Assembly: GCA_020348905.1 (NCBI GenBank) | Contig: CP070756.1 | Location: 1,554,311-1,618,310, forward strand | Direction of reading: 5' to 3' | DNA length: 64,000 nucleotides | From: Candidatus Zixiibacteriota bacterium | GTDB lineage: Bacteria > Zixibacteria > MSB-5A5 > GN15 > FEB-12 | Part shown: piece by piece, positions 1 to 64,000 of the stretch | Numbering within the stretch: the stretch's first letter is position 1 | How the letters are laid out: every line of letters starts with the position of its first letter | Program-made: the position numbers and the translations under genes | The notes under the pieces: model-generated | Told to the model about the DNA's origin: nothing | The model's input: only the letters and a program-made list of their open reading frames with translations | The model's database searches: none

Positions 1-1
1 G

Positions 2-193
2 GCCCGAAAGCCACTCGATTGGCAGGATTCGCTTGAGAAGATGACTCCGGAGCAGATCGGCGTATTCACCCAGCAGTTTGTCAGTGAACTGGCCGACAAG
101 ATAGCCAAGCTTATTACCGCCAAGATTGACGGTGACAAGCTTCTGAACCTTCTGAAGAAAGAAATTATCAAGCGAATCGAGAGCAGCCAATAA
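2..193 (+). CDS. 3' end of a CDS truncated by the window edge; function unknown
   Basis: Frame 2 is open from the window start to TAA at 191-193 (...KIAKLITAKIDGDKLLNLLKKEIIKRIESSQ*). No recognisable motif. Confidence 0.4.
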   Translation, partial: ARKPLDWQDSLEKMTPEQIGVFTQQFVSELADKIAKLITAKIDGDKLLNLLKKEIIKRIESSQ

Positions 194-276
194 AAGGCAA
201 ACCAATTTCCCGCTTGACTGTTTAATAATCTTGAAGCATTCAATTGGATTAATCAATAGGATGGAAGGACCCAATT

Positions 277-1020
277 GTGTTTGACCAACCAACGGTTGAA
301 ATTCCAGCCGCTGTCTTTGCCGGCTTTTTGTCATTCATTTCGCCATGCGTTCTACCGCTGATTCCTGGCTACCTGTCGTTCATATCCGGCGTGTCGATCG
401 AGGATTTGAGTACCCGGGAGAAGGCGGGCTCACATACCTGGAAGGTGGTTATCAACACCGTATTCTTCGTTCTGGGTTTTTCACTCGTTTTCGTTTTACT
501 GGGTGCCGGGGCAACCAAGATTGGCCGGCTGCTGCAGTCGAACCTGGATATTTTCAATAAGGTAGCCGGGGTAGTGGTTTTCCTGTTCGGTCTTCACGTG
601 GCGGGACTGTTGAAAATCAAGGCTCTCAATTATGAAAAGAGATTTCATGCCCGGCAGAAGAGTATGGGCGTGCTGGGGTCGATGGCGATCGGGATCGCCT
701 TTGCGTTCGGGTGGACCCCCTGTATCGGTCCTATCCTGGGTGCTATCCTGACGCTGGCAGCCCAGCAGGGTTCGATCAACCACGGTATTATGTTGCTATT
801 GTTCTATTCGGCCGGGCTTGGGATTCCGTTTATTCTTACTGCGCTGTTGTTCAATTATTTAATAGGCGCTTTCGGATTTATCAAGCGGCACTTCCGTGCT
901 GTGGAGATTATCTCCGGCTCACTGTTGATGATAGTGGGCATTATGATATTCTTCAATCTGCTCCAGCGCATATCGACGTTCATTCTGGACAGTGTTCCGG
1001 CCCTTCAAAATATCGGATAA
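277..1020 (+). CDS. ccdA: Cytochrome c biogenesis / thiol-disulfide transfer membrane protein CcdA (DsbD family)
   Basis: Polytopic 247-aa ORF with the CcdA/DsbD signatures FLSFISPCVLPLIPGYLSFISG and GWTPCIGPILGAIL. GTG start. Followed by a hairpin plus T-tract. Confidence 0.85.
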   Translation: MFDQPTVEIPAAVFAGFLSFISPCVLPLIPGYLSFISGVSIEDLSTREKAGSHTWKVVINTVFFVLGFSLVFVLLGAGATKIGRLLQSNLDIFNKVAGVVVFLFGLHVAGLLKIKALNYEKRFHARQKSMGVLGSMAIGIAFAFGWTPCIGPILGAILTLAAQQGSINHGIMLLLFYSAGLGIPFILTALLFNYLIGAFGFIKRHFRAVEIISGSLLMIVGIMIFFNLLQRISTFILDSVPALQNIG

Positions 1021-1049
1021 ATAAAAGATTTTTTCGGTTGTGTACCTTG

Positions 1050-1071
1050 ACCGCCCCAGAGGCGGTTTTTA
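1050..1071 (+). terminator. Rho-independent terminator after ccdA
   Basis: ACCGCC-ccaga-GGCGGT stem-loop followed by TTTTTATATT. Confidence 0.6.
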
Positions 1072-1109
1072 TATTGTCTGAAAATTAACCGTCAGTCAAA
1101 CAACGCTAA

Positions 1110-1859
1110 ATGCACCAGAAGAAGAAAAGAAACTCTGTCATAGCTATCTGTATCCAGGAACCAAAAGAAGATGGTTCCTCAATGGACTTCGGACCCATTC
1201 AGGGAGACAACCTGCGCTTTTTACATCAAGCATTCATAACCGATACCATCGTCAATGCGAGTGCCGTGAGCAACGCCGACATCAGGCTGTATTATATCGA
1301 TCAACCGGATCGCAGGCGGCTTGTTAAGATAGTTACCGATTATCTGTCAAACCGTCTGAAAGGCAAGAAGGCCGACTTCTTCAAGACCCGTTTTGATTCT
1401 GTGATGCTCGAGCACCAGCGCTGGGGAATACGCATTCAGCAAGTATTCGAGGATTGCTTCAAGCAGGGCTATAAACATGTGCTTGTTGCCGGAAGCCGCA
1501 CCCCAACCATAAAACCGGTCATGTTCAACACGGCTCTTAAGATGCTCACCAAGTCCGATGCTGTCTTCGGCCCAACTCCTGAAGGTCGCTATTATGTTAT
1601 CGGGATGTCCGGGTCACACCGCATCAATCTGGCCGATTTCGACTGGAAATCGCCCGCCATCTATTCGGAGGTAGCTGACGCCTTCACAAGTCAGGACCTG
1701 GCCTGGTCGGAGCTCGAAATCTGGTATTGTGTGGAAAATACCGAAGAGCTTGAGATGATGATTCGCGACATCAACCAGTTCCGCTACGAGGGTGACGAGC
1801 AAACCGCCCGCGAGACTGAAAAAGTCCTCGAAAGAATCCTCGCACGTCTGGAGCCGTGA
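1110..1859 (+). CDS. DUF2064-like (nucleotidyl/glycosyl-transferase-fold) protein
   Basis: 249-aa ORF with a by-eye resemblance to DUF2064/TIGR04282 proteins (FLHQAFITDT, VLVAGSRTPT, DAVFGPTPEGRYYVIGM). The ORF looks real, but the function call is weak. Confidence 0.5.
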   Translation: MHQKKKRNSVIAICIQEPKEDGSSMDFGPIQGDNLRFLHQAFITDTIVNASAVSNADIRLYYIDQPDRRRLVKIVTDYLSNRLKGKKADFFKTRFDSVMLEHQRWGIRIQQVFEDCFKQGYKHVLVAGSRTPTIKPVMFNTALKMLTKSDAVFGPTPEGRYYVIGMSGSHRINLADFDWKSPAIYSEVADAFTSQDLAWSELEIWYCVENTEELEMMIRDINQFRYEGDEQTARETEKVLERILARLEP

Positions 1860-2594
1860 TTGCAAAGACACCTCCAAAAACTTAATACCCTTCAGATTCA
1901 GAAGTTAGTGCCCTCGGAAATCGATACCGCTATACTTCCGGTGGGGACGGTGGAAGCGCATGGTGCATCGTGCCTGGGTACTGACAATCTGATTCCGGAA
2001 AATATCGCCGCAGGTATCGCCGAACGCATCAACGCCCTGATCGTACCGACCGTCAATTACGGTATCACCCGTTCGGTTTATCGTTATCCCGGCGGGTTCA
2101 GCATAAAACCATCGACCTTTCAGCTATACGTTCGGGATGTGCTCGATTCGCTGGCTGATTCGAAATTCAAAAACATTTTCGTGCTTAACGGCCACGGTGG
2201 TAACAACAGCGATCTAAAGTCGGTGGCTTACGAATTCCATCGCGAGAAGAAGGCCAACATTGCTGTGCTCCATTGGTGGCATCTGTGTGCCGACATGACG
2301 ACCGAGTTTTTCGGGCATGTCGGGGGGCACGGCGGCACCGATGAAACGGCTATGGTTCTTGCGGTGGATCCGGAGCTGGCTGATAAGGAGGCGCACGACG
2401 ATGATCTGGCCTGGTATTTTCGTCCCGGCGCCGATGTTTACCCTGTTCCAGGTTCGGTTCTTCTTTACAAGGAGGGGGAGGGCTACCCGAATTTTGATGT
2501 TAAGCAGGCCAGCGAGTACCGCGAAAAAGTGGTCGATTGTGTGGGTGAATTCGCCGAGACGGTGCTGAATCGGTGGCGTAAGCTCGGTCTATAA
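1860..2594 (+). CDS. Creatininase-family amidohydrolase
   Basis: Motifs ILPVGTVEAHG, LNGHGGN and GGHGGTDETA are typical of the creatininase/ArfB/MftE family. The TTG start abuts the previous TGA stop. Confidence 0.8.
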   Translation: MQRHLQKLNTLQIQKLVPSEIDTAILPVGTVEAHGASCLGTDNLIPENIAAGIAERINALIVPTVNYGITRSVYRYPGGFSIKPSTFQLYVRDVLDSLADSKFKNIFVLNGHGGNNSDLKSVAYEFHREKKANIAVLHWWHLCADMTTEFFGHVGGHGGTDETAMVLAVDPELADKEAHDDDLAWYFRPGADVYPVPGSVLLYKEGEGYPNFDVKQASEYREKVVDCVGEFAETVLNRWRKLGL

Positions 2595-2728
2595 CTTCAC
2601 TTCCGATTCGGGCCCAAATTCCCACCTTAAAATCCTCTCAGCTTCAGCCGATAAAATATGAAACGCCAGTTTCTTTTTGATCTGTGCATTTCAGCGAAAG
2701 AATAATCTGATATCTGGAGGAATATAGC

Positions 2729-3364
2729 ATGCCAGCCGTAAGTAATGCTCATACTCAGAGTGGTTCGCACCCGATGAAGAATTACGTTCGCACGCAGCTT
2801 CAGAACGGGGCTGATTTGGAGACGATCGTGTCCGAGCTGGGCAAATCCGGTGTGGAAGAACACATGGCGCGGCAGATGATTGAGGCGGTCCAGCGCGAGC
2901 CGGTCGGTGCTTCGGCCGCTCCCACGGGCGAGACGCCGTCGATTCAGATGGCGCTTCTGGGGGGCGTGATCTCGGCGCTGGTAGCGGGGGCTATCTGGGG
3001 CGGAATTATCATCGCCACCGGATGGGAGCTGGGATTGATTGCCTGGTTTGTTGGTGGCGCGGTCGGATACGGAATCCTGATTTTCTCGAAAGGGGAAAGC
3101 GGCCCTTCCCGGCAGTATATCGCCGTCCTGTGCAGTGTACTGGGGATTTTGATAGGCAAGTACTTCGCCTTTTATGTCGTGTTCAAGGAGTGGGTTTCCG
3201 AGGAGTTGGGGCCGGAGACAGCGGCCAATATGTCGGTATTCTCGCTTGATTTGTTCGGGCAGTTTATGGGTAACCTGGGCGAGGTGCTGGGGGCCTATGA
3301 TCTTCTGTGGATCGGTTTGGCCTGTGTCTCGGCGTGGAAGATTACCAGCGCTGCGGGTGATTAG
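2729..3364 (+). CDS. Hypothetical membrane protein (soluble helical N-domain plus about 4 TM segments)
   Basis: ATG preceded by GGAGGA. Hydrophobic segments such as LLGGVISALVAGAIWGGIIIATGW. No known motif. Confidence 0.6.
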   Translation: MPAVSNAHTQSGSHPMKNYVRTQLQNGADLETIVSELGKSGVEEHMARQMIEAVQREPVGASAAPTGETPSIQMALLGGVISALVAGAIWGGIIIATGWELGLIAWFVGGAVGYGILIFSKGESGPSRQYIAVLCSVLGILIGKYFAFYVVFKEWVSEELGPETAANMSVFSLDLFGQFMGNLGEVLGAYDLLWIGLACVSAWKITSAAGD

Positions 3365-3409
3365 GCCCGGCGGAATCGTCAGCCGTCTTGCGTAAAGAGG
3401 TTACCGGCC

Positions 3410-4114
3410 TCAGAACGGTGTTACGGTGGGCTGGTTCACTATAAGAACGGCCACGATAGCCAGAATACCGGTGCCGATTAGAGCGGGGTAAGATCCCAGA
3501 GTTAATCCAGCAGAAAGTGTTGTAACAGTGTATGACTCATTGTCGAACCACTCCTTGCGGTCAGAATCCCACCTTGACCCTGTCAGCTCAGCCCGATCGG
3601 CCTGAATAGTCAGCGAGAAGTAGTCCTCAACCGACAATTTCATCTGCAGAATGAGGGGATATGCTGTTCTATCGGTATCGTACCGCCACGATCCTATTCC
3701 CAGGCTGGCATCGAAGCCGATTTTTTTGGTCAGCCAGCGTCGGTATCGAGGCCTGAATCCCATATACGAATCCTCTCCTTCAAGACCGGCTCTGACAAAT
3801 ACCGATGCCCCGATGGCGTCTTTGGCCGAGACATTAAACATGTATCCAACGTCAAAGGTCAAAAGGGACCAGTCTGCATACTCCGTATTGCTGTTTTTAG
3901 AAGCGAGAGTTGTCATGAACCCGACCTCGGTTATCCAGAAAAGCCTGCAGTGTGATTGAGGTCGTCCCCGGAAACATCGGCATTTCTCGCACCCGCTTGT
4001 GTCCGGTTCGACGGTGGTGACGGTGCTCGGCTGACCAGCGGTCGTGTTGAAAGGTAACGCCATGAAGAGGATCAGCGACAGAAGAAGCAATCTGCGCCCG
4101 GCGTGATATCTCAT
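3410..4114 (-). CDS. Hypothetical secreted/envelope protein
   Basis: N-terminal signal-like segment RRLLLLSLILFMALPF, beta-rich body and C-terminal hydrophobic segment. No recognised family. Confidence 0.55.
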   Translation of the reverse strand: MRYHAGRRLLLLSLILFMALPFNTTAGQPSTVTTVEPDTSGCEKCRCFRGRPQSHCRLFWITEVGFMTTLASKNSNTEYADWSLLTFDVGYMFNVSAKDAIGASVFVRAGLEGEDSYMGFRPRYRRWLTKKIGFDASLGIGSWRYDTDRTAYPLILQMKLSVEDYFSLTIQADRAELTGSRWDSDRKEWFDNESYTVTTLSAGLTLGSYPALIGTGILAIVAVLIVNQPTVTPF

Positions 4115-4196
4115 ATTATTTCCTCCCGCTTTAGCAATCTTATAGTAATGACGAAGTTGGGGGAGAGTTTGTCAAATGGTCAGGTGACGGTGGGGG

Positions 4197-4790
4197 TCAC
4201 CGTGGAATCGCTTTAAAGACACCGGTTTGATGATCATAGCCAGACAGTTCGCCGCTGTCGAGGTCGAAGTACCAGCCATGGATGGCCAGCTTTGCCTCAT
4301 CGACTCTCTCTTTAACAAAAGGGAACGTCATAAGATTTCCCAGTGATAGTCGTATTGAAGACTGCTCGAGGGCCTTCGCGGAGGTCTGGTCGCTGGAGGC
4401 ATCTCTGGCGATATACATCCACTGCGGAATGAATTCCCCGTCAGGTCCGGTCGCCAGGGCTTGAATTCCACCGCACTGTGAATGCCCCAGAACCACTACA
4501 TGTTCAACTTCGAGTTGACATATGGCGAACTCAAGGGCAGCGCACACACCGAGAGCACCACCGTGGTCCGAATACGGGGGCACCAGGTTGGCGACGTTGC
4601 GTACCACAAACAGATCACCAGGGTTGGCATCGAATAGTATGGCGGGGTCAACCCGGGAATCGCTGCAGGCAATTACGAGAATATCTGGTCGCTGGGCAAG
4701 CTTCAGGCGATCGTAGGGCTTGTCAGAACCTTGGAAATACTTCTCTCTGAAGCGTTGAAAACCTTTCAGGAGGGCGTCGATGGAGCACAT
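4197..4790 (-). CDS. Beta-class carbonic anhydrase
   Basis: Zinc-ligand motifs CSDSRVDP and GHSQCGG, with typical length and order. Confidence 0.9.
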   Translation of the reverse strand: MCSIDALLKGFQRFREKYFQGSDKPYDRLKLAQRPDILVIACSDSRVDPAILFDANPGDLFVVRNVANLVPPYSDHGGALGVCAALEFAICQLEVEHVVVLGHSQCGGIQALATGPDGEFIPQWMYIARDASSDQTSAKALEQSSIRLSLGNLMTFPFVKERVDEAKLAIHGWYFDLDSGELSGYDHQTGVFKAIPR

Positions 4791-4918
4791 GTGCGATGCC
4801 TTCGCATTTCGGGGTTAGCATTTTGGTGGTAATGTCGACGATGGGGTACGGTTTGTCAAATGGTTTGGGGGCGGGCTCCAATCCCTTGGAGTTCGGGACA
4901 GGGGCGGACGCACCGTAA

Positions 4919-4998
4919 TTTGGCAGGAGACGAAGACGGCTCCTGCCAAACAAGAATCTGTGGGTTGCCGGCCCGGCGGGTTCGAAGACGGACCCGCC
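4919..4998. repeat. Two tandem GC-rich hairpins with different stems and an identical 9-nt loop core CGAAGACGG
   Basis: Hairpin 1 pairs 4919-4929 with 4940-4950 (11 bp, loop ACGAAGACGG). Hairpin 2 pairs 4975-4981 with 4992-4998 (7 bp, loop TCGAAGACGG). Each is followed by an AGAAT-containing flank. They lie between two minus-strand genes. Confidence 0.5.
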
Positions 4999-5053
4999 CT
5001 ACGAGAATAGAAGATGGGTTCCTGCGTTCGCGGGAGATACAGAAAGGCAGCGT

Positions 5054-5863
5054 CTAGAAGCTGTCGATGTAAGTGATCTTGATCTCGCGCGTGATGGTAT
5101 CGGACTCGCGGCGGTTCAGAAGCAGGTCCTTCAGGTGAGCTTCCAACTCAAGGTTCTCGGTGAACAACCACTTGATACCAATGTTGAGATAACCCCGGCC
5201 CTTACCGCCGAAAACATTCGGATCGCCATTCGGCAGCTCGGAGCGGTCATCGTTGAGGCCGACATCGTACTCCATCAGCCACGCCAGGTTGTACTTGAAG
5301 GTGGCGTCAAAACCGAGAAAGAAATTGATGTCTTTCTCGTCATCGACATCGTGCTCCAGTGAGTAATTCGTCCCAATGTGCCAGCCGGAGGTCCATTCAT
5401 AGAAATAAAAACTGCGGCTGACGACCAGGTAAAAACCGCGCGATTTGAAAGTGTAGCGATCAAACTCATCACTGAAGGCTCCAAAGCCCTGCGAACTGAA
5501 GCCCAGTGTGACGGCAGGGAAGTATTCGAGCTCGTCGATACCGCGAAACTTCACATTGAATTCAATACGAGGGTTCCAGTTGGGGTCGGTGCTGGAAATA
5601 ACGTTTTCGGCACCATAGGATATGCCCAGCGTAAGGCGGTTTGATAAACCGATATCGGTGTTGCCGATCGCACCGCCGCCGGGGTACAAGCGCACGCCGA
5701 TATCAAAGTAGCCGCGTGGAAACGTGCCCGCTGTCGGCACATCGACCAGCCACCGGGGAGGAACATCGTACAGACTGGCCGAGAACTCCTCCTGCGCTGA
5801 AATAGCGCCAGCGGAAGTTAGAAATAAAATAAATAAAGCTGTAAGAATATATTTTTTGCGCAT
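5054..5863 (-). CDS. Putative outer-membrane beta-barrel protein
   Basis: Signal peptide MRKKYILTALFILFLTSAGAISAQ, alternating beta-strand pattern and C-terminal ...YIDSF with a terminal Phe. Start moved to the internal ATG at 5863, which follows AGGAAG. Confidence 0.65.
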   Translation of the reverse strand: MRKKYILTALFILFLTSAGAISAQEEFSASLYDVPPRWLVDVPTAGTFPRGYFDIGVRLYPGGGAIGNTDIGLSNRLTLGISYGAENVISSTDPNWNPRIEFNVKFRGIDELEYFPAVTLGFSSQGFGAFSDEFDRYTFKSRGFYLVVSRSFYFYEWTSGWHIGTNYSLEHDVDDEKDINFFLGFDATFKYNLAWLMEYDVGLNDDRSELPNGDPNVFGGKGRGYLNIGIKWLFTENLELEAHLKDLLLNRRESDTITREIKITYIDSF

Positions 5864-5961
5864 GGTTCTGTCTTCCTGTTTATCAGGTAACACCCGGTTA
5901 TCTCAATTCATGGGAAAAATAGAAGAGGCCAAATAAGCAAGTCAATTTAAAAACAATCGTG

Positions 5962-6816
5962 CTAAAGCAGGCCGGTCATGCGTCGGAAGTGGTCGGAAAA
6001 TTCCCGGGTGATCGGACCGGTGCTGATCGGGTAGCTCTTTCGTCCGACTTTAATCAGGTTCACGCCGACAATCAATTTCAGCGAACTGGATATGAACACT
6101 TCATCAGCTTCAAGCAGAGTGCTGAGCCTGCCGTTTCGCTCGTGAATAGAAATGCCGAATTTCTTCGCCTGCCGCAGCACGAGCTTCCTCGTTACGCCAT
6201 CGAGACAGCCGGATCCAATCGGCGGGGTGTAGATCATTCCTTTTTTGACCCAATAGACGTTGGCCGAGGTTACCTCGGCTACCTGATCGCTCTCGTTGAG
6301 CAGGAGGGCGTCATCGCATCGAGCGGCCCGGGCCTGCTTGAGTGCGGCGGCATGAATAGCATACGAAAGGGTTTTGATGATTCGGAAGACAGATTTCTGG
6401 TCGACCTTGAATTCCGAAACGTGTAGCTTGAACGGTTTTGCCGGTAATTGGTGAGGTGAGGCGCTCAGGATCACCTGCGGTTTGCCGTCGGTGCCGACCC
6501 ATCGGGCGGATTCACCACTGGTTACGGTAAGGCGAAGTTTCTTAACTTTGTCAGGGTGAGTCTTGAGTGTCTGTCTGATCCATGATTTCAGCCTGCCAGC
6601 ATCAGCCGGAATCTTCAGACCGATCACCTTCGCTCCCCTGTAGAGCCGGCGAAGGTGGTCATCGCCAAAAATGACTCTATCATCAACTGCCAGGAATGTT
6701 TCGAAGAGACCCTCGGCATAAAGCAGGGAATTGTCAAAGACGGATATTTTGTCCTGGCCCCTTTTGACAATCCGCCCGTTGATGCTGGTTACGGTCTTCA
6801 GGTTTTTGCTTGCCAT
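5962..6816 (-). CDS. Class IV (fold-type IV) aminotransferase, branched-chain amino acid aminotransferase or ADC-lyase like
   Basis: Motifs LYAEGLFETF, IIKTLSY (catalytic Lys), EVTSANVYWVK, CLDGVTR and ADEVFISSS. Start set at the ATG at 6816 (MASKNL...) rather than the longer ORF-track start. Confidence 0.8.
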   Translation of the reverse strand: MASKNLKTVTSINGRIVKRGQDKISVFDNSLLYAEGLFETFLAVDDRVIFGDDHLRRLYRGAKVIGLKIPADAGRLKSWIRQTLKTHPDKVKKLRLTVTSGESARWVGTDGKPQVILSASPHQLPAKPFKLHVSEFKVDQKSVFRIIKTLSYAIHAAALKQARAARCDDALLLNESDQVAEVTSANVYWVKKGMIYTPPIGSGCLDGVTRKLVLRQAKKFGISIHERNGRLSTLLEADEVFISSSLKLIVGVNLIKVGRKSYPISTGPITREFSDHFRRMTGLL

Positions 6817-7088
6817 AGTGTTTCCGGGGTGCCATCGGGCCGCAACCGGGCCGTTCGACGGCGTATCATTATAACCACAGTGCCGAAGGCTGTCAGCCAG
6901 TTTTTTGTTTGACCTGTTTGGGGGCCTGCTGGTGCCCGCGTTGAAATAACGAACTGACGGACAGACATTTGTGTCTGCTGGCATGGCGGCGGGTCAAAAA
7001 GGCGCAAAAAAGCTGTTGACGGTCCGTCAAAAATAGTTAAATTGTTATATAGCATATAAATAGAGCGGGTCAATATCGCCTCTATTTT

Positions 7089-7116
7089 GGAACTTTATGC
7101 CTCTCCAAGGGTATTA
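7089..7116 (+). promoter_or_regulatory. Candidate ECF-type promoter upstream of the sigma factor gene
   Basis: GGAACTT, then 15 nt, then GTATTA (17 nt from the end of GGAAC to GTATTA). This resembles the AAC...CGT(A) ECF promoter architecture and ends about 32 nt before the ATG at 7148. Confidence 0.3.
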
Positions 7117-7147
7117 TTAGTAAGCGAACCGAGATACAGGTATACCT

Positions 7148-7750
7148 ATGGTTAAGGAAACGGAAAAGGATATCGACTTTACTCTTATAAGAGCGGTTCA
7201 GAACGGAGACATGGTCGCTTTTAATCAACTGGTCGACAGGTATAAAGACCGGTTGATGAACGTAATTGGCCGGATGCTGTCATCGGCAGAAGAAGCCCAG
7301 GACATTGTTCAGGAGACTTTTGTCAGGGTTTATCAGCACCGGCAATCGTTTAATTTTCAACACTGTTTCTCCACCTGGATATACACCATCGCCCTGAACC
7401 TGGCTCGGAACGAGTTACGAAAGAGAAAGAAATTCAAGTTCTTTGACATCACCGAGATGAAGGGCAGCGAGACCGAGTTTGCGGTTGAGATGAAGCTGCC
7501 CAGCCGGCTTCCTCAGGCCCTGAACGCCGCCATAAAGGAGCTTCCGAAGAAATACCGGGTGGCTTTCCTGCTGCGCGACATCCAGGAGCTTCCTTACGAA
7601 GAGGTGGCGAAGATGCTTGGTGTTCCGCTGGGGACGGTAAAGTCTCGGGTGAACAGAGCAAGAATGATGTTAAGAGAGAAACTGCAGCCCAAATTGGAGG
7701 GTTACGATGCGCTGTCGAAAAGTGCGCTCTTACCTGTCGGCCTACTGTAG
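7148..7750 (+). CDS. ECF-family RNA polymerase sigma-70 factor
   Basis: Region 2 (FNQLVDRYKDRL...AQDIVQETFVRVY, WIYTIALNLARN) and region 4 (YRVAFLLRDIQELPYEEVAKMLGVPLGTVKSRVNRAR). Confidence 0.9.
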   Translation: MVKETEKDIDFTLIRAVQNGDMVAFNQLVDRYKDRLMNVIGRMLSSAEEAQDIVQETFVRVYQHRQSFNFQHCFSTWIYTIALNLARNELRKRKKFKFFDITEMKGSETEFAVEMKLPSRLPQALNAAIKELPKKYRVAFLLRDIQELPYEEVAKMLGVPLGTVKSRVNRARMMLREKLQPKLEGYDALSKSALLPVGLL

Positions 7751-8402
7751 TGACGAACTCGATGGCCGCCACAGGCTGGCGATAAGCGAGCACCTTTCGA
7801 CCTGCTCGACTTGTCGCAAGGAAGCAGCTATATATAGTTCGTTGATGAAGTCGCGTTCGGAAATCGGGGATTTGAAAGTTTCCGATGATTTTAACGCCAA
7901 ACTCCTTAACCGCATCGCCCAGGAGCGTTTTGCGGAAACCCGTACCAGGGCTTATTTGCCCAGGACCGCCCCTAAGATAGTCTGGGGGAAGGCCGTGCCG
8001 GCCCTGGCAGCCGCCTGTCTGGTTCTTTTTGTCTCGGTAGTTGTATTCTCACCCGGTTTCAGGGAAGATACCGGTCTTTCGACATCATCGAGAGGTGAAC
8101 TGGACGATTCCTATCTCACCGTTCAACCGACCAACAACCCCAACCTGACCGTCAAGATGGATCAAGGGTGGTCGCTCAGCGATCACCTGGCCCGGGCCGA
8201 AAGAGTGAGTCAAATCTCCAGCAGCATGACGCAGGTAAACGGTGTGGACTGGCAGCGGTATTCGTCGGGACTCAGACAGGTTTCGGTAGACGCCGGCAGC
8301 CGCATTCCATACGTACCTTACTATTTCAAGATTCGTCCGGTTGTACGCGTTTACGGTTATCCCGCGGCGACGTCTGTTAAGGAGGTCACCGGAGTATATT
8401 AG
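7707..8402 (+). CDS. Anti-sigma factor, zf-HC2 type, single-pass membrane protein
   Basis: N-terminal CRKVRSYLSAYCSDEL...HLSTCSTCRKE (H-x3-C-x2-C), a TM segment AVPALAAACLVLFVSVVVF, GGAGGG SD, and a 44-nt overlap with the sigma gene. Confidence 0.75.
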   Translation: MRCRKVRSYLSAYCSDELDGRHRLAISEHLSTCSTCRKEAAIYSSLMKSRSEIGDLKVSDDFNAKLLNRIAQERFAETRTRAYLPRTAPKIVWGKAVPALAAACLVLFVSVVVFSPGFREDTGLSTSSRGELDDSYLTVQPTNNPNLTVKMDQGWSLSDHLARAERVSQISSSMTQVNGVDWQRYSSGLRQVSVDAGSRIPYVPYYFKIRPVVRVYGYPAATSVKEVTGVY

Positions 8403-8403
8403 A

Positions 8404-9579
8404 ATGTTAACGATCGCTTTTCGAAGGGCCGCCGGAAAGTACGCGTTTTTAGCTTTTTGGGCGGTTCTTTTTTGCTCCCCCATACTGGCTCAGGACAGCT
8501 CGCTCAACATGCTGGAGAGCGGCCTGAACGATCTCATTTACCGTCTTTCGCGTTCGGTTGTTACGGTAGAGAGTTTTTATCCCAGGCCTGCTAGTATCCG
8601 CAGCGGAGCCGGCGGTGACGCCCTGTACAACGTGATTGCGACAGGCGTCATATTTGATTCCTCCGGTCATGTTCTGACGGTGGCCTCTAATGTCGTCAAC
8701 CGCTCCAGAATACAGATTCGATTCGAAGACCAGACCGTTCCCGCCGAGGTGCAGGCGATTGACTACCAGACCGGGTTGGCCGTTTTGAGACTGGCCAGGC
8801 CGGTGGGAACGCCGGCCAGACTGAATCGTCAGCATGGTTGTGCCGGGCAGATGATTCTCGCCCTGGGCAACGCCTACGGACTTCGGGCGGCACCCTCAAT
8901 GGGCTTTTGTGCCGGGGTCAGACCTGATGGCGCGGTGCAGTTTACGGCTCCCATAACCTCGAGCACTCTTGGCGGCGGCCTGTTCGATCTTTCCGGGCAG
9001 CTTGTCGGGCTTATAACGGGAGGTATCGGGCAGGGCAATCGCACAGAAATCGGCCTGGCTGTGCCATCGGCACGAGTATCCGAAAGTGCGGAATATCTTC
9101 TGGCCCGCGGTGACCGTATGGCCGGATACCTTGGTTTGAGCACCGCTGAGATGGAGGTTTATCCTCCGCTCGAGATTGGTCAAAGCAGCCAATTGGTCAA
9201 CGATGGTAGCGGCGGCATGCTGATCGAACGCGCTGTGGTTATAACGGCCGTTGTACCATCCTCGCCTGCGGCGAAGGCCGGGTTGAAGGTTGGAGATCTG
9301 CTCTTCAGCGTCAATCGTCAGGCGGTACCTTCGGCTTTTCAGGTGGCGAATTTTGTCAAGCAGTCGATGCCGGGCACGGTCATCGAGTTGGGCATCATCA
9401 GGCAGAACCGTTCATACTTCGTGCCGGTGAAGGTGGGACAGGCGCAGACGCGGTCCTTCGAGTCTTCAATAAGTGTCTCTTTTGAACGAGTGGAATATTT
9501 TGACCTGACGGATTCGCTGCTTGGAGAAATCGAGGCCCTCAAGGCCACTATCAGGCACCTGGAGCGTCGCATAAGGTAG
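8404..9579 (+). CDS. HtrA/DegS-like trypsin-fold plus PDZ protein; catalytic triad apparently substituted
   Basis: Signal peptide, S1C-like core (ATGVIFDSSGHVLT, GLAVLRL, GLAVPS) and a PDZ domain (VVPSSPAAKAGLKVGDLLFSVNRQAV). The expected TNxHV, D(L/I)A and GNSGG motifs read TVASNV, TGLA and STLGGG. Confidence 0.75.
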   Translation: MLTIAFRRAAGKYAFLAFWAVLFCSPILAQDSSLNMLESGLNDLIYRLSRSVVTVESFYPRPASIRSGAGGDALYNVIATGVIFDSSGHVLTVASNVVNRSRIQIRFEDQTVPAEVQAIDYQTGLAVLRLARPVGTPARLNRQHGCAGQMILALGNAYGLRAAPSMGFCAGVRPDGAVQFTAPITSSTLGGGLFDLSGQLVGLITGGIGQGNRTEIGLAVPSARVSESAEYLLARGDRMAGYLGLSTAEMEVYPPLEIGQSSQLVNDGSGGMLIERAVVITAVVPSSPAAKAGLKVGDLLFSVNRQAVPSAFQVANFVKQSMPGTVIELGIIRQNRSYFVPVKVGQAQTRSFESSISVSFERVEYFDLTDSLLGEIEALKATIRHLERRIR

Positions 9580-9599
9580 TTTCTGATAGAAGTTTAACA

Positions 9600-10304
9600 T
9601 TGCCATTTTCCTCCGCCGACCATTTCTTAAACAACATGAATCTTACAGCCGACCGTGAGAGCTTTCTGGCTCGCCTTGACAGTTTCCGTCCGCAGGGTCA
9701 GGCCGGTGAGCGAGCATTGGCGATGTATTCGGCTGCTATAGCCCTGGCTGATGATCTGGCCATGACCCGGGCGGTTGAAGTTGGACGAAGATTGAGCCTT
9801 ACAGCGAATGTACTCTACGAGGTGGTTTTGCAGTCGTACCTGTTTTTGGGTTTTCCCCGGATGTTGACCGCCGCGGAGAACTTAAGCCGCACTTTTCCTG
9901 TAGAAAGTAATGAGTTTGAACTCAAAGCGATCAGCCCCGCCGAGTCACGGCAGTGGTTCGACCGGGGTCTGGAGCTGTGCCGAAAGGTTTACGCTGACAA
10001 GTACGAGGTCCTCATGAACAGGGTTGCCGCCATGGCGCCGGATGTTTTCCGCTGGATGATAATAGAAGGCTACGGCAAAGTGCTGTCGCGTCCATCGCTG
10101 GATATCATCAGCCGGGAATTGTCGATCATTGCTTTCTTGATGATGGAGAACCGGGTTAAGCAGCTTCATTCGCATATGACCGGCGCCCTGAATGTGGGCG
10201 CCTCACGAGAATTGATTCACTCGGTGGTCGACGACATTGGATCCGCTGCGGGGGACGGCTACGATTCCGCAAGGGATATTTTGGAACAATGGGGAAGAGA
10301 CTGA
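9600..10304 (+). CDS. AhpD-like / carboxymuconolactone decarboxylase family protein
   Basis: C-terminal RELSIIAFLMMENRVKQLHSHMTGALNVGASRELIHSVVDDIGSAAG resembles a CMD domain. The TTG start is uncertain; an alternative ATG lies at 9636. Confidence 0.5.
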   Translation: MPFSSADHFLNNMNLTADRESFLARLDSFRPQGQAGERALAMYSAAIALADDLAMTRAVEVGRRLSLTANVLYEVVLQSYLFLGFPRMLTAAENLSRTFPVESNEFELKAISPAESRQWFDRGLELCRKVYADKYEVLMNRVAAMAPDVFRWMIIEGYGKVLSRPSLDIISRELSIIAFLMMENRVKQLHSHMTGALNVGASRELIHSVVDDIGSAAGDGYDSARDILEQWGRD

Positions 10305-10305
10305 C

Positions 10306-13300
10306 ATGCGTCGCTGGCTTAAGATAATAGCGATTACTATCCTTACCCTGGTACTTCTGATAGGCGGAGCGTATCTGTACCTGTTTCACCTGGGCGGCAT
10401 AGAAACCGTTATCAACGCCAAGATATCCGGTCTTGTCGAACAGCGTTATCGCCTTGACGTCAAAATAGGAAGGGTCAAGGGGAGTTTTCTGTCTGATCTG
10501 GTAGTCGAAAACGTCGTCGTCTACTATGACGACCCTACCCGACGCTACCAGATACTTACCGTGCCCCGGATATCGGCGTCTTACGCACTGGCCAACATCT
10601 GGGAGGAGCGGTTCATTTTCGACTATCTGTTTGTCGACTCGGCCGAGATCGTCATGCTGCAGGATACCACGGGCGAGTGGGTTATTCCTGATTTCACGCC
10701 CAAGCGAGAGCCCGATGATACCGCCGCCACCAGGCTGCCGTCGTTTTCGGTCGGCAACCTGGGTCTGCGCGATCTGAGCATAAGGTTGGTGAAGCCCGAT
10801 GACACGGTGAGTTTCGATGATATTTTTGTGTCGCTGGCTTTTAAGGGCGAAGACAACACTTATTCGGTTGATGTTGAGCAATTTGAGTTTACCTCCAACA
10901 GGCAGAAGCTTCAGTTGAACGCGGCCGGCGGGAAGGTCACGCTCGCCGATAACCGGCTTCTGTTTCAGGATGTTGCTCTTGTTTCCGGGGATGTCCGGAT
11001 GAAATTGAGCGGCAATATAGACCTGGGTGGCCCGCCGGCAGGCATTGTATCGTTTGCCGCCGACAATATGGATCTTGCTGATGTTACGGCTTATGTCGGT
11101 CCGCGTCTGAAGGGGGTCGTTGATGTCAACGGTACGGTTAATTTCACCGGCAGCGCTTTGAGCGGCACCGTCGATATCGGCGGTGACTTCATGATGGCCA
11201 GTCTGCAGAATCTTTTCGTGGATTTTTCGTACGAGAACGGTTTTTTGTACTTCGACACGCTCTACGGCACGATTCTGGAGAACTGCGCCGTCGACGGAGG
11301 TGGTTACGTGGACTTCACCGAACGCCCGGAAACCTATATGTTAGAAGCGGACATCAAGGGTTTCAATCTGAACACTCTCGTGGGCGGCACTTTCGAGTCG
11401 GACCTCAACGGCAATATTATCATGTACGGCGAGTCATTTCGCAATGCTGACCTGGCTTTAGACCTGCACGCCGAATTGTACGAGTCGTCGTTCGATGAGT
11501 ATCCGATTCATCGGGGTTTCGGCGATGTTCTGATTACGACCGACTCGCTCATATTTCTCGATTCGTTTCGCGTCAATTACTACGAGAATCTGTTTTATGC
11601 CTCAGGCAAGATCGACTACGGTGAGGGCATCGACCTGGATATTGCCATCGATCTGCCCAACCTTGACCGATACCGGGGCAAGCTGTTTATCGATCAGCCG
11701 GGGGGCCGCGGCCGGGCGCGGGCAACCCTGACCGGCCAGACATCGGACCCCGATCTCAGAGGATATTTCACATCCGATTCGATATGGATCTACGGTTTGT
11801 ACAGTGATAGCATGTACGCTACGGTCGAGATTGACCGGTTCCTCAGCCGCAAGCTTGGTACGGTTGAGGTCGATTTCTTTGATGGTACCGTTTATGAGAC
11901 TCCTTACGACACCGGGTACGCTCTACTGCGAGTGGATTCCAACCTGGTGTTTTTTGACACGGCGCGCATAGCCAATCCTTTCACCAGCCTGGTCGTAGCC
12001 GGTGACTACGATTACGAAGCGATACCTGGACTGTTAACCGTAGACAGTCTTAGCCTGGATTTGTTCGGGCAAGACTTCTACAACCGTTCAAAAATCGTGG
12101 TCGAGGTGGATTCGCTCGGGTTCCAGTTCACGCAGGCGGCCATCGGTAACAACGGAGCCGGCCTGACGGTGCGGGGCAGGGCCAATTACGATGAAACGAT
12201 GGACATGATGTTATCGGTGTCACACCTGCCGATCGAACCCTGGAAGAATTTGTTTGTGGAAAGCCTTTTGGTGACGGGATACCTGTCGGCGGAGGCATCG
12301 CTAACGGGCTCCTTTGCGGAGCCGCAGTTTATCATCAACGCTTTTCTGGATTCGCTCGAGTACGAAGGTTTGCTCCTGGGTGATATCGCCACGAGCGTGA
12401 CCTACGATAACCGTCTTTTGAATATCGAGAATTTCCAATTGCTGTCCGAGTACGGTGATTACCGGGCCGACGGCTCTTTCTATGTGGACCTGGCGTTCAC
12501 GGCCGACTCGCTGGAGCGATTTCCCGATTTGCCCATGGAGATACGAATCGCCGCGGTCGACAGCCGCTTCGACCTGGTCAGCCTGTTGCAGCCGTCGGTG
12601 GAGGACCTCACAGGCGACTTTTTCGCTGATTTCGTTCTCTCCGGGACGCCGCTCGACCCACACCTTGAGGGTGAGGCCTTCATGATCAACCCGCGACTGA
12701 AGTATTTCGACCTCGAGGAAAGACTGTTCGGTGATTCAATCTCGGTGACCATGGAGAACAATCGGATTATTATCGATACGCTCGAGGCGTACTATGCGAA
12801 AGACACGACCAACCTATCCGAGCGAGTATCGGTGTTTGCGAGGGGTACTATCACGGTGATGTCACTCGATCGGTTCTACTACGATCTTGATGTGCGCGTA
12901 CCGGAGAAGTTTCCTTTCAGGTATGAACTTGATGACATTTCCGGTGAATTCGAAGGAAATTTACGCGTCGAGGGGGACTCGCCGCCGCGGGTTGTCGGCG
13001 ATCTGGAGATGAGCAGCATGCGGTACCTGGTCAATTTTGCCGAGCCGAATGAACTGTCGCCGGTGATCAAAGCGTTTGAGGGGGACAACCTGTGGGATCT
13101 GGAGGTCGACTTCAGCATTCCATCCAACTACTGGATCAAGAATGAAGATATCGATGCCGAGTTCGCCGGCGAGGTGACGATGCTGCGCAACGCCGGGGTG
13201 TATAGCTTTGTCGGTCAGATGGAGGTGCTGCGCGGTCGGGGCTTCCTGTTTGATAAGATCTTCCAACTCGAACCGGGAGGCCTGGTGACCTTTGAAGGAG

Positions 13301-13854
13301 GTGAGACTTTCAACCCGCTGCTGGAAATTGAAGCCAACACTTACATCGCCGGTAGTCGTGGGACGGACGAAGAAGACCGCAATATTGAACAGCTGCGCCT
13401 GGGTATCCTGATAACCGGTACGCTTGAAGAGCCGGAGATAAATGTCACCGAGGATTCCGATGTCGGGTCGCGCGAGGATATCTTGCCGTTGATTGTAGCC
13501 AACCAGTACGCCGGGGAGGGTGGAACCGCCACGACCAGCCTGGAGACGAGAGTAGCCAGCCTGGTATCGACCCAGTTGTCTCAGATCGGTTCGCGTCAGC
13601 TGGGCCGGCTGGGTGTTGAGACTTTCGAACTCGACCCCGGTTACTCCGGCGAGTTTGATCCGCTGGAAACCAGGGTTACACTGGGCCGGTACTGGACGCC
13701 ACACTTTTACACTTATGGCAGATCTTCGCTTTCGGGACAAAGCCGTCAGGAAGTCGGGTTTGAATACCGGTTCAATAAGTCGGTCATTCTGGAGGGACTT
13801 CGTGACGAGGATGAGCTGTACCACCTTAACCTCAAACTCAACTGGGAATTCTAA
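10306..13854 (+). CDS. tamB: Translocation and assembly module protein TamB (AsmA-like, DUF490 C-terminus)
   Basis: 1182 aa with an N-terminal anchor MRRWLKIIAITILTLVLLIGGAYLYLF, a long beta-rich body and a C-terminus ...GRYWTPHFYTYGRS...GFEYRFNKSVILEG...LNLKLNWEF. Start at the ATG at 10306, just after the previous stop. Confidence 0.8.
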   Translation: MRRWLKIIAITILTLVLLIGGAYLYLFHLGGIETVINAKISGLVEQRYRLDVKIGRVKGSFLSDLVVENVVVYYDDPTRRYQILTVPRISASYALANIWEERFIFDYLFVDSAEIVMLQDTTGEWVIPDFTPKREPDDTAATRLPSFSVGNLGLRDLSIRLVKPDDTVSFDDIFVSLAFKGEDNTYSVDVEQFEFTSNRQKLQLNAAGGKVTLADNRLLFQDVALVSGDVRMKLSGNIDLGGPPAGIVSFAADNMDLADVTAYVGPRLKGVVDVNGTVNFTGSALSGTVDIGGDFMMASLQNLFVDFSYENGFLYFDTLYGTILENCAVDGGGYVDFTERPETYMLEADIKGFNLNTLVGGTFESDLNGNIIMYGESFRNADLALDLHAELYESSFDEYPIHRGFGDVLITTDSLIFLDSFRVNYYENLFYASGKIDYGEGIDLDIAIDLPNLDRYRGKLFIDQPGGRGRARATLTGQTSDPDLRGYFTSDSIWIYGLYSDSMYATVEIDRFLSRKLGTVEVDFFDGTVYETPYDTGYALLRVDSNLVFFDTARIANPFTSLVVAGDYDYEAIPGLLTVDSLSLDLFGQDFYNRSKIVVEVDSLGFQFTQAAIGNNGAGLTVRGRANYDETMDMMLSVSHLPIEPWKNLFVESLLVTGYLSAEASLTGSFAEPQFIINAFLDSLEYEGLLLGDIATSVTYDNRLLNIENFQLLSEYGDYRADGSFYVDLAFTADSLERFPDLPMEIRIAAVDSRFDLVSLLQPSVEDLTGDFFADFVLSGTPLDPHLEGEAFMINPRLKYFDLEERLFGDSISVTMENNRIIIDTLEAYYAKDTTNLSERVSVFARGTITVMSLDRFYYDLDVRVPEKFPFRYELDDISGEFEGNLRVEGDSPPRVVGDLEMSSMRYLVNFAEPNELSPVIKAFEGDNLWDLEVDFSIPSNYWIKNEDIDAEFAGEVTMLRNAGVYSFVGQMEVLRGRGFLFDKIFQLEPGGLVTFEGGETFNPLLEIEANTYIAGSRGTDEEDRNIEQLRLGILITGTLEEPEINVTEDSDVGSREDILPLIVANQYAGEGGTATTSLETRVASLVSTQLSQIGSRQLGRLGVETFELDPGYSGEFDPLETRVTLGRYWTPHFYTYGRSSLSGQSRQEVGFEYRFNKSVILEGLRDEDELYHLNLKLNWEF

Positions 13855-15771
13855 GTGCTGAGAAAGACGCTGCTGCTTTTTGCCTTTTCATCGCTTTTAT
13901 CCGTGGCCTGGGGCCAGACCATCGACCGGGGCACCCTGCGCTGGATGCGTGACCGACCCATCATTGATTCGATTGTCATTGAAGGCAACCAGGCTATTTC
14001 GGATTCGCGGATTCGCTCGCGGATGTACTCCAAGGTGCGGACATTCTTCGATATGCTCAAAGGGGAGAGGCGGAGCCGGCTGCAGCGCGAAACCTACGAC
14101 CGCGATACCCTCGAGATAAAGTACCTGTATCTGACCAACGGCTACCTGGGTGTAAGGGTCAGTGAGTCGTTCGAGGTTCTTCCGGTGGATTCTACCGCCC
14201 TGATAAAAATCGCCATCGACGAAGGCCGGCAGTATTTTTACGGCGACAAGGCGGTTGAGGGAGATTTTCATCCGGGCTTTGCGATACGTTTTGAAAAGAT
14301 TTATCGAAGACTGAAGACGGGCCAGCCGGTGAACCCATTGGCTCTGAGACAAGTCGCTTTCGATATGAAAACGTCACTTGCCAACAACGGCTACCCTTAT
14401 GCCAGTGTTACTTTCGAATTCGACACGGTTATATCGCCTCCTGTTACACCCATCGCTTTCACCGTTGTTACTGATTCGGTGGTGCATTTCGGCGACGTTT
14501 TGATTCAAGGGACCGCGAATTATCCCGAGTTTGTCGCCCGCCGGGAACTGAAGATCAAGCCGGGTGACCTTTACCGGCGGCAGGCTATCGTTGATTCCCA
14601 GAGGCGGCTGTTCGAGTCCGGGTACTTCAGTTACCTCCAGCTGGAGAGGATGGAGACCAACGGTGACCGCCTGAATCCCGATTTCCGTCTCAAGGTCCGC
14701 GAGAGACGTCCTAAATTCATTTCGGTCAAGACCGGTGCCGGTCAGTCGGAACTGAAAGACCTGATTTGGGATTTTTCGTTTGGTGCCGGCAAGCGCAATT
14801 TCATCGGCTCGCGGAGGGTGAGCCTCACTTCCGACTACTCATTTTCACTCGGTGAGGAGTCCCGGCTAATCACCCATCGCTATCGGCTCCGATATACCGA
14901 GCCATGGTTTTTGGGTTTCAGGATGCCGCTTACGCTGACCGGCGAGTATGAGCCGCCGATTAAATCAACACTTCAAGATTTTACTATAACATCTTGGGGT
15001 GTATCAGCATCTACTATTAAATGGTTTGGCGACAAGGTCAAGACCACCACCGGCGTGGAGTACAACGAGGTCAAGATATCGGATGTTCCTCCCGAGCTGG
15101 AGCAGGAGTTGAAGGAGGCGGAGGGAATATCGGCCCGGCGCAAGATTTACACCGTCTACCGGCGCGACAGCCGCGACAATATCTTCATACCGAGACGCGG
15201 CTCGCTCAGCGACATGTCGGTCGAGTTTTTCGGAGGGTTCTTAGGAGGCGACGACGACTTCTACAAGATCGAGGCGAGTTGGGGGCGGTATCAGACAGTC
15301 TGGCCGGGGTGGATTTCGGCCACGCGGCTGAAGGGGGGGTACGTTACCGAATTCGGCGATTCCGAGGTCGTTCCCAAAGATGAGCTTCTGTATCTGGGCG
15401 GTGCCAACACCATAAGGGGTTTCAAAGAGAATACGCTCGGACCGCTTCGTGAGGATGGCTCGGCTGAAGGTGCCCGGATTACCCTGATTTTCAACCAGGA
15501 GTTCCGGTGGAAGACGATTCAGGTTTTGAAGGCGATTCCCTGGCGCGTTTTTGAAGAATTGCCACTGTGGCAATCGGTCTTCCTTGATGTTGGTAACGGT
15601 TTTCGTAATGATACAGAGATAGCGATTGACAACCTGGCTGTCAGCTATGGCACCGGTTTTCAGATTGTCTCACCGGCCGGACCGATACGTATCGACTATG
15701 CCCGGCGCGTCAAGACGGAGAAATATGACTTTGACAGCCGATGGCACTTCACTATATTATATGCCTTTTGA
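13855..15771 (+). CDS. tamA: Omp85-family outer-membrane protein with POTRA repeats, TamA-like
   Basis: Signal peptide, POTRA-like repeats (IDSIVIEGNQAISDSRI, GDVLIQGTANYPE) and a C-terminal barrel with GGANTIRGF and terminal ...FTILYAF. The GTG start abuts the tamB stop. Confidence 0.75.
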   Translation: MLRKTLLLFAFSSLLSVAWGQTIDRGTLRWMRDRPIIDSIVIEGNQAISDSRIRSRMYSKVRTFFDMLKGERRSRLQRETYDRDTLEIKYLYLTNGYLGVRVSESFEVLPVDSTALIKIAIDEGRQYFYGDKAVEGDFHPGFAIRFEKIYRRLKTGQPVNPLALRQVAFDMKTSLANNGYPYASVTFEFDTVISPPVTPIAFTVVTDSVVHFGDVLIQGTANYPEFVARRELKIKPGDLYRRQAIVDSQRRLFESGYFSYLQLERMETNGDRLNPDFRLKVRERRPKFISVKTGAGQSELKDLIWDFSFGAGKRNFIGSRRVSLTSDYSFSLGEESRLITHRYRLRYTEPWFLGFRMPLTLTGEYEPPIKSTLQDFTITSWGVSASTIKWFGDKVKTTTGVEYNEVKISDVPPELEQELKEAEGISARRKIYTVYRRDSRDNIFIPRRGSLSDMSVEFFGGFLGGDDDFYKIEASWGRYQTVWPGWISATRLKGGYVTEFGDSEVVPKDELLYLGGANTIRGFKENTLGPLREDGSAEGARITLIFNQEFRWKTIQVLKAIPWRVFEELPLWQSVFLDVGNGFRNDTEIAIDNLAVSYGTGFQIVSPAGPIRIDYARRVKTEKYDFDSRWHFTILYAF

Positions 15772-15857
15772 CGAGCTGTTGGCGGCCGGAACAACCGGCC
15801 TGACGACAACGTTTTAAGTTGATATAGCATTATTAGACAGGTTATTGGGGAATTCAA

Positions 15858-17027
15858 ATGGAATCGATATATCTCGACCACAACGCCACCACGCCGGTTG
15901 ATCCTGAGGTCGTTCAGGCCATGCTGCCTTACCTGTCGGGAAACTTTGGCAATGCCAGTTCGGTTCACGCCTTTGGCCGCGACGGCAAAGTAGCCCTCGA
16001 AAACGCCCGCGAGATGATCGCATCGGTCATAAACTGCGAGCCTTCGGAGCTGTATTTCACTTCGGGCGGAACCGAATCAGACAATATCGCCGTCCTTGGC
16101 ACTGCCCATCGGTTCAAGGGCAGGAAGGACCATATCATAGTGGGCGCCGCCGAGCATCACGCTGTTTTGGAACCGGCCGAGTACCTGGCTCACAGCGAAG
16201 ATTTCAAGTTGGACCTGTTGCCGGTTGATGGCGAGGGTTTCTCGTCGCCCGAGCAGTTGAAAGAGCTTGTCACCGATCGGACGGCCCTGGTCTCGGTGAT
16301 GCACGCCAATAATGAAACCGGTACAGTTCAGGATATAGGCGGACTGGTCGAAGTGACGCACGCCAAGAATTGCCTGTTCCACACCGATGCCGTTCAGTCC
16401 ACGGGTAAGATCAAGGTAGATGTGAAGCGCATGGGTGTCGATATGGCTACCATAACGGCGCACAAGATTTATGGCCCCAAGGGAATCGGAGGCCTGTATG
16501 TCCGGGCAGGGGTGAAGGTGTCGCCACTTTTTTACGGCGGAGCACATGAGAAGAAACGCCGCCCCGGCACGGAAAACGTCGCCGGCGCGGTCGGATTTGC
16601 CAAAGCGCTTGAAATAGCCATGCGCCGCCAGGAGGATGATTTCCGTAACATGAGCGAGCTGGCCGATTACTTCATCGACAAAGTCATCGGAAGCATACCT
16701 GATGTCATGCTGAACGGGCCGAGGAAGAACCGCATTCCCCAGACAATGAATATGTCGTTTAACGGTGTCGAAGGGGAGTCGGTTGTTCTGGCCCTGGATC
16801 TCAAGGGGATTGCCTGTTCGTCGGGATCGGCCTGTACCTCCGGGGCCACCGAACCCTCGCACGTGCTGAAGGCGATGGGTGCCGAGGCCGTATCGGCCCA
16901 GGGGGCCATTCGTTTCTCTCTCGGTCGCTCGACTACAAGGGATCAGCTCGATTATGTTATCTCCGTTTTGCCCGAGGTAATCGGCAAACTGCGCGAGATG
17001 TCGCCTTTTTACAGTCAGCAAAAGTAA
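15858..17027 (+). CDS. nifS: Cysteine desulfurase (NifS/IscS type, class V aminotransferase)
   Basis: IYLDHNATTP, TSGGTESDN, HTDAVQ, ITAHKIYGPKG (PLP Lys) and the active-site loop SSGSACTSG. Confidence 0.9.
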   Translation: MESIYLDHNATTPVDPEVVQAMLPYLSGNFGNASSVHAFGRDGKVALENAREMIASVINCEPSELYFTSGGTESDNIAVLGTAHRFKGRKDHIIVGAAEHHAVLEPAEYLAHSEDFKLDLLPVDGEGFSSPEQLKELVTDRTALVSVMHANNETGTVQDIGGLVEVTHAKNCLFHTDAVQSTGKIKVDVKRMGVDMATITAHKIYGPKGIGGLYVRAGVKVSPLFYGGAHEKKRRPGTENVAGAVGFAKALEIAMRRQEDDFRNMSELADYFIDKVIGSIPDVMLNGPRKNRIPQTMNMSFNGVEGESVVLALDLKGIACSSGSACTSGATEPSHVLKAMGAEAVSAQGAIRFSLGRSTTRDQLDYVISVLPEVIGKLREMSPFYSQQK

Positions 17028-17053
17028 CATACCGGTCACACAGGGCGAAAGGT

Positions 17054-17077
17054 AAGGGTCGCTCGGCGACCCTTTTG
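17054..17077 (+). terminator. Hairpin plus short T-run between nifS and mnmA (weak terminator or attenuator)
   Basis: AAGGGTCGC-tcg-GCGACCCTT followed by TTGTCT. Confidence 0.4.
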
Positions 17078-17091
17078 TCTGGATAGTAACA

Positions 17092-18177
17092 ATGATCCAA
17101 AAAGTTCTGGTAGCCATGTCGGGGGGGGTGGACTCATCGGTGGCGGCGTTGCTGCTTCGCGAGATGGGTTACGATGTGGTCGGGGCCCACATGAAGCTGT
17201 GGGATTATGTTGATGTGGGTGGTGATATCCACAAAGACGGCCGCTGCTGCACGCTGGACTCCATCAATGACTGCCGGATGATCTGCAACGCGATAAGTGC
17301 TCCCTTCTACGTCCTGAACCTGTCACAGCAGTTCAAAGAGAAAGTGATCGAGGATTTCGTGGCCGAGTATCGCGCCGGCCGTACGCCTAACCCCTGCGTG
17401 AGATGCAACATCGATGTCAAGTGGAGCGAGTTCCTTCGCAAGGCCAATGAGGTCGGATGCGACTATATTGCCACCGGCCATTATGCCATAGTCGAACAGG
17501 AGGAAGACGGCCGCTGCCAGATTCGCAAGGGGACCGACAAGAGCCGTGACCAGTCGTACGTGCTGTGGGGGATATCTCAGGAGGCGCTGTCAAAGACGAT
17601 TATGCCGCTGGGGGCGATGCTGAAATCGGAAGTACGGTCGCTGGCCAAGCGGTACGGTTTGCGCACGGCCGAGAAAACGGAATCGCGCGAGATATGTTTT
17701 GTGGCCGACGACGATTACCACCGGTTTCTGACTGAATACGAGGCCAAGGAGGGCCGGACGTATCAGCCGGGGGATATTGTTCATCAGGACGGGCGCGTTC
17801 TGGGTCAGCACAAGGGGACGCCTTTTTACACAATCGGTCAGCGCAAGGGGCTTGGCATAGCCCATCCTACGCCGCTATACGTTCAGAAGATTGATGTGGC
17901 CAACAATCGTATCATTGTCGGTGATGATGAGGCCCTCTTCGAGCAGGAATGTGAAGTGGAAAACGTTAACTGGGTGAGCATATCGCCGCCGGAGCTTCCG
18001 GAGCAGGCCGAGGTGAAGATTAGGTACCTGCATCCGGCGGCATCGGCTACGGTAACGCCCTTGACCGACCGGACGGTCCACGTTATATTTGACGAAAAGC
18101 AGCGCGCTATCACGCCCGGCCAATCGGCTGTTTTTTACCGCGGCGACCTTCTTCTCGGCGGCGGGGTTATAGCTTAG
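17092..18177 (+). CDS. mnmA: tRNA 2-thiouridine(34) synthase MnmA
   Basis: PP-loop VLVAMSGGVDSSVAA, NPCVRCN, ATGHYA and DQSYVLW motifs along the full length. Confidence 0.95.
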   Translation: MIQKVLVAMSGGVDSSVAALLLREMGYDVVGAHMKLWDYVDVGGDIHKDGRCCTLDSINDCRMICNAISAPFYVLNLSQQFKEKVIEDFVAEYRAGRTPNPCVRCNIDVKWSEFLRKANEVGCDYIATGHYAIVEQEEDGRCQIRKGTDKSRDQSYVLWGISQEALSKTIMPLGAMLKSEVRSLAKRYGLRTAEKTESREICFVADDDYHRFLTEYEAKEGRTYQPGDIVHQDGRVLGQHKGTPFYTIGQRKGLGIAHPTPLYVQKIDVANNRIIVGDDEALFEQECEVENVNWVSISPPELPEQAEVKIRYLHPAASATVTPLTDRTVHVIFDEKQRAITPGQSAVFYRGDLLLGGGVIA

Positions 18178-18221
18178 TGCGAAGCGTGATCAGGCTCCTT
18201 CCAGCCCCCGATTTTAACTTC

Positions 18222-18250
18222 TTGACAAAATGCGGTTCGGCTGATATTTT
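18222..18250 (+). promoter_or_regulatory. Candidate sigma-70 promoter for the first radical-SAM gene
   Basis: TTGACA, 17 nt, TATTTT, located about 95 nt upstream of the ATG at 18347. Confidence 0.35.
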
Positions 18251-18346
18251 GGGAAAGTAATTGCTTCCGCGCTCGAAGTGGGCGTTTGTAGTTGCAGCAC
18301 AATCCTCACCATATATTACACCAAACCCTCATGCGAAAAGAGCCGG

Positions 18347-19672
18347 ATGAAGGCGTCACGGTTTAATAAAGTCGTTGAAATTGAAAGCGGTAACAGGCTC
18401 CTCTTTAACGCCGACACGGGCGCCATCGCGGAACTTCCCCCCGAATCCTACAGCAACGTCAAAAAATTGCTGTTTGCACCGGCAAAGGCGGAGACGGCCG
18501 AGGACCGTAAGCTGGTCGACCAGTTGCTTTACGGAGGGTTTCTGAGCGAGCCCGGCTTTGATGAAATCGCTCATCTGAAGGTGGAAAACGGGCGGCACCG
18601 GTTCGGTAACCCGCTCGGTTTCATTGGAATAGCGCCTACATTCGAGTGCAACCTGACCTGCGGGGGGTGCTCGTCACGTAACCAAAAGGGGCGCATGACC
18701 AAACTGGTGGAAAAGGCAGCGCTCAAGTTTGTGGCCAGGCAGATAAAGAAGTGTGACGAGCTTCAGGTCTGCTGGTTTGGAGGTGAGCCCCTGCTTGGTA
18801 TTGAAACCATCGAACGGCTTCACCGCGGTATTGCCGAGTCAGCCGCCAAATACGATACGACGCTGCAGGGAAGTACTATCATTACCAACGGGTACCTGCT
18901 CGACGCCAAGATGGCCAAAAGGCTGAAAGAGGCCGGCGTGACCGGTGCTCAGGTAACGCTGGAAGGGCCTCCGGAAATCCATGACTCGCGACGGAAACTT
19001 CCCGACGGTACGGGCACCTTTGATACCGTCCTGGGCAATATTGCCGCAGTGGCCGAGGAGCTTGATATTGTTGTCAGGATAAGTGTCCTGGAGAACGACC
19101 CCGAAGCGGCGGTTGAGGTAGTGGAGATTCTGGAAAAGCAGGGCCTTCTTTCAAAAATTGGGTTCTATTTCGGTCCAGCTGAATCGGGATGTGATGCGTG
19201 CGACAGTGTTGTAGGCCAGTGCCGGCTGGATGACAAAGAGGTTGAGGTGCAGTTGGGGATTTACCGTCGCCTGGCCGAAAGCGTTTCCAACCGGATGGAT
19301 TATCCGTATCTGATTCCCTTCCGGCGATGCGGATTCGATTCGAGCCGTTCATTTTTAGTAGCGCCGACCGGATATGTGTTCAAGTGCTGGGAACAGGCTT
19401 CGGCGCGAGTCGACGACTCGGTGTGTAATGTGTTCGGTGATGATCCGGAATCGTTCCAGCAGTCGAACCAGTGGCGGTTCACAGCATTCGACCCGTTTGA
19501 CAGTTCGGAGTGTGTTAAGTGTGACATTCTGCCCGTTTGTATGGGTGGGTGTCCAATCGCGATAGAAGACCGTAGCAATATGATCAAATCTGGGTGCAGT
19601 CCCTGGAGGAAAAATTTGGAGGAGCTGCTTGTGCTAAGGTACCTTTATGAATTAAGAGAGGAGGTGATCTGA
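18347..19672 (+). CDS. Radical SAM/SPASM peptide-maturase-like enzyme with an N-terminal RRE-like extension
   Basis: CNLTCGGC (CxxxCxxC) about 115 aa from the start. Complete SPASM pattern C-x13-G-x4-C ... CVKCDILPVCMGGC ... C. The N-terminus RFNKVVEIESGNRLLFNADTGAIAEL is typical of peptide-binding maturases. Start at the internal ATG; the ORF track begins at the GTG at 18278. Confidence 0.85.
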   Translation: MKASRFNKVVEIESGNRLLFNADTGAIAELPPESYSNVKKLLFAPAKAETAEDRKLVDQLLYGGFLSEPGFDEIAHLKVENGRHRFGNPLGFIGIAPTFECNLTCGGCSSRNQKGRMTKLVEKAALKFVARQIKKCDELQVCWFGGEPLLGIETIERLHRGIAESAAKYDTTLQGSTIITNGYLLDAKMAKRLKEAGVTGAQVTLEGPPEIHDSRRKLPDGTGTFDTVLGNIAAVAEELDIVVRISVLENDPEAAVEVVEILEKQGLLSKIGFYFGPAESGCDACDSVVGQCRLDDKEVEVQLGIYRRLAESVSNRMDYPYLIPFRRCGFDSSRSFLVAPTGYVFKCWEQASARVDDSVCNVFGDDPESFQQSNQWRFTAFDPFDSSECVKCDILPVCMGGCPIAIEDRSNMIKSGCSPWRKNLEELLVLRYLYELREEVI

Positions 19673-19791
19673 TGCTGTTTATCGTTCTGCCTGATCGAAG
19701 CACTGCAGGATCCGGACCAGGATGTGCCGTCAAGACGGGACCTTGTCCCAAGAAAGTGATAAGCATTCTTCCGCCGCCGGCAATTTGGTAG
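19672..19791 (+). CDS. Unannotated 39-aa ORF, candidate RiPP precursor (MLFIVLPDRSTAGSGPGCAVKTGPCPKKVISILPPPAIW)
   Basis: The ATG overlaps the upstream TGA (TGATG). A strong SD, GAGGAGGTGA, ends 4 nt upstream of the ATG. Two Cys sit in a Gly/Pro-rich core. Too short for the supplied ORF track. Confidence 0.35.
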   Translation: MLFIVLPDRSTAGSGPGCAVKTGPCPKKVISILPPPAIW

Positions 19792-19809
19792 CCGGGTGTA
19801 ACGTTGGCG

Positions 19810-19840
19810 CAGATTGGTCAGCGATGCTGCTTCCAATCTG
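19810..19840 (+). other. Stem-loop downstream of the small ORF
   Basis: CAGATTGG-15 nt-CCAATCTG, a perfect 8-bp stem with no T-tract. Confidence 0.3.
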
Positions 19841-20019
19841 AAGAAAACAATACACGACAAACAGAGGAGGGGAAATCTTTGTTTCTGTCATCGGCCCCGA
19901 AGCAAGCAGGAAAAAGCCCTGTCCGCTACCAAGCGGAGGACTGATTTACCTGGTCTGGCCGCCGGTGATTAGGTAAGACTTCGACGAGTATACAACCATA
20001 AGGGGAGACGCGGTTAATG

Positions 20020-20047
20020 TTGACAGACCGTGTTTCCCCTGTATTTT
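20020..20047 (+). promoter_or_regulatory. Candidate sigma-70 promoter for the second radical-SAM gene
   Basis: TTGACA, 16 nt, TATTTT. The same hexamers occur at 18222. Confidence 0.3.
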
Positions 20048-20065
20048 GACTATCATCAGACTGTT

Positions 20066-21094
20066 ATGACTACTTCCGGACAGAGAAAATATAGCTCCAT
20101 CGGCTGGGGCATAACCCGACGATGCAACCTGTCGTGTCCGCACTGCTACACTTCAGCCGCCAAAACATCCACGGGGGAGCTTACCACCGAGGAGTGTCGC
20201 GAGATTATTGACTTGATGCCCGGTCTGGGAGCAGAGAATATCGGCTGGACCGGGGGGGAACCTCTGCTCAGAAAAGATCTGGAAGAGCTTATGAGATACG
20301 CCCAGCGCTACGGAATCACGTCGAGCATTACGACCAATGGCATTCCGCTCACGAAAAGACGGGTGGCAAAGCTGGCGGAGGTTGGACTGAGGGCGCTGCA
20401 GATCAGTCTCGACGGTTCGACGCCGGAGAAAAACCGTAATATTCGCAGGGCCCGCCTGGCGGACTTCGAATTAGTTATCAACGGAGCAAAGATGTGTTTG
20501 GAAGCCGGTCTGCCGGTGACCCTGGCCATGATCATCTCTCGCGATACCATCGACGATGTTATGGACTATGTTGCTATGGCTCGAAACCTGGGTGTCAACT
20601 CAATAAGATTCTGCGGTTTTGTTCCTCACGGTGATGCCGAGGACGGCGAGGCCCGGCACAGGCTGGAGTTTTCCGACCATCACCGCGAACTGTATGCTCT
20701 TGTGGAGAGACTGGTGGACGTAGAGTCTCCAACAATAGTCTTTGACGCGGGCCATGGGCCGGTGCCTCCCGGTTACAGTTGTCACCAGTGCAATGCAGGG
20801 ACGGAGACATTCTATATATCGGATAATGGCGACGTCTACCCATGTACCGGACTACTGTACGATAGGTTTAAGGTTGGTAACCTGCGACTACGTCCGCTTC
20901 TGGAACTTATTGACGACCCCAAGATGTCGGAGATGGCCAGATACGATCACAGCCAGATTCATGGTCATTGCCGCGACTGTCAGTACTTCCGTGTTTGCCG
21001 CGGGGCCTGCCGCGGAGCTACTTACGCCCACACCGGCGACTTGAACGCGTCATTCCCGGTGTGTTTGTTTCGGGCCTCGCTACTGGAGACTTAA
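20066..21094 (+). CDS. Radical SAM/SPASM domain protein (PqqE/NirJ/AhbD-like, no N-terminal RRE)
   Basis: CNLSCPHC near the N-terminus, GGEPLL, and a complete SPASM pattern C-x12-G-x4-C ... CRDCQYFRVCRGAC ... C. Start set at the ATG at 20066. Confidence 0.85.
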   Translation: MTTSGQRKYSSIGWGITRRCNLSCPHCYTSAAKTSTGELTTEECREIIDLMPGLGAENIGWTGGEPLLRKDLEELMRYAQRYGITSSITTNGIPLTKRRVAKLAEVGLRALQISLDGSTPEKNRNIRRARLADFELVINGAKMCLEAGLPVTLAMIISRDTIDDVMDYVAMARNLGVNSIRFCGFVPHGDAEDGEARHRLEFSDHHRELYALVERLVDVESPTIVFDAGHGPVPPGYSCHQCNAGTETFYISDNGDVYPCTGLLYDRFKVGNLRLRPLLELIDDPKMSEMARYDHSQIHGHCRDCQYFRVCRGACRGATYAHTGDLNASFPVCLFRASLLET

Positions 21095-21131
21095 GGCGTT
21101 ACCGACCAGCCGCCAAAATCCAAAAATATCA

Positions 21132-21159
21132 TTGACCTGCCATAATCTTGCGCTAATAT
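21132..21159 (+). promoter_or_regulatory. Candidate sigma-70 promoter
   Basis: TTGACC, 16 nt, TAATAT, located 43 nt upstream of the ATG at 21202. Confidence 0.4.
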
Positions 21160-21201
21160 TGCACATCACCACGCTGCCAACAATAATCAAGGAGAGATAA
21201 A

Positions 21202-21879
21202 ATGCCGCAGGTCAAATTTCTCGGTCACTCCTGTGTGACCATTACCGAGGGAGAACACAAGCTCATCATTGATCCCTTCCTGTCGGATAATCCCAAGGCA
21301 CCGGTCAAGGCATCTGATGTCGATGTCAACTACGTACTGCTGACTCACGGGCATGGAGATCATGTCGGGGACGCTATTGCTATCGCCAAACGCAACAAGG
21401 CCACGGTAATCGCCAATTTCGAGCTGGCCAACCTTTGCGCAGGGGAAGGTGCGCAGATTCATCCGATGCATATCGGCGGTTCGCACAAATTCGATTTCGG
21501 GCGCGTCAAACTCACTATCGCGCATCACGGTGGCGGTTACGGCGCCGATGCGTCGCGTTACACGGGACCGCCCTGTGGTTTTTTGATCACAATCGGCGGG
21601 GCCACGATCTACCACTCCGGTGACACCGGCCTGTTTTATGACATGAAGCTGATTGGTGAGATGAACCGTATTGACCTGGCCTTTCTACCTATCGGTGACA
21701 ATTTCACCATGGGGGTTGACGATGCCGTCAAGGCGGTCGAATTTTTGTCCCCAGCCAAGGTGGTGCCGTTCCACTACGATACCTGGGACATCATCGCCGA
21801 GGATCCCAAGAACTTCGCCGACCGGGTAAAAGGTGCCGAAGTGTTTATACTCAAGCCCGGAGAAGGCCTGACCCTGTAA
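21202..21879 (+). CDS. UPF0173-type metal-dependent hydrolase (MBL fold)
   Basis: KFLGHSCVTI...IDPFLSDNP...LLTHGHGDHVGD...HSGDTG, typical of the UPF0173/YtkL family. GGAGAG SD. Confidence 0.8.
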   Translation: MPQVKFLGHSCVTITEGEHKLIIDPFLSDNPKAPVKASDVDVNYVLLTHGHGDHVGDAIAIAKRNKATVIANFELANLCAGEGAQIHPMHIGGSHKFDFGRVKLTIAHHGGGYGADASRYTGPPCGFLITIGGATIYHSGDTGLFYDMKLIGEMNRIDLAFLPIGDNFTMGVDDAVKAVEFLSPAKVVPFHYDTWDIIAEDPKNFADRVKGAEVFILKPGEGLTL

Positions 21880-21909
21880 AGCTCAATCTTCGTAATTCGT
21901 TACTGACGA

Positions 21910-21936
21910 GGGGGGCACTGCCCCCTTTGTGATTTT
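21910..21936 (+). terminator. Rho-independent terminator
   Basis: GGGGGGC-act-GCCCCCT followed by TTGTGATTTT. Confidence 0.45.
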
Positions 21937-22003
21937 AATTGCTTCCCACCGGTTTTCTTCTTAGAATTCTAAGCCAAGTGGCTTTTGGAGGATATAAGTA
22001 TAT

Positions 22004-24835
22004 ATGAAGAAGTTTTTGAAGATTCTGGGCTGGGTGGCCGGTGCTGTCATCGTCCTGTTGATACTCGCGATCGCTGGTTTATGGTTGTTCTTTCCGATTG
22101 AGAAGGCTAAAGAGATGGCGGTGGAGCGCGGCAGCGCCCAGCTGGGACGAACGATAACAGTCGAAGATGCGGCCATTTCGTTCTGGGGCGGTCTGGGGGT
22201 CAGACTTGGCAATGTGGCGGTAGGCAATCCTGCTGCCATGGAAGACGGCGATTTCCTTAAGGCCGAAGATGTCGATGTCAAGCTGCAGATTCTGCCGCTG
22301 CTTTCAGGAAACTACAAAATCGACCGGCTGGTTATTAACCGTCCCGAGATAGCTATGCTCAAGCGTGCCGATGGCACCAACAACTACACGTTCGAGGCCG
22401 TCGAAAAAAAAGCACCGCCCGAGCTGGCTGAGAAAGTTGCGCCCGAGGCCAAGGCAGCGGCTTTTGCCGTAACCTTTGACGAGCTTGTAATCAATGACGG
22501 CATGCTAAGTTTTGTCGACGATAGTTCCGGCATGAGTTTCCGCCTTAACAATCTTGACCTGTCTACTTCATTAACAAGCCCGCGCGCGAATTACTATCGT
22601 TCATCGGGAAGTATAGAAGTCGATTCGGTGGCGGTGTCGCTGGATGTTCCACTTCCACCGCTATCGGTGAAGCTCGATTACAATCTCGACTACGACCCTG
22701 CTACCAGGCAAATTACGTTCGAAGAAACCCGGCTGGAACTCAACCGGGTAAAATTCGCTCTTAAGGGGGAAGCGCATGATCCAACCGGGCAGCTAAAGAG
22801 CAAGGTGTCGATTAAATCCGAGAAGATCTCGGTGGCTGATTTATTCGCTCTGCTTCCGCCGGAGAAACTGGAAGCCACCCGGGATTTCGAGATAGACGGC
22901 GACTTTACGCTGGACCTTGATGTTGAGTATGACCCCGACCATCCAGATACCCTTACCTATTACGGCACGGCGCTGATAACCTCGATGAATCTCTCTCACC
23001 GGGAGGTGCCGGGCCAATTCGAGTTCAGCCGCGCCCTGCTGGACTTCAAGACCGATAACCTGAGATTCAATATCGAGGATGCCTACTTCGACGGAAATCC
23101 CGTCAAGGGGCACCTGGTCGTGGACAACTTCGATGATCCCACCGCGAACGGCGAACTGGCCGGCAAGTTCAACCTGGCCTATCTGCAGCCGTTCCTCCCG
23201 GCCGAGGGTCAGCACACCATTGCCGGCGGCAGCGAATTCGACATAAAGCTCTCCGGTAAGCCGAGAGACTTCGGCTCCATGAGTTTCTCCGGCAGCCTCA
23301 AGGTATCCGGCGGCAGCTATAACTCGGCGGCCCTTTTCGAGCCGGTCGAATCTTTTGATCTCGACGTTTATTTCGACAACCGCCTCACCCATGTCAGGAA
23401 GCTCACCGGGCGAATGAAGTCGGGCGACCTGTCTTTCGAGGGTCGCTTTAACGATCTGGTTCCGTACTTCATGGCGGATTCGGTCACCCGTCGCATGATC
23501 GCACCCACCATTGACGGTTCGGTGTCAGGGAATGTCGATCTGGCGGTGGTAAACATGTTTTTGCCGCCTACGGGAAATCCCGAGCTCAAGGGTGACCTGA
23601 GCACAAACATAAAGATGACAGGGGTATTGACCGACTACGAACGGCTTCGGCCGAGCGGAAAGCTGACTATTCGGAACGCCTCTTATACCGATTCGCTGTT
23701 ACCGGAGCCGGTGACCCATTTCGAGGCGGAGATGACTATCGCGCCGGATACCATCACGGTCAATAACCTTACGGCGAAGTTCGTATCAAGTGATGCCTCA
23801 TTCTCGGGCAAGCTGGTCGACCCCTTTCCGTACCTTCTGCCGATCGAAGGAGTGGACCGCAGCCAGGTCAACAAGCCGTTATTTCTGTTCCAGCTGTCCT
23901 CGAACCGGTTCGATGCGGATAAACTGTTTCCGGAGGCCGTGCCCGGCTCCGGGGAAAATCGTGCTACCGTGTCGGTGGACTCGATCTCGCCCTTCATCCT
24001 GCCTGACATAGACGGACAGGGGACGTTTGAGGTGGACACCCTTATCTACAGCCAGGTTGAGTTTACATCGCTTCAGGGGAAGATAAAGGTTTACGATCGC
24101 AAGATCGAATGCTACGACGCTACCGGGAAGGTGTACACCGGTGACGTTTCGGGCAAGACCACGATTGACCTGCAGGATTTCGAGAACCCCCGGTACGTTG
24201 GCGAGTTCAAGGCCAGCAATGTCGAAGCGGACGACTTTGTCAGCCGGTTCACGAAATTCGGCGGCTACCTGTTCGGCAAGGTCAATATGGAGGGCAATTA
24301 CAATGCCAGCGGCTGGGAGGCGCAGGATTTTTTGAATTCGCTGACCATGAACTCGGCGTCGTCGATGCAGCAGGGGAAGGTAGTTACGTCGGGCGTCGTT
24401 TTCTCCGCCATAAGCAGCCTGGCATCGAAGGCCGGCGAGACTTTTGAGAAGGAACAGTCCCTGCGCGATCTGAGTACAAACGTGGTTGTCAAGGATGGCA
24501 AAGTATCAGTTGACAAACTCCAGACCGGGTTGGGTAAGGTGGGTGACGTTCAGCTGGACGGTTTCTACGCTTTTACGGGAGACATAAGTTACAGCGGCAC
24601 TATCCTGTTGTCGAAAGAGTGGTCCGAGAAGCTTGTTTCGCAGAAGGGATTGCTGGGTAACCTGGCCGGTTTGTTGTCGGATAAGAGTGTCGATCGCATC
24701 AAGTTGCCGATTGCCTTCGGCGGTACGATCGATCAACCGTCGTTTGATGTCGACTATACAGCGCTGGCGAAGAACCTGGGCGAGAACCTCAAGGATGAAG
24801 CCGGGAATCTGCTGGACAAGTTGAAGAAAAAATAG
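22004..24835 (+). CDS. AsmA-family outer-membrane biogenesis protein
   Basis: 943 aa with an N-terminal anchor KILGWVAGAVIVLLILAIAGLWLFF, then a ...TVEDAAISFWGGLGVRLGNVAVGNP start typical of AsmA, and a long repetitive beta-rich body. Confidence 0.8.
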   Translation: MKKFLKILGWVAGAVIVLLILAIAGLWLFFPIEKAKEMAVERGSAQLGRTITVEDAAISFWGGLGVRLGNVAVGNPAAMEDGDFLKAEDVDVKLQILPLLSGNYKIDRLVINRPEIAMLKRADGTNNYTFEAVEKKAPPELAEKVAPEAKAAAFAVTFDELVINDGMLSFVDDSSGMSFRLNNLDLSTSLTSPRANYYRSSGSIEVDSVAVSLDVPLPPLSVKLDYNLDYDPATRQITFEETRLELNRVKFALKGEAHDPTGQLKSKVSIKSEKISVADLFALLPPEKLEATRDFEIDGDFTLDLDVEYDPDHPDTLTYYGTALITSMNLSHREVPGQFEFSRALLDFKTDNLRFNIEDAYFDGNPVKGHLVVDNFDDPTANGELAGKFNLAYLQPFLPAEGQHTIAGGSEFDIKLSGKPRDFGSMSFSGSLKVSGGSYNSAALFEPVESFDLDVYFDNRLTHVRKLTGRMKSGDLSFEGRFNDLVPYFMADSVTRRMIAPTIDGSVSGNVDLAVVNMFLPPTGNPELKGDLSTNIKMTGVLTDYERLRPSGKLTIRNASYTDSLLPEPVTHFEAEMTIAPDTITVNNLTAKFVSSDASFSGKLVDPFPYLLPIEGVDRSQVNKPLFLFQLSSNRFDADKLFPEAVPGSGENRATVSVDSISPFILPDIDGQGTFEVDTLIYSQVEFTSLQGKIKVYDRKIECYDATGKVYTGDVSGKTTIDLQDFENPRYVGEFKASNVEADDFVSRFTKFGGYLFGKVNMEGNYNASGWEAQDFLNSLTMNSASSMQQGKVVTSGVVFSAISSLASKAGETFEKEQSLRDLSTNVVVKDGKVSVDKLQTGLGKVGDVQLDGFYAFTGDISYSGTILLSKEWSEKLVSQKGLLGNLAGLLSDKSVDRIKLPIAFGGTIDQPSFDVDYTALAKNLGENLKDEAGNLLDKLKKK

Positions 24836-24886
24836 AACCGAAGCAATTCCGCAACCGGGCGCGCCTCAAGAGACTGGTGATAACAA

Positions 24887-25573
24887 ATGACGTGGCTGGC
24901 TGAGCAGTTTGGAATTCTTTCGAAAATCTTCTACTACCTGATTCAGGTGGTTCACTGGACTGTCCTGATTTCGGTTCTGGCTTACCTGCTGGCCCTTATC
25001 TGCGGCCTGGTCTTCGGCATCGCCCGCATCTCGCGAAATCGTTTCATCAGGAGCATAGCCGGGGCATACATAAATGTTCTCAGGGGAGTGCCCCTGCTGG
25101 TACTTATCTTCTTCTTTTATTTCGGTCTTGGCAAGTTTGTCAATCTTGACCGGTTTGTGGCCGGTGTGCTGGCAGTGGGGGTATGCTATGGCGCGTACAT
25201 GGCCGAAATTTTCCGCTCGGGAATTGAAGCTATCGATTACGGTCAGCACGAAGCAGCCATGTCGCTCGGAATGACACGATGGCAGACTCTTCGACACATA
25301 ATTCTGCCGCAGTCGTTCCGGATAGTCGTGGCGCCGGGGGCAAATGAGTTTATTGCCTGCCTGAAGGATTCCTCGCTGGTGTCGATTATCGGACTGCGAG
25401 AGCTTACCCGGGCCGGACGGGAATACGCCAACCAGTATTTTCTCGACTTTCACACCTGGTTGATGGTGGGCATAATATACCTGATTATGACCCTGACGCT
25501 CACCCGGCTGGTAAAGCGCCTGGAGAAGCGATTCGCGATTCATGGTTATGGAGTCACCCGCCATGATAATTGA
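24887..25573 (+). CDS. Polar amino acid ABC transporter permease (HisM/GlnP family)
   Basis: EAA-loop region [43 protein letters not shown]. Confidence 0.9.
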
Positions 25574-26288
25574 CATCAAGAACATTGTCTGCCGTTTTGG
25601 TGAAATCGTCGCCCTCGACGATATCAGTTTGAGCGTTGACCATGGCGAAGTAGTGGTTATCCTGGGACCGTCGGGATCAGGGAAGTCAACCCTGCTGCGA
25701 TGTCTGAACGCACTTGAAGAGATTCAATCCGGTGAGATTAATGTTGATGGCTTCCTGATTGATAGAAATCACCGCCAGATTCACCAGATCAGGCTCGAGG
25801 TGGGTATGGTTTTTCAACAGTTCAACCTCTTTCCGCATCTGACGGTGATCGAAAACGTCAACCTGGCGCAACGGGTGGTTCGAAAGCGCTCCCGGACCGA
25901 GGCTGCCCGCGTTTCCACGGAACTGTTGAACAAGGTAGAACTGGCGGACAAGACCGAGGCGTTTCCCGGTCAGTTGTCCGGTGGGCAGAAGCAGCGTGTA
26001 GCTATTGCCAGAGCGCTGGCTATGAATCCGAAGATAATGTTGTTTGATGAAGTGACTTCGGCCCTCGACCCGGAGATGATCGGTGAAGTGCTCGAAGTTA
26101 TGAAGCAGCTGGCGGCCGAAGGCATGACGATGCTTATTGTCACGCACGAGATCGGTTTTGCTCGCGAAGTAGCCGACCGGGTCATTTTCATCGACGAAGG
26201 CAAGATCGTCGAACAGGCCGCGCCCCGGCAGTTTTTCACTAACCCGACCAATCAGCGAACGAAGGATTTCCTGGCCCACGTTTTGTAG
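25563..26288 (+). CDS. Polar amino acid ABC transporter ATP-binding protein (GlnQ-like)
   Basis: Walker [11 protein letters not shown]-loop, signature [15 protein letters not shown], Walker [13 protein letters not shown] and H-loop VTHE. The ATG at 25563 overlaps the permease stop. Confidence 0.9.
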
Positions 26289-26401
26289 GGCCCAAGCCCG
26301 GGAAATACCAGGGGGGGACAAATTGGCAAGATTTGCCTCAAGAACAAATCGACACCGCCGACCGTTCTTTCTATAGATATCCAACTACGGTTAGCGCCCT
26401 G

Positions 26402-28444
26402 ATGAACGAAATAGACAAGCACATTGAATATCGGATTGTGACAGGTTGGCTGTGTCTTTTGACTACGTTGCTTCTCTCGGGAACAGCCTGGAGCCAGGCT
26501 GTCCCGAATTCAGATAAACTGACCCCGGCGGCTAAAGCGGTTGCCAGCAGTCTGGCAGCCGGCGAACGACACAAGTACTGGCTCTATCTCGATCCGGCTG
26601 TTGCCGCCTCCTCGGCCATTGAGTTGTCGGATAAAGCGCTTGCCCGACGCGCTAAAGTCGATCCGGCGAATTTTCTGATCGACAACCGCGATTTCCCCAT
26701 AGCCGATTCCATCCTCCGGGTGATGGAGGCCAGCGGATTGTCGGTGAAGTTTGCCTCGCGCTGGTTTAAGGCAGTGGTAGTGGAGGCCGACTGGTCCGGT
26801 CTCTCGAAGGCGGTGGCACTCCCATTTGTCAGCACGGTAGACCCGGTAAGAACGTTGACGAGGCAGAGGGACGACGATCTGGATTACCCCAAACCATCGC
26901 TACCACGAATTCAAACGATTGACTTTGCTTACGGTTTCTCCGAGTTTCAGAACAGATTCATAAAGGCCGTCAGACCACACTGGCTCGGTTACACCGGTCA
27001 GGGGGTCAGAATCGCGATATTCGATACCGGCTTCAATACCGCCCACCGGTCCTTTGACTCGACTCATATCGTCGCCACCTATGATTTCATCAACGACGAC
27101 CTCGGTGTTGACGATCCGGAATGTCCGTCGGCCAGCTCGACCGATCAGACCTCTCATGGTACAGCAGTGCTGTCAGTCATAGGCGGTTACGATCCCGACA
27201 CGCTCATCGGAGTTGCTCCGGGAGCCGAATTCGCCCTTGCCAAAACGGAGATCACCTGCGACGGCGCCGAAATCAAAATAGAGGAATATAACTGGATTGC
27301 GGCGGCGGAATGGGCCGACACACTTGGCGTCGATATTATCAACTCTTCGGTCGGATACACAGAGTTTACCGACAGCGGCAGTTACACCTTCGATGATCTG
27401 GACGGCAACACCGCCCTGATTACGGTCGCAGCGGATATTGCTGCTTCAAAGAATATACTCGTGGTGAGTTCGGCGGGGAACTACCGCACCAGATCCTGGG
27501 GACACATCGGCACCCCGGCCGACGGCGACTCGGTTCTGGCAGTGGGGGCGGTTAACCCTGATTCGTCCCTGGCCAGTTTTTCTTCGCCCGGACCGACCTC
27601 CGACAACCGCATAAAACCTGACATTACCACCCTGGGGGTAGGCGTTTTTGTGGCCAGTCACTTGGGTGGCTACAAGTACTCCAACGGGACTTCCTTTTCT
27701 TCGCCGCTCACTGCGGGGGGTGCCGCCCTTGCTCTGGAGCGTGACCCTGCCCTCAGCGCTCGGGAACTTCTGGAGCGTATAAGACGGACGGGCAACCGTA
27801 GCGATAATCCCGACAACGATTTCGGTTATGGCCTGTTTGACGCTACGCGCTCCGCCAATCTGTTTATTTCTTTTGACTTACCAGAAATACTTCAAGTAAA
27901 ATATGACCATCCGGAAACCTTCGACGTGTCAATTCAGAACTGGGACGGACCGACCCCCTTGTTGTCGAGCGTTGACCTGCCGGAATGGATGGAGTTTTTC
28001 GACAACGGGGATGGCACCGGTATACTCGAGGTAAATGCTGATGCCGAGAGCCCTCCCAGCTTGATTTTTGGTCTGGCCGCGGCGGTGACCGAGTTCGCTG
28101 ACACGTCGTATTTCGAGCTTCAGGTATTTGGAGATGTGGCGTCAACCGCCACCAACAGCCCTCAAGCTGTTTCAGCCGGTCCTAATCCCTTTTCCGAATC
28201 GGTCCGCATTTTTGTTGGTGAGGCGGCTGGAGAGGTCAAATCTATTTCAATTTTCAACACCGCGGGAGAAATTGTATGGGAACAAGTCAATAATTTCCTC
28301 CCAACTGCCGATGCAACATATGGATTACAGCAGCTCTGGGATGGCCGCAACCTCGACGGTGAGGCGGTCGCGGCCGGTGTATATATTGTTGTAGTAATCA
28401 CCGACCGGCAGACATATCAATTCAAGCTGCTGAAAACGAACTAG
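26402..28444 (+). CDS. Secreted S8 (subtilisin-family) serine peptidase with a T9SS-type / FlgD-Ig-like C-terminal domain
   Basis: Triad motifs AIFDTGF, HGTAV and GTSFSSP. Signal peptide LLTTLLLSGTAWSQA. C-terminus GPNPFSESVRIF...WDGRNLDGEAVAAGVYIVVV...FKLLKTN. Confidence 0.85.
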   Translation: MNEIDKHIEYRIVTGWLCLLTTLLLSGTAWSQAVPNSDKLTPAAKAVASSLAAGERHKYWLYLDPAVAASSAIELSDKALARRAKVDPANFLIDNRDFPIADSILRVMEASGLSVKFASRWFKAVVVEADWSGLSKAVALPFVSTVDPVRTLTRQRDDDLDYPKPSLPRIQTIDFAYGFSEFQNRFIKAVRPHWLGYTGQGVRIAIFDTGFNTAHRSFDSTHIVATYDFINDDLGVDDPECPSASSTDQTSHGTAVLSVIGGYDPDTLIGVAPGAEFALAKTEITCDGAEIKIEEYNWIAAAEWADTLGVDIINSSVGYTEFTDSGSYTFDDLDGNTALITVAADIAASKNILVVSSAGNYRTRSWGHIGTPADGDSVLAVGAVNPDSSLASFSSPGPTSDNRIKPDITTLGVGVFVASHLGGYKYSNGTSFSSPLTAGGAALALERDPALSARELLERIRRTGNRSDNPDNDFGYGLFDATRSANLFISFDLPEILQVKYDHPETFDVSIQNWDGPTPLLSSVDLPEWMEFFDNGDGTGILEVNADAESPPSLIFGLAAAVTEFADTSYFELQVFGDVASTATNSPQAVSAGPNPFSESVRIFVGEAAGEVKSISIFNTAGEIVWEQVNNFLPTADATYGLQQLWDGRNLDGEAVAAGVYIVVVITDRQTYQFKLLKTN

Positions 28445-28455
28445 ATAAACGCAAG

Positions 28456-30375
28456 ATGACAAGTAATCAATCCGTAAGCAGCATCGGCTTGACGCGGTGT
28501 GCGGTCTGTAAGATTGATCTAAAAGGGAGATTCGTCTATCTCGATGAGAAAATCGAAGCTCTGCTTGGATATACCAAGGAACAGTTGTTTGGTAAGTCGT
28601 TTCTTGAGTTTCTCGATGAATCTTCCCAGCATCTGGTCGAGCAGTTGCTTTCACACCGTAATCACTACGAAACATTCTATGATACTACCACAATAACCAT
28701 CTTCAATCGGGCCGGCGAGGCCCAAAATGTAAGAGTGGTTGTGTCTTTGAATTTCATTGCCGGCAATCCGGTAAACTACCAGTTGATAATAGATGCGGAC
28801 CAGGCGACGACTTACAGTAGCGCAGAGGAAACCAGGTCAGAGCCCCAGGTTTCTTTCATCAAGGAGATATTGACTCTGCCGACACCCTGGGATTGGAGAC
28901 AGGCCCTTTCACTTCTGTGTCGTTTTACGGGCACGCACCAGGCCTGCGTTTATCTGATTACTGAAGAGAGACTTGAGCCACGCTCTGCGGTGTGCGGTGA
29001 GGATCCTGGAGAGTCCGCCTTTGGCCAGATGCCCGACGCCGGCGAGCTGCACGTTCAAATCGCCCGCTCGGGCGAAGAATACTCTTTTCTCGACCAGCAG
29101 GCCGTGCAGAGCGTTTTGGAGAGATTCGGTTCGGCCCCGAACGAGTATGTTACCTGCCTGCAGACGTGTGACGGGAACAGGTATCTCGTGCGGTTGATGT
29201 ATGGCGAAGAATTCGACCACCAAAAGGCCCAGGTTTCGATTGAAAACGCACGGCTGGCCCTGAACCTGGTAGGCCGGTTATCCAACCCCGGCGAGTCCGC
29301 CTCGGGCGACAGTAAGGCTGCTGGCGATATTAAGTTCACTGTAGGTTTTCTTGATTCACTCAGTATCGCTGCCTTTCTCATTGACAGAGAAGGGGTCGTA
29401 ATTGGCTATAACCCGTCAGCACTCAGAATCTTCGATGAGCGTCAGCTCGAGGGTAACTACCTGGATGCCATCGGATGCCTGACCGATTATAATTCGTCCG
29501 AACTGGCAAGGCCGATTGTCGATTACCTCAATACTTCACCCGATGATACCGCCATCCCGGATGAGCTCACGCTGGGCGTCAAAACCTCCCCCTCAGAAAG
29601 GGCGGTCCTGACGGTAATGAGGCTGAGCGATGAGCCGGGGAACCTCAGCAGTTGTTTTGTGCTGGTGCCCGAATACTCGTTGATTGAAAGCTCATCGGAT
29701 GACCAGGCCGATCTCAGTATGTGGCAGTCAGTGCTAAACCAGTTGTTTGAGGATCTTCAATCGGTTGAGGACAGCGCCAGGCGCCTGAGTCACGAGTTTT
29801 ATAATGAGTTGAGAGAAGACGGCAACGCGCAATTGGAATCTCTTTCCGAGCGCACTGCTGCCGTCAGAAGCGCCGTGAGTGATCTGCAGCAGTGCATAGG
29901 CCTCATCAACGATGAGGATTCGCCGGATACAACGGATCTCAACTTGCTGATAAACGAGCAGTTGCGTCAGCTTTTGCCGGAAGGGTCGCGCAGCGATGTT
30001 AAGTGCGAGTATAAGGATTTACCCAAGGTCAAGACGAGACCCAGACTGCTGGGTCAGGCGATCTATCGGCTGCTGGGTAACTGTATGAAATATAATGACA
30101 AACCTGCCGTGCAGATAAAAGTGAAGGCCAGTGTTACTGACGATATCTGTGAGATTACGATAGCCGACAATGGTTTCGGCATTGCCGCCAAGAATCTGCC
30201 AAAAGTGTTCGACCCGTTCTTCCGGGCGCCTGACCGAAAAGTCCAGGCCATCGAGGGAAGCGGGGTCGGACTGACCATAGCCAGGAGAATTATACAGGCT
30301 CTTGGGGGAGATATCAGTATCTCCTCTGCGATGGGGGAGGGAAGTGTGGTGAAGATAAAAATTCCCGTGGAATAA
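28456..30375 (+). CDS. Cytoplasmic multi-PAS sensor histidine kinase
   Basis: No TM segments. PAS-like N-terminus (FVYLDEKIEALLGYTKEQLFGKSFLEF), H-box LSHEFYNEL, and an ATPase domain with N/G boxes (DNGFGIA, FDPFFRA, GSGVGL). Confidence 0.85.
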   Translation: MTSNQSVSSIGLTRCAVCKIDLKGRFVYLDEKIEALLGYTKEQLFGKSFLEFLDESSQHLVEQLLSHRNHYETFYDTTTITIFNRAGEAQNVRVVVSLNFIAGNPVNYQLIIDADQATTYSSAEETRSEPQVSFIKEILTLPTPWDWRQALSLLCRFTGTHQACVYLITEERLEPRSAVCGEDPGESAFGQMPDAGELHVQIARSGEEYSFLDQQAVQSVLERFGSAPNEYVTCLQTCDGNRYLVRLMYGEEFDHQKAQVSIENARLALNLVGRLSNPGESASGDSKAAGDIKFTVGFLDSLSIAAFLIDREGVVIGYNPSALRIFDERQLEGNYLDAIGCLTDYNSSELARPIVDYLNTSPDDTAIPDELTLGVKTSPSERAVLTVMRLSDEPGNLSSCFVLVPEYSLIESSSDDQADLSMWQSVLNQLFEDLQSVEDSARRLSHEFYNELREDGNAQLESLSERTAAVRSAVSDLQQCIGLINDEDSPDTTDLNLLINEQLRQLLPEGSRSDVKCEYKDLPKVKTRPRLLGQAIYRLLGNCMKYNDKPAVQIKVKASVTDDICEITIADNGFGIAAKNLPKVFDPFFRAPDRKVQAIEGSGVGLTIARRIIQALGGDISISSAMGEGSVVKIKIPVE

Positions 30376-30378
30376 GTC

Positions 30379-31059
30379 GTGATGATTCCATTGTCGGATT
30401 CAGAAGCAAGCATACTTATCGTTGAAGAGAATCAATATCATGGGCTGCTGATGGAGAGGCAGATTGCCCAACGCCTCGACCATTCCAGAGTAGTTCTTGC
30501 TCGATGCGCCGATGAGGCGCTACGAATAGCCCGTTCCCAACCCTTTGACATTGCCATTGTCGATTTTGTCCTTTCGGAGTGCGATGGGCTCGCGTTGTTG
30601 CGTTCGCTTAAGCAGATTGACCCAAAACTTACGATTGTGGTTGTGGCCGAGGATCTCACGGAAGCCAGCACAAGAGAAGTTCTCCGATGCGGCTGCAAGG
30701 AAATTCTTCTTAAAGATCACTCATTTTACAGCGTCGTACCCAGGATGATTGCCGGCCTGTATCACAGGAAAAAAATGATAGGTGCCAGAGAACGTCGCGA
30801 TGCCCGTCCACATGTGGAGAGTTTCCGGTTTCTGCACCGGGAACTGACAGTACCGCTCGATAACATACTTGCTGCCGCCGAAGCCATACTCGGCCGTACC
30901 AGGTTGCCCGACAACGACTTGACTGAGCGAGTAAGAAGCATACACCAATCCGCGCTGAGTATAAAGTCGTCACTATCGGGCCCGGTCGGGCCGGAGCAGG
31001 CAGATAACAGGTCAGGGTCATCCAAAGTCGAGGAAAAGCGGCAGCATGCGGTCAAATAG
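30379..31059 (+). CDS. Response-regulator receiver domain fused to a DHp/HisKA-like helix, with no catalytic ATPase domain
   Basis: REC domain: ILIVEEN...DIAIVDFVLSECDG...ILLKD. C-terminal FRFLHRELTVPLDNILAAAEAIL resembles the H-box HELRTPL. The protein ends after about 70 more residues. Confidence 0.75.
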   Translation: MMIPLSDSEASILIVEENQYHGLLMERQIAQRLDHSRVVLARCADEALRIARSQPFDIAIVDFVLSECDGLALLRSLKQIDPKLTIVVVAEDLTEASTREVLRCGCKEILLKDHSFYSVVPRMIAGLYHRKKMIGARERRDARPHVESFRFLHRELTVPLDNILAAAEAILGRTRLPDNDLTERVRSIHQSALSIKSSLSGPVGPEQADNRSGSSKVEEKRQHAVK

Positions 31060-31102
31060 GGCCTCAGAGTCACTTTAGGGGTAATATCAGTTGACAAATT
31101 GA

Positions 31103-31132
31103 GCTAAAGGGCTATTCTTTAGCCTGTTTTTT
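31103..31132 (+). terminator. Rho-independent terminator
   Basis: GCTAAAG-ggctatt-CTTTAGC followed by CTGTTTTTT. Confidence 0.6.
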
Positions 31133-31147
31133 ATAAAGGTTAGCCTT

Positions 31148-32023
31148 ATGAATTCGATGACCGGCTTTGGTAAAGCCGAGCTGAAAACAAGATTGGGGCG
31201 GTTCACGGTTGAGATTTCGAGCGTGAACAACCGGTTTCTGGAGATATCTCAGCGGCTTCCGAGGCAGTTTTTTACGCTGGAGCCAAAAATCCGTGACCTT
31301 ATCAGCTCCAGGCTGAGTCGCGGAAAGATCAGCGTCTATGTTGGATTTGACGGTAATGACGGCTCGGCCGAGCAGTTCTACATTAATAATATCGCTATAA
31401 AAGCTTATTATCGCCAACTGCGGGCGATTAAGAAGGAGCTCAAGGTTGACGGTGAAATCACCATTCATGACCTGCTGCTTCTGCCCGAGGTTGCCCGGCC
31501 CGATGAAGCGGGTCTGGACGAAGCGGTGATCTGGCGAGAGCTTAAGCGGGTTATGGTGAAGGCGTTAGATGATCTGTTGGCAATGCGGCGCAAGGAGGGG
31601 AAGGTTATGGCCGGTGATATGAAAAAGCGTATGTCGATGCTGACCCGGCAAACCAAGCAGGTCATTAAGTCCGCGCCGCGGGCGGTTGAATTCTACCGTG
31701 AAAAAATCACCCGGCGTCTGAACGAGTTGCTGGACGCTCCTGTTCCTGATAATCTTCGAATTGAGGAACAGATCGCCCTGATGGCCGAAAAGACCGATAT
31801 CTCCGAAGAGTGCACTCGTTTCCTCAGCCACATTCAGCAATTCAGCGAGGCATTGAGAAGCCACCAGCCGGCGGGGAAAAGACTGAATTTTATACTGCAG
31901 GAAATGAATCGCGAGGCCAATACGATTTCGTCGAAATCGACCGATGCCGACATTTCTTCGCTGGTCATATCAATGAAGGAACAGATTGAAAAGGTCAGGG
32001 AGCTGGTGCAGAACGTTGAGTGA
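31148..32023 (+). CDS. yicC: YicC-family stress-induced protein (endoribonuclease YicC)
   Basis: N-terminal SMTGFGKAE and C-terminal LQEMNREANTISSKS (DUF1732), with typical length. Confidence 0.85.
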   Translation: MNSMTGFGKAELKTRLGRFTVEISSVNNRFLEISQRLPRQFFTLEPKIRDLISSRLSRGKISVYVGFDGNDGSAEQFYINNIAIKAYYRQLRAIKKELKVDGEITIHDLLLLPEVARPDEAGLDEAVIWRELKRVMVKALDDLLAMRRKEGKVMAGDMKKRMSMLTRQTKQVIKSAPRAVEFYREKITRRLNELLDAPVPDNLRIEEQIALMAEKTDISEECTRFLSHIQQFSEALRSHQPAGKRLNFILQEMNREANTISSKSTDADISSLVISMKEQIEKVRELVQNVE

Positions 32024-32044
32024 TGGGGGAGCCGGCATAGTTAG

Positions 32045-32665
32045 ATGAAGCGGAAGCCAGGGACTATCGTTGTCATATCATCGCCCTCCGGCGGAGGAAA
32101 AACTTCCATATGCCGCCGGCTGTTGACTCCTGCGCGCAAGCGGAGAGGCTGGGCATTTTCAATCTCATATACCACCCGGCGCAAGCGGCGGGGAGAAAGA
32201 AACGGTCGCGAGTATTACTTCGTCACAGACAGCGAGTTTAGAAAGCTGATAAAAGCCAACTTCTTCGCCGAACACTTTAAAGTGCATCTTTATCGATATG
32301 GCACACCCCGAAAGCCGATGGAGGAGGTAATCAGAAACGGCGGGGTGATGATTCTGGATGTTGATGTCCAGGGGGCGTTCAGGCTCAAAAAGGAGTACCC
32401 CGAGGCGATTACGATATTTATTCTGCCGCCCTCGATAGCCGAGTTGAGAAAGCGATTGATAAAGCGGGGCACGGAGACTAAAGAGCAGAGGCGGGTTCGC
32501 TTTGAGAATGCCAAACGGGAAATCAGACTTTATCGCAGATTTGAGTATTCTGTTTTCAACGAAGATCTCGACACGGCCGTCAAAGAGGTTTTGAGTATTA
32601 TTAATTGTCATCACTGTCGAACCGAGAAGGTCAGGCCGGAACAAATCAAGAAATTATCAGTTTAA
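32045..32665 (+). CDS. gmk: Guanylate kinase
   Basis: P-loop SSPSGGGKTS, TTRRKRRGERNGREYYFV and ILDVDVQG motifs. Confidence 0.9.
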   Translation: MKRKPGTIVVISSPSGGGKTSICRRLLTPARKRRGWAFSISYTTRRKRRGERNGREYYFVTDSEFRKLIKANFFAEHFKVHLYRYGTPRKPMEEVIRNGGVMILDVDVQGAFRLKKEYPEAITIFILPPSIAELRKRLIKRGTETKEQRRVRFENAKREIRLYRRFEYSVFNEDLDTAVKEVLSIINCHHCRTEKVRPEQIKKLSV

Positions 32666-32692
32666 GTGGTTGATTTTTGTAAGGAGGCACAG

Positions 32693-32920
32693 GTGCATCG
32701 ATTGTCAATTGAGGAACTTACCAAGCTCGGACTGAACCGGTACGAAGCCGTTATTGTAGCTTCGCAGCACGCCAGGAGCTTGAATAACAAGCGCTTAAGA
32801 TCGCTGGAGAAGATGGAAGAGAACCCCCTGGTGGAGATCGAAGCCAGAAAGATCACCATGGTAGCCCTCAAAGATCTTTTGGAGGGCAAGGTAAAGTTTA
32901 CGCGCTCTAATTCGATGTAA
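32693..32920 (+). CDS. rpoZ: DNA-directed RNA polymerase subunit omega
   Basis: NRYEAVIVASQHARSLN core and conserved gmk-rpoZ synteny. Start set at the in-frame GTG at 32693, 5 nt after AAGGAGG (the ORF track begins at 32666). Confidence 0.8.
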   Translation: MHRLSIEELTKLGLNRYEAVIVASQHARSLNNKRLRSLEKMEENPLVEIEARKITMVALKDLLEGKVKFTRSNSM

Positions 32921-32959
32921 TAAATATTACTTTTCAACTTCGATCCTTTAAGGAACTAA

Positions 32960-35248
32960 ATGGCCAAGAACCTGCTGATAGTTGAGTCCCCCGCTAAAAC
33001 CAGAACCCTTTCCCGCTTTTTAGGAAAAGATTTTGATATTCTGGCAACGGTTGGGCATATCCGGGATTTGCCCAAGTCCAAAATCGGAATTGACCCGGAG
33101 AACAACTTCAGCCCCGAGTATATAGTCATCAAGGGCAAGGAAAAGGTCATCAGGGACCTCAAGAAGGCGGCCAAGAACGCCAAGACCGTCTTTCTGGCGC
33201 CGGACCCGGACCGCGAGGGCGAGGCCATCGCTTGGCACGTGGCCAACAGCATCAAGAAAGGTATCAAGGCCGACATCGTCAGAGTTGCCTTCAATGAGAT
33301 CACCAAGCCGGCCGTCACCGAGGCTATTGCCAATCCGCGCGAGATTAACATGAATCTGGTTAATGCCCAGCAGGCCCGCCGGGTTCTCGACCGGATCGTG
33401 GGCTACACCGTATCGCCGTTTTTGTGGAGCACCGTTGCCCGCAACCTGTCAGCGGGTCGGGTCCAGTCGGTTGCCCTGCGGCTGATTGCCGAGCGTGAAG
33501 AAGCGGTCAATGCTTTCAAACCGCAGGAATACTGGCAAGTTCAGGCCGAGTTGGGCACCAAGAAGAAAGACAAATTTACGGCCCGGCTGTACAAAATCGA
33601 TGGCATGACGGTAGTGACACCGAACGGATCGGGCAAGAATAAGATTTCCATCAGTTCCGAGCAAGAAGTTAAGGGGTATATAAAGGAGCTGGAAAAGGCC
33701 GAATATGTTGTCTCCGATGTTAAGAGTTCACATAAGACCAAGAAAGCTTCGGCACCGTTTATAACCTCTACCTTGCAGCAGGAAGCCTTTAAAAAGCACG
33801 GTTTCAGTGCCAAGCAGACAATGTCGACGGCTCAGAAGCTGTACGAGGGAATAGAAATAGGCAAAGAAGGCCCGGTTGGACTGATAACGTACATGCGCAC
33901 CGATTCCACGCGTATCTCCAACGAGGCTCTCAAGGCTGTCCGGTCGTATATATCGAAAACCTTCGGAAAAGAGTATCTTCCGTCCAAACCGGTTCAGTAC
34001 GGCAAGAAGAAATCTGCGCAGGATGCTCACGAAGCTATCCGTCCGACCTACATGAATCTTCCGCCCGATAAAGTAAAAAAGCGCCTGACGCCGCAGCAGT
34101 TCAAGTTGTATTCGCTTATCTGGAATCGCTTTGTGGCTTCTCAGATGTCGCCGGCCAAGTTCGACGTCGAGACGGTATTGATTGACGCGGCCCGGTTTAA
34201 GTTCAGGGCGGCCGCCGAACGAATCGCCTTTGACGGATTTCTTAAGATTTATCACGAAGAAAAAGAACCGGATGAAAACGGCAATGGAATAAATGGTGTT
34301 GATTCGTTGCCTCCTCTGAAAGTGAATGACCAGCTCAAACTCTTTGCTCTCAATCCATCGCAGTCTTTCACAAAGCCGCCGCCGCGGTTTTCGGAGGCGA
34401 TGCTGGTCAAGGAGCTTGAAGCTGACGGTATCGGCCGTCCCTCAACCTACGCAACGATCATCTCCACCCTCAAGGACCGTAAGTATGTGGAGATGGAGCA
34501 GCGGAAACTCAAGCCGACCGAACTGGGAACAGCCGTCAGCAAGATACTTGTGCAGAGCTTCCCCGACCTGTTTGACGTCGGTTTCACGGCCGAGATGGAG
34601 CGGGAGCTGGACTCCATTGAGGAGGGGTCCGACGATTGGGTCGAGGTAGTCAGCGAATTCTACGAGCCCTTCATGGAGACGATAGGCGAGCTTAAGGGCA
34701 AGCAGAAGGAAATCAAGGCGTCGATGGAAGAGAAGACCGACATCAAATGTGAAAAGTGCGGTTCGCCAATGGTTATAAAGTGGGGACGGAACGGCCGGTT
34801 TTTGGCCTGTTCAGCTTACCCCGAGTGCAAATCGACGAAACCGCTTCCGGAAGAAGAGGCCCGGAGCAAAACCGACCAGAAGTGTGAGAAATGCGGATCA
34901 CCAATGGTTATCAAGACCGGTCGATTCGGCCGCTTCATGGCCTGCTCGGCCTATCCCGACTGCAAAAACACCAAAGCTATCACTCTGGGCATCAAATGTC
35001 CCCGCAAGGATTGTTCGGGCGAGATTATTGAAAAGCAGACCAAGGCCAGAAGATTGTTCTACGGTTGCTCCAATTATCCCAAGTGCGATTACGCCAGCTG
35101 GGATATGCCGGCCAAGATTGAATGTCCGGTATGTCATCACCCTTTTATGGTTTTGAAGGTTTCCAAGGCAAAAGGCGAATATTACCGCTGCCCGGAGTGT
35201 AAACATCAGATGGATAAAAGTTCGACGGAAGAGAAGACTGTTGCCTGA
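32960..35248 (+). CDS. topA: DNA topoisomerase I
   Basis: TOPRIM LLIVESPAKTRT, DPDREGEAIAWH, the active-site region YMRTDSTR, and four C-terminal C4 zinc ribbons (CEKCGSPM...C..YPEC, repeated). Confidence 0.95.
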   Translation: MAKNLLIVESPAKTRTLSRFLGKDFDILATVGHIRDLPKSKIGIDPENNFSPEYIVIKGKEKVIRDLKKAAKNAKTVFLAPDPDREGEAIAWHVANSIKKGIKADIVRVAFNEITKPAVTEAIANPREINMNLVNAQQARRVLDRIVGYTVSPFLWSTVARNLSAGRVQSVALRLIAEREEAVNAFKPQEYWQVQAELGTKKKDKFTARLYKIDGMTVVTPNGSGKNKISISSEQEVKGYIKELEKAEYVVSDVKSSHKTKKASAPFITSTLQQEAFKKHGFSAKQTMSTAQKLYEGIEIGKEGPVGLITYMRTDSTRISNEALKAVRSYISKTFGKEYLPSKPVQYGKKKSAQDAHEAIRPTYMNLPPDKVKKRLTPQQFKLYSLIWNRFVASQMSPAKFDVETVLIDAARFKFRAAAERIAFDGFLKIYHEEKEPDENGNGINGVDSLPPLKVNDQLKLFALNPSQSFTKPPPRFSEAMLVKELEADGIGRPSTYATIISTLKDRKYVEMEQRKLKPTELGTAVSKILVQSFPDLFDVGFTAEMERELDSIEEGSDDWVEVVSEFYEPFMETIGELKGKQKEIKASMEEKTDIKCEKCGSPMVIKWGRNGRFLACSAYPECKSTKPLPEEEARSKTDQKCEKCGSPMVIKTGRFGRFMACSAYPDCKNTKAITLGIKCPRKDCSGEIIEKQTKARRLFYGCSNYPKCDYASWDMPAKIECPVCHHPFMVLKVSKAKGEYYRCPECKHQMDKSSTEEKTVA

Positions 35249-35274
35249 CAGGGCTATTTTCAGTGAATATTTCA

Positions 35275-35306
35275 GCCGGAGCAGAAATGCTCCGGCTTTA
35301 TTGTTG
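35275..35306 (+). terminator. Rho-independent terminator after topA
   Basis: AGCCGGAGC-agaaat-GCTCCGGCT, a 9-bp stem followed by TTATTGTT. Confidence 0.7.
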
Positions 35307-35320
35307 CATAGTCCGGCAAT

Positions 35321-36274
35321 TTGATTGACCGGCTTTTTGTTTTTGGATATTTTGATTACGTGTTAGAAGATTTGCTCGAAAAGTACCTGAAGTACTTGTG
35401 CACCGATCGGCAGTGTGCGCCGCGCACGGTGGAGGCTTATCGCCGGGACCTTCGCCCGTGGGTAAAGTTCCTTAACGATCAGTATCAGCGACTTCCATCG
35501 GCAAAAAAGAACGACCCGCTGTTTCTGAGGATATATCTGCACCAGCGCTCGGAGGAGAAAATATCCAACCGGTCGATGGCCAGGTTCCTCTCGGCGCTGT
35601 CCGGTTTTCAGCGATACCTGTCGGGGCGCGAGAAGCTCAAGGAGTATATTTTCAAGTTGCCCGCCATGAAGTATCGGGCCGGCATCCCGGAGTTTGTCCC
35701 CCAGACCGAGATCGGCCGTCTTTTTGACCACGGCGGCAGTAAGCCCGAAAAACAGGCTTTTTATTACTGGCGTGACTACATGATGATAGCTCTCTTTTAC
35801 GCCACCGGTATCCGGCGCGAAGAGTTGAGCAACATAAAGCTGTCCGACCTCGATTTAAACAGCGGCACTATTACCGTGCTCGGCAAGGGCAACAAGGTCC
35901 GCATCGTTCCGGTCGGTGAAAGCACGCTGGCGGACCTCAACAACTACCTGCCTATCAGAGAAGACTTCTGTAAGGTCAAAGCAAGCGATTCACCGAATCT
36001 GTTCTTGAATCGTCAGGGTGGTCCTCTGACGGTACGTTCGGTCGATCGGCTGGTGAAGAAATTTGCCTCGCTCGCGGGAATGGATCTCACTCCGCACATG
36101 CTGAGGCACTCGTTCGCGACCCATCTTCTGGAGAACGGTGCCGACCTGATGCTTATAAAGGAGATACTTGGCCATTCATCGTTGTCTACGACGCAGAAAT
36201 ACACCCACATCACCGCGGAGTCGATGAAGAAGGCCTATAAGCTGGCTCACCCGCGTTCGGGCTCTAAAAAGTAA
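35321..36274 (+). CDS. xerC: Tyrosine recombinase XerC/XerD
   Basis: LEKYLKYL...RTVEAYRRDL N-domain. Catalytic RHR-Y residues (TGIRREE, HMLRHSFATHLL, GHSSLSTTQKYTH). Start uncertain: TTG at 35321 or in-frame GTG at 35360. Confidence 0.85.
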   Translation: MIDRLFVFGYFDYVLEDLLEKYLKYLCTDRQCAPRTVEAYRRDLRPWVKFLNDQYQRLPSAKKNDPLFLRIYLHQRSEEKISNRSMARFLSALSGFQRYLSGREKLKEYIFKLPAMKYRAGIPEFVPQTEIGRLFDHGGSKPEKQAFYYWRDYMMIALFYATGIRREELSNIKLSDLDLNSGTITVLGKGNKVRIVPVGESTLADLNNYLPIREDFCKVKASDSPNLFLNRQGGPLTVRSVDRLVKKFASLAGMDLTPHMLRHSFATHLLENGADLMLIKEILGHSSLSTTQKYTHITAESMKKAYKLAHPRSGSKK

Positions 36275-36285
36275 TGAGGTGAACG

Positions 36286-36822
36286 ATGAAACTACATGCC
36301 ACGACGATTGTAGGCCTGATCCACAATGGCCAGGCGGCACTGGCCGGTGACGGCCAGGTAACGTTCGATGAAACCGTTATGAAGACCAAAGCTGTAAAGA
36401 TCCGCAAGCTTTATGACGGTAAGATCCTGGCCGGCTTTGCCGGAACCGTTGCCGACGCCATGACGCTTTATGATTTACTCGACAAGAAAATCGATGAGCA
36501 CAGCGGCAATTTGCCGCGGGCGGCGGTCGAACTTGCCAAGGAGTGGCGGACCGATCGAAGCCTGCAGAGGTTGGAGGCAGTGATCGCGGTAACTGACAAA
36601 GAGCATATTTTTCTGATCAGTGGTAACGGGGAAGTGATTGAACCGGATGACGGCTTGATTTCTATCGGGTCGGGCGGTTCCTATGCCCTGGCTGCCGCCA
36701 GGGCCCTGATGTATGCCAATCCGAAACTTACCGCTGACAAGATCGTCACCAAGGCGCTGGAGATAGCCGCAGACATCTGTATCTATACTAACAAGAATAT
36801 CAAGGTGGAATCTCTCAAATGA
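36286..36822 (+). CDS. hslV: ATP-dependent protease subunit HslV
   Basis: N-terminal M-x3-TTIVG (Thr nucleophile), GFAGTVADA and [14 protein letters not shown]. Confidence 0.95.
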
Positions 36823-38168
36823 ATCGGAGCTACCTGAAACCGAAAGAAATCGTCGAGCACCTCGATAAGTATATTGTAGGTCAGGCCGAGGCCAAAAAAT
36901 CGGTTGCCATAGCCCTCCGTAACCGCTGGAGACGGCAAAATGCCCCCGAAGACATCCGCCAGGAGATAATGCCCAACAATATAATTATGATCGGTCCCAC
37001 CGGAGTCGGCAAGACAGAGATAGCTCGGCGACTGGCCGACCTCGCCGGCGCTCCGTTCTTAAAGGTGGAGGCGTCAAAATTCACCGAGGTTGGCTACGTG
37101 GGTCGCGATGTTGAGTCAATGGTGCGTGACCTGGTGGATATCGCCGCCAACATGGTCCGGGTGGAAAAGTCCAAAAGTCTGCACGCCAAGGCAGAAGAAA
37201 ACGCCAACGAAAGGCTTCTCGATTTGCTGCTGGGTCCGCCCCCCAGGACGAAGCCGACCGAAACGCCCGACTCCGAACAACTCGAATCGCTGGCCCGTAC
37301 GAGGGCTAAACTGCGGCAAAAACTGCTGGAGGGCAAGCTGGACGATCGTGAAGTTGAGTTGGAAGCTCCCCAGACGCAGTATCCGGTGGTCGAGATCTTT
37401 TCACCGATGGGCATGGAAGAGTTGGGTGTTAATTTCCAGGAGATGTTCTCCGGCCTGTTGCCCCAGAAAACCAAGCGTCGCAAAATGTCAGTCAAGGAAG
37501 CTCGCAAGTTTGTCTTCAACGAGGAGATGGGTAAGCTGGTGAACATGGATGATGTTGTTGCCGAGGCTCTGGAGAGAGTGCAGGAGTCGGGGATAATTTT
37601 TATCGACGAGCTCGACAAGATTGTGGGCGATGCTTCCCGGACAGGACCTGACGTCAGCCGCGAGGGTGTTCAACGTGATATTTTGCCTATCGTGGAGGGT
37701 TGTGGCGTGACAACCAAGTACGGCATGGTGCATACCGACCACATCCTTTTCATAGCCGCCGGCGCCTTCCATGCGGCCAAGCCGTCCGATCTAATCCCTG
37801 AACTTCAGGGACGATTTCCGATCCGGGTGGAGCTGGATTCGCTTACGGCTGAAGACTTCGAAAGAATCCTGACCGAGCCGCAAGCGTCGCTTGTCAAACA
37901 GTACAAGGCGCTTTTAAAAACTGAAGGGGTTGATCTGACTTTCTCGCCGGGTAGCATAAAGAAGATTGCGGGCTACGCGGAGAAAGTCAACCAGACCTCG
38001 GAAAACATAGGTGCCCGCCGTCTGCATACCGTGCTGACCACACTGCTCGAGGATATTCTCTTTGAACCGCCGGTTAGAAAGAAAAAGGTGGTGGTCAGTG
38101 AGCGGATGGTCTCGAAGAGTCTCGATAGAATCATCGAAAACGAAGACCTGAGCAAGTATATCTTGTAG
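36819..38168 (+). CDS. hslU: ATP-dependent protease ATPase subunit HslU
   Basis: [15 protein letters not shown], Walker [16 protein letters not shown], Walker [10 protein letters not shown] and a 4-nt overlap with hslV. Confidence 0.95.
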
Positions 38169-38180
38169 CGGAGGGCCGTC

Positions 38181-38912
38181 CTAAGCGCCGTAGAACTTTA
38201 TGTCTCCGATGAAGCTGTTACAGGCAACATAGAGCTTCCTGGCAGACTCCTGGTAATTCGTGGTTTGTGAGTCAATGCTGTTGCCAAAGCCGCTGGCCCT
38301 CTTTCCCATTATTTCGATATCGCCAACGAAATTAGAGCAGTGGGCGAAAATTGGCATGTCGGCCGGAGTGAAAATTCTGATATCACCTATAAAGCTTGAA
38401 ATGATCAGTCGGTTTAAGCCATCCCCCAGGACGCCGCCGTTGAGCCTGATATCCAGGTCTCCAAATCCGGCCGATACCTCAACACTTTGCAGGTTGACGC
38501 CGGCACAGTCGATAAACATGTCGCCAAAGGTCTTGCTGTATTTCAGCTTGCCGGCCTCGTCGCTGCTGGGCGCATGGGTCATCCGAGGTTCTTCGTAATT
38601 ACGGGAGGTGTGTGAGCTTTCTGCCTGCGGGCCCTCGCCGGCGGTATCAGTATCATCGGCTGGTGGTTGCGACTCGGGGGGGTATTCAAATGTAGCCGAA
38701 GGCGGCGGAGGTGGTGGGGGAGGGGCATAACGATCGGCTTTGTCGGTTGACCTTCGTCGAAAAATGAGCCAAACGCCTATCAGAATGAGAGCCAGCGGAA
38801 AAACTACGTTGAAAAGATCTTCGACACAAAAGGCGCCGGTCGTCTCGCCGAGCAGGATAATTCCCAGTACAACTAAGACAATACCCCAGATTAGCTTGCT
38901 CCTCGGCTTCAT
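38181..38912 (-). CDS. LiaF-like (DUF2154-type) membrane protein with a proline-rich linker
   Basis: Two N-terminal TM segments, a PPPPPPPP linker and a C-terminal repetitive region (FIGDIRIF / FVGDIEIMG / FIGDIKFYG) like the LiaF C-domain. Confidence 0.5.
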   Translation of the reverse strand: MKPRSKLIWGIVLVVLGIILLGETTGAFCVEDLFNVVFPLALILIGVWLIFRRRSTDKADRYAPPPPPPPPSATFEYPPESQPPADDTDTAGEGPQAESSHTSRNYEEPRMTHAPSSDEAGKLKYSKTFGDMFIDCAGVNLQSVEVSAGFGDLDIRLNGGVLGDGLNRLIISSFIGDIRIFTPADMPIFAHCSNFVGDIEIMGKRASGFGNSIDSQTTNYQESARKLYVACNSFIGDIKFYGA

Positions 38913-39135
38913 CAGCAGTCAGTCCTTCCTGTAAAATCCATTATTAGAGTACGTAATATGACAATCATAGTTTCCGTTAGCAACTTTTAAATATTAATGT
39001 CTTAGAGACGAAAACCGGCAGCCTGAGACACGAAAAATCTCTTGGGCAGGCCACATGCTTCTTGACATTGTCAAAACAAAGCTCTTAATTCCACACGATT
39101 TTGGCTCGAACCAGTCATATAAATCAGGAGGAATC

Positions 39136-40047
39136 ATGCCACGTTCTTTGACACAAATAACGGATTTGACAGCCGCCGAAGTTAGCCGAGTTTTTGATCT
39201 CTGTGCTCAGATGAAAAGCCGCAAGATCGCACCCCGCCCTCTCGAAGGAAAATCGGTTGCCTGCATCTTTACCAAAGAGTCTTTGCGTACCAGGGTGTCA
39301 TTCGATGTAGGCGTGTTTGAACTTGGTGGACACCCCATGTACATTACCGACCGGGAGATAAAGCTGGGCGAACGCGAGTCGGTCGCTGACGCCGCCCGGG
39401 TCCTGTCGCGATACGTCGGGATGATAGTAATCCGCACCTTCAAGCAGTCCGATGTCGACGGTCTGGCCAAGTATGCCTCGGTTCCGGTCGTTAACGGACT
39501 GACCGATCTGGTACATCCCTGTCAGGTGCTTGGAGATTATTTCACCATGCTGGAACATCTCAAGCCCAGCGATCGCTATAAGATTGCCTATGTGGGTGAC
39601 GGTAACAACGTGACCAACAGCTGGCTTAACCTGGCTGCGCTTATTCCGCTTGACCTGAGAATAGGAACGGCTGCCGATACTCATCCCGACCCGGATATTA
39701 TTGGGCGCGCCAAGGCCAATCCCGACAGCAAGATTACGATTACCGACAGCCCGGATGAGGCCGTGGCCGAGGCCGACGTCGTTTACACCGATGTCTGGGC
39801 TTCGACGGGGTATAAGCATCTGGCGGAGGAAAAAGCGGCCAAGCTGCAAGAATATCAACTCAATTCCGCGCTGCTGAAGAAAGCGGCACCCCACGCTATC
39901 GTTTTGCACTGCCTGCCGGCCGAGCGGGGCAGGGAAATCACCGATGAAGTGATGGACGGTCCGCAGTCAGTCGTGTTCGATCAGGCCGAGAACCGACTTC
40001 ATATTCAGAAAGCCATCATGACGTTTTTACTCGAGCAGATGGATTGA
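39136..40047 (+). CDS. argF: Ornithine carbamoyltransferase-family transcarbamylase
   Basis: SLRTRVSF (canonical STRTR), HPCQ, DVWASTG (canonical DxxxSMG) and HCLPA. The ATG at 39136 follows AGGAGG. Confidence 0.8.
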   Translation: MPRSLTQITDLTAAEVSRVFDLCAQMKSRKIAPRPLEGKSVACIFTKESLRTRVSFDVGVFELGGHPMYITDREIKLGERESVADAARVLSRYVGMIVIRTFKQSDVDGLAKYASVPVVNGLTDLVHPCQVLGDYFTMLEHLKPSDRYKIAYVGDGNNVTNSWLNLAALIPLDLRIGTAADTHPDPDIIGRAKANPDSKITITDSPDEAVAEADVVYTDVWASTGYKHLAEEKAAKLQEYQLNSALLKKAAPHAIVLHCLPAERGREITDEVMDGPQSVVFDQAENRLHIQKAIMTFLLEQMD

Positions 40048-40161
40048 TGATTGCCATAGTTCAACCTGTCGATTTTGAGGCCCGGCTGTTTGGCCGGGCT
40101 TTTCTTTGCGCGTGCAACAGCGTCGTTGACATCGCCTCCGCAGGCCGTTACCATAGCTGTC

Positions 40162-40593
40162 ATGAAAGAAATCCTCAGATACTCGAATTGCTTTGTATGC
40201 GGCGATCAAAACCGTCACGGCCTCAAAGCAAAGTTCTTTTTCGATGGTGAAGAAGCTGTATCGGAAATTACCGCCGCCCCCGAATTCGAGGGTTATCGCG
40301 GAATCTATCACGGCGGCATAATCTCTTCGTTGCTTGACGAAGTTATGATCAAAGCCATCCTGGCTCAGGGCAAGTATGTCGTGACGGTTGAGCTGACGGT
40401 AAGATATCTTCTTCCCGTGATGGTCGGCGATAAGATTACCCTGAGCGGCAGAGTTGTCAGAAGTAAGGGACGGGTGACTTTTACCGAGGGCGAAGCCCGC
40501 GGGTCCAACGACCGGGTATACGCTACAGCCACGGCGAAGTACATCGAGGCGGCGCCTGAGATGAGAAAGCAGTTGATGCAGTCGGCGCAATAA
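40162..40593 (+). CDS. PaaI-family hotdog-fold thioesterase
   Basis: CFVCGDQNRHGLKAKF...GIYHGGIISSLLDEVM, typical of PaaI/4HBT-type thioesterases. Start set at the ATG at 40162. Confidence 0.7.
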   Translation: MKEILRYSNCFVCGDQNRHGLKAKFFFDGEEAVSEITAAPEFEGYRGIYHGGIISSLLDEVMIKAILAQGKYVVTVELTVRYLLPVMVGDKITLSGRVVRSKGRVTFTEGEARGSNDRVYATATAKYIEAAPEMRKQLMQSAQ

Positions 40594-40717
40594 AGTTATA
40601 ACCGATTTCAACATCTCTGTAATCGGCAGCGTCTTCGGGCTGTTCGGCGTCGCTACTGGCAATATAAGTTCCTATTATTCAATGTGTTAGCCACGACCGC
40701 GTTAGCCGGCACTATCC

Positions 40718-41248
40718 TTGCTTCGACTTCCAATTGTGAAGAAAGAAAAACCATCCTTGAAGTGCTATATTGCGGCTTTTGCCAACCGCCGGCTCGATCC
40801 GTTTCTGGAGTCAAACGGCTTCTCCAGGGGGATGGTTTGTTTTGCGATCCCGGCTTTCGGTATTATGTTTCGCTGTCGTACCGAGGGTAATATGATCGAT
40901 CTGGAATTCAGCGCCCTGTTCTCGCTGCTGGAATTTGTCAAATCAAAGCTCAAAGCGGAAAAAGTCGGTGCTGTACAAATCTACTCATCGAATCCCCAGC
41001 TGGTTTTTTCATTCGCGGAAAACTCGCCCCAGATGAAAAAGGGTACCGCCCGGCGGACGCTTTTGAACCAGTACGCCAAGGCCTTTCAAATCGCCGTGGG
41101 ATATGTCAAACCATCGGAGAATCGAGCCCTTGTTTCTCCAGCTGAGTACCCCTCGCTTCCATCTGACAGAACAATCGACCTGGATTACGATACCGTCGAT
41201 CTGAAAAAGATCGAGTTCAAGCCCTACCAGAAAGGTATCAAAATCTAA
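40718..41248 (+). CDS. Hypothetical protein
   Basis: 176-aa ORF with no recognised motif. Start uncertain: TTG at 40718 or GTG at 40736. Confidence 0.4.
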   Translation: MLRLPIVKKEKPSLKCYIAAFANRRLDPFLESNGFSRGMVCFAIPAFGIMFRCRTEGNMIDLEFSALFSLLEFVKSKLKAEKVGAVQIYSSNPQLVFSFAENSPQMKKGTARRTLLNQYAKAFQIAVGYVKPSENRALVSPAEYPSLPSDRTIDLDYDTVDLKKIEFKPYQKGIKI

Positions 41249-41365
41249 GTAGCCCGATCTCGGCGGGTCTTGACAAAAACCGGGCAAAAAGTCAGAGACA
41301 TTTTGCGCGATTTTATTATATTATGGGATACCGTTGCACCTTGATCCCGGAGGTACAAGAATCCC

Positions 41366-44077
41366 ATGACAAAATCCGCGCTTTTCTTCACAATGGTCTT
41401 ACTTATGGCACTGCCGGTCAGCGCCGATGACATTGGTCTTATCACAATCAAGAATGAGTATCAGGCACAGGTAGTTAGGGCCATCGTAGATCATGCTCTT
41501 GCCATGGTGGAGGATCGATTCCTGGCCCTCATAGATGACAACCGGGCTGCCTCGCTCACTCGAGCCGGCATTGAGTACGAGATTGTATTTGCCGATGCCG
41601 ATCCGGTATCCACCTTTTTGATCTATCCGCCCCGAAAGAAAGCGCAGCGCCCGGCGCTGCCGCCGGGACAGATAGAAATAGGGATGGGTTTGCGAATCTC
41701 CAGAGCCAGCGATCTGGCCTATGGGGCAGGCGAGGGGAAAATGGCCCGGCTGGCCGACCTGCGCGTGCCAATACGCCTCGCACCTGAGCCGATCGCCGGC
41801 ATTTTGAGTTTTTTCGACGAATTTCCTTCCGATTCTCTGGCGGACCTGGTCCTTCAGGATTCGGTTTATTTTTTCGATACGCGTCTGGAGGACTTCCGGA
41901 CTCGCTATGTGAACTCCGATTCAATCGATGCCGCCCGCGACTGGATGGTGCAGAAGTTTCTTGACTGGGGCTATACTGATGTAACCACTCCCAGCTTCAA
42001 CTACGAGGGTGGCTGGCACTACAACGTTATGGCGGTAAAGCCGGGTTGGGCGGAGCCGGACAAGGTGATTGTCGTCGGCGGTCACTATGACTCGATAACC
42101 TACGGTATCACCCCCGGCCCAATGGTCTATGCGCCGGGAGCCGATGACAACGCCTCCGGTACGACCGTTGTCCTGGAACTGGCTCGTATTCTGGCGGATA
42201 TCCCGCTGCGCAAGACGGTCATATTTATCGCCTTCTCAGCCGAAGAAATAGGCCTGGCCGGTTCCTATGAAGCGGCACATACTTTCTACGAGGATGAGAC
42301 GGACCTGGAAGTTATGTATAACTACGATATGGTGGCCCATGACCCCGAGGATGCCCGCCAGATTGACCTTTCCGCCGGCCGCAATACCGTTTACCGCTAC
42401 GTCGTTCAGGCAGCAGCCGAGCGCGTCACCACCCTGAGCTCGATGCTGACGGCGATGGGCTCCAGTTCTGACCATTACCCATTTTATGTGTATGGATTCA
42501 ATGTCGTCGACGCCATCGAAACCGACTTCAATTCGGATGGATGGCATACCGACCTCGACATCTCATCGCGGTTGAATTTTGAATACTTCACTGACGTTGT
42601 CAGGATGGCCGCGGCGAACCTGGGTGTTGTTGCCAACTCGGCTCACCCGACTATGATCGAGGCTCTCATTGATCGGGGTGACGGCCAGTCGGTGGAAATC
42701 TTCTGGTCCGACTGTGACCCTACCTATACCTACACGGTGCGCTATGGAACGGTGCCCGGCGTGCATCCAAATGCCGTCCCGGTTTCGCCGGGGGCGTGCT
42801 CATGGGTCGTAGACGGTCTGACGGAAGGTCTCACCTATTACTTTACCGTGGTTGGTGAGGTGGCGGATGCTTATCCGCCGGTATGGACGGAAGAGGAGAG
42901 CATCGTTTCATACGTGGTGCCGCGGCAACCCCAGAACCCGTGGGCGGAAGCGGGTCTTTTCCAGATTCACGTGGATTGGGATGACAACATGGAGGGTGAC
43001 CTGTCGCACTACCGGGTGTATCGGGATGATGGTACGGGGCAAGTGCTGTACCAGGACAACGTGACAGAGTCGGAGTTGCTTGATACCGATGTTGAGGGAC
43101 TGGTTGTATACACTTACCGGGTGGCGGCGGTAGACTTCGATTTGAATGAGTCGGTTTTGTCCGATGCCGTCAGTGCCATGCCATACACATTTGACCAGGG
43201 CATTTTACTGGTTGATGAAACTGCCGACGACTTCTATTTGCCGCCACAGGCCGAGCAGGAAGCGTTCTTCGACAGCATATTTGCGGAGATCCCGTATGGT
43301 CTGGACTTAGTGGCCGGAGCTATCGACACGCTGCCGCGCCAAACCGCCGGACCTTACTCGTCAATCTTCTGGCTCGACGATGACATCGGTCACAAAGACA
43401 TCGCATACAATGAAAATAACATCAACTGGTACTGCGGTTATCCGACCAGCACCCTCATAGCCGGATGGCAGACAATTAATCGCTGGACACCTTCTCCGCT
43501 TGACACTGATCATCTCCTTTACCAGCAATTCGGTCTGTCCGGCTATACCCAGAATGATGTCAATGACTTTGTCGGCGCGGTCGGACAAAACGGATGGCCG
43601 TCGTTGACTACCGACACCGACAACCTGTGGGGAGGTAAACTTCCGTTTATACCGGCACTTCAGCCGCTTCCGGGGGCAGAGGTCATATACACTTATGATT
43701 CGTTCAGCGACGATCCGAATTTTGAGGGAGAACCCTGCGGTCTGCTTTACGAGACGGCTAATGGCAAGCGCATAATCCTCGCTTTCCCGGTGTATTTCCT
43801 GACGCCATCTTCTTCGGAGGCGGTGATAGCCCGGGCAGCCGAGGAATTCGGAGAATACGCCAGCTATGTCTTCGGCGACGCCGACGGTTCAGGTGTCCTC
43901 GATATTCTGGACCTGGAGTACCTGATCAACTATTTCTATATGAGCGGTCCACCGCCCGTGAATATGAATGCTTCGGACGCTGACGGTTCCTGCCAGCTTG
44001 ATGTTCTGGATCTGGATTATCTGGTCGGCTATCTTTACCTTGGGGGACCGGCTCCGGTGGCAGGTTGTATCAACTGA
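41366..44077 (+). CDS. Secreted M28-family metallopeptidase with FN3-like modules and a C-terminal dockerin
   Basis: Signal peptide. M28 core (VGGHYDS, GADDNASGT, FSAEEIGLAGS, SDHYPF). C-terminal tandem Ca-binding repeats GDADGSGVLDILDLEYLINY / SDADGSCQLDVLDLDYLVGY. Confidence 0.8.
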   Translation: MTKSALFFTMVLLMALPVSADDIGLITIKNEYQAQVVRAIVDHALAMVEDRFLALIDDNRAASLTRAGIEYEIVFADADPVSTFLIYPPRKKAQRPALPPGQIEIGMGLRISRASDLAYGAGEGKMARLADLRVPIRLAPEPIAGILSFFDEFPSDSLADLVLQDSVYFFDTRLEDFRTRYVNSDSIDAARDWMVQKFLDWGYTDVTTPSFNYEGGWHYNVMAVKPGWAEPDKVIVVGGHYDSITYGITPGPMVYAPGADDNASGTTVVLELARILADIPLRKTVIFIAFSAEEIGLAGSYEAAHTFYEDETDLEVMYNYDMVAHDPEDARQIDLSAGRNTVYRYVVQAAAERVTTLSSMLTAMGSSSDHYPFYVYGFNVVDAIETDFNSDGWHTDLDISSRLNFEYFTDVVRMAAANLGVVANSAHPTMIEALIDRGDGQSVEIFWSDCDPTYTYTVRYGTVPGVHPNAVPVSPGACSWVVDGLTEGLTYYFTVVGEVADAYPPVWTEEESIVSYVVPRQPQNPWAEAGLFQIHVDWDDNMEGDLSHYRVYRDDGTGQVLYQDNVTESELLDTDVEGLVVYTYRVAAVDFDLNESVLSDAVSAMPYTFDQGILLVDETADDFYLPPQAEQEAFFDSIFAEIPYGLDLVAGAIDTLPRQTAGPYSSIFWLDDDIGHKDIAYNENNINWYCGYPTSTLIAGWQTINRWTPSPLDTDHLLYQQFGLSGYTQNDVNDFVGAVGQNGWPSLTTDTDNLWGGKLPFIPALQPLPGAEVIYTYDSFSDDPNFEGEPCGLLYETANGKRIILAFPVYFLTPSSSEAVIARAAEEFGEYASYVFGDADGSGVLDILDLEYLINYFYMSGPPPVNMNASDADGSCQLDVLDLDYLVGYLYLGGPAPVAGCIN

Positions 44078-44108
44078 CGGTCAGGTTGTCGTCTCGAAAA
44101 TTGTCCGC

Positions 44109-44138
44109 GGCGGGCCCATAGTAGCCCGCCGTTTTATT
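44109..44138 (+). terminator. Rho-independent terminator after the M28 peptidase gene
   Basis: GGCGGGC-ccatagta-GCCCGCC followed by GTTTTATTT. Confidence 0.65.
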
Positions 44139-44291
44139 TGGCTCGGGCCCCTGGTTCGTCAATCCACGACAGCAAATATTAGTTGAATCCATATTGCGGG
44201 CCGGATAGATTGAGAGAACCGGGCAGACCCGACACCGGACTGAGCCGGAATCGGCGATTCTACCGGTTCGGCCGCGCCAAATGACCGAACG

Positions 44292-44313
44292 AAAAAACGC
44301 CCCGTGGCGGGGC
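44292..44313 (-). terminator. Rho-independent terminator of rpsT
   Basis: The minus strand reads GCCCCG-cca-CGGGGC followed by GTTTTTTC, about 40 nt after the rpsT stop. Confidence 0.75.
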
Positions 44314-44353
44314 ATTTTCGGGCATTCATATCTTTAACGTGGAATGGAGAGGA

Positions 44354-44608
44354 CTAACCGAGTTGCTGTACGAATCGAGCCAGACGGGCCTTATTTCGGT
44401 CGGCGTTCTTCTTGTGAATCAAGCCATAAGCTACGGCTTTATCAAGCAACGACATGACCGAATTGTACTTAGCGACAGCCTCATCTTTGGCGGTCATGCT
44501 GCGCAATTCCCTGATGCTTGTACGCAACTGCGACCGGTAAGTCCGGTTGCGCAGCCGTTGCTGCTCGGAGGTCTTCATTCGCTTTTTACAGGACTTATGA
44601 TGCGGCAA
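44354..44608 (-). CDS. rpsT: 30S ribosomal protein S20
   Basis: 84-aa basic protein, MPHHKSCKKRMKTSEQQRLRNR...LDKAVAYGLIHKKNADRNKARL. Confidence 0.9.
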   Translation of the reverse strand: MPHHKSCKKRMKTSEQQRLRNRTYRSQLRTSIRELRSMTAKDEAVAKYNSVMSLLDKAVAYGLIHKKNADRNKARLARFVQQLG

Positions 44609-44678
44609 AATCTATCCTTTCAAAGGTTTCTAATTCACTCGACAGAATCAGACCGTAAAGATAAGCGGAAGATCAGAT

Positions 44679-46256
44679 TTGTCAATAAGTAACGTACACA
44701 AAAAGTCCCTGCTCGGTTCAGCCGGTATTGTCTCCGGAGCAACTGCTTTTTCACGCGTATTGGGACTTATCCGCGAGCAGGTTATGGCCTATTTCTTTGG
44801 CGCCGGGATGGCCACCGACGCCTTTCTTACGGCATTCAGGATTCCGAATCTGCTGAGGGACATGTTTGCCGAGGGGGCGCTCTCGGCGGCATTCGTACCT
44901 GTGTTCAAGGAGAAGATGGTCAAACAGGGCGACGCGGATGCCTTCAAGCTGGCCGATGTTGTAATAACGGCCATACTTGTGGTGGTCGGTATAATTGTAC
45001 TTCTGGGTATAATCGCCGCCCCGGCAATAGTTTACATTTCAGCGAACGGATTTACCGAGATCCCGGAAAAATTCGCTTTGACCGTCAGTTTGACCCGGGT
45101 GATGATGATCTACCTGCTGCTGGTATCGCTCTCGGCGCTGGTGATGGGAATGCTCAACTCGTTCGGGCGCTTTGGCGTCCCGGCTCTTTCACCGGCGCTA
45201 TTCAATTTGGGCATTATCGTGACGGTGGTGATTCTGTATCGCTTCTTTGATCAGCCGGTGTATACGCTGGCTTTAGGGGTGCTCATCGGGGGCGCCGGCC
45301 AACTGTTTATTCAGCTGCCAGCCCTGCTCAAAATAGGCTTCAGATTCAAACCGATTTTCAATTTTCTCGATGAAGGCCTCAAGCGGGTTGTCAATCTTCT
45401 CATGCCGATGATTGTGGGCCTATCGGCCGGACGGATCAACATCCTGGTCAACACACTTCTCGCTTCATTTTTGATGCAGGGCTCGATCTCCTTTTTGAGT
45501 TACGCCTACCGCCTGATGCACTTTCCGCTGGGGGTTTTTGCCGTGGCCCTCGGAACGGTGGCGCTGCCGACGGTGTCGGAAATGGTCGCCCGGCGAGACA
45601 TGGACGGTCTTAAGCGTACTTTCGACCAGGCTATCAGTCTGAACCTCTTTGTTGTCATTCCGTCAGCAGTCTTTCTGGCCGTGATGGGACGGGAAGTGGT
45701 AGAGTTGATTTATACCTGGGGTGCTTTTTCCGAAGCTCACGCCGCAAACACCAGTCTGGCCCTGCTGCACTACTCCTACGGTCTGGTGGGCTTCGCTGCG
45801 GTAAGAGTGACGGTACCATTCTACTACGCCTTCAATGATTCGAAACTGCCTATGAAGGCCTCGGTCGTATCGGTCGTGGTGAACATGGCCCTTTACTACC
45901 CGCTTATCAAGGTGCTCGATTTTGCCGGTCTGGCGGCTGCGACCTCCATCGCCGGCTTGCTTAATTTTGCCATTCTGTTATATTACCTTCCTTCCAGGGG
46001 AGTCAGTTTTTCGCTGGGACGTTTCGGCTTGAATGTCTTCAGGATCAGTCTGGCGTCGCTTCTGGCCTTTTATGCCGCCAAGCTGTTTCCTGTCAGTTTA
46101 TATAGGGGAGATCTCAAGGTGCTTTCAAGATTAGAAGGATTACTTCTGCCGTTTGTTGTTGCCGCCATTGTTTATCTTGCGTTGTGCGCGGTGATGGGTG
46201 TCCGGGAGGTAAGGGATATCTCCCGAAAGCTGTTTAGAAGAACAACCGGCGGTTAA
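44679..46256 (+). CDS. murJ: Lipid II flippase MurJ (MviN)
   Basis: SRVLGLIREQVMAYFFGAGMATDAFLTAFRIPNLLRDMFAEGALSAAFVPVF and about 14 TM segments. TTG start. Confidence 0.9.
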   Translation: MSISNVHKKSLLGSAGIVSGATAFSRVLGLIREQVMAYFFGAGMATDAFLTAFRIPNLLRDMFAEGALSAAFVPVFKEKMVKQGDADAFKLADVVITAILVVVGIIVLLGIIAAPAIVYISANGFTEIPEKFALTVSLTRVMMIYLLLVSLSALVMGMLNSFGRFGVPALSPALFNLGIIVTVVILYRFFDQPVYTLALGVLIGGAGQLFIQLPALLKIGFRFKPIFNFLDEGLKRVVNLLMPMIVGLSAGRINILVNTLLASFLMQGSISFLSYAYRLMHFPLGVFAVALGTVALPTVSEMVARRDMDGLKRTFDQAISLNLFVVIPSAVFLAVMGREVVELIYTWGAFSEAHAANTSLALLHYSYGLVGFAAVRVTVPFYYAFNDSKLPMKASVVSVVVNMALYYPLIKVLDFAGLAAATSIAGLLNFAILLYYLPSRGVSFSLGRFGLNVFRISLASLLAFYAAKLFPVSLYRGDLKVLSRLEGLLLPFVVAAIVYLALCAVMGVREVRDISRKLFRRTTGG

Positions 46257-48532
46257 TGATTCGCAAGTTTCCTTCAGTATTCCTGCTGATTTTCATCGTA
46301 ACCGGAATTGTCATGGCTGATCAGAGCCGGTGGCCTTCCTGGTTGTTTCTATTGGTGTGTCTGGTCCCGTGTCTGGGGGGATTTCTTGCTCTTACGTCCC
46401 CGCGAAAGATGCTCGCCACCGTTTTGTTCTGTTTTTCGTTGCTGGGTTTCTCGGCCTTTCGCTTTGCGGCCGGCTTCTATGACGCGGGCCCTAATCACAT
46501 TTCCAGTTTCGACCTCCCAGGCGGCAGTTACCACATCTATGGTGAAGTTTCCGATTGGCCAGACCTTCGCTCTGATCGTACCGAATTCAAAATCGCTATA
46601 GACTCCATTGTAGATTCCCGCTGCCATCGCCTCATCGGGTTTATATTGCTCCGGGTGTCAGATACCACTACTGCTTTGCAGCGCGGCGATCGGGTCGAAT
46701 TCCATGGGAGAATATATCCGGTGAGACAACAAGTTTCTCCGGGCTCGTTCGATTACGGGCGACACCTCAATATGAGAGGCGTATTCGGTATCGTCTACGT
46801 ACCGACTCTTCTCGACGTCCGGGTAGACCGGCGAAACCGGTATGGCTTTTTATCGATGATCGATCGGTTGCGCGATGCCATCAGGGCCAGCCTTTACCAG
46901 AACCTCTCATCAAGCAGTGCCGCCCTGGCCTCGGGCTTTCTGATTGGCGAAACCAGGGATATTCCAATCGATGTGTATCAGCGGTTTCGTGACTCAGGCA
47001 CCCTTCATCTTCTGGCGGTATCGGGTTCCAATGTTGCCCTGATAGTGGTATTTTTTGTGTTTCTTCTCCGCCCTTTGAAGATTGACCCGACCAGGCGGGC
47101 TCTGGTGCTTCTGGCCGTGATCCTGATTTTCGCCTTTCTTTCATATGGCGAACCATCGGTCGTCAGAGCCTCGGTCATGGCCGGGCTGATTATCGTGGCC
47201 GGCCTGCTTCACCGGCGGCACAATCTGAACAACATAATCGCCACGGCTGCCGCCATCATTCTGCTGGTCGATCCCGCCCAGCTTTTTGATGTCGGTTTTC
47301 AGTTGTCCTTCTGTATCGCCTGGGGACTAATATTCATCGTTCCCCGTGTGACAGAGTTCTTCAAACCGGTTCAAAGTCGCTGGTGGTACCGGTGGCTGCT
47401 TTTTCCGCTTCTGATATCGGTGATCGCTCAGATCTGTTCGATGGGTTTGATCGCTTATTACTTCGACCGCGTCCCGCTTATTTCTCCTCTGGCTAACCTG
47501 GTGGTGGTTCCAATCGTGTCGGCAGCGGTGATCGGGACCCTGATCCTCCTGGTAGCTAATCTCATTCTGCCGGTCTTGGCTTTGTTTTTCGGAGCATGGC
47601 TGAACCTTCTTCTGGAGTGTGTGCTGAAGCTGGTGGAAACTTTTGGTAGCGACACGATGCCGGCGCTAAGCGTAGTGAACATGCCAATGTGGGTGAACCT
47701 GTTAATTTATGCTTACATCTTTCTGGCCGCCTGGTCACTCGGCAAGAAGTATGTCCGACGTCTGGTACTGATTTCGCTTCTGATGCTGGCCAATCTGATT
47801 CTGCTGGTTCATGTTTTCGACGATGGGGCGGCTTATGGTGAGGCCGAGGTAACCCTCTTTAGTATCCCCGGTGGTGCGGCGGCGGTAGTGAAGCGGTTGG
47901 GCGGAAATGATGCCGATCTGATCATAACCGGCATCAGAGGGCGTAATTATCCGGTCGATGAAAGGATAATCGGACCATGCCTGGACGAACTCGGGGTGGT
48001 CCGTCTCGGAACCGTGTTCGTCTTATCTGCTGAATTCGATGCCATAGACGATGTTTTACGTCTGACCCGGACTTACCCCGGGAGCCGCCTGTATGTGGAA
48101 CGGAGCGATGAACCGAGTTTCAAAGACGTCATCGCGTCTGATACCGCCGGTGACAGTGGCTCGTCAATTTTGACTTTTGGAGACACTGTCGCCGAATATG
48201 ATCGCAAGGGAGCTTACTACTGTCCGACCGGATGGGGTTTGCTTTTATCTGTGAACGGTTCGAAGGTGTTCTTTTGTGATTATGTTTTGCCGGCACACTT
48301 GAATGCTGACACGAAACTTGAGGGTGCCGTGCTGGTTGTGGGTCAGACCTGGCGTTCGACCGGCGAAGACCTCGCTGGCATCCGCCGCCGGGGTTTCAGT
48401 CAGATCGTCTGTTCAAAAATAGCACAGCCGCGCTACCACGAGGAATCTATGTTCGGGCATCAGCCTCCAAGAGCGCTTCCGGTGAATGTCTACGACCTGA
48501 GCCGGCGTGGCAGGCTAACGCTGAATCTGTAA
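46256..48532 (+). CDS. comEC: ComEC/Rec2-family DNA internalisation channel protein
   Basis: N-terminal TM/OB region, competence domain (FRDSGTLHLLAVSGSNVALI...SFCIAWGLI). The C-terminal domain lacks the MBL HxHxDH motif. The ATG overlaps the murJ stop (TAATG). Confidence 0.8.
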   Translation: MIRKFPSVFLLIFIVTGIVMADQSRWPSWLFLLVCLVPCLGGFLALTSPRKMLATVLFCFSLLGFSAFRFAAGFYDAGPNHISSFDLPGGSYHIYGEVSDWPDLRSDRTEFKIAIDSIVDSRCHRLIGFILLRVSDTTTALQRGDRVEFHGRIYPVRQQVSPGSFDYGRHLNMRGVFGIVYVPTLLDVRVDRRNRYGFLSMIDRLRDAIRASLYQNLSSSSAALASGFLIGETRDIPIDVYQRFRDSGTLHLLAVSGSNVALIVVFFVFLLRPLKIDPTRRALVLLAVILIFAFLSYGEPSVVRASVMAGLIIVAGLLHRRHNLNNIIATAAAIILLVDPAQLFDVGFQLSFCIAWGLIFIVPRVTEFFKPVQSRWWYRWLLFPLLISVIAQICSMGLIAYYFDRVPLISPLANLVVVPIVSAAVIGTLILLVANLILPVLALFFGAWLNLLLECVLKLVETFGSDTMPALSVVNMPMWVNLLIYAYIFLAAWSLGKKYVRRLVLISLLMLANLILLVHVFDDGAAYGEAEVTLFSIPGGAAAVVKRLGGNDADLIITGIRGRNYPVDERIIGPCLDELGVVRLGTVFVLSAEFDAIDDVLRLTRTYPGSRLYVERSDEPSFKDVIASDTAGDSGSSILTFGDTVAEYDRKGAYYCPTGWGLLLSVNGSKVFFCDYVLPAHLNADTKLEGAVLVVGQTWRSTGEDLAGIRRRGFSQIVCSKIAQPRYHEESMFGHQPPRALPVNVYDLSRRGRLTLNL

Positions 48533-48677
48533 AAGGCTTATCACAAACCGTTTTATCTGACTATTGGCTCGATTTTGCAATTAAGAAATCGGCCTGTTTT
48601 CCCGATAATTATAGAGAAATATCCGACTGACGGAAGTCGGTGAATGACATCCTAAAGCGAAGGTTTGGGGACTACAA

Positions 48678-49880
48678 ATGAGTTTAGCCGGTAACTTAAA
48701 AACAGTCTCGTTTCCGGACATCCTGCAGCTGCTGGCTACGGGAAAGAAGACTGGCATATTGGAAGTAAAGACTTCAACGCGCCAGAAGGAAGTTGCCTTC
48801 AAAGACGGTAACATCATCTATGCTTCTTCGGTCAATACCACCGAAGACCTGCTCGGCAATATGCTACTTCGGCGCGGAAAGATCACCAAGTCTGATCTTG
48901 ATCGAGCTATATCACTGCACAAGCAGACCGGGCGACAGCTTGGCACCACCCTGATAGACATGAATCTGTTCCAGAAGGAAGATATTGCAGAGTGTCTTCG
49001 GCTCCAGATAGAGGAAATTGTCTACAACCTGTTCTCCTGGCAGGAGGGAGATTTCGTATTTCATGAAGGCTCTTCGCCCAGCAACGTACCGTTCTTGATC
49101 GAACTGAACACCATGAATGTCATCATGGAGGGGACGCGGAGAATCGACGAATGGATGGAGATTCAGAAAGTCCTTCCGCCCGATGATGTGGTTCTGGCGC
49201 TGGCCAAGTCACCCAAGGTTGCCAAAGAGGATATTTCGATTTCGCTTGAAGAGTTTCGGATCATGGCCCTGATCAACGGTGAAAGGACCCTGCCCGATCT
49301 GATCAACATTTCGCCCATGGGTGAGTTCGTCACCTGCCGGGCGATCTACCGGCTCATTGTCGGCAACCTCATCGAGGTTGTGGGCCGCAGAGAAGACAGT
49401 CCCGAGGAAAAAGAGGATGAAGAAGAAGTCATTCTGGGTGTCCTGTTTCACCTGTACAACAACTGCTTTTTCAAAATCAGAAGTCTGGTAGAATCAGTCC
49501 TGGGAGAGAGTAACAGCCGCTTCGTGGATTTCACCTCGCAGTATCGTAGCGGCGTTTTTACCTTTTTCCCCGGCGTCGACCCGTCTTCGGAGTTGTGTCC
49601 ATCGTTCGACAAGTTCGTAGCCGCCGTCCGCGCCTTTCCGATTGAGACACGCTACCACAAACTGATGTCGGGCCTGGAAAACATGCTGGCCGAACAGCTT
49701 GAATATGTCTTTCAGCTTTTGGGAGTGGGTATTTACCGTGAGGCTGCGGTGCAGGTGAAAAAGGAGATTTCCGAACCACTGGCCGTACGAAGGGAAATGG
49801 TTAAGAGATATGGAATCGACGACAGTTTTTATAAAACGATGAAGAGAGCTGAAAAAGTCGTCAAAATGGTAAGAGGGTAA
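48678..49880 (+). CDS. PATAN/DUF4388-domain protein with a helical insertion
   Basis: N-terminal LAGNLKTVSFPDILQLLATGKKTGILEV...VAFKDGNIIYASS is the DUF4388 signature. An inserted helical repeat pair resembles GspE-N/MshEN helices. The C-terminal ~150 aa is unassigned. Confidence 0.7.
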   Translation: MSLAGNLKTVSFPDILQLLATGKKTGILEVKTSTRQKEVAFKDGNIIYASSVNTTEDLLGNMLLRRGKITKSDLDRAISLHKQTGRQLGTTLIDMNLFQKEDIAECLRLQIEEIVYNLFSWQEGDFVFHEGSSPSNVPFLIELNTMNVIMEGTRRIDEWMEIQKVLPPDDVVLALAKSPKVAKEDISISLEEFRIMALINGERTLPDLINISPMGEFVTCRAIYRLIVGNLIEVVGRREDSPEEKEDEEEVILGVLFHLYNNCFFKIRSLVESVLGESNSRFVDFTSQYRSGVFTFFPGVDPSSELCPSFDKFVAAVRAFPIETRYHKLMSGLENMLAEQLEYVFQLLGVGIYREAAVQVKKEISEPLAVRREMVKRYGIDDSFYKTMKRAEKVVKMVRG

Positions 49881-49882
49881 AG

Positions 49883-50245
49883 ATGAGAAAGATATTAGGA
49901 TTGAGTGTCCTGAGCATTCTGGCAACAAGCGGCGACGCGACGGCGGCGAATTTAGCCGTCATTACCAGCCCGCCAACAATGCTCAAGTTTGTGGTCTTCG
50001 GCGTTGCCATTGGATGCCTGGTCGGCTCGGTGAAGCTTCTGTCAGTCCTGAAGGGAGGACTGCTGTTTAAGAGTTGGCAGAATATCATGTTCGGATTCGG
50101 AGTCCTGGCCGTGTCGCAACTGGCCGCCCTGCTCAGTGATTTCGAAGTGGTTAACCTGCCCGACTTCGTTTCACCGGCTCTCTGGGTAGTTGTATGCGGG
50201 CTCTTCCTTTACGGAATCTTTGAGGCCAAGAGAACCCTGGACTGA
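49883..50245 (+). CDS. Small membrane protein (signal/anchor plus 3 TM segments)
   Basis: 120-aa hydrophobic ORF starting 2 nt after the previous stop. No known family. Confidence 0.55.
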   Translation: MRKILGLSVLSILATSGDATAANLAVITSPPTMLKFVVFGVAIGCLVGSVKLLSVLKGGLLFKSWQNIMFGFGVLAVSQLAALLSDFEVVNLPDFVSPALWVVVCGLFLYGIFEAKRTLD

Positions 50246-50255
50246 AAATTATTAT

Positions 50256-50284
50256 ATTGACATAACTTGCTGTATTATATATAA
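50256..50284 (+). promoter_or_regulatory. Perfect consensus sigma-70 promoter in an AT-rich spacer
   Basis: TTGACA (50256-50261), 17 nt, TATAAT (50279-50284). An 8-nt direct repeat TAAGTTGA lies at 50296 and 50316, downstream of the -10 box. Confidence 0.55.
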
Positions 50285-50348
50285 TTATGGGCTAAGTAAG
50301 TTGATGTATTTGTCAATAAGTTGAAAACCAATAACTTCGAAGCTGCTG

Positions 50349-51209
50349 ATGATAAATGCTGTCGAAATAGACGAGCGAATTAGTAAGTGTCAGAAGATTT
50401 TGGACGTCGATCCAAACTCTCAAATCTTTGCCGCTCTGGCGGAAGCCTATCGTAAGAAGGGGGAGTTAGAGAAGGCTTTTCGCGTTTGCCAGAACGGTCT
50501 CAGAATTCATCCGTCTTACGGCTCGGCGCATGTTGTCATGGCCAAGATCAATCTTGACCGGCGCCTTTACGATTGGGCTGAAATCGAGGCCAGAAAGGCA
50601 TCCGAAATAGACGGTCTGACGCGGACTATCGAGCTGTTGCTGGCTGAAATATACATCTATAAGGGCGAATTCACGCAGGCCGTGAAACTGCTCAAGAAGC
50701 TCAACGAGGCTGATCCCAATAACGATCAGATCAAGAAACTGTTGGACATTGCTCAAAAGATACCCGAGGAGCAGACCCTGGTCATTGAGCAAGCGGCGCC
50801 GGAGCCGGGCGACGGGACAGGGCAAACCGACGAAGTCCCGGTGGCGGATGAACAAGCTACCCCGCAACGTTTGGGAGTCAGGGACGTGGTGGAGCAGGCG
50901 TTGAAGATAGGCGGGGTTCAGGGTGCGCTTCTGGTTAACTTTGAGGGTTTGATTGTAGACTCGGAATGGCGATTGTCTATGGATTCTTCGCTATGCAGCG
51001 CCACGCTGGGGGATGTTAGTAACCTGCTAAGTCAGGACCTGGTAAAAAGTTCTTTCGGAGACTTCTACACGGTACTAATCGAAGCTGCCAAGAACACTTT
51101 TTATCTGGTCCGCGTTCATAATGGTTTATTCCTGTTCGTTACCGATAGCAAGGCTAATCTGGGGACGATCAGAATGAAGGTTGAGAATTTGCTGATCTCG
51201 TATCAGTAA
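50349..51209 (+). CDS. TPR-repeat protein fused to a C-terminal Roadblock/LC7 (MglB-like) domain
   Basis: TPR helices at aa 20-135, an acidic/Pro linker, then VVEQALKIGGVQGALLVNFEGLIVDS...FYLVRVHNGLFLFVTDSKANLGTIRMKV, which follows the Roadblock pattern. Confidence 0.7.
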   Translation: MINAVEIDERISKCQKILDVDPNSQIFAALAEAYRKKGELEKAFRVCQNGLRIHPSYGSAHVVMAKINLDRRLYDWAEIEARKASEIDGLTRTIELLLAEIYIYKGEFTQAVKLLKKLNEADPNNDQIKKLLDIAQKIPEEQTLVIEQAAPEPGDGTGQTDEVPVADEQATPQRLGVRDVVEQALKIGGVQGALLVNFEGLIVDSEWRLSMDSSLCSATLGDVSNLLSQDLVKSSFGDFYTVLIEAAKNTFYLVRVHNGLFLFVTDSKANLGTIRMKVENLLISYQ

Positions 51210-51226
51210 ACAATAAAGGACAACTT

Positions 51227-52201
51227 ATGGAAATAAGCGGACGCATATCAAGGCAGATTCTGCTCCTATCGTTGCTGGTACTGCTGGTTTCGATGCTGAT
51301 ATTTCCTAAGAGATATGGGACGAATCTTGCCGACGCTCCTTTGATTTATGTCGTGGTTGAACTGGTTTTCTATGGATTCGTGATTTACCTGTTTAATAGA
51401 AGCCTCACCCCGCTGCAGCTGGTATCTTCGGCCGGTCTGTGCCTGATTTACCGATTTGCTCTTGGAGCAGCTCTTGGTATCGGCATCGTTGTCGTCTATC
51501 AGTGGCAGTTCAAAACAGCCCTGATAGCAGGCATGGGAAGTTATCTTCCGGGAATGCTGCTTCAAATAGTGGCGGCGCCTTTTATTCTGAAACCGGCTAT
51601 TGACGTTCTTTACGGTGGGCAGCCCAAGGCCAAACCGAAAGCTCCACCGAAACCCCAGAGTGCCTCCACCGATTCCTTAACCTCTATTGCCGCCTCGAAG
51701 AAGAAAGGTTACAGCCAGACGGGCCCGGCTTCGGTGGCCGAAGTGTTCGGGCCAGATGCGGCTTCGAGCCAGACCGGTTCCGTGGCCTCGACCGCCACCG
51801 AAGACAACGGATTCGACCGGGCCACCAGGTACATAGGCGAGGATGGATCGGTCCTGGTGGCAGCTGTAGTTGATGTTGATGGTTTACTGTTGGGCAATTT
51901 CAGCCGGCGGGGCGTCGATGCCGAGGACTGGGCTCCCTTCGCGCTGACTTTGGTGGAACAGAATCGGCAAGTGGTGACCCGGCTCGATCTGGATAAACCT
52001 GAAAAGATCGACATTGTACTCAACGACAAGAAAGTAATCGTTGCCTGCGAAGAGGCTTACTCGCTGATGGTCGTCGCCGACCGGGCAACCGATGATGTTC
52101 TTAATATTCGAATTAATCAGGGGCTTGAAATAATCAGAAAATATGTAGCTGAACGATATAGCGAAGAGCTTATCGGGAAGGTGGAGAAGACTTATGTATG
52201 A
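51227..52201 (+). CDS. Membrane-anchored (about 4 TM) protein with a C-terminal Roadblock/LC7 domain
   Basis: Hydrophobic N-terminal 125 aa, a Lys/Pro/Ser linker, then YIGEDGSVLVAAVVDVDGLLLGNF...KKVIVACEEAYSLMVVADRATDDVLNIRI. Confidence 0.7.
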   Translation: MEISGRISRQILLLSLLVLLVSMLIFPKRYGTNLADAPLIYVVVELVFYGFVIYLFNRSLTPLQLVSSAGLCLIYRFALGAALGIGIVVVYQWQFKTALIAGMGSYLPGMLLQIVAAPFILKPAIDVLYGGQPKAKPKAPPKPQSASTDSLTSIAASKKKGYSQTGPASVAEVFGPDAASSQTGSVASTATEDNGFDRATRYIGEDGSVLVAAVVDVDGLLLGNFSRRGVDAEDWAPFALTLVEQNRQVVTRLDLDKPEKIDIVLNDKKVIVACEEAYSLMVVADRATDDVLNIRINQGLEIIRKYVAERYSEELIGKVEKTYV

Positions 52202-52535
52202 CGTGTTGGACGGCTTGAACAAAACCACCGGTGTAACCGGGTCTATGGTGGTGGGAAATGACGGTATCGTCATTGCCGCCAATCTCGATGAATCGTTCGA
52301 GGGCGAGGCGATAGGTGCTCTGGCAGCGTCAATTACGACCAATATTCAGAAGTCACTTGACCGGCTGGAGTCGACGCCGCTGAAGCAGGTAACGATTGAA
52401 GCAGAGGAAGGAAAGCTATTTTTCACCGATGCCGGTCTGGGTATTCTGGTGGTGACCACCGAAAAGCAGGTGAATATCGGTTTGATTCGGCTGGAAATCA
52501 AGAATGCTATCAGTAAACTCAAAATAGCAGGGTAA
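52194..52535 (+). CDS. Stand-alone Roadblock/LC7 domain protein (MglC-like size)
   Basis: 113 aa: LNKTTGVTGSMVVGNDGIVIAANL...EEGKLFFTDAGLGILVVTTEKQVNIGLIRLEI. The start overlaps the upstream stop (ATGTATGA). Confidence 0.8.
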   Translation: MYDVLDGLNKTTGVTGSMVVGNDGIVIAANLDESFEGEAIGALAASITTNIQKSLDRLESTPLKQVTIEAEEGKLFFTDAGLGILVVTTEKQVNIGLIRLEIKNAISKLKIAG

Positions 52536-52564
52536 ACAATCTATAACACACAGGATCAAACAAT

Positions 52565-53656
52565 ATGGTTTCAATAAACTATTCATCGCGGGAAGTCTGT
52601 TGTAAGATTGTCTATTACGGTCCTGGTCTGTCCGGCAAGACGACCAATCTGCTTTACGTCCACTCTAAGGTACCCTCGGATACGCGCGGTAAGATGATTT
52701 CTCTGGCAACGGAAGCCGACCGAACCCTGTACTTCGACTTTCTGCCGATAAACATTGGCACGATTAACGGCTTTGCCGCCAAATTCCAGCTATACACCGT
52801 ACCCGGTCAGGTTTACTATAATGCGACCAGGAAACTGGTGCTGCGCGGCGTGGACGGAGTCGTATTCGTGGCCGACAGTCAGCCCGATAAGATGGAAGAA
52901 AACATCGAATCATTGGTCAACCTCGAGGAAAACCTCAGGGAATACGGTTATGATATCAATGATCTTCCCATGGTTATCCAGTATAACAAACGGGATCTTC
53001 CGGGGGTGATGGCGGTAGATGAACTCAACACCCGTCTCAATACACGGAATTTGCCTCATTTCGAGGCGTCGGCTACGATCGGTAACGGAGTATTCGACAC
53101 GCTCAAGTTGATAATCAAGCTGGTGCTGGAGAAGGCCAAGCGAAGTGCCACCGATCGAGCTCGACCGGATGTGAGTTATTCGGAGCCGGCCGCCGAGGCG
53201 CCTGTGCCGACTCCGGTTCAGCAGGAGCCGGATGAGGTTCCGTCAGCACCGTCAGAGCCGGCCGCACCGGAGCGGGTGCCGGTCGAACCATCACCGGTGA
53301 CAGCCGAGGCAGAGCCCGGCGGGCAGGCGGCGCGATCGACCGGGCCTATAAGTGTGGCACAGGCCGAACCCGTGGCCGAGGCTCCGGCGGAGCAGCCCGA
53401 ACCGTCCAGGTATCGTCCGTATCCGGGCGGTGAAAATCCGGAGGAATTGGACAAGAAGATTTCATCTGCAAGCTTTACACCTACCCGGCGGGAAGAAGCG
53501 GATGACAATGCGCCGGCCGCGGAAGTAGCCGGACTTAAGACCGGCCAGGACAGCGAAAGCGCCGACCTGTCCCGACCGGCAATGGCTCCTTCACTCAAGC
53601 GCCGCGGCGACAAGAAGAAGCGCGGTTTCTTTAAACGTTTGTTCGGTATTAAATAG
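52565..53656 (+). CDS. mglA: MglA-type Ras-like small GTPase with a ~170-aa disordered C-terminal extension ending in an amphipathic basic tail
   Basis: The first ~192 aa are near-collinear with Myxococcus MglA as I recall it (INYSSRE..CKIVYYGPGLSGKTTNL, DRTLYFDFLP, YTVPGQVYY, QYNKRDL). The tail is P/A/E-rich and ends KKKRGFFKRLFGIK. Confidence 0.9.
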   Translation: MVSINYSSREVCCKIVYYGPGLSGKTTNLLYVHSKVPSDTRGKMISLATEADRTLYFDFLPINIGTINGFAAKFQLYTVPGQVYYNATRKLVLRGVDGVVFVADSQPDKMEENIESLVNLEENLREYGYDINDLPMVIQYNKRDLPGVMAVDELNTRLNTRNLPHFEASATIGNGVFDTLKLIIKLVLEKAKRSATDRARPDVSYSEPAAEAPVPTPVQQEPDEVPSAPSEPAAPERVPVEPSPVTAEAEPGGQAARSTGPISVAQAEPVAEAPAEQPEPSRYRPYPGGENPEELDKKISSASFTPTRREEADDNAPAAEVAGLKTGQDSESADLSRPAMAPSLKRRGDKKKRGFFKRLFGIK

Positions 53657-53673
53657 TCATCCAGGAGGCTGAA

Positions 53674-54165
53674 ATGGCTGATAATAGTCTGATAATCTAT
53701 GAAGAAGAGATTAACCAAATCGACTCGTTGATTTCTAAGATGCTCAAAGGGGCCGAGGCAAAGTGCGCTCTCCTTGTCGACAAGGATGGTCACCTTATCA
53801 CCCGTCAGGGATTCACTCACTCCCTTGACACAACCGCTCTGGCCGCCCTGCTGGCAGGGTCATTCGCATCGACCAAGGAAATCGCACGGCTGGTCGGTGA
53901 GCCGGAGTTCTCGGTGCTGTTCCACCAGGGCAAGAAAGACCATATCCATATGTCGCTGGTCGGAGATCGGTCCATCCTCGTGGTCATATTCGATGACCGT
54001 ACGACGATCGGGATGGTGCGTTTGTATGCCAAGGAGACAGCGATCGAGTTGGGCAAGATCTTCGAGAAGATCAAAGAGCAGTCCGCCGATAAACCCAAGG
54101 CTGGCATTACCAGTGATTTCGCCAGTAAGGCTGAAGACAAGCTCGACGATATCTTCCAGGATTAG
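53674..54165 (+). CDS. mglB: MglB-type Roadblock/LC7 GTPase-activating protein
   Basis: YEEEINQIDSLI...ALLVDKDGHLITRQG...DTTALAALLAG...FHQGKKDHIHMSLVG...VVIFDDRTTIGMVRLYAKE plus an acidic C-tail, collinear with Myxococcus MglB as I recall it. AGGAGG SD. Confidence 0.85.
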   Translation: MADNSLIIYEEEINQIDSLISKMLKGAEAKCALLVDKDGHLITRQGFTHSLDTTALAALLAGSFASTKEIARLVGEPEFSVLFHQGKKDHIHMSLVGDRSILVVIFDDRTTIGMVRLYAKETAIELGKIFEKIKEQSADKPKAGITSDFASKAEDKLDDIFQD

Positions 54166-54227
54166 CGCTGTTTCCGTTACTTAAACAAGTGCGTCGGTAA
54201 ACCCGTTTACATCGAGTTGCAAGGATT

Positions 54228-55928
54228 ATGTCTTCTGAACTTAGTGCGATGCTGGTCAAGGCCGGCAAAATCACGCCGGAGCAAGCTGAAAAAGCTCTGG
54301 CCATGGTCAAAGAGAAGGGCGAGAATTTTGAGCAGGCCTTGATAAAGGTCGGTGCCGCCGACTCAGAAGATGACATTGCCAAGTTTATCGGCAAGCACCT
54401 GAAAATCGGAGCCCTGCGTCTCTCCGACGTCGAACTCAACCCGGACATTGTAAAGCTGATTCCGCTCGATATCGCACGCAAATTCAAAGTCGTCGCGGTA
54501 TCCAAACTCAACAAGACTCTGCTGGTAGCCATCAGTGATCCCAACAATATTTATGTCCTCGATGCCATAAAGTTCATCACGGGATGTACCGTGCAGCCGG
54601 TTATATCTCCCGAGAAGGCAATCGAAAAGGCTATTGAGACCTACTATACCAATGCCGACGGTCTCTCGGAGTTGGTCCGCGGTCTGGAAGAGGATTCGGA
54701 TCTGGAAGTAGTCTCCGACGAGGAAACGCCCAGCGAATCGGACCTCCTCTCGCAGATTCAGGACAAGCCGCTGGTCAAGCTCGTCGATTCTATTATTGCC
54801 GACGCCATTCGTATAGGGGCGTCCGATATTCATTTCGAAATGTATGAAAAACGAATCCGGGTGCGATATCGTGTTGACGGTGACCTGCGAGAGATGGCAC
54901 CGCTGCCGTTTAAGTATCGGGCCGCCATTGTATCGCGTATCAAGATTATGGCCGAACTGGATATTTCCGAGCGTCGTCTGCCGCAGGACGGCCGCATCAA
55001 GATTAAGATTGCCGGGCGAACGGTCGACCTTCGTGTCTCGGTCCTGCCGACCATATTCGGCGAGAAGGTGGTTATGCGTATTCTGGACCCGATGGCTCTG
55101 ATGGTGGACATGACCAAGCTGGGGTTCAGGGAAGATGACCTGAAAAAGTTCAACGAAAAAATCCATCTGCCCTACGGCATTATTCTGGTCACCGGGCCGA
55201 CCGGTTCGGGTAAAACGACCACCCTTTATTCGGCTCTGAAGCAGATCAATACCGTTGATGTCAATATCATGACTGCCGAGGACCCGGTCGAGTTCAACTT
55301 CGACGGCATCAATCAGGTGGCCGTCAAGTCCGACATCGGCATGACCTTCGCCGCCTCACTTCGTTCCTTCCTTCGTCAGGACCCTGACATCATAATGGTT
55401 GGTGAGATTCGTGACGGCGAAACGGCCGAGATCGCCATCCGAGCCGCCCTGACGGGTCACCTGGTGTTTTCGACCCTGCACACCAACGACGCCCCCTCAT
55501 CGATTAACCGGCTTATCGACATGGGTGTACCTCACTACCTGGTTGCTTCGGCTACGAAGATGATTATGGCTCAGCGAATGATGCGCAAGATTTGCCAGAG
55601 CTGCAAAGAAGAGGTCAACCTCACCCAGGAACAGGTTGAAAGCCTTGGTGTTACCAAAGACATACTGCGCAATATCAGGGCTTTTCGGGGAGTGGGCTGC
55701 AGTGACTGCAATGACACCGGCATGTCGGGTCGAACCGGTATCTATGAGGTTATGCCTATAACATCCGAAATGGAGGCACACATTCTTTCCAGGTCGACCG
55801 ATACAGAGATCCGTGAGACGGCCCTGAAACAGGGCATGTACAGCCTTCGGATGGCCGCCGTCGATAAAATGAAGCAGGGCATAGTTTCTATCGATGAGGT
55901 CTTCTCGGTGACCTCTGCCGGCTCCTGA
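54228..55928 (+). CDS. pilB: Type IV pilus assembly ATPase PilB (GspE family)
   Basis: N-terminal T2SSE_N helices, Walker A GPTGSGKTTTLYS, Asp/His boxes and the tetracysteine CQSC...CSDC. Confidence 0.9.
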   Translation: MSSELSAMLVKAGKITPEQAEKALAMVKEKGENFEQALIKVGAADSEDDIAKFIGKHLKIGALRLSDVELNPDIVKLIPLDIARKFKVVAVSKLNKTLLVAISDPNNIYVLDAIKFITGCTVQPVISPEKAIEKAIETYYTNADGLSELVRGLEEDSDLEVVSDEETPSESDLLSQIQDKPLVKLVDSIIADAIRIGASDIHFEMYEKRIRVRYRVDGDLREMAPLPFKYRAAIVSRIKIMAELDISERRLPQDGRIKIKIAGRTVDLRVSVLPTIFGEKVVMRILDPMALMVDMTKLGFREDDLKKFNEKIHLPYGIILVTGPTGSGKTTTLYSALKQINTVDVNIMTAEDPVEFNFDGINQVAVKSDIGMTFAASLRSFLRQDPDIIMVGEIRDGETAEIAIRAALTGHLVFSTLHTNDAPSSINRLIDMGVPHYLVASATKMIMAQRMMRKICQSCKEEVNLTQEQVESLGVTKDILRNIRAFRGVGCSDCNDTGMSGRTGIYEVMPITSEMEAHILSRSTDTEIRETALKQGMYSLRMAAVDKMKQGIVSIDEVFSVTSAGS

Positions 55929-56077
55929 TTTCCCCAAAATAAATTCCTTGTCAGGCAACAGCTTAAGGCCTGATTTTGGCCGATTTTCTTTCAAGATTCG
56001 CGGTTATCTTCCGATAATAATGGAAAACAGCGATTCTGTATAGATTCGAGAACAATATAGCGATCTGGAGATAATCC

Positions 56078-57151
56078 ATGGTATCCCTGCGTGAACTGTT
56101 GGAGCAGATGGTTAAGATGGGTGCCTCCGACTTGCATCTTACGGTGGGTTCTCCACCGGTTGTACGGGTGGATGGCAAGTTGCAGAGGCTGGATCACGAC
56201 ATCCTGACCAGTGAACAGACCAAGAAAATTTCATACTCCATGCTCAACGAGAAGCAGAAGCAGAAATTTGAGCAGAACTCCGAACTTGACTTCTCGTTCG
56301 GAATCGAGCAAATGAGCCGTTTCAGATGCAACATGTTCATGCAGCGCGGAAATGTTGCGGTTGCTCTTCGCCAGATTCCTTACAAGATAATGTCGTTCGA
56401 AGAGCTTGGTCTTCCCAAAGTGGTGGCCGACTTCTCCAAGCTGCCGCGCGGGCTGGTGCTCGTTACCGGTCCGACCGGTTCAGGTAAGTCGACGACACTG
56501 GCGTCGATCATCGATAAAATCAATCGTGAGCGCCCGGTCCATATAATCACCGTCGAAGATCCGATCGAGTACCTGCATCGTCATCAGCAGGCGTTGATTA
56601 ACCAGCGAGAGGTATACTCCGACACGACTTCGTTTGCGGCGGCTCTGAAGTACGCCCTGCGTGAGGATCCGGATGTGGTTCTGATAGGCGAGATGCGTGA
56701 TCTGGAGACAATCGAGGCGGCCCTGTCGATATCGGAAACGGGACACCTGGCTTTTGCCACCCTCCACACCAACTCGGCCTCGGAGTCGATCAACCGTATT
56801 ATTGACGCTTTTCCCACCAATCAGCAGGAGCAGATACGGATTTCGCTGTCGTTCACTCTGCAGGCTATCCTGTCACAGACCCTGATTCCCAAGATAGGCG
56901 GCGGACGGGTGCTGTCGATGGAGATCCTGGTTGTCACGCCCGCCATCAGGGCCCTGATTCGCGACGACAAGGTCCATCAGATCTACTCCATGATTCAATC
57001 GGGACAGAAGTTCGGTATGAAGACGATGAATCAATCGCTGTCTGAATTGTATCAGACGGGAAAGATTACAATAAACGATGCTATGAGCTACAGTCACAAT
57101 CCTCAGGAGTTGAGCGAATCGTTGTCGAAACAGAAAACTGCGGCTTTTTAG
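56078..57151 (+). CDS. pilT: Type IV pilus retraction ATPase PilT
   Basis: GASDLHL, GPTGSGKSTTLAS, the AALREDPDV-like region ALREDPDVVLIGEMRD, and GHLAFATLHTNSA. Confidence 0.95.
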   Translation: MVSLRELLEQMVKMGASDLHLTVGSPPVVRVDGKLQRLDHDILTSEQTKKISYSMLNEKQKQKFEQNSELDFSFGIEQMSRFRCNMFMQRGNVAVALRQIPYKIMSFEELGLPKVVADFSKLPRGLVLVTGPTGSGKSTTLASIIDKINRERPVHIITVEDPIEYLHRHQQALINQREVYSDTTSFAAALKYALREDPDVVLIGEMRDLETIEAALSISETGHLAFATLHTNSASESINRIIDAFPTNQQEQIRISLSFTLQAILSQTLIPKIGGGRVLSMEILVVTPAIRALIRDDKVHQIYSMIQSGQKFGMKTMNQSLSELYQTGKITINDAMSYSHNPQELSESLSKQKTAAF

Positions 57152-57180
57152 CCGAAGCTGTGATAAGAAAGGATTAAGCA

Positions 57181-58380
57181 GTGCCAGTTTTTGAATATAA
57201 AGGTAAGACTCTCGCCGGCGCCGCTGTTAAAGGCGAGCTTAAGGCTAACAGTCGAGCCGACCTGGAGCGTGTCCTCCGGCAAAACCGGATTATGGTGACG
57301 TCAATCACCAAGAAGGCGCCGGAGATACAAATCAAAATCGGCACCGGTGTCAAGCGAATCGAGGTTTCTCGGTTCACCCGGCAGTTCGCCACCATGATCG
57401 GCGCCGGGCTACCGATGGTGCAGTGTCTGGACATTCTCGCCACGCAGATGGAAAATAAGGAGTTGGCCAAGATCGTTCAGCAGGTGAAGGATTCCGTGCA
57501 GGGTGGCGCTACCCTGTCGGAGGCCCTGGCGCGCCATCCCAAAATATTCGACCAGCTGTATACCAACATGGTTGAGGCCGGTGAGGTAGGCGGTGCTCTC
57601 GACGCTATTCTAAACCGACTGGCTCTCTATCGGGAAAAAGCCGACCGGCTGGTCCGCAAGGTTAAAGGCGCCATGGTCTATCCGTCGGTGGTTTGTGTCG
57701 TGGCGATAGCCGTTACAATCGGTATGCTGGCTTTTATCGTGCCGGTGTTCGCCAAGATGTTTGGAGGCCTGGGAGCGGAATTGCCGAAACCGACTCAGGT
57801 CGTACTGGGAATATCAAACTTCCTGAAAAGCAATATCGGGACAATAATATTCGGCACCCTGGGCGGCCTGGGAATTTTCATATGGTGGAAACGGACGCCA
57901 TCGGGTGCGCTGCTCTGGGACAGATTCCTGCTTTCCTCGCCGATACTGGGAAACCTCATAAGAAAATCGTCGATTGCCCGTTTCACGCGTACCCTGGGCA
58001 CGCTGCTGGCATCGGGTGTCTCCATCCTGGAAGCGCTGGAGATAACCGCCAAGACCGCCGGCAACCTGATCGTGGCTAACGCGATTAACAAGTCGGTGCT
58101 TTCGATCGCCGAGGGTGATACCATTACCAGTCCTTTGAAGGAGACCGGTGTATTCCCTCCGATGGTAACCCAGATGATAGCGGTCGGTGAAAAGACCGGC
58201 GGCCTTGACGAGATGCTCAACAAGATCGCCGATTTCTACGATGAGGAGGTCGACGAGGCGGTATCCGCCCTGACATCGGTTATCGAGCCGATCATCATCG
58301 TGGTTATGGGTGTCGTTATCGGTGGCATCCTGATCGCCATGTACCTGCCGATGTTCGACATCATTGGCAAGATTGGATGA
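57181..58380 (+). CDS. pilC: Type IV pilus platform protein PilC (GspF family)
   Basis: Duplicated GspF domains (FTRQFATMIGAGLPMVQCL / FTRTLGTLLASGVSILEAL) and 3 TM segments. GTG start. Confidence 0.9.
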   Translation: MPVFEYKGKTLAGAAVKGELKANSRADLERVLRQNRIMVTSITKKAPEIQIKIGTGVKRIEVSRFTRQFATMIGAGLPMVQCLDILATQMENKELAKIVQQVKDSVQGGATLSEALARHPKIFDQLYTNMVEAGEVGGALDAILNRLALYREKADRLVRKVKGAMVYPSVVCVVAIAVTIGMLAFIVPVFAKMFGGLGAELPKPTQVVLGISNFLKSNIGTIIFGTLGGLGIFIWWKRTPSGALLWDRFLLSSPILGNLIRKSSIARFTRTLGTLLASGVSILEALEITAKTAGNLIVANAINKSVLSIAEGDTITSPLKETGVFPPMVTQMIAVGEKTGGLDEMLNKIADFYDEEVDEAVSALTSVIEPIIIVVMGVVIGGILIAMYLPMFDIIGKIG

Positions 58381-58410
58381 TGGCAGACCAGACGAAGACT
58401 ATCACTTTGT

Positions 58411-58437
58411 ACGGCGCCGGGGGGCGCCGTTACTTTT
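58411..58437 (+). terminator. Hairpin plus T-run between pilC and the kinase gene
   Basis: ACGGCGCC-gggg-GGCGCCGT followed by TACTTTT, directly abutting the ATG at 58438. Confidence 0.45.
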
Positions 58438-60141
58438 ATGTATAGCAGAGAGGTTCTCAACAAGATCGGATGGTTCCTGCCGCTGAGACTGGCACAATAT
58501 ATTGTGCTGTTCGCAGTGGTGGTGTTCTGGATGGGCTACCCGCGGTTCATGCAGCCGCAGTTCGTCTTGTACTCCATCTGTACGCTCGGTTTTGCGGTGC
58601 TGATGGCGGCCGGTCGAAAGCACCGGTTGAAGAACGTCACAGCCACCATAATCGGTCTGCAGTTTCTGTTCGAGATTGTTCTGGAATCAAGCATCATTTA
58701 CTCGACCGGAAATGTCAATTCGCCGTTCTCCGCGCTGTTTATTCTCACTATCGTTTCCGCCGCCCTTACCTATCGCCTTCTGGGCACGCTGGTGACAGCA
58801 TCGCTGGTATCGGTCGCGTATGCCTTCATCATCTGGTTGGGACTGTCAAGGGGTCAGGATTACGAAATATCGATGCGAACCCTCAAAACCATCTTCTCCT
58901 CGGGTGACAGCGCTTTCTACTCGATATTTCTTCATATTCTCATCTTCTACCTGGTGGCGTTTATATCGGGTTACCTGGCCGAACGCCTCAAGGAGCGCGA
59001 TCGCCAGTTGGCTGACACTTCGCTGGCGCTGAAGAAGGCGAAACTTGAAACCGACGACATCCTCAGACATCTTAACTCCGGGCTTCTGACCGTCGACGCC
59101 AAGGGAATCGTCATATTTTTTAATCGGGCCGCCGAAAGGATACTGGGTTACCGCGAAGAAGACGTCAAAGGTATGCACTGTCGGGAAGCGTTCTCGCAAC
59201 GAATGCCCGAGCTGGCCAGCCGCCTGATGGACGGGATAGAACATCGCCTGGAGCACCCACGGGTCGAAATTGAAATCGTCGGGGCCGAAGGCGCCGTTGT
59301 CCCGCTGGGACTGTCGACATCGATTCTGACCGAGGAGGGCCTGGGGATGAGGGGGATTATTGCCATCTTTTCGGATCTCACCGAAGCAAAGCGCCTTGAA
59401 GCGAAAATGAGGACGGCCGACAGGCTGGCCGTGGTTGGCGAACTGTCCGCCTCGATTGCACACGAAATACGCAATCCGCTCGCGGCTATTTCCGGTTCGG
59501 TGGAGGTGCTCAAGAATGACCTGAAAGTCTCCGATGAAAATGAGCGGCTGATGAACCTGATCGTGAAAGAGTCTGACCGGCTAACGAAAATTCTTACCGA
59601 GTTTCTTTTATATGCCAGGATCGACCGTACCGCTTACAACAAGGTTGAACTCTGTCACCTGGTAGGCGAAGTGATTGAAATGCTTTACCATAATCGGTCG
59701 CTTGAATCAAGAGTCGATTTCAGGGTAGAGTCGGATGAGTCCATAATCTACGTGGTAGGCGACGAAGACCTGATCAAGCAACTGCTGCTGAATCTGGCTG
59801 TCAACGCCTGCGAATCATTCGAAGACATGGACGGCCAGGTCACTTTTCGTCTGACTGTCAATCATCCGGAAAACCGGGTGGAGTTGCGTGTTCAGGACAA
59901 CGGGCCCGGTATCCCGGCCGACAACATCAAGAAGATATACCAGCCGTTCTTTTCGACCAAGAAGGAGGGGACGGGCCTGGGGCTTTCCATTGTTCACCGC
60001 ATCTGCTCAGCTCTCAAGCTGAGGATGGAAGTATTGTCTGAAGAAGGTGTTGGCACCACCTTTGTGGTCGAATTTGACACTTTCGTTCAGGAAACGCCGT
60101 CGCCGGTCGAATCAATCCCCCCATCGTGCGGCAGCCACTGA
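58438..60141 (+). CDS. Membrane sensor histidine kinase, PilS-like architecture (multi-TM, PAS, HisKA, HATPase)
   Basis: About 6 N-terminal TM segments, PAS (LLTVDAKGIVIFFNRAAERILGY), H-box SASIAHEIRNPL, and N/G boxes (DNGPGIP, GTGLGLSIV). Confidence 0.8.
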   Translation: MYSREVLNKIGWFLPLRLAQYIVLFAVVVFWMGYPRFMQPQFVLYSICTLGFAVLMAAGRKHRLKNVTATIIGLQFLFEIVLESSIIYSTGNVNSPFSALFILTIVSAALTYRLLGTLVTASLVSVAYAFIIWLGLSRGQDYEISMRTLKTIFSSGDSAFYSIFLHILIFYLVAFISGYLAERLKERDRQLADTSLALKKAKLETDDILRHLNSGLLTVDAKGIVIFFNRAAERILGYREEDVKGMHCREAFSQRMPELASRLMDGIEHRLEHPRVEIEIVGAEGAVVPLGLSTSILTEEGLGMRGIIAIFSDLTEAKRLEAKMRTADRLAVVGELSASIAHEIRNPLAAISGSVEVLKNDLKVSDENERLMNLIVKESDRLTKILTEFLLYARIDRTAYNKVELCHLVGEVIEMLYHNRSLESRVDFRVESDESIIYVVGDEDLIKQLLLNLAVNACESFEDMDGQVTFRLTVNHPENRVELRVQDNGPGIPADNIKKIYQPFFSTKKEGTGLGLSIVHRICSALKLRMEVLSEEGVGTTFVVEFDTFVQETPSPVESIPPSCGSH

Positions 60142-60232
60142 CGCCATCTTTTGTCAAAATAATTTGCACTTGTTTTTTCACCATCAATGTATAACTTAGA
60201 AAACTATTAATAACCAAGAGGGAGACGCCTAA

Positions 60233-62011
60233 GTGATACTACTGCGCTTCGCTGCAATTACGGCTTTTTTTATTGCATATCTGATTGCCTGTGGCCCGGC
60301 CGGAATTACCCCTGAAACCGCCCCGGAATCCACCTCGTCGAAACCTCCGGACCTTGAATATTCTATCGTTGAGGCCGATCAGGGGTACCGTCTTACCATG
60401 TCTCAGCTGGCTTTCAAGCTGAGCGAGAGCGGGCTCTTTAGCGAGGGAGGCGAAATTAGCGCCGACACCATCAGGGTCATTCTTGACAGCGTTGTGTCCG
60501 ATACGCTGGCCGGACTGGCTGCCTGGGAAATCGCTCTCGGTGATTACTACGAGTTTCATCGCCAGTACCGGCAGCGGTACGAAGACGCTCTGTTAGAGAA
60601 CTATTTCGACCAGATGGTTTACAGTCAGATCGAGATGGATTCCCAGAATGTTGTCGATTACTATCAGGATCACCCGGACCTGTTCGGAATGGATGAGCAG
60701 GTCTACATTTATCATATCCAGGTTACCAAGGATCCCATGATAAACGGCCCGGATTCAGTGAGGTACCGGGAACTGCCAGTTGAGGAATTGGAGGCTGCTG
60801 TCGAAAAGCGTGCCCGGGATATTCGAGCTATGATCAACTCCCCTGAATCCTTCAAGACTGTGGCGGCTGAGTACTCCGACGACACCACCCGTGCTGACGA
60901 AGGAGGGCTGATAGGCTGGGCTGAAAGAGGGACCTACCTGAAGCCATTTGATTCAGTGTCCTTCGCGCTGAAGCCGGGGGAGGTATCGCAGCCATATAAG
61001 GATTCTTACGGGTGGCACATTATATTGGTCGAGGACTACAAAGAGGCCGGTATACCGCCCCTCGACTCGGCGCGTTACCAGCGAGCGGCCGCACATTACC
61101 GGGCTCTCCAGGCCAATCGTATTGGCGGCGTTATCATGGATACGCTGCTGGATGAGATCGATGTAGAGTACAATGATTCCATATTGGATTCTAACCTCTA
61201 CTACGTGGATGTTCAGCAGTGGGTCGCTATTGTTAACGGGATGGACACAATTGACTGCAACGATGCTCGTGGCCCGGAACTGGCGGCTCGCAGAAATTAC
61301 CAGGTAGCTAATACCAATGCCGAACAGAAGAAAGAGATGCTTCAGCGGCTGGCACAAAGAATGACTATCATTCAGGCCGCGAGGGCGATTCGGATCGATA
61401 CCCTGGCCGGGGTGGCTGAGTTCGAACGATTTCTGTGGCATAAGTATGCCAAGGCCATCTACCGGAAAGCCAGAGAAGACGTTGACTGGCTACCCGATGA
61501 TAGCAGCGTCCAACGATATTACCAGGAGCATGCCGCCGAGTTCAGACCTCAGAAACCGATGAAGGTGCAGCACATAATAGTGTCGGACTCGCTCTTTGGC
61601 GACTTCCTCAGAGATCAGGCCATGTCGGGCTATGACTTTCTGGATCTGGCCGAGGAGCACTATCCGGGCGATACCCTGGTGCGACGAAAATTGGCTGACC
61701 TGGGCAGGATCAGCCAGCGAGACGTACCGGAAGCCTTCTGGAAAGCGGCCCAGCAAACGGTGCTGGGAGAAGTCTCCCACCCGGTCAAGACCGAGTACGG
61801 GTATCACATCATTAAGGTGCTTGAACGGGAGGAAGTGAAATCCATAGAGCAGGTGCGACCGGGTATAGTCTCGAAGCTTAAGAAAGCGCACCAGTTGGAA
61901 GTATTTCGTGAATATCGCGATAAATTGTATCGGAAGTACCATGTGAAGTTCACCGGTGAGGTGGTTCCCGTTTATTTGCGGCCCCTGACCGAGCGCTTTG
62001 ATACGGAATGA
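60233..62011 (+). CDS. SurA/PpiD-like lipoprotein with two parvulin PPIase domains
   Basis: Lipobox FFIAYLIAC. Parvulin motifs ...GGLIGWAERG...SYGWHIILVED and ...EYGYHIIKVLE. GTG start. Confidence 0.8.
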   Translation: MILLRFAAITAFFIAYLIACGPAGITPETAPESTSSKPPDLEYSIVEADQGYRLTMSQLAFKLSESGLFSEGGEISADTIRVILDSVVSDTLAGLAAWEIALGDYYEFHRQYRQRYEDALLENYFDQMVYSQIEMDSQNVVDYYQDHPDLFGMDEQVYIYHIQVTKDPMINGPDSVRYRELPVEELEAAVEKRARDIRAMINSPESFKTVAAEYSDDTTRADEGGLIGWAERGTYLKPFDSVSFALKPGEVSQPYKDSYGWHIILVEDYKEAGIPPLDSARYQRAAAHYRALQANRIGGVIMDTLLDEIDVEYNDSILDSNLYYVDVQQWVAIVNGMDTIDCNDARGPELAARRNYQVANTNAEQKKEMLQRLAQRMTIIQAARAIRIDTLAGVAEFERFLWHKYAKAIYRKAREDVDWLPDDSSVQRYYQEHAAEFRPQKPMKVQHIIVSDSLFGDFLRDQAMSGYDFLDLAEEHYPGDTLVRRKLADLGRISQRDVPEAFWKAAQQTVLGEVSHPVKTEYGYHIIKVLEREEVKSIEQVRPGIVSKLKKAHQLEVFREYRDKLYRKYHVKFTGEVVPVYLRPLTERFDTE

Positions 62012-62640
62012 CGGTTAATAAAGGCAATTCCGACAATCAGATTAGCTTCCTCCATGAGATCTTTCGCAAGGCCACTCACACGTGTGCCCTTGTAATACCG
62101 GGAGGGTACTATTTCTTGCGGCTATCGCGGGGCGAGATGCTCGCCATCATGATTCCTATCACTATCGCTATGATTCTCATAGACGTATCCCGCCTTCGGC
62201 AGTGGCGTTTCTGGACATCATTCGCCAGGAAGATAGGCGGTGCTATAATCCGCCAACATGAGATTGAAGGTGACTTTACGGGTGCCTCGTATATACTTAT
62301 TTCCGTTTGCTTAACCGTTGCTTTATTCGAAAAACCAATAGCCATAGCGGCACTGGTATTTATAATAGTGGGCGACACTCTCGCGGCGCTGGTCGGACGG
62401 CCATACGGGCGTCACCGGTTCTTCCGCGGCAAGTCTGTAGAAGGCTCTCTGGCCTGTCTGGCGGGAACGTTTCTTGTATCTATGATATTGCCGGGTATAA
62501 GTTTATGGGTGGGTGCGGTCGGCGCCGTGATAGCCACCGTGGTGGAGGCGTTCTCCTTTAACGTTGACGACAATATCTCGGTACCTCTTCTGTCGGGGCT
62601 TTCCATGACTCTCACTGACCGGGTCATCACATTTTTGTAG
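62008..62640 (+). CDS. CTP-dependent polyprenol/diacylglycerol kinase or phosphatidate cytidylyltransferase family membrane protein
   Basis: Polytopic protein. IVGDTLAALVGRPYGRHRF..GKSVEGSLA resembles the CDS/dolichol-kinase family motif. ATGA overlap with the upstream gene. Confidence 0.55.
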   Translation: MTVNKGNSDNQISFLHEIFRKATHTCALVIPGGYYFLRLSRGEMLAIMIPITIAMILIDVSRLRQWRFWTSFARKIGGAIIRQHEIEGDFTGASYILISVCLTVALFEKPIAIAALVFIIVGDTLAALVGRPYGRHRFFRGKSVEGSLACLAGTFLVSMILPGISLWVGAVGAVIATVVEAFSFNVDDNISVPLLSGLSMTLTDRVITFL

Positions 62641-62722
62641 ATTATTGTTGATGCCTGCGCGTATAATATTTATAAGACAGTGTGCGCGGGAATCTAACTT
62701 AATCTCCATTGGAGGAATCTTG

Positions 62723-62929
62723 ATGTCTAAGGGCAAGGTCAAGTACTTCAACGACACAAAAGGCTGGGGCTTTATTGCCAGTGAAGAAACCGATCAGGAT
62801 GTGTATGTCCACTATACTGCGATTAACATGGATGGGTATAAGACGCTCAGGGAAGGTCAGGAAGTTCTATACGAGCTGGCAAATACCGAAAGAGGATATC
62901 AGGCTAAGAATGTGACGCCTGCCGAATGA
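62723..62929 (+). CDS. cspA: Cold-shock protein (CspA family)
   Basis: GKVKYFNDTKGWGFI (RNP1) and DVYVHY (RNP2). 68 aa starting at the ATG after GGAGGA. Confidence 0.9.
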   Translation: MSKGKVKYFNDTKGWGFIASEETDQDVYVHYTAINMDGYKTLREGQEVLYELANTERGYQAKNVTPAE

Positions 62930-62958
62930 GTCGAGAGGCCGCCCTTTTGAAGATTCTG

Positions 62959-62986
62959 AAAAGCCACCTTTAAGGGTGGCTTTTTC
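62959..62986 (+). terminator. Rho-independent terminator after cspA
   Basis: AAAAGCCACC-tttaag-GGTGGCTTTT, a 10-bp stem followed by TC. Confidence 0.75.
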
Positions 62987-63052
62987 TTATACTACTCGAC
63001 CGTACAATCAACAGGGCTTGTTAATCAGCGGTTTTTTCGTATATTGAATCCC

Positions 63053-64000
63053 ATGAAAATTCTAGACTTTCGCTCCGATACCGTCACCAGACCGTCAGCG
63101 GAGATGCGACAGGCCATACTGACTGCGGCGGTCGGCGACGACGTCTTCGGGGATGATCCCACGGTTATAGAACTTGAGCAATATGTAGCCGATCTGCTCG
63201 GCAAGGAGGCAGGCCTGTACGTTCCGTCGGGCACGATGGGCAATCAGATCTGTCTGAAGGCACATTCGCAACCCGGCTGGGAGCTCCTTTGCGACCGGGA
63301 ATGCCACGTGGTCAATTATGAGGTGGCCGGGCCGGCCGTGCATTCCGGCCTGCTGGTTAATCTAATTACGACCAAGTACGGCATGATCACCGCCGATATC
63401 GTGCGCCGGTCGATCCGTCCCAAGAATGTTCACTGTCCCCTGACGAAGATGGTGGCGCTGGAAAACACTCATAACCATCATGGCGGCACCATCCTGCCTC
63501 ACGATGAGATTCTGGAGGTCCGCAAGGTGTGCGACGAGTTCGACCTCATTTTCCACCTCGATGGAGCCCGGATCTGGAATGCGCACGTGGCCACCGGAAT
63601 TGCTCTGCCCGAACTCACAGACCCTTTTGATTCGGTGTCGGTCTGTCTGTCCAAGGGACTGGGGGCACCGATCGGGTCGGTCTTGGCCGCTTCCGCCGAT
63701 TTCATAACCAGATGCAGGCGTGAGAGAAAGCTGTTCGGGGGCGGTATGCGTCAGGTTGGTATCCTGGCCGCCGCCGGTCTTTATGCTCTGAAGAACAATA
63801 TTCCCAGGCTGGCCGATGATCACGCCAACGCTAAGTTCCTTGCCGAAGGTCTGGCGGAATTTGAGACTTTCGATATTCCGATGGATCGGGTTCAGACGAA
63901 CATCGTTCTGGCCAATATTGTCTCCGACAGTTCGGCCGAGGACGTCCTGGCCGAGATGAAACAGGTTGGGGTCCTGGCAGTGCCTTTTGGTCCGAAGCAG
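63053..64000 (+). CDS. ltaE: Low-specificity L-threonine aldolase (5' part; runs off the window end)
   Basis: My own translation: MKILDFRSDTVTRPSAEM...VGDDVFGDDPTV...PSGTMGNQ...HLDGARIWNA...CLSKGLGAPIGS (PLP Lys). Open to nt 64000. Absent from the ORF track because it has no stop. Confidence 0.85.
   Translation, partial: MKILDFRSDTVTRPSAEMRQAILTAAVGDDVFGDDPTVIELEQYVADLLGKEAGLYVPSGTMGNQICLKAHSQPGWELLCDRECHVVNYEVAGPAVHSGLLVNLITTKYGMITADIVRRSIRPKNVHCPLTKMVALENTHNHHGGTILPHDEILEVRKVCDEFDLIFHLDGARIWNAHVATGIALPELTDPFDSVSVCLSKGLGAPIGSVLAASADFITRCRRERKLFGGGMRQVGILAAAGLYALKNNIPRLADDHANAKFLAEGLAEFETFDIPMDRVQTNIVLANIVSDSSAEDVLAEMKQVGVLAVPFGPKQ

Follow-up and report, generated by a model that had tools for sequence, protein, structure and literature searches.

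MglA-family switches acting on type IV pili (T4P) are represented by MglA/MglB of Thermus thermophilus, by the MglA-RomR-TPR system of Bdellovibrio, in which MglB is absent and a TPR partner reportedly has a role in MglA-RomR control of the pili, and by the polarity genes of Myxococcus (MglA, MglB, MglC, RomR/RomX, RomY and SgmX), which are scattered. In Myxococcus, MglA-GTP stimulates type IVa pili (T4aP) through SgmX (PMC11580455), and an MglA-family switch affects T4P outside the Myxococcales as well (PMC3983030). The T4P motor is also a documented target of PATAN-domain regulators: in Synechocystis, PilB1 and PilC are binding partners of the PATAN domain (bioRxiv 10.1101/2021.06.11.447907), and PATAN genes have been described beside mglA/mglB (Makarova 2006; Wuichet & Søgaard-Andersen 2014, PMC4316618).

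Here we describe a locus from Zixibacteria, contained in a 64-kb window (the whole stretch of DNA that was analysed) of a Candidatus Zixiibacteriota genome, in which these elements occur together. We consider it fairly probable that, across the phylum, the type IVa pilus-motor operon incorporates an MglA/MglB small-GTPase switch, with a function that we infer from the comparisons below. The G domain of its MglA aligns with that of M. xanthus MglA (Table 1), with the Arg finger, the Thr and Gln of TVPGQ and NKRD in place; the match of its MglB to M. xanthus MglB includes the C-terminal region; and the locus has in common with Myxococcus one or more extra Roadblock proteins, a TPR component and a probable output through T4aP. 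In contrast to the scattered Myxococcus genes, those of Zixibacteria appear to be operonic with pilBTC, in the order mglA-mglB, and no RomR, RomX or RomY was seen locally. Whereas Myxococcus MglA is soluble and of ~195 aa, the Zixibacteria protein carries a 168-aa tail with a MinD-like end, and the TPR region is short (~150 aa) and fused to a Roadblock domain, unlike SgmX. The Thermus and Bdellovibrio systems lack extra Roadblock proteins, an MglA tail and an operon fusion to pilBTC, and MglB, missing from Bdellovibrio, is encoded here.

Composition and conservation of the locus

Table 1. Features of the mgl-pil locus, with positions in the window
Feature	Position	Strand	Evidence
PATAN-domain protein, 400 aa	48678..49880	+	PF14332, 122.5 bits over aa 4-159
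MshEN-type insert in PATAN domain (aa 52-112)	48831-49013	+	α-helical
120-aa membrane protein	49883..50245	+	3-4 hydrophobic segments by hydropathy
σ70-type promoter-like site, TTGACA-17-TATAAT	50257..50285	+	63 nt upstream of TPR-Robl start codon
TPR-Roadblock fusion (TPR-Robl), 286 aa	50349..51209	+	TPR Pfam matches; Robl_LC7 19.8 bits
Roadblock domain of TPR-Robl (aa 177-283)	50877-51197	+	AF2, Foldseek
4-TM-Roadblock fusion (TM-Robl), 324 aa	51227..52201	+	4 TM by hydropathy; Robl_LC7 18.8 bits
Roadblock domain of TM-Robl (aa 195-311)	51809-52159	+	AF2, Foldseek
Stand-alone Roadblock protein (Robl113), 113 aa	52194..52535	+	Robl_LC7 51.3 bits
MglA-type GTPase, 363 aa	52565..53656	+	PDB 5ymx, E 1.3e-80 over aa 3-194
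G domain of MglA (aa 1-195)	52565-53149	+	G motifs
MinD-like amphipathic motif of MglA, KKKRGFFKRLFGIK	53612-53653	+	Conserved island
MglB, Roadblock GAP with C-terminal helix region, 163 aa	53674..54165	+	6izw_B, E 8e-40, aa 5-162; Robl_LC7 51.5 bits
PilB, type IVa pilus extension ATPase	54228..55928	+	TIGR02538, 704.3 bits (cut-off 675.65)
TTCAAG-17-GATAAT element, pilB-pilT spacer	55990..56018	+	Both hexamers kept in at least 90% of 51 loci
PilT, retraction ATPase	56078..57151	+	TIGR01420, 506 bits (cut-off 319)
PilC, inner-membrane platform protein	57181..58380	+	PF00482 (T2SSF) twice, 226.5 bits
Intrinsic-terminator-like hairpin, ACGGCGCC-GGGG-GGCGCCGT, then T-run	58411..58430	+	30 nt past pilC stop

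The ten genes and all domain assignments proposed in the first-pass annotation were upheld by an ORF check, which placed every ORF on the + strand at the same coordinates, by profile searches and by AF2 models with Foldseek. Successive genes are separated by 2, 103, 17, -8 (overlap), 29, 17, 62, 149 and 29 nt. That the ORFs are not chance follows from the conservation of each of the ten proteins in ~53-85 related loci. PilB also matches PF00437 and PF05157 and has an N-terminal MshEN domain, and PilC reaches 490 and 417 bits with the NCBIfam PilC models, which is under their equivalog cut-offs.

The order PATAN–120-aa membrane protein–TPR-Robl–TM-Robl–Robl–MglA–MglB–PilB–PilT–PilC is the same in 80 of the 80 species-level loci long enough to display it whole, and three further loci (L003, L004 and L086) keep it as well, with TM-Robl identity falling to 33-35%; the expected conservation of the neighbourhood was thus found in every related species examined, and by sequence comparison the locus is phylum-wide in Zixibacteria. 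Junctions are tight, with medians of 12 nt for TPR-Robl/TM-Robl, 29 nt for Robl113/MglA and 17 nt for mglA/mglB (13-23 nt in 70 of 70 loci). Since the window is coded almost wholly on the + strand, co-directionality alone is unremarkable. Furthermore, the flanking genes for S20, MurJ, ComEC, a PilS-like kinase and PpiC are as syntenic as the mgl-pil genes, which indicates that gene order is rigid in the phylum irrespective of function and that synteny alone is no proof of a functional link.

Roadblock proteins, the MglA tail and the PATAN insert

One MglA-type GTPase and four Roadblock-domain proteins lie directly upstream of pilB-pilT-pilC, as originally proposed. Placement of the two fusions in the Roadblock/LC7 superfamily was weak in Pfam, where both score below the Robl_LC7 cut-off of 23 bits, and was settled by structure prediction. 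TPR-Robl (717 homologues; mean pLDDT of the AF2 model 81) consists of TPR helices (aa 4-148), a disordered linker (aa 147-171) and the Roadblock domain, and TM-Robl of a TM region (aa 1-130), a basic disordered linker (aa 132-192) and a Roadblock domain modelled at pLDDT ~90. Both domains were modelled as α-β-β-α-β-β-β-α with pLDDT ~85-93, and Foldseek searches of the PDB matched them to Roadblock/LC7, MglB, LAMTOR2 and Asgard Roadblock structures with a probability of 1.00 and a target TM-score of 0.75-0.85. Among these matches, all at probability 1.0, were LAMTOR2, Asgard Roadblock and MglB for TPR-Robl and 3kye, 7yh1 and MglB 6hjm for TM-Robl, so that at the level of predicted structure the products are confirmed as Roadblock folds. 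The start of Robl113 overlaps the TM-Robl stop by 8 nt here (-8 to -20 nt in 77 of 77 loci). Its family profile is nearest to the Asgard Roadblock 7yh1 (E 1.6e-16) and reaches MglC 7ct3 at just E 0.014, arguing that none of the extra Roadblock proteins is an MglC orthologue; among paralogues, Robl113 is closest to the Roadblock domain of TPR-Robl (HHalign 97%).

Several Roadblock-fold proteins beside a small GTPase, one of them membrane-anchored, recall Ragulator-Rag, and LAMTOR2 and Asgard Roadblock are among the best fold matches. The 4-TM segment is, however, fused straight to a Roadblock domain, in contrast to the lipidated LAMTOR1, and Rag-type GTPase-Roadblock fusions are lacking; we regard the resemblance as an analogy of architecture only. 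Streptomyces conservons (CvnA-D) likewise unite a membrane component, a Roadblock protein and an MglA-family GTPase in one operon, and CvnB Roadblock structures of the 3kye/3leq type are among the best matches; yet their membrane component is a histidine-kinase-like protein, their MglA belongs to Group 2, and they have no pilus genes, PATAN or TPR.

All four G motifs of MglA (GPGLSGKT, DRTLYFDF, TVPGQ and NKRD) are present. Beyond the G domain follows a P/A/E/S-rich disordered linker, and in an analysis of 69-71 orthologues the length of the disordered tail varied from 116 to 204 aa, with three conserved islands: YRPYPG, MAPSLKRR and the C-terminal motif. The near-invariant terminus, KKRGFFKRLFGIK, is close to the membrane-targeting helix of E. 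coli MinD, and a MinD-like end occurs in 67 of 69 orthologues. RGFFKRLFGIK of MglA and KGFLKRLFGG, the membrane-targeting sequence of MinD (PMC5471200), are both basic and aromatic amphipathic C-termini with similar helical hydrophobic moments (0.40 and 0.45, respectively). We therefore predict that the motif is a membrane anchor, located here on an MglA-type GTPase and not on a ParA/MinD ATPase; the resemblance to MinD is probably convergent. In its layout, with a variable, disordered linker joining the G domain to the anchor, the protein also resembles eukaryotic Ras/Rho GTPases with their hypervariable region and polybasic anchor, although in contrast to these the anchor is without lipid modification. 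The first-pass annotation had overlooked this predicted anchor.

The PATAN protein is strongly conserved (mean column identity 0.87 across 76 orthologues). As in cyanobacterial PatA, PixE and PixG, its PATAN domain has an α-helical insertion, and as in the mglB neighbourhoods cited above, its gene is associated with mglA/mglB. It differs from known PATAN regulators in three respects: profile searches found no receiver domain, and a conserved, unannotated C-terminal segment of 240 aa is present instead; the insert exceeds the cut-off of NF053729, the c-di-GMP MshE-related motif (47.8 versus 38 bits); and the gene is paired with that of the 120-aa membrane protein (median gap 3 nt; at most 30 nt in 99% of 79 loci), for which Pfam and NCBIfam profile searches gave no family match. 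The insert matches Thermus PilF (6f8l), Vibrio MshE (5htl) and PilB (9g1w), and is by sequence an MshEN-type c-di-GMP module. As its first motif reads LLG in place of RLG and is thus without the canonical Arg, binding of c-di-GMP is uncertain.

The suggestion that the composition was undescribed holds in part: PATAN beside mglA/mglB was known, whereas the literature searched contained no precedent for the TPR-Robl or TM-Robl fusion, for operonic linkage to pilBTC or for an anchored MglA.

Transcription signals and the probable link to the pilus motor

In consensus-based scans, the promoter-like site before TPR-Robl matched 12 of 12 consensus positions in the window, and a match of at least 10/12 lay 61-67 nt from the TPR-Robl ATG in 86% of 81 loci, compared with 0-6% upstream of six other genes serving as control; the -35 and -10 boxes are conserved columns in the intergenic alignment. 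The same scan across related loci found no conserved promoter ahead of pilB, and the mglB-pilB spacer (32-97 nt) is without a conserved element and holds a terminator-like hairpin in 1 of 68 loci. A hairpin (ΔG -10 or lower) with T-run follows pilC in 23 of 52 loci, its stem sequences varying between species, and follows mglB, pilB, pilT or Robl113 in 0-2 of 54-73 loci. These signals fit a transcript that starts at ~50.29 kb and runs into the pil genes. It is improbable that all ten genes form a single transcription unit, because the conserved promoter separates the PATAN/membrane-protein pair from TPR-Robl and a further conserved, promoter-like element, possibly an internal promoter or operator, precedes pilT; pilT and pilC may thus also be expressed independently.

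It is conceivable, though we consider it unlikely, that the module lies beside pilBTC through frozen gene order and governs some other polar process: the choice of division site, for instance, a different apparatus for motility or secretion, or growth of the envelope. Conservation extends equally to the entire 15-gene block, with S20, MurJ, ComEC and PpiC, the neighbourhoods of Group 1 MglA genes were found to differ greatly (Wuichet & Søgaard-Andersen), and homologous core modules elsewhere have no adjacent pil genes, some lying near fliM/fliN, which implies that the core module is not intrinsically tied to pili. Such an accident of order would, however, leave unexplained the single conserved promoter before TPR-Robl with none before pilB, and the near absence of hairpins from the mglB-pilB spacer; moreover, the distant locus L090 retains the mgl-pilBTC link despite a different downstream flank, and both MglA and PATAN have been tied experimentally to T4P motors in other bacteria.

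Proposed mechanism and origin

In the mechanism that we propose, the C-terminal helix would tether MglA at the cytoplasmic membrane. Roadblock proteins act as dimers, and the three extra ones would probably build a membrane-attached platform, pairing TM-Robl with Robl113 (overlapping genes) and/or TPR-Robl with Robl113 (closest paralogue), that localises or gates MglA. The MglB dimer would turn MglA off and may also aid nucleotide exchange, and MglA-GTP would then, via the TPR arm, promote the extension and retraction of pili by PilB and PilT at a particular place in the cell, in parallel to MglA-SgmX of Myxococcus. The PATAN protein would feed in a further signal, possibly c-di-GMP, through contact with PilB or PilC, as in Synechocystis.

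The first-pass annotation had read the absence of a RomR/RomX-like gene, none of which was seen among ~20 window ORFs scanned by profile, as a sign that the novel fusions supply GEF or anchoring roles. Anchoring is plausible for the 4-TM fusion. We find it improbable that any of the fusions stands in for RomR/RomX as the missing GEF: Roadblock/longin dimers do serve as eukaryotic GEF platforms (PMC10933270), but neither sequence nor fold separates a GEF from a scaffold, and the premise is disputed, as a 2026 study reported that RomRX does not act as a GEF and assigned GAP as well as GEF properties to MglB (PMC13408092).

In other lineages the smaller core (TPR-Robl, Robl, tailed MglA, MglB and often PATAN) is present with no pil genes beside it; L087, L088 and L091 hold TPR-Robl–Robl–tailed MglA–MglB with PATAN present or absent. 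There is little likelihood that the module serves mainly for DNA uptake (natural competence), the pilus motor and upstream ComEC forming a competence locus positioned by MglA/MglB: ComEC lies immediately upstream in every locus, L090 included, and many bacteria take up DNA by means of T4P motors, but ComEC and PATAN lie 57-1389 nt apart, the gene to which ComEC is tightly coupled is murJ (median gap 5 nt), the block holds no further competence gene, and such a role is in any case compatible with the pilus-motor switch that we favour.

We suggest that this switch arose from an older core, which would predate its union with pilBTC in Zixibacteria and a relative. The TM anchor is probably an addition of the Zixibacteria: in L090, which has the full cluster with pilBTC, a soluble Roadblock protein of 133 aa (29% identity, E 9e-12) replaces TM-Robl. 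Long-tailed, apparently anchored MglA proteins are frequent in metagenomes.

A fixed gene order and its transcription signals

The ten co-directional genes that the first-pass annotation had read from the sequence were reproduced by a six-frame ORF list, with successive junction gaps of 2, 103, 17, -8, 29, 17, 62, 149 and 29 nt, and most of its domain calls were backed by Pfam and NCBIfam, the Roadblock domains of two fusion proteins needing structure models. By profile match, the products of pilB, pilT and pilC are a type IVa pilus motor: in NCBIfam, PilB (TIGR02538, 704.3 bits) and PilT (TIGR01420, 506.1 bits) lie above their cut-offs of 675.65 (equivalog) and 319.1, and PilC carries two T2SSF domains in Pfam and scores 490 and 417 bits with the NCBIfam equivalog models, both under 700. 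The 120-aa membrane protein (mem120) has three to four hydrophobic segments by hydropathy, and relaxed Pfam scans of it and of the transmembrane (TM) region of the four-TM Roadblock fusion returned nothing meaningful. Co-directionality alone is unremarkable in a window whose genes are nearly all on the + strand; this strand carries nearly all long ORFs of the 64 kb and the GC skew is positive throughout, which is consistent with a segment of one leading-strand replichore.

Positions of the features discussed, in window coordinates
Feature	Position	Strand	Remark
M28 peptidase gene	41366-44077		903 aa
15-gene block	44354-62011		includes rpsT (S20), murJ, comEC and PpiC-type isomerase gene
comEC	46256-48532		DNA-uptake channel
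Ten-gene locus	48678-58380	+	PATAN gene to pilC
σ70 promoter-like site TTGACA-17-TATAAT	50257-50285	+	perfect consensus, ahead of TPR-Robl
TPR-Robl	50349-51209	+	TPR-Roadblock fusion
TM-Robl	51227-52201	+	four-TM-Roadblock fusion
Robl113	52194-52535	+	113-aa Roadblock protein
MglA tail	53150-53656	+	aa 196-363
Conserved element TTCAAG-17-GATAAT	55990-56018	+	pilB-pilT spacer alignment
Terminator-like GC-rich hairpin and T-run	58411-58430	+	after pilC
PilS-like histidine kinase gene	58438-60141		directly after pilC

In GTDB species representatives a scan located 130 loci; 80 of them were retrieved and searched by tblastn with 15 window proteins. Wherever the contig was long enough the order was S20 (on the - strand), MurJ, ComEC, PATAN, mem120, TPR-Robl, TM-Robl, Robl113, MglA, MglB, PilB, PilT, PilC, PilS-like kinase and PpiC, and the most divergent loci, with TM-Robl at 33-35% identity, keep it as well; the conservation of gene neighbourhood that the first-pass annotation had proposed to check was thereby borne out. 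TM-Robl has a 100% identical counterpart, annotated as hypothetical, in a Candidatus Zixiibacteriota MAG. Of the 717 homologues of TPR-Robl, nearly all bear the label Zixibacteria, and the ten-gene arrangement is ancient and phylum-wide. We consider it probable that the MglA/MglB-Roadblock switch is co-expressed with the type IVa pilus motor and regulates it. Synteny by itself is no proof of such a functional link, since the order of unrelated neighbours is just as fixed, and the same order could have been frozen without any functional link; with the pattern of promoter- and terminator-like signals also in hand, we hold this rival to be unlikely.

All Zixibacteria species that were examined (loci L005-L084) share a single order of the whole 15-gene block, including those whose proteins are only 30-50% identical, an unusually rigid synteny. 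Many genome records that carry the Zixibacteria-type cluster (L008, L009, L011, L013-L016, L030, L063 and others) bear titles such as 'uncultured Ignavibacteriales', 'Calditrichota', 'GN15' or 'Candidatus Deferrimicrobium', which probably do not reflect their true lineage. ComEC lies directly upstream of PATAN in all loci and in the more distant relative L090, and the comEC start overlaps the murJ stop. This position may link the pilus genes to competence; a competence-specific role for the module seems improbable to us.

Across the loci, median gaps are 3 nt between PATAN and mem120, 12 nt between TPR-Robl and TM-Robl, 29 nt between Robl113 and MglA and 27 nt between PilT and PilC; TM-Robl and Robl113 overlap by 8-20 nt in 77/77 loci, and mglB, which here starts 17 nt 3' of mglA, does so after 13-23 nt in 70/70. 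Longer spacers precede TPR-Robl (85-116 nt), PilB (32-97 nt) and PilT (median 147 nt). The promoter-like site ahead of TPR-Robl recurs in 86% of 81 loci with a match of at least 10/12, its distance from the start codon being 61-67 nt, and in the spacer alignment the conserved columns are those of its two hexamers; upstream of PATAN, TM-Robl, MglA, PilB, PilT or PilS a promoter-like match occurs in 0-6% of loci. Alignment of the pilB-pilT spacer revealed a second conserved element, and that of the mglB-pilB spacer none. A hairpin and T-run comparable to that after pilC is found at this position in 23/52 loci, with stem sequences that differ between species, and after Robl113, mglB, pilB or pilT in only 0-2 of 54-73 loci. 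We infer a main transcript that starts at about 50.29 kb and runs to the end of the pilC gene, with a possible internal promoter for pilT-pilC and the PATAN-mem120 pair transcribed separately; a single-promoter, single-operon reading was softened when the conserved promoter-like element ahead of pilT was found. An Rfam scan of the whole window gave no RNA family at threshold, and therefore no riboswitch in the 5' leader.

Two neighbouring genes deserve mention. The PilS-like kinase has 6TM_PilS, PAS, HisKA and HATPase domains and no adjoining PilR-type response regulator gene, the next gene encoding the PpiC-type isomerase. The M28 peptidase ends in a pair of dockerin-like repeats (GDADGSG...LDILD and SDADGSC...LDVLD), and its orthologue in the related locus L004 gives a weak Dockerin_1 match.

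MglA, its tail and the accompanying proteins

MglA proteins are marked by a P-loop GxxxxGK[ST], an intrinsic arginine finger in switch I, TxxGQ replacing DxxGQ, and N/TKxD. The G motifs quoted in the first-pass annotation (GPGLSGKT, DRTLYFDF, TVPGQ and NKRD) were all found and aligned with the M. xanthus MglA structure 5ymx, which residues 3-194 match at E 1.3e-80; with all four family motifs in place, the GTPase is by sequence a member of the MglA family. Although this identity stood, a 168-aa tail had been overlooked: at 363 aa (orthologues, 311-399 aa) against a single-domain family norm of about 195 aa, the protein is, as judged from its sequence, a tailed variant of the family.

The tail is disordered, with the C-terminal end KKKRGFFKRLFGIK. 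Rich in P, A, S and E and 116-204 aa long, such a tail is present on 71/71 MglA orthologues, with neither length nor sequence conserved outside three islands: YRPYPG (54/69 orthologues), P-x-MAPSL followed by basic residues (65/69; PAMAPSLKRR in the window copy) and the C-terminus KKRGFFKRLFG[IL][KR] (67/69). A relaxed Pfam scan of the tail gave nothing meaningful, and weak NCBIfam matches suggesting a GltJ-like or FtsN-like domain were dismissed as low-complexity, Pro-rich sequence. The C-terminus fits the definition of a MinD-type short amphipathic helix, both basic and aromatic. It is identical to the membrane-targeting sequence of E. coli MinD, KGFLKRLFGG (PMC5471200), at 7/10 positions and conservative at two more; the helical hydrophobic moments are 0.40 for the tail end and 0.45 for MinD, and the peptide RGFFKRLFGIK has a net charge of +4. 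Because of this resemblance and of the similar hydrophobic moments, we predict that MglA is tethered to the membrane via its tail.

By its profile and structural matches, the gene after mglA encodes MglB, the predicted GAP of MglA: the product scores 51.5 bits with PF03259 (Pfam) and matches M. xanthus MglB (6izw_B) at E 8e-40 over aa 5-162, including the C-terminal helix region; with the Thermus-type equivalog NF052242 of NCBIfam it reaches 99.4 bits, under the cut-off of 200. Robl113, at 51.3 bits, passes the PF03259 gathering score of 23, which TPR-Robl (19.8 bits) and TM-Robl (18.8 bits) do not reach; some homologues of these two carry a precomputed PF03259 match. Pfam finds TPR repeats in TPR-Robl, and hydropathy indicates four TM segments in TM-Robl. 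AF2 models built from alignments of 33 homologues each gave both C-terminal domains an α-β-β-α-β-β-β-α arrangement at pLDDT of about 85-93, and Foldseek searches of the PDB returned only Roadblock-fold proteins (probability 1.00, target TM-score 0.75-0.85, rmsd 1.4-2.4 Å), namely CvnB-type 3kye, Asgard Roadblock 7yh1/9jue, MglB 6hjm/6izw and LAMTOR2. The placing of all three products of 50349-52535 in the Roadblock superfamily is thus upheld, by structure for the fusions and by Pfam for Robl113.

Profile-profile comparison of the four families matched Robl113 most closely with the Roadblock domain of TPR-Robl (97%, E 1.6e-11), the nearest pair of all; TM-Robl came nearest to Robl113 (75%, E 2.6e-5), and MglB stood apart from all three. 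The Robl113 family profile matches Asgard Roadblock proteins at E 1e-16 to 1e-14 (7yh1, 1.6e-16), far better than MglB (2e-4), LAMTOR2 (3e-4) or MglC (7ct3, 0.014); the extra Roadblock proteins are therefore generic, and Robl113 as an MglC orthologue was ruled out, although its role may be similar to that of MglC. Roadblock proteins are established to function as dimers (PMC10933270), and the invariant overlap of the TM-Robl and Robl113 genes suggests joint synthesis of the two proteins and a possible pairing.

Among the binding partners of PATAN domains in Synechocystis are PilB1 and PilC (bioRxiv 10.1101/2021.06.11.447907). The PATAN protein of the locus matches PF14332/DUF4388 at 122.5 bits, and since profile positions 1-121 are spread over aa 4-159, there must be an insert within the domain; it is helical, interrupts the domain at aa 52-112 and is conserved as strongly as the rest. 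It scores 47.8 bits with NF053729 (an MshE-related c-di-GMP motif in NCBIfam; cut-off 38) and also matches c-di-GMP-binding modules of known structure from Thermus PilF, Vibrio MshE and PilB. The MshEN motif, which Wang and co-workers are said to have described in 2016, is reportedly a tandem RLGxx(L/V/I)(L/V/I)xxG...Q. The insert has LLGNMLL as motif 1, with no Arg, and RQLGTTLI as motif 2, with the Arg shifted by one; both are conserved, and c-di-GMP binding is uncertain because motif 1 is without the canonical Arg. Pfam gave no Response_reg match, so that the C-terminal CheY-like receiver domain of PatA-type response regulators is absent, and no match even at E 10 in the C-terminal 241 aa, a region that is nonetheless conserved.

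Proposed control of the pilus motor

MglA and MglB are the model for polarity setting by a bacterial Ras-like switch. The mechanism is known nearly entirely from Myxococcus; partner genes are scattered and roles, such as the identity of the GEF, are disputed. A compact, phylum-wide and apparently co-transcribed locus could offer a parts list for reconstitution: switch and pilus motor are neighbours in it, together with three proteins that are candidates for a scaffold or adaptor role and a PATAN protein that maybe senses c-di-GMP. To our knowledge there are no cultured Zixibacteria, and functional work would therefore have to be heterologous or in vitro.

What is established here is which parts the locus has, how they fold, that they are conserved and how promoter- and terminator-like signals are distributed; how the parts would work together is our proposal, and the specific protein pairings in it are doubtful. 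MglA would sit at the inner membrane, anchored through a flexible linker and the C-terminal helix, and TPR-Robl, TM-Robl and Robl113 would form one or two dimers, giving a membrane-attached, TPR-bearing platform. MglA-GTP and the TPR arm would act at a defined site by recruiting PilB and PilT or activating them, a step modelled on MglA-SgmX (PMC11580455). The PATAN protein could provide a second input at PilB or PilC, possibly c-di-GMP-dependent. MglB dimers would inactivate MglA and, consistent with PMC13408092, perhaps also aid nucleotide exchange; that exchange depends on a hidden GEF we find hard to credit. A domain scan of about 20 ORFs of the 64-kb window showed no RomR/RomX-like gene.

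The first-pass annotation did not recognise this composition as one already described, a judgement that needs dividing. The domain families are known, MglA control of type IV pili is published, and PATAN genes near mglA/mglB were noted previously (PMC4316618; the content of Makarova 2006 is taken as conveyed by Wuichet 2014 and PMC11580455). What we did not find in the searched literature, and what would accordingly be new relative to it, are the TPR-Roadblock and 4TM-Roadblock fusions as putative conserved MglA partners, the apparent operon fusion of the mgl module with pilBTC, and the predicted membrane anchor on MglA together with the apparent breadth of the tailed class.

Tailed MglA proteins and related loci elsewhere

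An exhaustive HMMER search of metagenomic proteins gave 6,797 MglA-like cluster representatives, the best 150 of which (P0241-P0390) are 255-717 aa long. Among the 105 fetched from these 150, at least 39 have the same kind of basic and aromatic end and at least 14 a TM-like hydrophobic end, one of the TM-tailed clusters being labelled Planctomycetota; some of the remainder carry the basic-aromatic motif internally. Because the ranking is biased, the low-complexity tail of the query favouring long-tailed matches, the counts of 39 and 14 are lower bounds on clusters and not frequencies. A 2014 survey of prokaryotic small GTPases treated single-domain proteins, with no mention of such C-terminal anchors, and our literature search found no published description of an anchored, long-tailed MglA class.

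We tentatively suggest, as a possibility short of a probability, that a large and unrecognised class of bacterial small GTPases consists of MglA-family members in which a long hypervariable linker leads to a membrane anchor at the C-terminus, either a MinD-like helix or a TM tail anchor. Such GTPases would work on membrane-attached Roadblock-dimer platforms, a layout that would be the bacterial counterpart of Ras hypervariable-region anchoring plus Ragulator and that in Zixibacteria would be directly coupled to the type IV pilus motor. A recent proposal places the origin of the membrane-targeting C-terminal extensions of small GTPases in eukaryogenesis (PMC10933270). The anchor prediction and the hundred-odd metagenomic clusters of tailed MglA bear on the origin of such extensions: should bacterial MglA tails prove to bind membranes, a comparable solution would have been reached in bacteria, and if the class is real, tethering of Ras-superfamily switches by C-terminal extension would not have been invented by eukaryotes. 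The anchored class and the compact parts list should interest specialists in polarity and in small-GTPase evolution.

Outgroup loci L085, L087, L088, L090 and L091 indicate that the core module is older and wider than Zixibacteria. In L090, the full PATAN-to-PilS order is kept with a different downstream flank, and the link to pilBTC is common to Zixibacteria and at least one relative. The Roadblock protein at the TM-Robl position of L090 is soluble and 133 aa long (29% identity to aa 192-312, E 9e-12); by sequence comparison, the Roadblock protein acquired its TM anchor later. L087, L088 and L091, of a high-GC lineage, have the order TPR-Robl, Robl, tailed MglA, MglB, with no pil genes near the module; their TPR-Robl (E 2e-22) and Robl (E 9e-17) are collinear with the window proteins, the tailed MglA of L087 and L091 ends in a TM segment, and in two of the three a large PATAN-TPR-β-propeller protein follows MglB. 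A homologue search with the L087 TPR-Robl gave only 7 matches in a word-index search of limited sensitivity. L085 has the order TPR, PATAN, tailed MglA, MglB, with a 725-nt stretch without a called gene between the PATAN gene and mglA; the protein that precedes PATAN there (706 aa, positions 6015-8135 of that locus) has TPR-like regions, several hydrophobic segments and a Cys-rich (CxxC) stretch.

Follow-up and report, generated by a model that had tools for sequence, protein, structure and literature searches.

A conserved Zixibacteria operon places three accessory Roadblock proteins beside MglA, MglB and the type IV pilus motors: a candidate membrane-proximal hub

The 64-kb stretch of DNA analysed here, hereafter the window, contains a series of genes in which Roadblock proteins adjoin a small GTPase and the motors of type IV pili. 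The features are as follows:

48678..49880, + strand: PATAN (DUF4388) protein, 400 aa (Pfam PF14332, E 1.3e-35)
49883..50245, + strand: 120-aa membrane protein, with a signal-peptide-like or first TM segment and three TM helices (hydropathy, K+R distribution)
50257..50285, + strand: sigma-70-type promoter TTGACA-17 nt-TATAAT, 12/12 matches, 63 nt upstream of the TPR-Robl start codon
50349..51209, + strand: TPR-Robl, a TPR-Roadblock fusion of 286 aa (TPR helices, disordered linker, Roadblock domain)
51227..52201, + strand: TM-Robl, an integral-membrane Roadblock protein of 324 aa (four TM helices, linker, Roadblock domain)
52194..52535, + strand: Robl113, a stand-alone Roadblock protein of 113 aa (Pfam E 9.7e-14)
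52565..53656, + strand: MglA GTPase, 363 aa, with G domain (residues 1-194, 52565-53146) and disordered tail
53674..54165, + strand: MglB, 163 aa, a canonical Roadblock GAP with C-terminal helix (Pfam Robl_LC7, E 8.7e-14, 51.5 bits)
54228..58380, + strand: type IV pilus motor genes pilB, pilT and pilC, directly after mglB
54228-55928, + strand: pilB (Pfam T2SSE, E 6e-138; MshEN domain, E 2.7e-17)
56078-57151, + strand: pilT (Pfam T2SSE, E 8e-49)
57181-58380, + strand: pilC (Pfam T2SSF, E 9e-68)
58411..58430, + strand: terminator-like G+C-rich hairpin (8 pairs, 7 of them G-C) followed by a T run, just after pilC

The rest of the scanned window holds housekeeping genes (DsbD, ECF sigma/anti-sigma, HtrA-like, TamA/TamB, IscS, MnmA, radical SAM, AsmA, topoisomerase I, HslU-like and OTCase). 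Profile searches returned no further Roadblock, PATAN or MglA paralogues in the 64-kb window, and no Rfam families were found there.

The promoter is kept in 41 of 47 loci, where it stands 61-78 nt upstream of the TPR-Robl orthologue's start; its spacer is 17 nt there too, and no fewer than 10 of the 12 positions match. Intergenic gaps in the module measure 11-26 nt, apart from one overlap; mglB starts 17 nt after mglA, and the median gaps further downstream are 73 nt (MglB-PilB), 148 nt (PilB-PilT) and 27 nt (PilT-PilC). The hairpin after pilC is a consensus match only, the count of such sites in the region being not above that in shuffles, and it marks a possible end of the transcription unit.

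Conservation was followed in 56 loci from GTDB species genomes, one species-level locus each and nearly all from Zixibacteria (L001 adds another); the organisms are represented by MAGs only in the records used. The order TPR-Robl, TM-Robl, Robl, MglA, MglB, PilB, PilT, PilC is constant in every locus of sufficient length among the 56, as is pilB-pilT-pilC wherever the locus extends that far. Gene order persists in the divergent loci L059-L061, even with differing upstream genes; L061 retains the core TPR-Robl, Robl, Robl, MglA, MglB, PilB. A preliminary description of this DNA had allowed that the fusions might be absent from related genomes and so reflect a misassembly or lineage-specific accident. 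Both are present wherever the contig reaches in the 56 species-level loci and occur at full length among 121 and 717 database homologues, which rules this out. Since conserved order in the region reaches well beyond the module, to MurJ and ComEC upstream and PilS downstream, synteny alone overstates functional coupling.

The same description had read three consecutive ORFs as each ending in a Roadblock/LC7 domain, and AF2, Foldseek and hhalign agree that they do. The hairpin strings it had singled out, GALLVNFEGLIV, VAAVVDVDGLLLG and SMVVGNDGIVIA, are found in the translations, the ORFs lie at the coordinates given, and the parts that precede the Roadblock domains agree with that description. 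The three architectures are four TPRs with linker and Roadblock, four TM helices with K/P/S linker and Roadblock, and a bare 113-aa Roadblock. In TPR-Robl eight TPR-type helices (residues 4-148, about 50358-50792) and a disordered linker (147-171) precede the Roadblock domain (177-283, 50877-51197). The TPR half hardly varies, and the best 120 of 717 homologues match at no less than 90% length coverage and 56% identity.

TM-Robl consists of four TM helices (residues 5-120, 51239-51586), a disordered linker rich in K, P, S and A (about 130-193) and the Roadblock domain (195-311, 51809-52159). Topology prediction, by the positive-inside pattern, places both termini and the Roadblock domain in the cytoplasm. 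Residues P27, G31, R76, Y106, P108 and P118 of the TM part are invariant and E45 is nearly so. Most of its 121 homologues align over the full length, and only 194 clusters (50% identity) match at E <=0.001 among 1.84 billion representatives. In one deep-branching Zixibacteria lineage the operon is preserved whole, with a soluble 150-aa orthologue taking the place of TM-Robl, so the membrane anchor is lineage-specific and non-essential to the module.

The start codon of Robl113 lies within the last TM-Robl codons (8-nt overlap, ATGTATGA), preceded by GGTGGAG, and an overlap of -8 to -20 nt recurs in 52/52 loci. We had considered the conserved C-terminal E-K-x-Y-V of TM-Robl as a peptide ligand for the TPR domain; this was set aside because its codons hold the RBS (GGTGGAG) and ATG of the overlapping 113-aa gene, which mostly explains the conservation at the DNA level. 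Few proteins of the module are as conserved as Robl113 (71-96% identity across loci). The homologue search with its profile gave no distant relatives among the matches listed, which were saturated by Zixibacteria orthologues.

Among the three accessory ORFs only the 113-aa one matches Robl_LC7 (PF03259) strongly (51.3 bits). TPR-Robl (19.8 bits, E 6.5e-4) and TM-Robl (18.8 bits, E 1.4e-3) score below the gathering cut-off of 23 bits, and several orthologues of both fusions have precomputed PF03259 matches. Single chains of both fusions, modelled by AF2 with family alignments, are predicted to adopt the Roadblock fold, with an alpha-beta-beta-alpha-beta-beta-beta-alpha domain in each; block pLDDT is about 85-93 for TM-Robl residues 195-311 and mostly 71-88, with one block at 58, for TPR-Robl residues 177-283. 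By Foldseek against the PDB both resemble MglB, LAMTOR2, Asgard Roadblock and Streptomyces 3kye (E about 1e-7 to 1e-5, TMt 0.7-0.84). The matches include M. xanthus MglB 6hjm for TM-Robl (E 2.8e-7, TMt 0.73-0.82), and LAMTOR2 5y3a_G (E 7.3e-7, TMt 0.82) and Asgard Roadblock 7yh1 (TMt 0.84) for TPR-Robl. Comparison of family profiles by hhalign identifies the Roadblock half of TPR-Robl as the nearest paralogue of Robl113 (E 4e-13), which the TM-fused domain matches at E 5e-5. Against the PDB the Robl113 profile is closest to Asgard Roadblock 7yh1, with a weak match to CvnB5 3leq (E 2.4e-4) and MglB only at E 0.04. The four Roadblock domains of the locus share the fold by which MglB, MglC, Ragulator and Asgard proteins dimerise and dock small GTPases.

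The identification of the fourth domain as MglB is borne out by Pfam and by profile comparison: the family profile matches M. xanthus MglB 6izw_B at E 2.5e-45 over residues 5-162 and Thermus MglB at 1e-19. The NCBIfam Thermus-type MglB model gives ORF 53674-54165 a score of 99 bits against an equivalog cut-off of 200. Judged by full-length similarity, C-terminal helix and mglA adjacency, this ORF alone is classed as MglB, and it is 75-97% identical across loci. The three accessory domains lack such full-length similarity; hhalign against the MglB family gave E 6.5e-4, 0.13 and 1.1e-3, with alignments that are short or of low probability. No MglC-named chain occurred among the PDB matches of the three accessory profiles (E up to 1-10; judged by chain name and assuming MglC to be present in the PDB copy), nor among the 16 PDB matches of the Robl113 profile at E up to 1; an MglC structure has been reported (PMC7949163). 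As far as sequence goes, the accessory Roadblock domains are not close to MglB or MglC.

MglA matches M. xanthus MglA over residues 3-194 (phmmer E 1.3e-80, about 70% identical). R53, T78 and Q82 are in register with M. xanthus MglA in columns invariant across 47 loci, which marks it by sequence as a canonical group 1 GTPase, with intrinsic arginine finger R53, T78 for the Ras aspartate and catalytic Q82. At 311-414 aa across loci it departs from the single-domain size of group 1 (~195 aa) because of its C-terminal tail. The 2014 survey of prokaryotic MglA left out sequences longer than 240 aa (PMC4316618) and would therefore miss such proteins, and we found nothing on Zixibacteria MglA in the literature searched.

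The tail (roughly 170 aa here, 120-220 aa across loci) is disordered and rich in P, E, A and S; it is of low complexity and matches no Roadblock profile. It contains an RP[YF]PG island (residues 284-288, 53414-53428), P.MAPSL (338-344) and, at the C-terminus, an amphipathic and polybasic segment, KKRGFFKRLFGIK (351-363, 53615-53653). A YRPYPG motif had seemed to be missing from 11 tails; a looser search shows the RP[YF]PG core in all 47, so that no presence/absence contrast with the TPR domain is possible. The C-terminal 13-mer is nearly invariant across 47 loci and shares 7/10 residues with the E. coli MinD MTS, KGFLKRLFGG, which has been used experimentally (PMC5471200). The hydrophobic moment of the 10-mer aligned to this MTS is similar to that of MinD; that of the 13-mer is not above shuffles. 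This conserved, predicted MinD-like helix strengthens the membrane idea. A single helix of the MinD type binds membranes only weakly on its own. We found no MglA with a MinD-type membrane-targeting helix in the literature searched.

Upstream of the promoter, the PATAN gene precedes the Roadblock genes in the loci reaching that far, and forms a bicistronic unit with the gene of the 120-aa membrane protein (median gap 3 nt). The PATAN protein has tandem MshEN-like c-di-GMP-binding motifs at residues 59-110 (NCBIfam NF053729, 47.8 bits, cut-off 38); its residues 160-400 are conserved, yet without Pfam or NCBIfam match. The 120-aa protein likewise has no family match in Pfam or NCBIfam, and its position is kept in 43 loci at 30-72% identity. 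In the PATAN protein, the 120-aa protein and the TM domain, pairwise hhalign revealed neither a hidden Roadblock nor any related domain (all pairs E 0.01 or weaker).

Residual co-divergence was explored by partial Mantel tests, which are liberal; 3/36 pairs, with p 0.0005, 0.0005 and 0.0015, reach or come near the Bonferroni threshold of about 0.0014. Residual divergence of the MglA G domain follows that of the TPR domain (r 0.36, p 0.0005) and that of the Roadblock domain of TM-Robl (r 0.34, p 0.0015), and the 120-aa protein tracks the TM domain of TM-Robl (r 0.42, p 0.004). Little co-divergence is seen with MglB (r no higher than 0.19), a test limited by MglB being almost invariant.

Based on fold, gene order and published precedent, we suggest that the module acts as a Zixibacteria-specific switch of type IV pilus polarity or activation, with a membrane-proximal multi-Roadblock hub for MglA/MglB and pili; this is the best reading, and we would give it about an even chance. 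The three accessory proteins would pair through their Roadblock domains, the likeliest pair being TM-Robl with the translationally coupled 113-aa protein, while TPR-Robl would pair with itself or with the latter. Roadblock proteins homo- or heterodimerise through helix alpha-2 and strand beta-3, and the coupling lends such pairing indirect support. The three would together make up a hub at the inner membrane's cytoplasmic face. MglA, which its C-terminal helix would keep close to the membrane, could dock there, or the MglB dimer, or both, and docking would set the place of MglA-GTP production, retention or hydrolysis. The TPR domain, being nearly invariant, may be an adaptor to a conserved partner, for which the RP[YF]PG island of the MglA tail, PilB and the PATAN protein are candidates. 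The PATAN/MshEN protein and the 120-aa membrane protein might pass c-di-GMP or membrane signals to the hub, and the output would be control of PilB/PilT engagement and thereby of pilus extension, retraction and polarity. The membrane-bound character proposed earlier is upheld in part: a four-TM anchor, a Roadblock domain predicted to be cytoplasmic and the MinD-like MglA helix speak for it, and the missing anchor in the deep Zixibacteria lineage speaks against it. Judging from that lineage's sequences, anchoring of the hub appears to be dispensable there or replaced.

An MglC-like adaptor role towards MglB fits equally well as a platform for MglA. The accessory proteins would then bind the MglB dimer and not MglA, localising the GAP to a polar or membrane site in place of a RomR/MglC landmark. 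In M. xanthus the MglC homodimer, itself of the Roadblock type, lies between RomR and two MglB dimers (PMC10329633), and the accessory genes here share their operon with mglB. Part of the MglC-binding KRK surface of M. xanthus MglB is retained, R115 aligning with invariant R116, but K14 and K120 are Q and E here. The accessory profiles also gave no MglC-named PDB match, and co-divergence with the nearly invariant MglB is weak; we regard this role as unlikely.

Similarly doubtful is an extension of the hub towards an independent, eukaryote-style membrane GTPase unit in Zixibacteria. Here tail-tethered MglA would sit on a heteromeric Roadblock stack acting as GEF or scaffold, and the TPR arm would read RP[YF]PG and hand MglA to PilB/PilT; the disordered hypervariable tail of MglA with its polybasic amphipathic anchor would be comparable, by analogy, to the Ras hypervariable region. 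If true, the operon would itself encode all that joins MglA to the pilus motor, as a self-contained link of a kind still described as unknown in Myxococcus (PMC11580455).

The preliminary description had proposed a Ragulator-like membrane platform for MglA. Its foundations stand, namely Roadblock folds and one conserved transcription unit with canonical MglA/MglB; the likeness to Ragulator in its strict sense, with two stacked, membrane-fixed Roadblock heterodimers binding MglA directly as scaffold or non-canonical GEF, seems to us improbable. Four Roadblock proteins, one of them membrane-anchored, would be at hand, the TPR-fused domain has LAMTOR2 as its best structural match, domain scans and profile searches detect no RomR/RomX-type factor in the operon, and divergence of the MglA G domain tracks two accessory domains and not MglB. 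However, MglA has no Roadblock domain of its own for stacking and is a single GTPase where Ragulator has a heterodimer; a TM domain fused in cis serves as the anchor instead of a wrapping subunit like LAMTOR1, and this anchor is absent from a sister lineage. Three accessory proteins, moreover, cannot give two exclusive heterodimers without MglB or a homodimer, and the sequence match of the TPR-fused profile to LAMTOR2 is marginal (E 0.012).

The accessory proteins might instead act on the pilus ATPases directly or singly, as PilB/PilT NTPase regulators or alternative GAPs, and form no joint platform. The position of pilB and pilT directly downstream would suit this, as would the proposal of the Roadblock superfamily as a general NTPase regulator (Koonin and Aravind 2000, in the form in which PMC4316618 cites it). 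Translational coupling of two accessory proteins and their close paralogy favour joint assembly, Roadblock regulation of PilB/PilT is without precedent in the literature searched, and we hold direct action to be very improbable. That the genes have no common function and are neighbours only through frozen gene order in the phylum can scarcely be credited: the unrelated genes on either side (MurJ, ComEC, PilS, PpiC) are just as syntenic, but the core order survives differing upstream genes in L061, a conserved promoter, short gaps and one overlap unite the genes, and Roadblock proteins are known MglA partners.

The positioning of MglA-GTP and its route to the pilus motor are only partly understood, even in Myxococcus. 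Here candidate parts sit behind one promoter, phylum-wide: GTPase, GAP, three extra Roadblock subunits, TPR adaptor, membrane anchor and motor ATPases. This compact parts list bears on the idea, raised by Ragulator and MglC, that stacked Roadblock dimers are a general and ancient means of placing small GTPases at membranes. It also bears on the tethering of a bacterial Ras-like GTPase by a disordered tail and on the roles of TPR and PATAN proteins.

Among known systems, the stand-alone Asgard Roadblock proteins (7yh1, 9jue, 7f8m) are the closest solved sequences to Robl113 (E 2.9e-12) and the TPR-fused domain (E 2.5e-5). They belong to another domain of life and lack fusions, and to our knowledge they are not encoded with MglA/MglB or pilus genes. 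Their Roadblock architecture is complete, C-terminal helix included, and they assemble as homodimers (PMC10933270). Actinobacterial conservons (CvnA-D / Mfp) are four-gene units of a kinase-like sensor CvnA, CvnB, CvnC (DUF742) and a group 2 GTPase; they are membrane-associated complexes which likewise combine an MglA-family GTPase with an MglB-type Roadblock protein (PMC4316618), and CvnB5 is the weak profile match given above. The operon here differs in its pilus-motor context, in having no CvnA-type kinase or CvnC/DUF742 by Pfam and NCBIfam scans, and in an MglA of group 1 with intrinsic arginine, not of group 2. PATAN genes adjoin mglA/mglB in known genomes (PMC4316618), and a preprint (10.1101/2021.06.11.447907) reports that PATAN response regulators interact with the pilus motor. 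The protein encoded here differs from the PATAN-domain regulators known for type IV pili: it lacks a receiver domain and bears c-di-GMP motifs of the MshEN type.

With Ragulator-Rag (LAMTOR1-5, RagA/B-RagC/D) the module shares several Roadblock-fold subunits, a small GTPase and the membrane, LAMTOR2 reaching TMt 0.82 to the TPR-fused domain. The GTPase here is without Roadblock domain or heterodimer, the anchor is four fused TM helices and not a lipidated LAMTOR1, of which no like gene is seen, and the output would be pilus motors instead of TOR signalling; sequence similarity is marginal, as noted. The module is analogous to Ragulator, and neither a member of that class nor its homologue. This analogy has already been published for bacterial Roadblock stacks of MglC/MglB (PMC10329633).

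The Myxococcus xanthus polarity module (MglA, MglB, MglC, RomR/RomX, RomY, SgmX) has MglA and MglB orthologous to those described here. Its parts are scattered over the genome, whereas here one operon includes pilB, pilT and pilC, and the window holds no RomR/RomX. There are three accessory Roadblock proteins instead of one, none MglC-like in sequence; one is membrane-integral and one TPR-fused, where SgmX and MglC are separate proteins in Myxococcus; and MglA has its 120-220-aa disordered tail with the MinD-like helix. In M. xanthus MglC dimers stack on MglB dimers and MglA-GTP disrupts the contact of MglC with MglB (PMC10329633), while the TPR protein SgmX connects MglA to pili and, "by an unknown mechanism", brings PilB to the pole (PMC11580455). 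Both systems have extra Roadblock proteins alongside the GAP, and a TPR protein and pilus motors in the pathway (PMC10329633, PMC11580455).

Three consecutive open reading frames (ORFs) 5' of the MglA gene each bear a Roadblock domain, at the positions and with the N-terminal parts that a preliminary description had read from the sequence. They encode a TPR-Roadblock fusion (TPR-Robl), a fusion of four transmembrane (TM) helices with a Roadblock domain (TM-Robl) and a stand-alone 113-aa protein (Robl113), hereafter the accessory Roadblocks; MglB is the fourth Roadblock protein. Between the PATAN (DUF4388) gene and TPR-Robl lies a gene for a 120-aa membrane protein (TM120).

Gene map around the accessory Roadblocks (window positions)
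44679-46256, MurJ
46256-48532, ComEC
48678-49880, PATAN/DUF4388 protein, 400 aa
49883-50245, membrane protein TM120, 120 aa
50257-50285, perfect promoter TTGACA-17-TATAAT, within the 103-nt gap 5' of the TPR-Robl gene
50349-51209, TPR-Robl, 286 aa
51227-52201, TM-Robl, 324 aa
52194-52535, Robl113, 113 aa
52565-53656, MglA, 363 aa
53674-54165, MglB
54228-55928, PilB
56078-57151, PilT
57181-58380, PilC
58411-58430, strong hairpin followed by a T run, directly 3' of pilC
58438-60141, PilS-like kinase

Elsewhere in the window, a TamB-like (1205 aa) and Omp85/TamA-like gene pair and a separate 943-aa AsmA/YhdP-like protein (10237-15771 and 22004-24835) belong to outer-membrane biogenesis and have no relation to the Roadblock finding.

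Robl113 gives a clear match to Pfam Robl_LC7 (E 9.7e-14). Both fusions fall just below the Pfam gathering threshold of 23 bits (TPR-Robl 19.8 bits, TM-Robl 18.8 bits), and since this leaves a single-sequence assignment marginal, three further tests were made, by AF2, Foldseek and profile-profile comparison, all of which identified the domain. AF2 on the family alignments gave an alpha-beta-beta-alpha-beta-beta-beta-alpha domain for TM-Robl residues 195-311 and the same fold, at lower prediction confidence, for TPR-Robl residues 177-283. Roadblock proteins top both Foldseek lists against the PDB, with consensus-TPR designs alongside for TPR-Robl; the best match of TM-Robl is Myxococcus xanthus MglB (E 2.8e-7, TMt up to 0.82), and those of TPR-Robl are LAMTOR2 (E 7.3e-7, TMt 0.82) and an Asgard Roadblock (TMt 0.84).

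Profile-profile comparison with the Robl113 family gave E 4e-13 for the TPR-Robl domain and E 5e-5 for that of TM-Robl. The TPR-Robl domain and Robl113 are close paralogues; the TM-Robl domain belongs with them but is less closely related, and MglB stands apart from all three (hhalign E 6.5e-4 or weaker). Among PDB sequences, the Robl113 profile is nearest to Asgard stand-alone Roadblocks (7yh1, E 2.9e-12), then to CvnB5 (E 2.4e-4), and reaches MglB only at E 0.04; a chain named MglC is absent among the PDB matches of all three accessory Roadblock profiles. The C-terminal helix is kept in all three, which places them in the full Roadblock type and not in the truncated LC7/LAMTOR4-5 one, a distinction taken from PMC10933270.

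The N-terminal part of TPR-Robl consists of eight TPR-type helices; that of TM-Robl is made up of four hydrophobic helices and, after them, a disordered linker rich in K, P, S and A. K+R counts taken over the TM-Robl family (N terminus 2.0, loop 3-4 0.4, after TM4 5.0) agree with an N-in/C-in topology, by which the Roadblock domain is predicted to lie in the cytoplasm. Within the membrane helices (TM domain, 51227-51616) residues E45, R76, P27, G31, Y106, P108 and P118 are invariant or nearly so; such polar and helix-breaking residues exceed the needs of a passive anchor.

The source organism, a Candidatus Zixiibacteriota bacterium, is represented by a metagenome-assembled genome (MAG), as are all organisms with the module in the records examined. 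An annotated protein, JSU74_07345, is 100% identical to the TM-Robl ORF, which has 121 database homologues, mostly full-length and of 34-88% identity. Among 1.84 billion cluster representatives scanned, only 194 clusters scored E 0.001 or better; the TM-Robl family is compact and lineage-restricted. TPR-Robl has 717 homologues, the best 120 of which show at least 90% query coverage and at least 56% identity; some already carry an automatic Roadblock/LC7 or COG2018 annotation. Scanning one genome per GTDB species identified 56 loci, nearly all labelled Zixibacteria or GN15, or evidently mislabelled MAGs. The order MurJ-ComEC-PATAN-TM120-TPR-Robl-TM-Robl-Robl113-MglA-MglB-PilB-PilT-PilC-PilS was found in every locus of sufficient length. 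Absence of the fusions from related genomes, which would have pointed to a lineage-specific accident or misassembly, is thereby contradicted: they are present, in fixed order, in related loci. The arrangement of three accessory Roadblocks is real and conserved.

Gene order by itself is weak evidence of function, because unrelated flanking genes are equally syntenic. More weight is carried by the promoter, the tight spacing, the gene overlap and the core order in L061, a divergent related locus. A promoter with at least 10/12 matches and an identical 17-nt spacer lies 61-78 nt 5' of the start codon in 41/47 loci, a conservation unusually strong for a phylum-wide non-coding element. Median distances in related loci are 11 nt from TPR-Robl to TM-Robl, -17 nt from TM-Robl to Robl113 (overlapping in every case), 26 nt from Robl113 to MglA, 17 nt from MglA to MglB and 73 nt from MglB to PilB. 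In the window the TM-Robl and Robl113 genes overlap by 8 nt (ATGTATGA), with GGTGGAG shortly upstream. In L061 the core order survives although upstream genes differ. There, a 447-aa receiver and PATAN protein (L061 2515-3858) is encoded about 5 kb upstream, in place of the PATAN gene, and HAMP, beta-helix/TonB_C and DUF8082 genes intervene, the Roadblock-MglA-MglB-PilB core being unchanged.

A conserved C-terminal E-K-x-Y-V of TM-Robl coincides with the Robl113 ribosome-binding site (GGTGGAG) and start codon (52182-52201), so its conservation may be a by-product of dual coding and not a protein motif. In nearly all loci the gene for the DNA-uptake channel ComEC lies directly 5' of the PATAN gene and close to those for the pilus motor; the pili may serve in competence, or the arrangement may be just frozen synteny.

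The weaker matches of the representative scan include proteins of 132-150 aa whose similarity is limited to the Roadblock part of TM-Robl. One of these, P0490, is encoded in the same type of operon, which comprises ComEC, PATAN, a 121-aa membrane protein, TPR-Robl, a soluble 150-aa Roadblock, a 112-aa Roadblock, a 407-aa MglA, MglB, PilB, PilT and PilC. The soluble orthologue was located in two loci of a deep-branching Zixibacteria lineage:

L059 8128-8580, soluble 150-aa orthologue of TM-Robl
L060 7607-8059, soluble 150-aa orthologue of TM-Robl

This anchor-less lineage is a more distant one, with 68% identity in PilB and MglB and 34% in TPR-Robl, and it still carries the NCBI Zixibacteria label via a cluster-mate at 90% identity. 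Its MglA terminus is KKRKFTFFGLFKE, the 407-aa MglA of the L059/L060 lineage ending in KKRKFTFFGLFKESKE. Since the same operon occurs with a soluble TM-Robl orthologue within Zixibacteria, the TM domain was gained or lost inside the phylum, and in at least one lineage the module does without it.

With M. xanthus MglB, the MglB family profile aligns from end to end, C-terminal helix included (E 2.5e-45). The G domain of MglA shares about 70% identity with M. xanthus MglA (E 1.3e-80), with R53, T78 and Q82 in register, and is that of a group-1 MglA. It is followed in the window by a tail of about 170 aa (residues 195-363, 53147-53653) rich in P, E, A and S, whose length varies among loci, with ranges of 120-220 and 121-209 aa obtained. 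This otherwise unconserved tail contains three conserved islands: RP[YF]PG (residues 284-288, 53414-53428), found in 47/47 tails; P.MAPSL (residues 338-344, 53576-53596) followed by basic residues; and a nearly invariant terminal KKRGFFKRLFGIK. The first two resemble short linear motifs that a partner might bind, one candidate being the TPR domain encoded nearby. In the last ten aligned residues, 7/10 are identical to the Escherichia coli MinD membrane-targeting sequence KGFLKRLFGG, a transplantable membrane tag in experiments (PMC5471200), and hydrophobicity and hydrophobic moment are similar. We infer that MglA is probably membrane-tethered via its flexible tail. No description of an MglA with such a tail or MinD-like terminus was found in the literature searched; the 2014 prokaryotic MglA census left out sequences above 240 aa and is older than the Zixibacteria genomes (PMC4316618).

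Motifs of c-di-GMP type, predicted to bind, are present in both the PATAN protein and PilB. A helical insert of the PATAN protein (residues 59-110, 48852-49007) matches the NCBIfam MshE-related c-di-GMP motif above cut-off, with two tandem LGxxLLxxG...Q-type repeats. The PATAN family profile also gives a weak match to PilB (E 6.5e-4), and PilB has its own MshEN domain.

We propose that the accessory Roadblocks would dimerise, most likely as TM-Robl with the translationally coupled Robl113, and would form a membrane-proximal hub at which an MglB dimer and/or MglA could dock, the nearly invariant TPR domain serving as a putative adaptor. Contact of the hub with MglA would be Ragulator-like, and contact with MglB would be MglC-like. 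Co-divergence was explored by partial Mantel tests in which the background divergence of PilB, PilT and PilC was removed. Tests of this kind are liberal, and with 36 pairs compared the correlations are hints only: MglA G domain with TPR domain (r 0.36, p 0.0005) and with the TM-Robl Roadblock domain (r 0.34, p 0.0015), the latter domain with PATAN (r 0.42, p 0.0005), and the TM domain of TM-Robl with TM120 (r 0.42, p 0.004). The module offers a compact, testable set of parts for the question of how a bacterial Ras-like GTPase is placed at the pilus motor by Roadblock stacks, TPR adaptors and membrane tethers.

Among known systems, a conservon does not apply because CvnA and CvnC are both missing. 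The preliminary description had proposed a Ragulator-like membrane platform of several Roadblocks for MglA. This is a reasonable analogy already in the literature, the MglC/MglB authors having themselves drawn a conceptual parallel with the three-layer Roadblock stack of Ragulator-Rag (PMC10329633); the module is not of the Ragulator family, because it has a single GTPase instead of two, that GTPase bears no Roadblock domain, and a LAMTOR1-type anchor is missing. Closest is the polarity module of Myxococcus, with which switch and logic are shared. PATAN genes are known to occur next to mglA/mglB (PMC4316618), and the TPR protein SgmX links MglA with pili by a route given as unknown (PMC11580455). 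Unlike in Myxococcus, there are three accessory Roadblocks here, none MglC-like in sequence, one of them fused to a four-TM domain and another to TPRs; MglA carries a disordered tail with a MinD-like helix; and the whole set shares a single operon with pilB, pilT and pilC.

Follow-up and report, generated by a model that had tools for sequence, protein, structure and literature searches.

A conserved C-terminal tail with a putative MinD-like membrane anchor on the MglA GTPase of Zixibacteria

Introduction

MglA is the model of bacterial front-rear polarity, where it acts as a soluble switch that is placed only by protein partners. The canonical protein is a soluble single domain of ~195 aa and is brought to the poles by partners such as RomR/RomX. 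Among eukaryotic small GTPases, Rit-type proteins need no lipidation to bind the membrane and use basic and aromatic residues instead. The reference survey of MglA in prokaryotes, by Wuichet and Sogaard-Andersen in 2014, kept proteins of 150-240 aa and excluded those of >240 aa (PMC4316618). In Asgard archaea, Arf-like GTPases associate with membranes through amphipathic helices, and in the same study Arf and MglA form separate clades (PMC11914678). The peptide KGFLKRLFGG has been used in experiments as a membrane tag that can be transplanted (PMC5471200); one E. coli MinD membrane-targeting sequence (MTS) is reportedly too weak to keep GFP at the membrane, and MinD requires dimerisation (PMC13537761).

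Here, we describe an MglA encoded in a 64,000-nt stretch of Zixibacteria DNA (the window), which differs from canonical MglA in having a conserved ~170-aa tail that bears three linear motifs and ends in a putative membrane anchor.

MglA core and operon

The mglA ORF (52565..53656, + strand) encodes 363 aa from an ATG start, with no internal stops and its stop codon at 53654-53656. Residues 3-194 align with the M. xanthus MglA structures 5ymx, 6h17 and 6hjh in a PDB search (E ~1e-80), and T. thermophilus MglA 3t12 is a further match to the core (E 7e-70). None of these crystallised chains, of 195-203 aa, has a tail, which agrees with an earlier, preliminary description of this DNA that had contrasted it with canonical MglA (~195 aa). 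The tail also starts where that description placed it, at nt 53141 (aa 193) after a ~192-aa core.

52565..53140 (+), MglA GTPase core, aa 1-192 (PDB MglA, E 1e-80; motif positions; Pfam Arf/Ras)

The core contains the P-loop GxxxxGK[ST] as G19PGLSGKT26, aligned with M. xanthus GPGLCGKT, and an intrinsic arginine finger in switch I (D52-R53-T54), aligned with M. xanthus ...TDRTLFFDF, in which the finger is R53. The MglA-type G3 motif TxPGQ is T78-V-P-G-Q82, with Thr for the usual Asp plus the catalytic Gln. The G4 motif is N141KRD144 and the G5 motif S169AT171. Thr78 in place of the conserved Asp has been described for MglA (PMC3000849). The catalytic core is a complete group 1-type MglA with the GAP gene mglB adjoining. 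At 363 aa the product lies outside the 150-240 aa single-domain range, which is a matter of architecture only and leaves the G-domain homology unaffected. G-domain identity to M. xanthus MglA is ~70%, the two proteins have in common the P-loop, arginine finger, TxPGQ, NKxD and a downstream mglB, and in both organisms MglA is linked to type IV pilus motors.

The gene lies in an operon with the fixed order TPR-Roadblock, membrane-Roadblock, Roadblock, mglA, mglB, pilB, pilT:

48678..49880 (+), PATAN (DUF4388/PatA_N) protein, cluster head (Pfam DUF4388, E 1e-35)
49883-50245, small ORF with hydrophobic segments, after the PATAN gene (hydropathy scan)
50349..51209 (+), protein with N-terminal TPR region and C-terminal Roadblock domain (Pfam TPR_14/TPR_19, weak Robl_LC7)
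51227..52201 (+), integral-membrane Roadblock protein (hydropathy scan; weak Robl_LC7, E 1.4e-3)
52194..52535 (+), stand-alone Roadblock/LC7 protein, 113 aa (Pfam Robl_LC7, E 1e-13)
53674..54165 (+), mglB, Roadblock-fold GAP partner (6izw_B, M. xanthus MglB, E 8e-40; Pfam Robl_LC7)
54228-55928 (+), PilB, type IV pilus motor ATPase, MshEN + T2SSE (Pfam)
56078-57151 (+), PilT, type IV pilus motor ATPase (Pfam)
57181-58380 (+), PilC platform protein (Pfam T2SSF)
58438-60141 (+), PilS-like histidine kinase (Pfam 6TM_PilS + PAS + HisKA + HATPase_c)

Compared with canonical mglA, the Zixibacteria operon encodes three additional Roadblock proteins. One of them is membrane-integral: approximately four hydrophobic segments near its N-terminus (aa 3-128) are followed by a K/P-rich linker, which leads into a Roadblock-like domain at the C-terminus. 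The stand-alone Roadblock/LC7 gene and mglB are each present in 80/80 loci, the membrane Roadblock gene in 78/80 and the TPR-Roadblock gene in 72/80, the loci that lack this last gene being cut by contig ends. The mglB gene begins 17 nt 3' of the mglA stop and has its own AGGAGG ribosome-binding site, and the order mglA-mglB-pilB-pilT is found in 73-77 of the 80 loci. The PATAN-headed gene order recurs in one named locus, L084.

Architecture of the tail

53141..53575 (+), hypervariable disordered P/A/E/S-rich linker, aa 193-337 (conservation, AF2, charge and length statistics)
53411..53431 (+), linear motif Y283-R-P-Y-P-G-G289, consensus [YF]RP[YF]PG[SG] (residue conservation)
53576..53605 (+), motif P338-x-M-A-P-S-L-[RK]-R-R347, onset of the basic terminal module (residue conservation)
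53615..53653 (+), putative MinD-like terminal MTS, K351-K-R-G-F-F-K-R-L-F-G-I-K363 (conservation, MinD comparison, codon variation, AF2)

The preliminary description reported an in-frame, P/A/E/S-rich tail of ~171 aa, and the composition of aa 195-363 (169 aa) bears this out, with 26 A, 26 P, 20 E and 15 S. The linker carries a net charge of -16 (aa 195-337) and varies from 94 to 182 aa within the family. The mean frequency of the commonest residue is 0.90 in the core, 0.32 in the linker and 0.78 in the last 28 residues, and a charge count across the family found net-negative linkers in 106/125 sequences and end modules with +6 or more in 124/125. AF2 gives the linker a pLDDT of 38-59 with no secondary structure, as expected of the disorder proposed earlier for the tail; the model is also poor in the core at aa 19-60 and 77-92, and it was used only to support disorder. 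The full-length AF2 model, in which confidence in the tail is low, does not predict docking of the RPYPG island.

The linker contains the conserved [YF]RP[YF]PG[SG] island, in which R284, P285, P287 and G288 are invariant (121/121 sequences). A semi-conserved [KR]K-I-S..F..P follows 3' of it, at aa 297-306. The island is probably a partner-binding site. Among the tails of other MglA proteins, 17/150 contain a related [RKQ]P[YF]xG, compared with 2.7 +/- 1.6 in shuffles; a tie between this motif and PATAN-domain neighbours was considered and dropped, as the association was not clean. The PxMAPSL[RK]RR island is also conserved, with P338 in 119/121, M340 in 118/121, P342 in 119/121 and R347 in 113/121 sequences. 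The flexible leash of the preliminary description, disordered as proposed, is not featureless, given the invariant RP[YF]PG and the PxMAPSL[RK]RR island. Altogether, the tail consists of three conserved islands, the third being the polybasic MinD-like end, within a variable, mostly acidic linker. The two further invariant islands were counted against a membrane tether, in that they suggest selection for protein-protein contacts, and the terminal peptide might then be a docking peptide itself. A GltJ homology of aa 189-328 (NCBIfam, E 1.3e-3) was rejected because it lies far below the family cut-off in proline-rich, low-complexity sequence.

The MinD-like terminal peptide

The mglA product ends ...KKKRGFFKRLFGIK and E. 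coli MinD ends ...EEKKGFLKRLFGG. The 21-aa C-terminal string of the mglA product, ...SLKRRGDKKKRGFFKRLFGIK*, was given correctly in the preliminary description, except for a trivial 6-nt slip in the coordinates (53591-53653 rather than 53597-53653). The MinD-like character of the ending also holds when the E. coli K-12 MinD C-terminus is read from NC_000913.3 (...RFIEEEKKGFLKRLFGG): comparing ...KKRGFFKRLFGIK with MinD ...KKGFLKRLFGG* over the ten positions of K-[KR]-G-F-[FL]-K-R-L-F-G, eight are identical and two conservative. Within the family, G354, L359 and G361 never vary, and at least 114/121 sequences keep F355, F356, K357, R358 and F360.

Net charge over the last 26 residues is +9, equal to the family median (the family ranges from +5 to +11), compared with +1 in E. 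coli MinD, and the interfacial hydrophobic contribution is -4.26 kcal/mol, compared with -3.38 for MinD. The hydrophobic moment is 0.33-0.49 at the mglA end and 0.41-0.55 in MinD. As to the amphipathic helix proposed earlier for the C-terminus, the value of 0.49 for the final 11 residues is MinD-like, but 24% of shuffles reach it. AF2 predicts a short terminal helix at aa 356-360 with pLDDT <60, and both this low confidence and the shuffle result were counted against a tether. Thus, the argument for an anchor rests on MinD similarity and conservation, not on amphipathicity statistics.

MinD was absent among PDB matches to the last 27 aa, which gave chance matches only (E ~1), presumably because the deposited chains lack this tail or the query was too short. 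The window and 81 loci were searched in all six frames, and the MinD-like ending appeared only in mglA and in the E. coli minD control; as no other ORF carries it, nothing here points to a signal common to several proteins. The last 30 residues contain no Cys and the protein ends ...FGIK, so a CaaX/Cys lipidation signal is absent.

The peptide resembles the MinD MTS in its position at the extreme C-terminus, in the K-[KR]-G-F-[FL]-K-R-L-F-G pattern and in a similar hydrophobic moment. It differs in its carrier, a Ras-superfamily GTPase and not a ParA/MinD deviant Walker-A ATPase, with ~145 disordered residues between, so the resemblance is a motif analogy and not membership of the MinD family. 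It is also preceded by a basic run (+9), whereas in MinD an acidic EEE precedes it. A lone MinD MTS is reportedly weak, and the anchor probably cannot do without this polybasic run. Avidity from nucleotide-dependent dimerisation, which gives MinD two anchors, is not evident for MglA; that MinD needs dimerisation whereas MglA is monomeric in known structures was also counted against a tether.

Other long-tailed MglA proteins

In an unbiased search, long C-terminal extensions were found on all 150 best MglA representatives (of 2,405 with E <= 1e-30), 140 of which keep all four MglA motifs. Approximately 50 of these best 150 have basic amphipathic, MinD-like C-termini and 18-19 end in a transmembrane (TM) helix, although the ranking favours long low-complexity tails, and these class proportions are not frequencies within the MglA family. 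Three of the TM-ended proteins are encoded in TPR(-Roadblock)/Roadblock/MglA operons resembling the Zixibacteria one, two of them with mglB downstream. These TM-helix endings, on related long MglA proteins in similar Roadblock/MglB operons, support a membrane-anchor function of the C-terminus and are the strongest indirect evidence for it.

A literature search found no description of such MglA tails, and tailed MglA is apparently a large, undescribed class.

Alternative explanations

The tail differs from the core in ways that could indicate an assembly or annotation artefact, that is, a frameshift or read-through fusing a 195-aa mglA to non-coding or foreign sequence: its GC content is higher (0.637 vs 0.497), its sequence is low-complexity, and the opposite strand contains a shadow ORF of 200 aa. 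However, GC3 is alike in core and tail (0.625 vs 0.614), which traces the GC excess to amino-acid composition. The C-terminal ending is kept in 120/120 of the closest protein clusters (53-98% identity) and in 80/80 species-representative genomes, nearly all of them Zixibacteria, at a homologue length of 311-399 aa and in the same frame. The same frame and ending recur in ~200 independent assemblies, among which are four closed MAG chromosomes (CP070674, CP070777, CP070824 and OY760907). Entropy by codon position in the terminal motif is 0.33, 0.16 and 1.34 bits at positions 1, 2 and 3, as in a translated frame; third positions vary freely, which indicates selection on the peptide and not on DNA or RNA. 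These data refute the artefact, whose probability we regard as negligible, and they answer two checks proposed in the preliminary description: no frameshift or fusion was found near 53140, and orthologues keep the terminal motif.

If the tail is real, ...KKRGFFKRLFGIK* might still be a protein-docking peptide, as in FtsZ, rather than a lipid binder, with the membrane Roadblock, the TPR-Roadblock, the PATAN protein or PilB/PilT as candidate partners. FtsZ is known to have the same layout of folded domain, variable linker and conserved terminal peptide, the two other invariant islands point to selected peptide-partner contacts, the amphipathic moment is not significant, one E. coli MinD MTS is weak, and the operon offers several candidate partners, including a TPR protein with its typical peptide-binding fold. 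We nevertheless consider this unlikely. The peptide has 8/10 residues in common with a sequence experimentally shown to bind lipid and sits in a +9 polybasic run, and related tails end in TM helices or in basic-aromatic peptides that are alike in composition but not in sequence, as would be expected of lipid binding and not of a specific protein pocket. It is very improbable that the polybasic aromatic end binds another polyanion (nucleoid DNA, RNA or polyphosphate) or is an autoinhibitory or degradation signal. A charge of +9 in 26 residues would suit any polyanion, and the acidic linker could fold back on the basic end, but F355, F356, L359 and F360 are conserved like the basic residues, which DNA binding would not require; the TM-helix endings of homologues indicate a membrane, and inner-membrane pilus machinery is encoded in the operon.

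Discussion

This protein is likely a Zixibacteria-lineage MglA polarity GTPase that its C-terminal module anchors, reversibly, at the cytoplasmic membrane. The MinD-type tether on a leash that was proposed at the outset is thus supported as an inference: the frame is intact, the motif is conserved and relatives are TM-ended. In such a tether, the F355/F356/L359/F360/I362 face would insert into the lipid interface and the RRR...KKKR run would bind anionic head groups. The acidic linker would be repelled by the membrane and would give the G domain a reach of ~10 nm. The RP[YF]PG and PxMAPSL islands could act as docking sites for candidate partner proteins, and MglA would cycle between GTP and GDP on or near the inner membrane, the site of the pilus motor. 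The resulting design would be that of eukaryotic Ras/Rho (G domain, hypervariable region, polybasic anchor) without lipid modification.

The closest architectural likeness in eukaryotes is to Ras/Rho/Rit proteins such as K-Ras4B and Rit, which have a G domain, a disordered hypervariable linker and a C-terminal polybasic end in the same order. The Zixibacteria MglA lacks a CaaX box, its linker is approximately seven to ten times the length of the Ras hypervariable region, and its tail is of independent, bacterial origin. The preliminary description had likened the tail to both Ras and Arf anchors; the analogy holds for the C-terminal hypervariable region of Ras/Rho/Rit, but not for Arf, whose amphipathic helix is N-terminal. 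The Zixibacteria MglA and the Asgard Arf-like proteins are all prokaryotic small GTPases in which an amphipathic element for membrane binding is predicted or has been tested. In Arf, this helix lies next to the fold and is coupled to the GTP switch, whereas the Zixibacteria element is C-terminal, with a long linker between it and the switch. In FtsZ, too, a variable disordered linker follows the folded GTPase domain, and a short conserved peptide at the end serves membrane attachment (putative in MglA). However, the GTPase folds are unrelated, and FtsZ contacts the membrane indirectly, through FtsA or ZipA, whereas the MglA peptide resembles a direct lipid binder in sequence.

More broadly, long-tailed MglA may follow a common plan of G domain, disordered hypervariable linker with short linear motifs, and C-terminal membrane anchor, where the anchor may be polybasic, amphipathic and MinD-type (all Zixibacteria examined) or a tail-anchor TM helix. 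Whether these proteins form a large, overlooked bacterial Ras-superfamily class on the eukaryotic plan, with polarity by a membrane-held GTPase as a bacterial or a convergent invention, we judge to be evenly balanced.

The natural 13-26 aa peptide is a candidate single-copy membrane tag, and the invariant RP[YF]PG motif is an entry point to new MglA partners. If membrane-tethered, MglA would diffuse in two dimensions and act beside the pilus motor, and polarity could arise by membrane-cytosol cycling, like that of eukaryotic Cdc42, Rho and Ras. If the class reading is true, membrane-held small-GTPase polarity with Roadblock-fold regulators would not be specific to eukaryotes, and the same plan would occur in many uncultured lineages, with amphipathic or transmembrane anchors. 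Since the survey length cut-off removed tailed MglA, a considerable share of small-GTPase biology in bacteria may be unexplored.

A canonical MglA core with a long C-terminal tail

The mglA ORF (52565-53656, +) is open throughout and codes for 363 aa. Crystallised Myxococcus xanthus MglA (5ymx, 6h17, 6hjh) covers aa 3-194 end to end (E ~1e-80), and Thermus thermophilus MglA (3t12) aligns with the same residues (E 7e-70); the crystallised chains matched are 195-203 aa long. Every MglA signature is found in the core.

MglA signatures in the window MglA
G19PGLSGKT26, P-loop
D52-R53-T54, intrinsic arginine finger
T78VPGQ82, MglA-specific G3 motif
N141KRD144 motif
S169AT171 motif

In AF2 model m40e8086549cc, the core (52565-53140) has pLDDT below 50 over the P-loop, switch I, and switch II (aa 19-60 and 77-92), although solved MglA structures are ~70% identical; likely reasons are that the alignment was narrow and that this region is known to switch conformation. 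The JGI label of many tailed MglA (P0001, P0004, P0005, and others), “signal recognition particle receptor subunit beta,” is probably a mis-annotation via generic small-GTPase similarity.

As the preliminary description had it, the frame runs on without interruption from nt 53141 for another 171 residues, among which A, P, E, and S abound. The commonest residue has a mean frequency of 0.90 over the GTPase core, falls to 0.32 across the linker (aa 193-337), and rises again to 0.78 for the final 28 residues. The tail holds three conserved islands.

Conserved islands in the MglA tail
53411-53431 (+), aa 283-289, [YF]-R284-P285-[YF]-P287-G288-[SG], mid-linker, in otherwise hypervariable sequence
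53576-53605 (+), aa 338-347, P338-x-M-A-P-S-L-[RK]-R-R347, just upstream of the MinD-like end
aa 351-363, K351-K-R-G-F-F-K-R-L-F-G-I-K363, MinD-like end, conserved across the family

In the first island, R284, P285, P287, and G288 are invariant (121/121 sequences), and a looser [KR]K-I-S..F..P stretch lies downstream. A related [RKQ]P[YF]xG motif occurs in 17 of 150 tails of other long MglA vs 2.7 +/- 1.6 in shuffled tails; in some of these classes it forms the extreme C-terminus. The [YF]RP[YF]PG island probably binds a conserved partner, as yet putative. PxM[AQ]xS[LI][KR] variants of the second island are kept in the more distant homologues P0123, P0124, P0127, P0134, P0138, and P0150.

Across the family, linker length ranges from 94 to 182 aa (median 140), P/A/E/S/G/T/Q make up 71% of the linker, and its net charge is negative in 106 of the 125 sequences parsed; the terminal module spans 24-32 aa with a charge of +5 to +11 (median +9). 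The window MglA carries -16 in the linker and +9 in the end. AF2, with a 75-sequence alignment, gives pLDDT 38-59 over the entire tail, with no secondary structure apart from a short helix at aa 356-360. The proposal of a flexible leash therefore captures only part of the picture, given the linear motifs under selection within the linker.

The tail is genuine and selected as peptide

Among protein clusters, the best 120 (320-379 aa long, at 53-98% identity) all have the tail and end in ...MAPSL[RK]RR..KKRGFFKRLFGI[KR] or a variant with one or a few residues changed. In a survey of one genome per species, the core reads through into the tail in frame at all 80 retained loci (four of them on closed MAG chromosomes), giving products of 311-399 aa that bear the terminal motif, strictly in 73 and with one or two deviating residues in seven. 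The records come almost entirely from Candidatus Zixiibacteriota or GN15, though some TPA MAGs carry the label Ignavibacteriales or Calditrichota. Core and tail have equal GC3 (0.625 and 0.614), so the tail's higher GC content reflects amino-acid composition. Over the last 13 codons (81 sequences), entropy at codon positions 1, 2, and 3 is 0.33, 0.16, and 1.34 bits, and all synonymous codons of Arg, Gly, and Leu occur; thus, the peptide is conserved rather than a DNA or RNA signal for downstream mglB. Clusters, loci, GC3, and codon entropy together refute an assembly or annotation artefact almost beyond doubt, and the concern about a frameshift or fusion near 53140 falls away. An opposite-strand ORF (53218-53820, -; 200 aa) overlaps both the tail and the beginning of mglB and probably just shadows this GC-rich, Pro/Ala-rich coding region. 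Codon-position entropy in the + frame speaks against a gene there.

A MinD-like terminal peptide

The window MglA ends in ...KKKRGFFKRLFGIK, and E. coli K-12 MinD, read from its gene in NC_000913.3, in ...EEEKKGFLKRLFGG. The suspected resemblance is borne out: of the 10 residues that align, eight are identical and two are conservative changes. KGFLKRLFGG has served as a transplantable membrane tag in experiments (PMC5471200). On the Wimley-White interfacial scale, hydrophobic residues contribute -4.26 kcal/mol at the MglA end vs -3.38 in the E. coli MinD membrane-targeting sequence (MTS), and the final 26 residues have a local charge of +9 vs +1. The extra charge matters because one E. coli MinD MTS copy is reported, in a secondary citation, to be too little to keep GFP membrane-bound (Szeto 2003, as cited in PMC13537761). 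It may let a single MglA anchor copy suffice; alternatively, binding may be weak and depend on avidity from partner complexes.

Genomic context

All cluster genes lie on the + strand (48678-60141).

Genes of the mglA-pil cluster
48678-49880 (+), PATAN/DUF4388 protein
49883-50245 (+), small hydrophobic ORF, 120 aa
50349-51209 (+), TPR + Roadblock protein
51227-52201 (+), integral-membrane Roadblock protein, ~four hydrophobic segments
52194-52535 (+), Roadblock protein
52565-53656 (+), mglA with tail
53674-54165 (+), mglB, E 8e-40 to M. xanthus MglB
54228-55928 (+), pilB
56078-57151 (+), pilT
57181-58380 (+), pilC
58438-60141 (+), pilS-like kinase

The order from the TPR-Roadblock gene to pilT is entire in 67 of the 80 loci; the other 13 show no rearrangement and are apparently cut by contig ends. 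The divergent relative P0121 has an identical 14-gene order. Given this conservation, the cluster is a pilus-motor polarity module. In the product of the membrane Roadblock gene, which is conserved in 78/80 Zixibacteria loci, the hydrophobic segments (aa 3-128) are joined by a K/P-rich linker to a C-terminal domain of Roadblock type; the protein is reminiscent of Roadblock scaffolds anchored in membranes, for example Ragulator. That PATAN genes neighbour mglA/mglB has been reported before (PMC4316618). The PATAN gene and 120-aa ORF (48678-50245) that head the cluster also precede the Roadblock genes in the divergent locus L084. Genes for MurJ (lipid II flippase) and a ComEC-type competence protein (DUF4131 + Competence) lie upstream of the cluster here (44679-48532) and come before it in L084 too.

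A wider class of tailed MglA

When 1.84 billion representatives were searched exhaustively with HMMER, 6,797 relatives emerged (2,405 at E <=1e-30). The best 150 of these (P0121-P0269) are all long (255-717 aa) with C-terminal extensions, and 140 keep all four MglA motifs. Among these 150, ~50 end in basic amphipathic peptides, some even nearer MinD (...KKRGFFSRLFGG, ...KKKGLLSRLFGGG, ...KKKGFFDGLFKRDK*), 18-19 in a hydrophobic transmembrane helix (tail-anchor), ~50 in a beta-rich segment, and a few in acidic ...D[IL][KQ]PFxGVD*, proportions that are not family frequencies because full-length scoring favours long low-complexity tails. The beta-rich proteins (P0231, P0240, P0242, P0262, and ~50 others; 440-600 aa) alternate hydrophobic and charged residues (...GVVLKLRIxV...), and this segment matched no Pfam family. 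The operons of three transmembrane-ended MglA are much like that of the window: TPR-Roadblock, Roadblock, MglA-TM, then MglB for P0155 and P0166, and TPR protein, Roadblock, MglA-TM without downstream mglB for P0192. The separate membrane-Roadblock gene of Zixibacteria is absent from all three (loci L083, L091, L092).

A probable membrane anchor

We consider the terminal module most likely to be a reversible peripheral membrane anchor, a putative role read from sequence; as far as sequence can show, the proposed tether is supported. Its aromatic and aliphatic face (F355, F356, L359, F360, and I362) would insert at the membrane interface, with anionic lipids bound by the RRR...KKKR run, and the long linker would uncouple the anchor from the switch regions. 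The best available evidence is that, in like operons, the amphipathic end is swapped for a true membrane helix. The same swap fits poorly with a protein-docking peptide, as in FtsZ, as do the relatives' diverse endings, which share composition rather than a specific sequence; we regard docking as unlikely. Binding of the basic end to another polyanion, or autoinhibition, is less likely still, as it leaves the conserved hydrophobic positions unexplained.

Uncoupling from the switch would make a membrane-anchored MglA resemble Ras/Rho/Rit, which share the plan of a hypervariable region and polybasic anchor, although the window MglA has no CaaX box. The suggested likeness to eukaryotic GTPases therefore stands for Ras-type polybasic designs but not for Arf, whose helix is N-terminal and switch-coupled.

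Wuichet & Sogaard-Andersen (2014) left out sequences >240 aa (39/488 MglA-subclade members; PMC4316618), so the tailed class is missing from the standard classification, and we found no account of it in the searchable literature. Single cases of MglA homologues fused to a flagellar C-ring FliN domain (P0174; PF01052, E 6e-23) and to TPR repeats (P0222) suggest that C-terminal extensions may steer MglA to different cellular machines. MglA itself and the MinD MTS are already known; what is new is MglA with a MinD-like polybasic anchor, conserved across a phylum. This architecture is unexpected for the field, and the function we infer for it is easily testable. This variant may be only what shows so far of a far broader group of MglA proteins anchored at the C-terminus.
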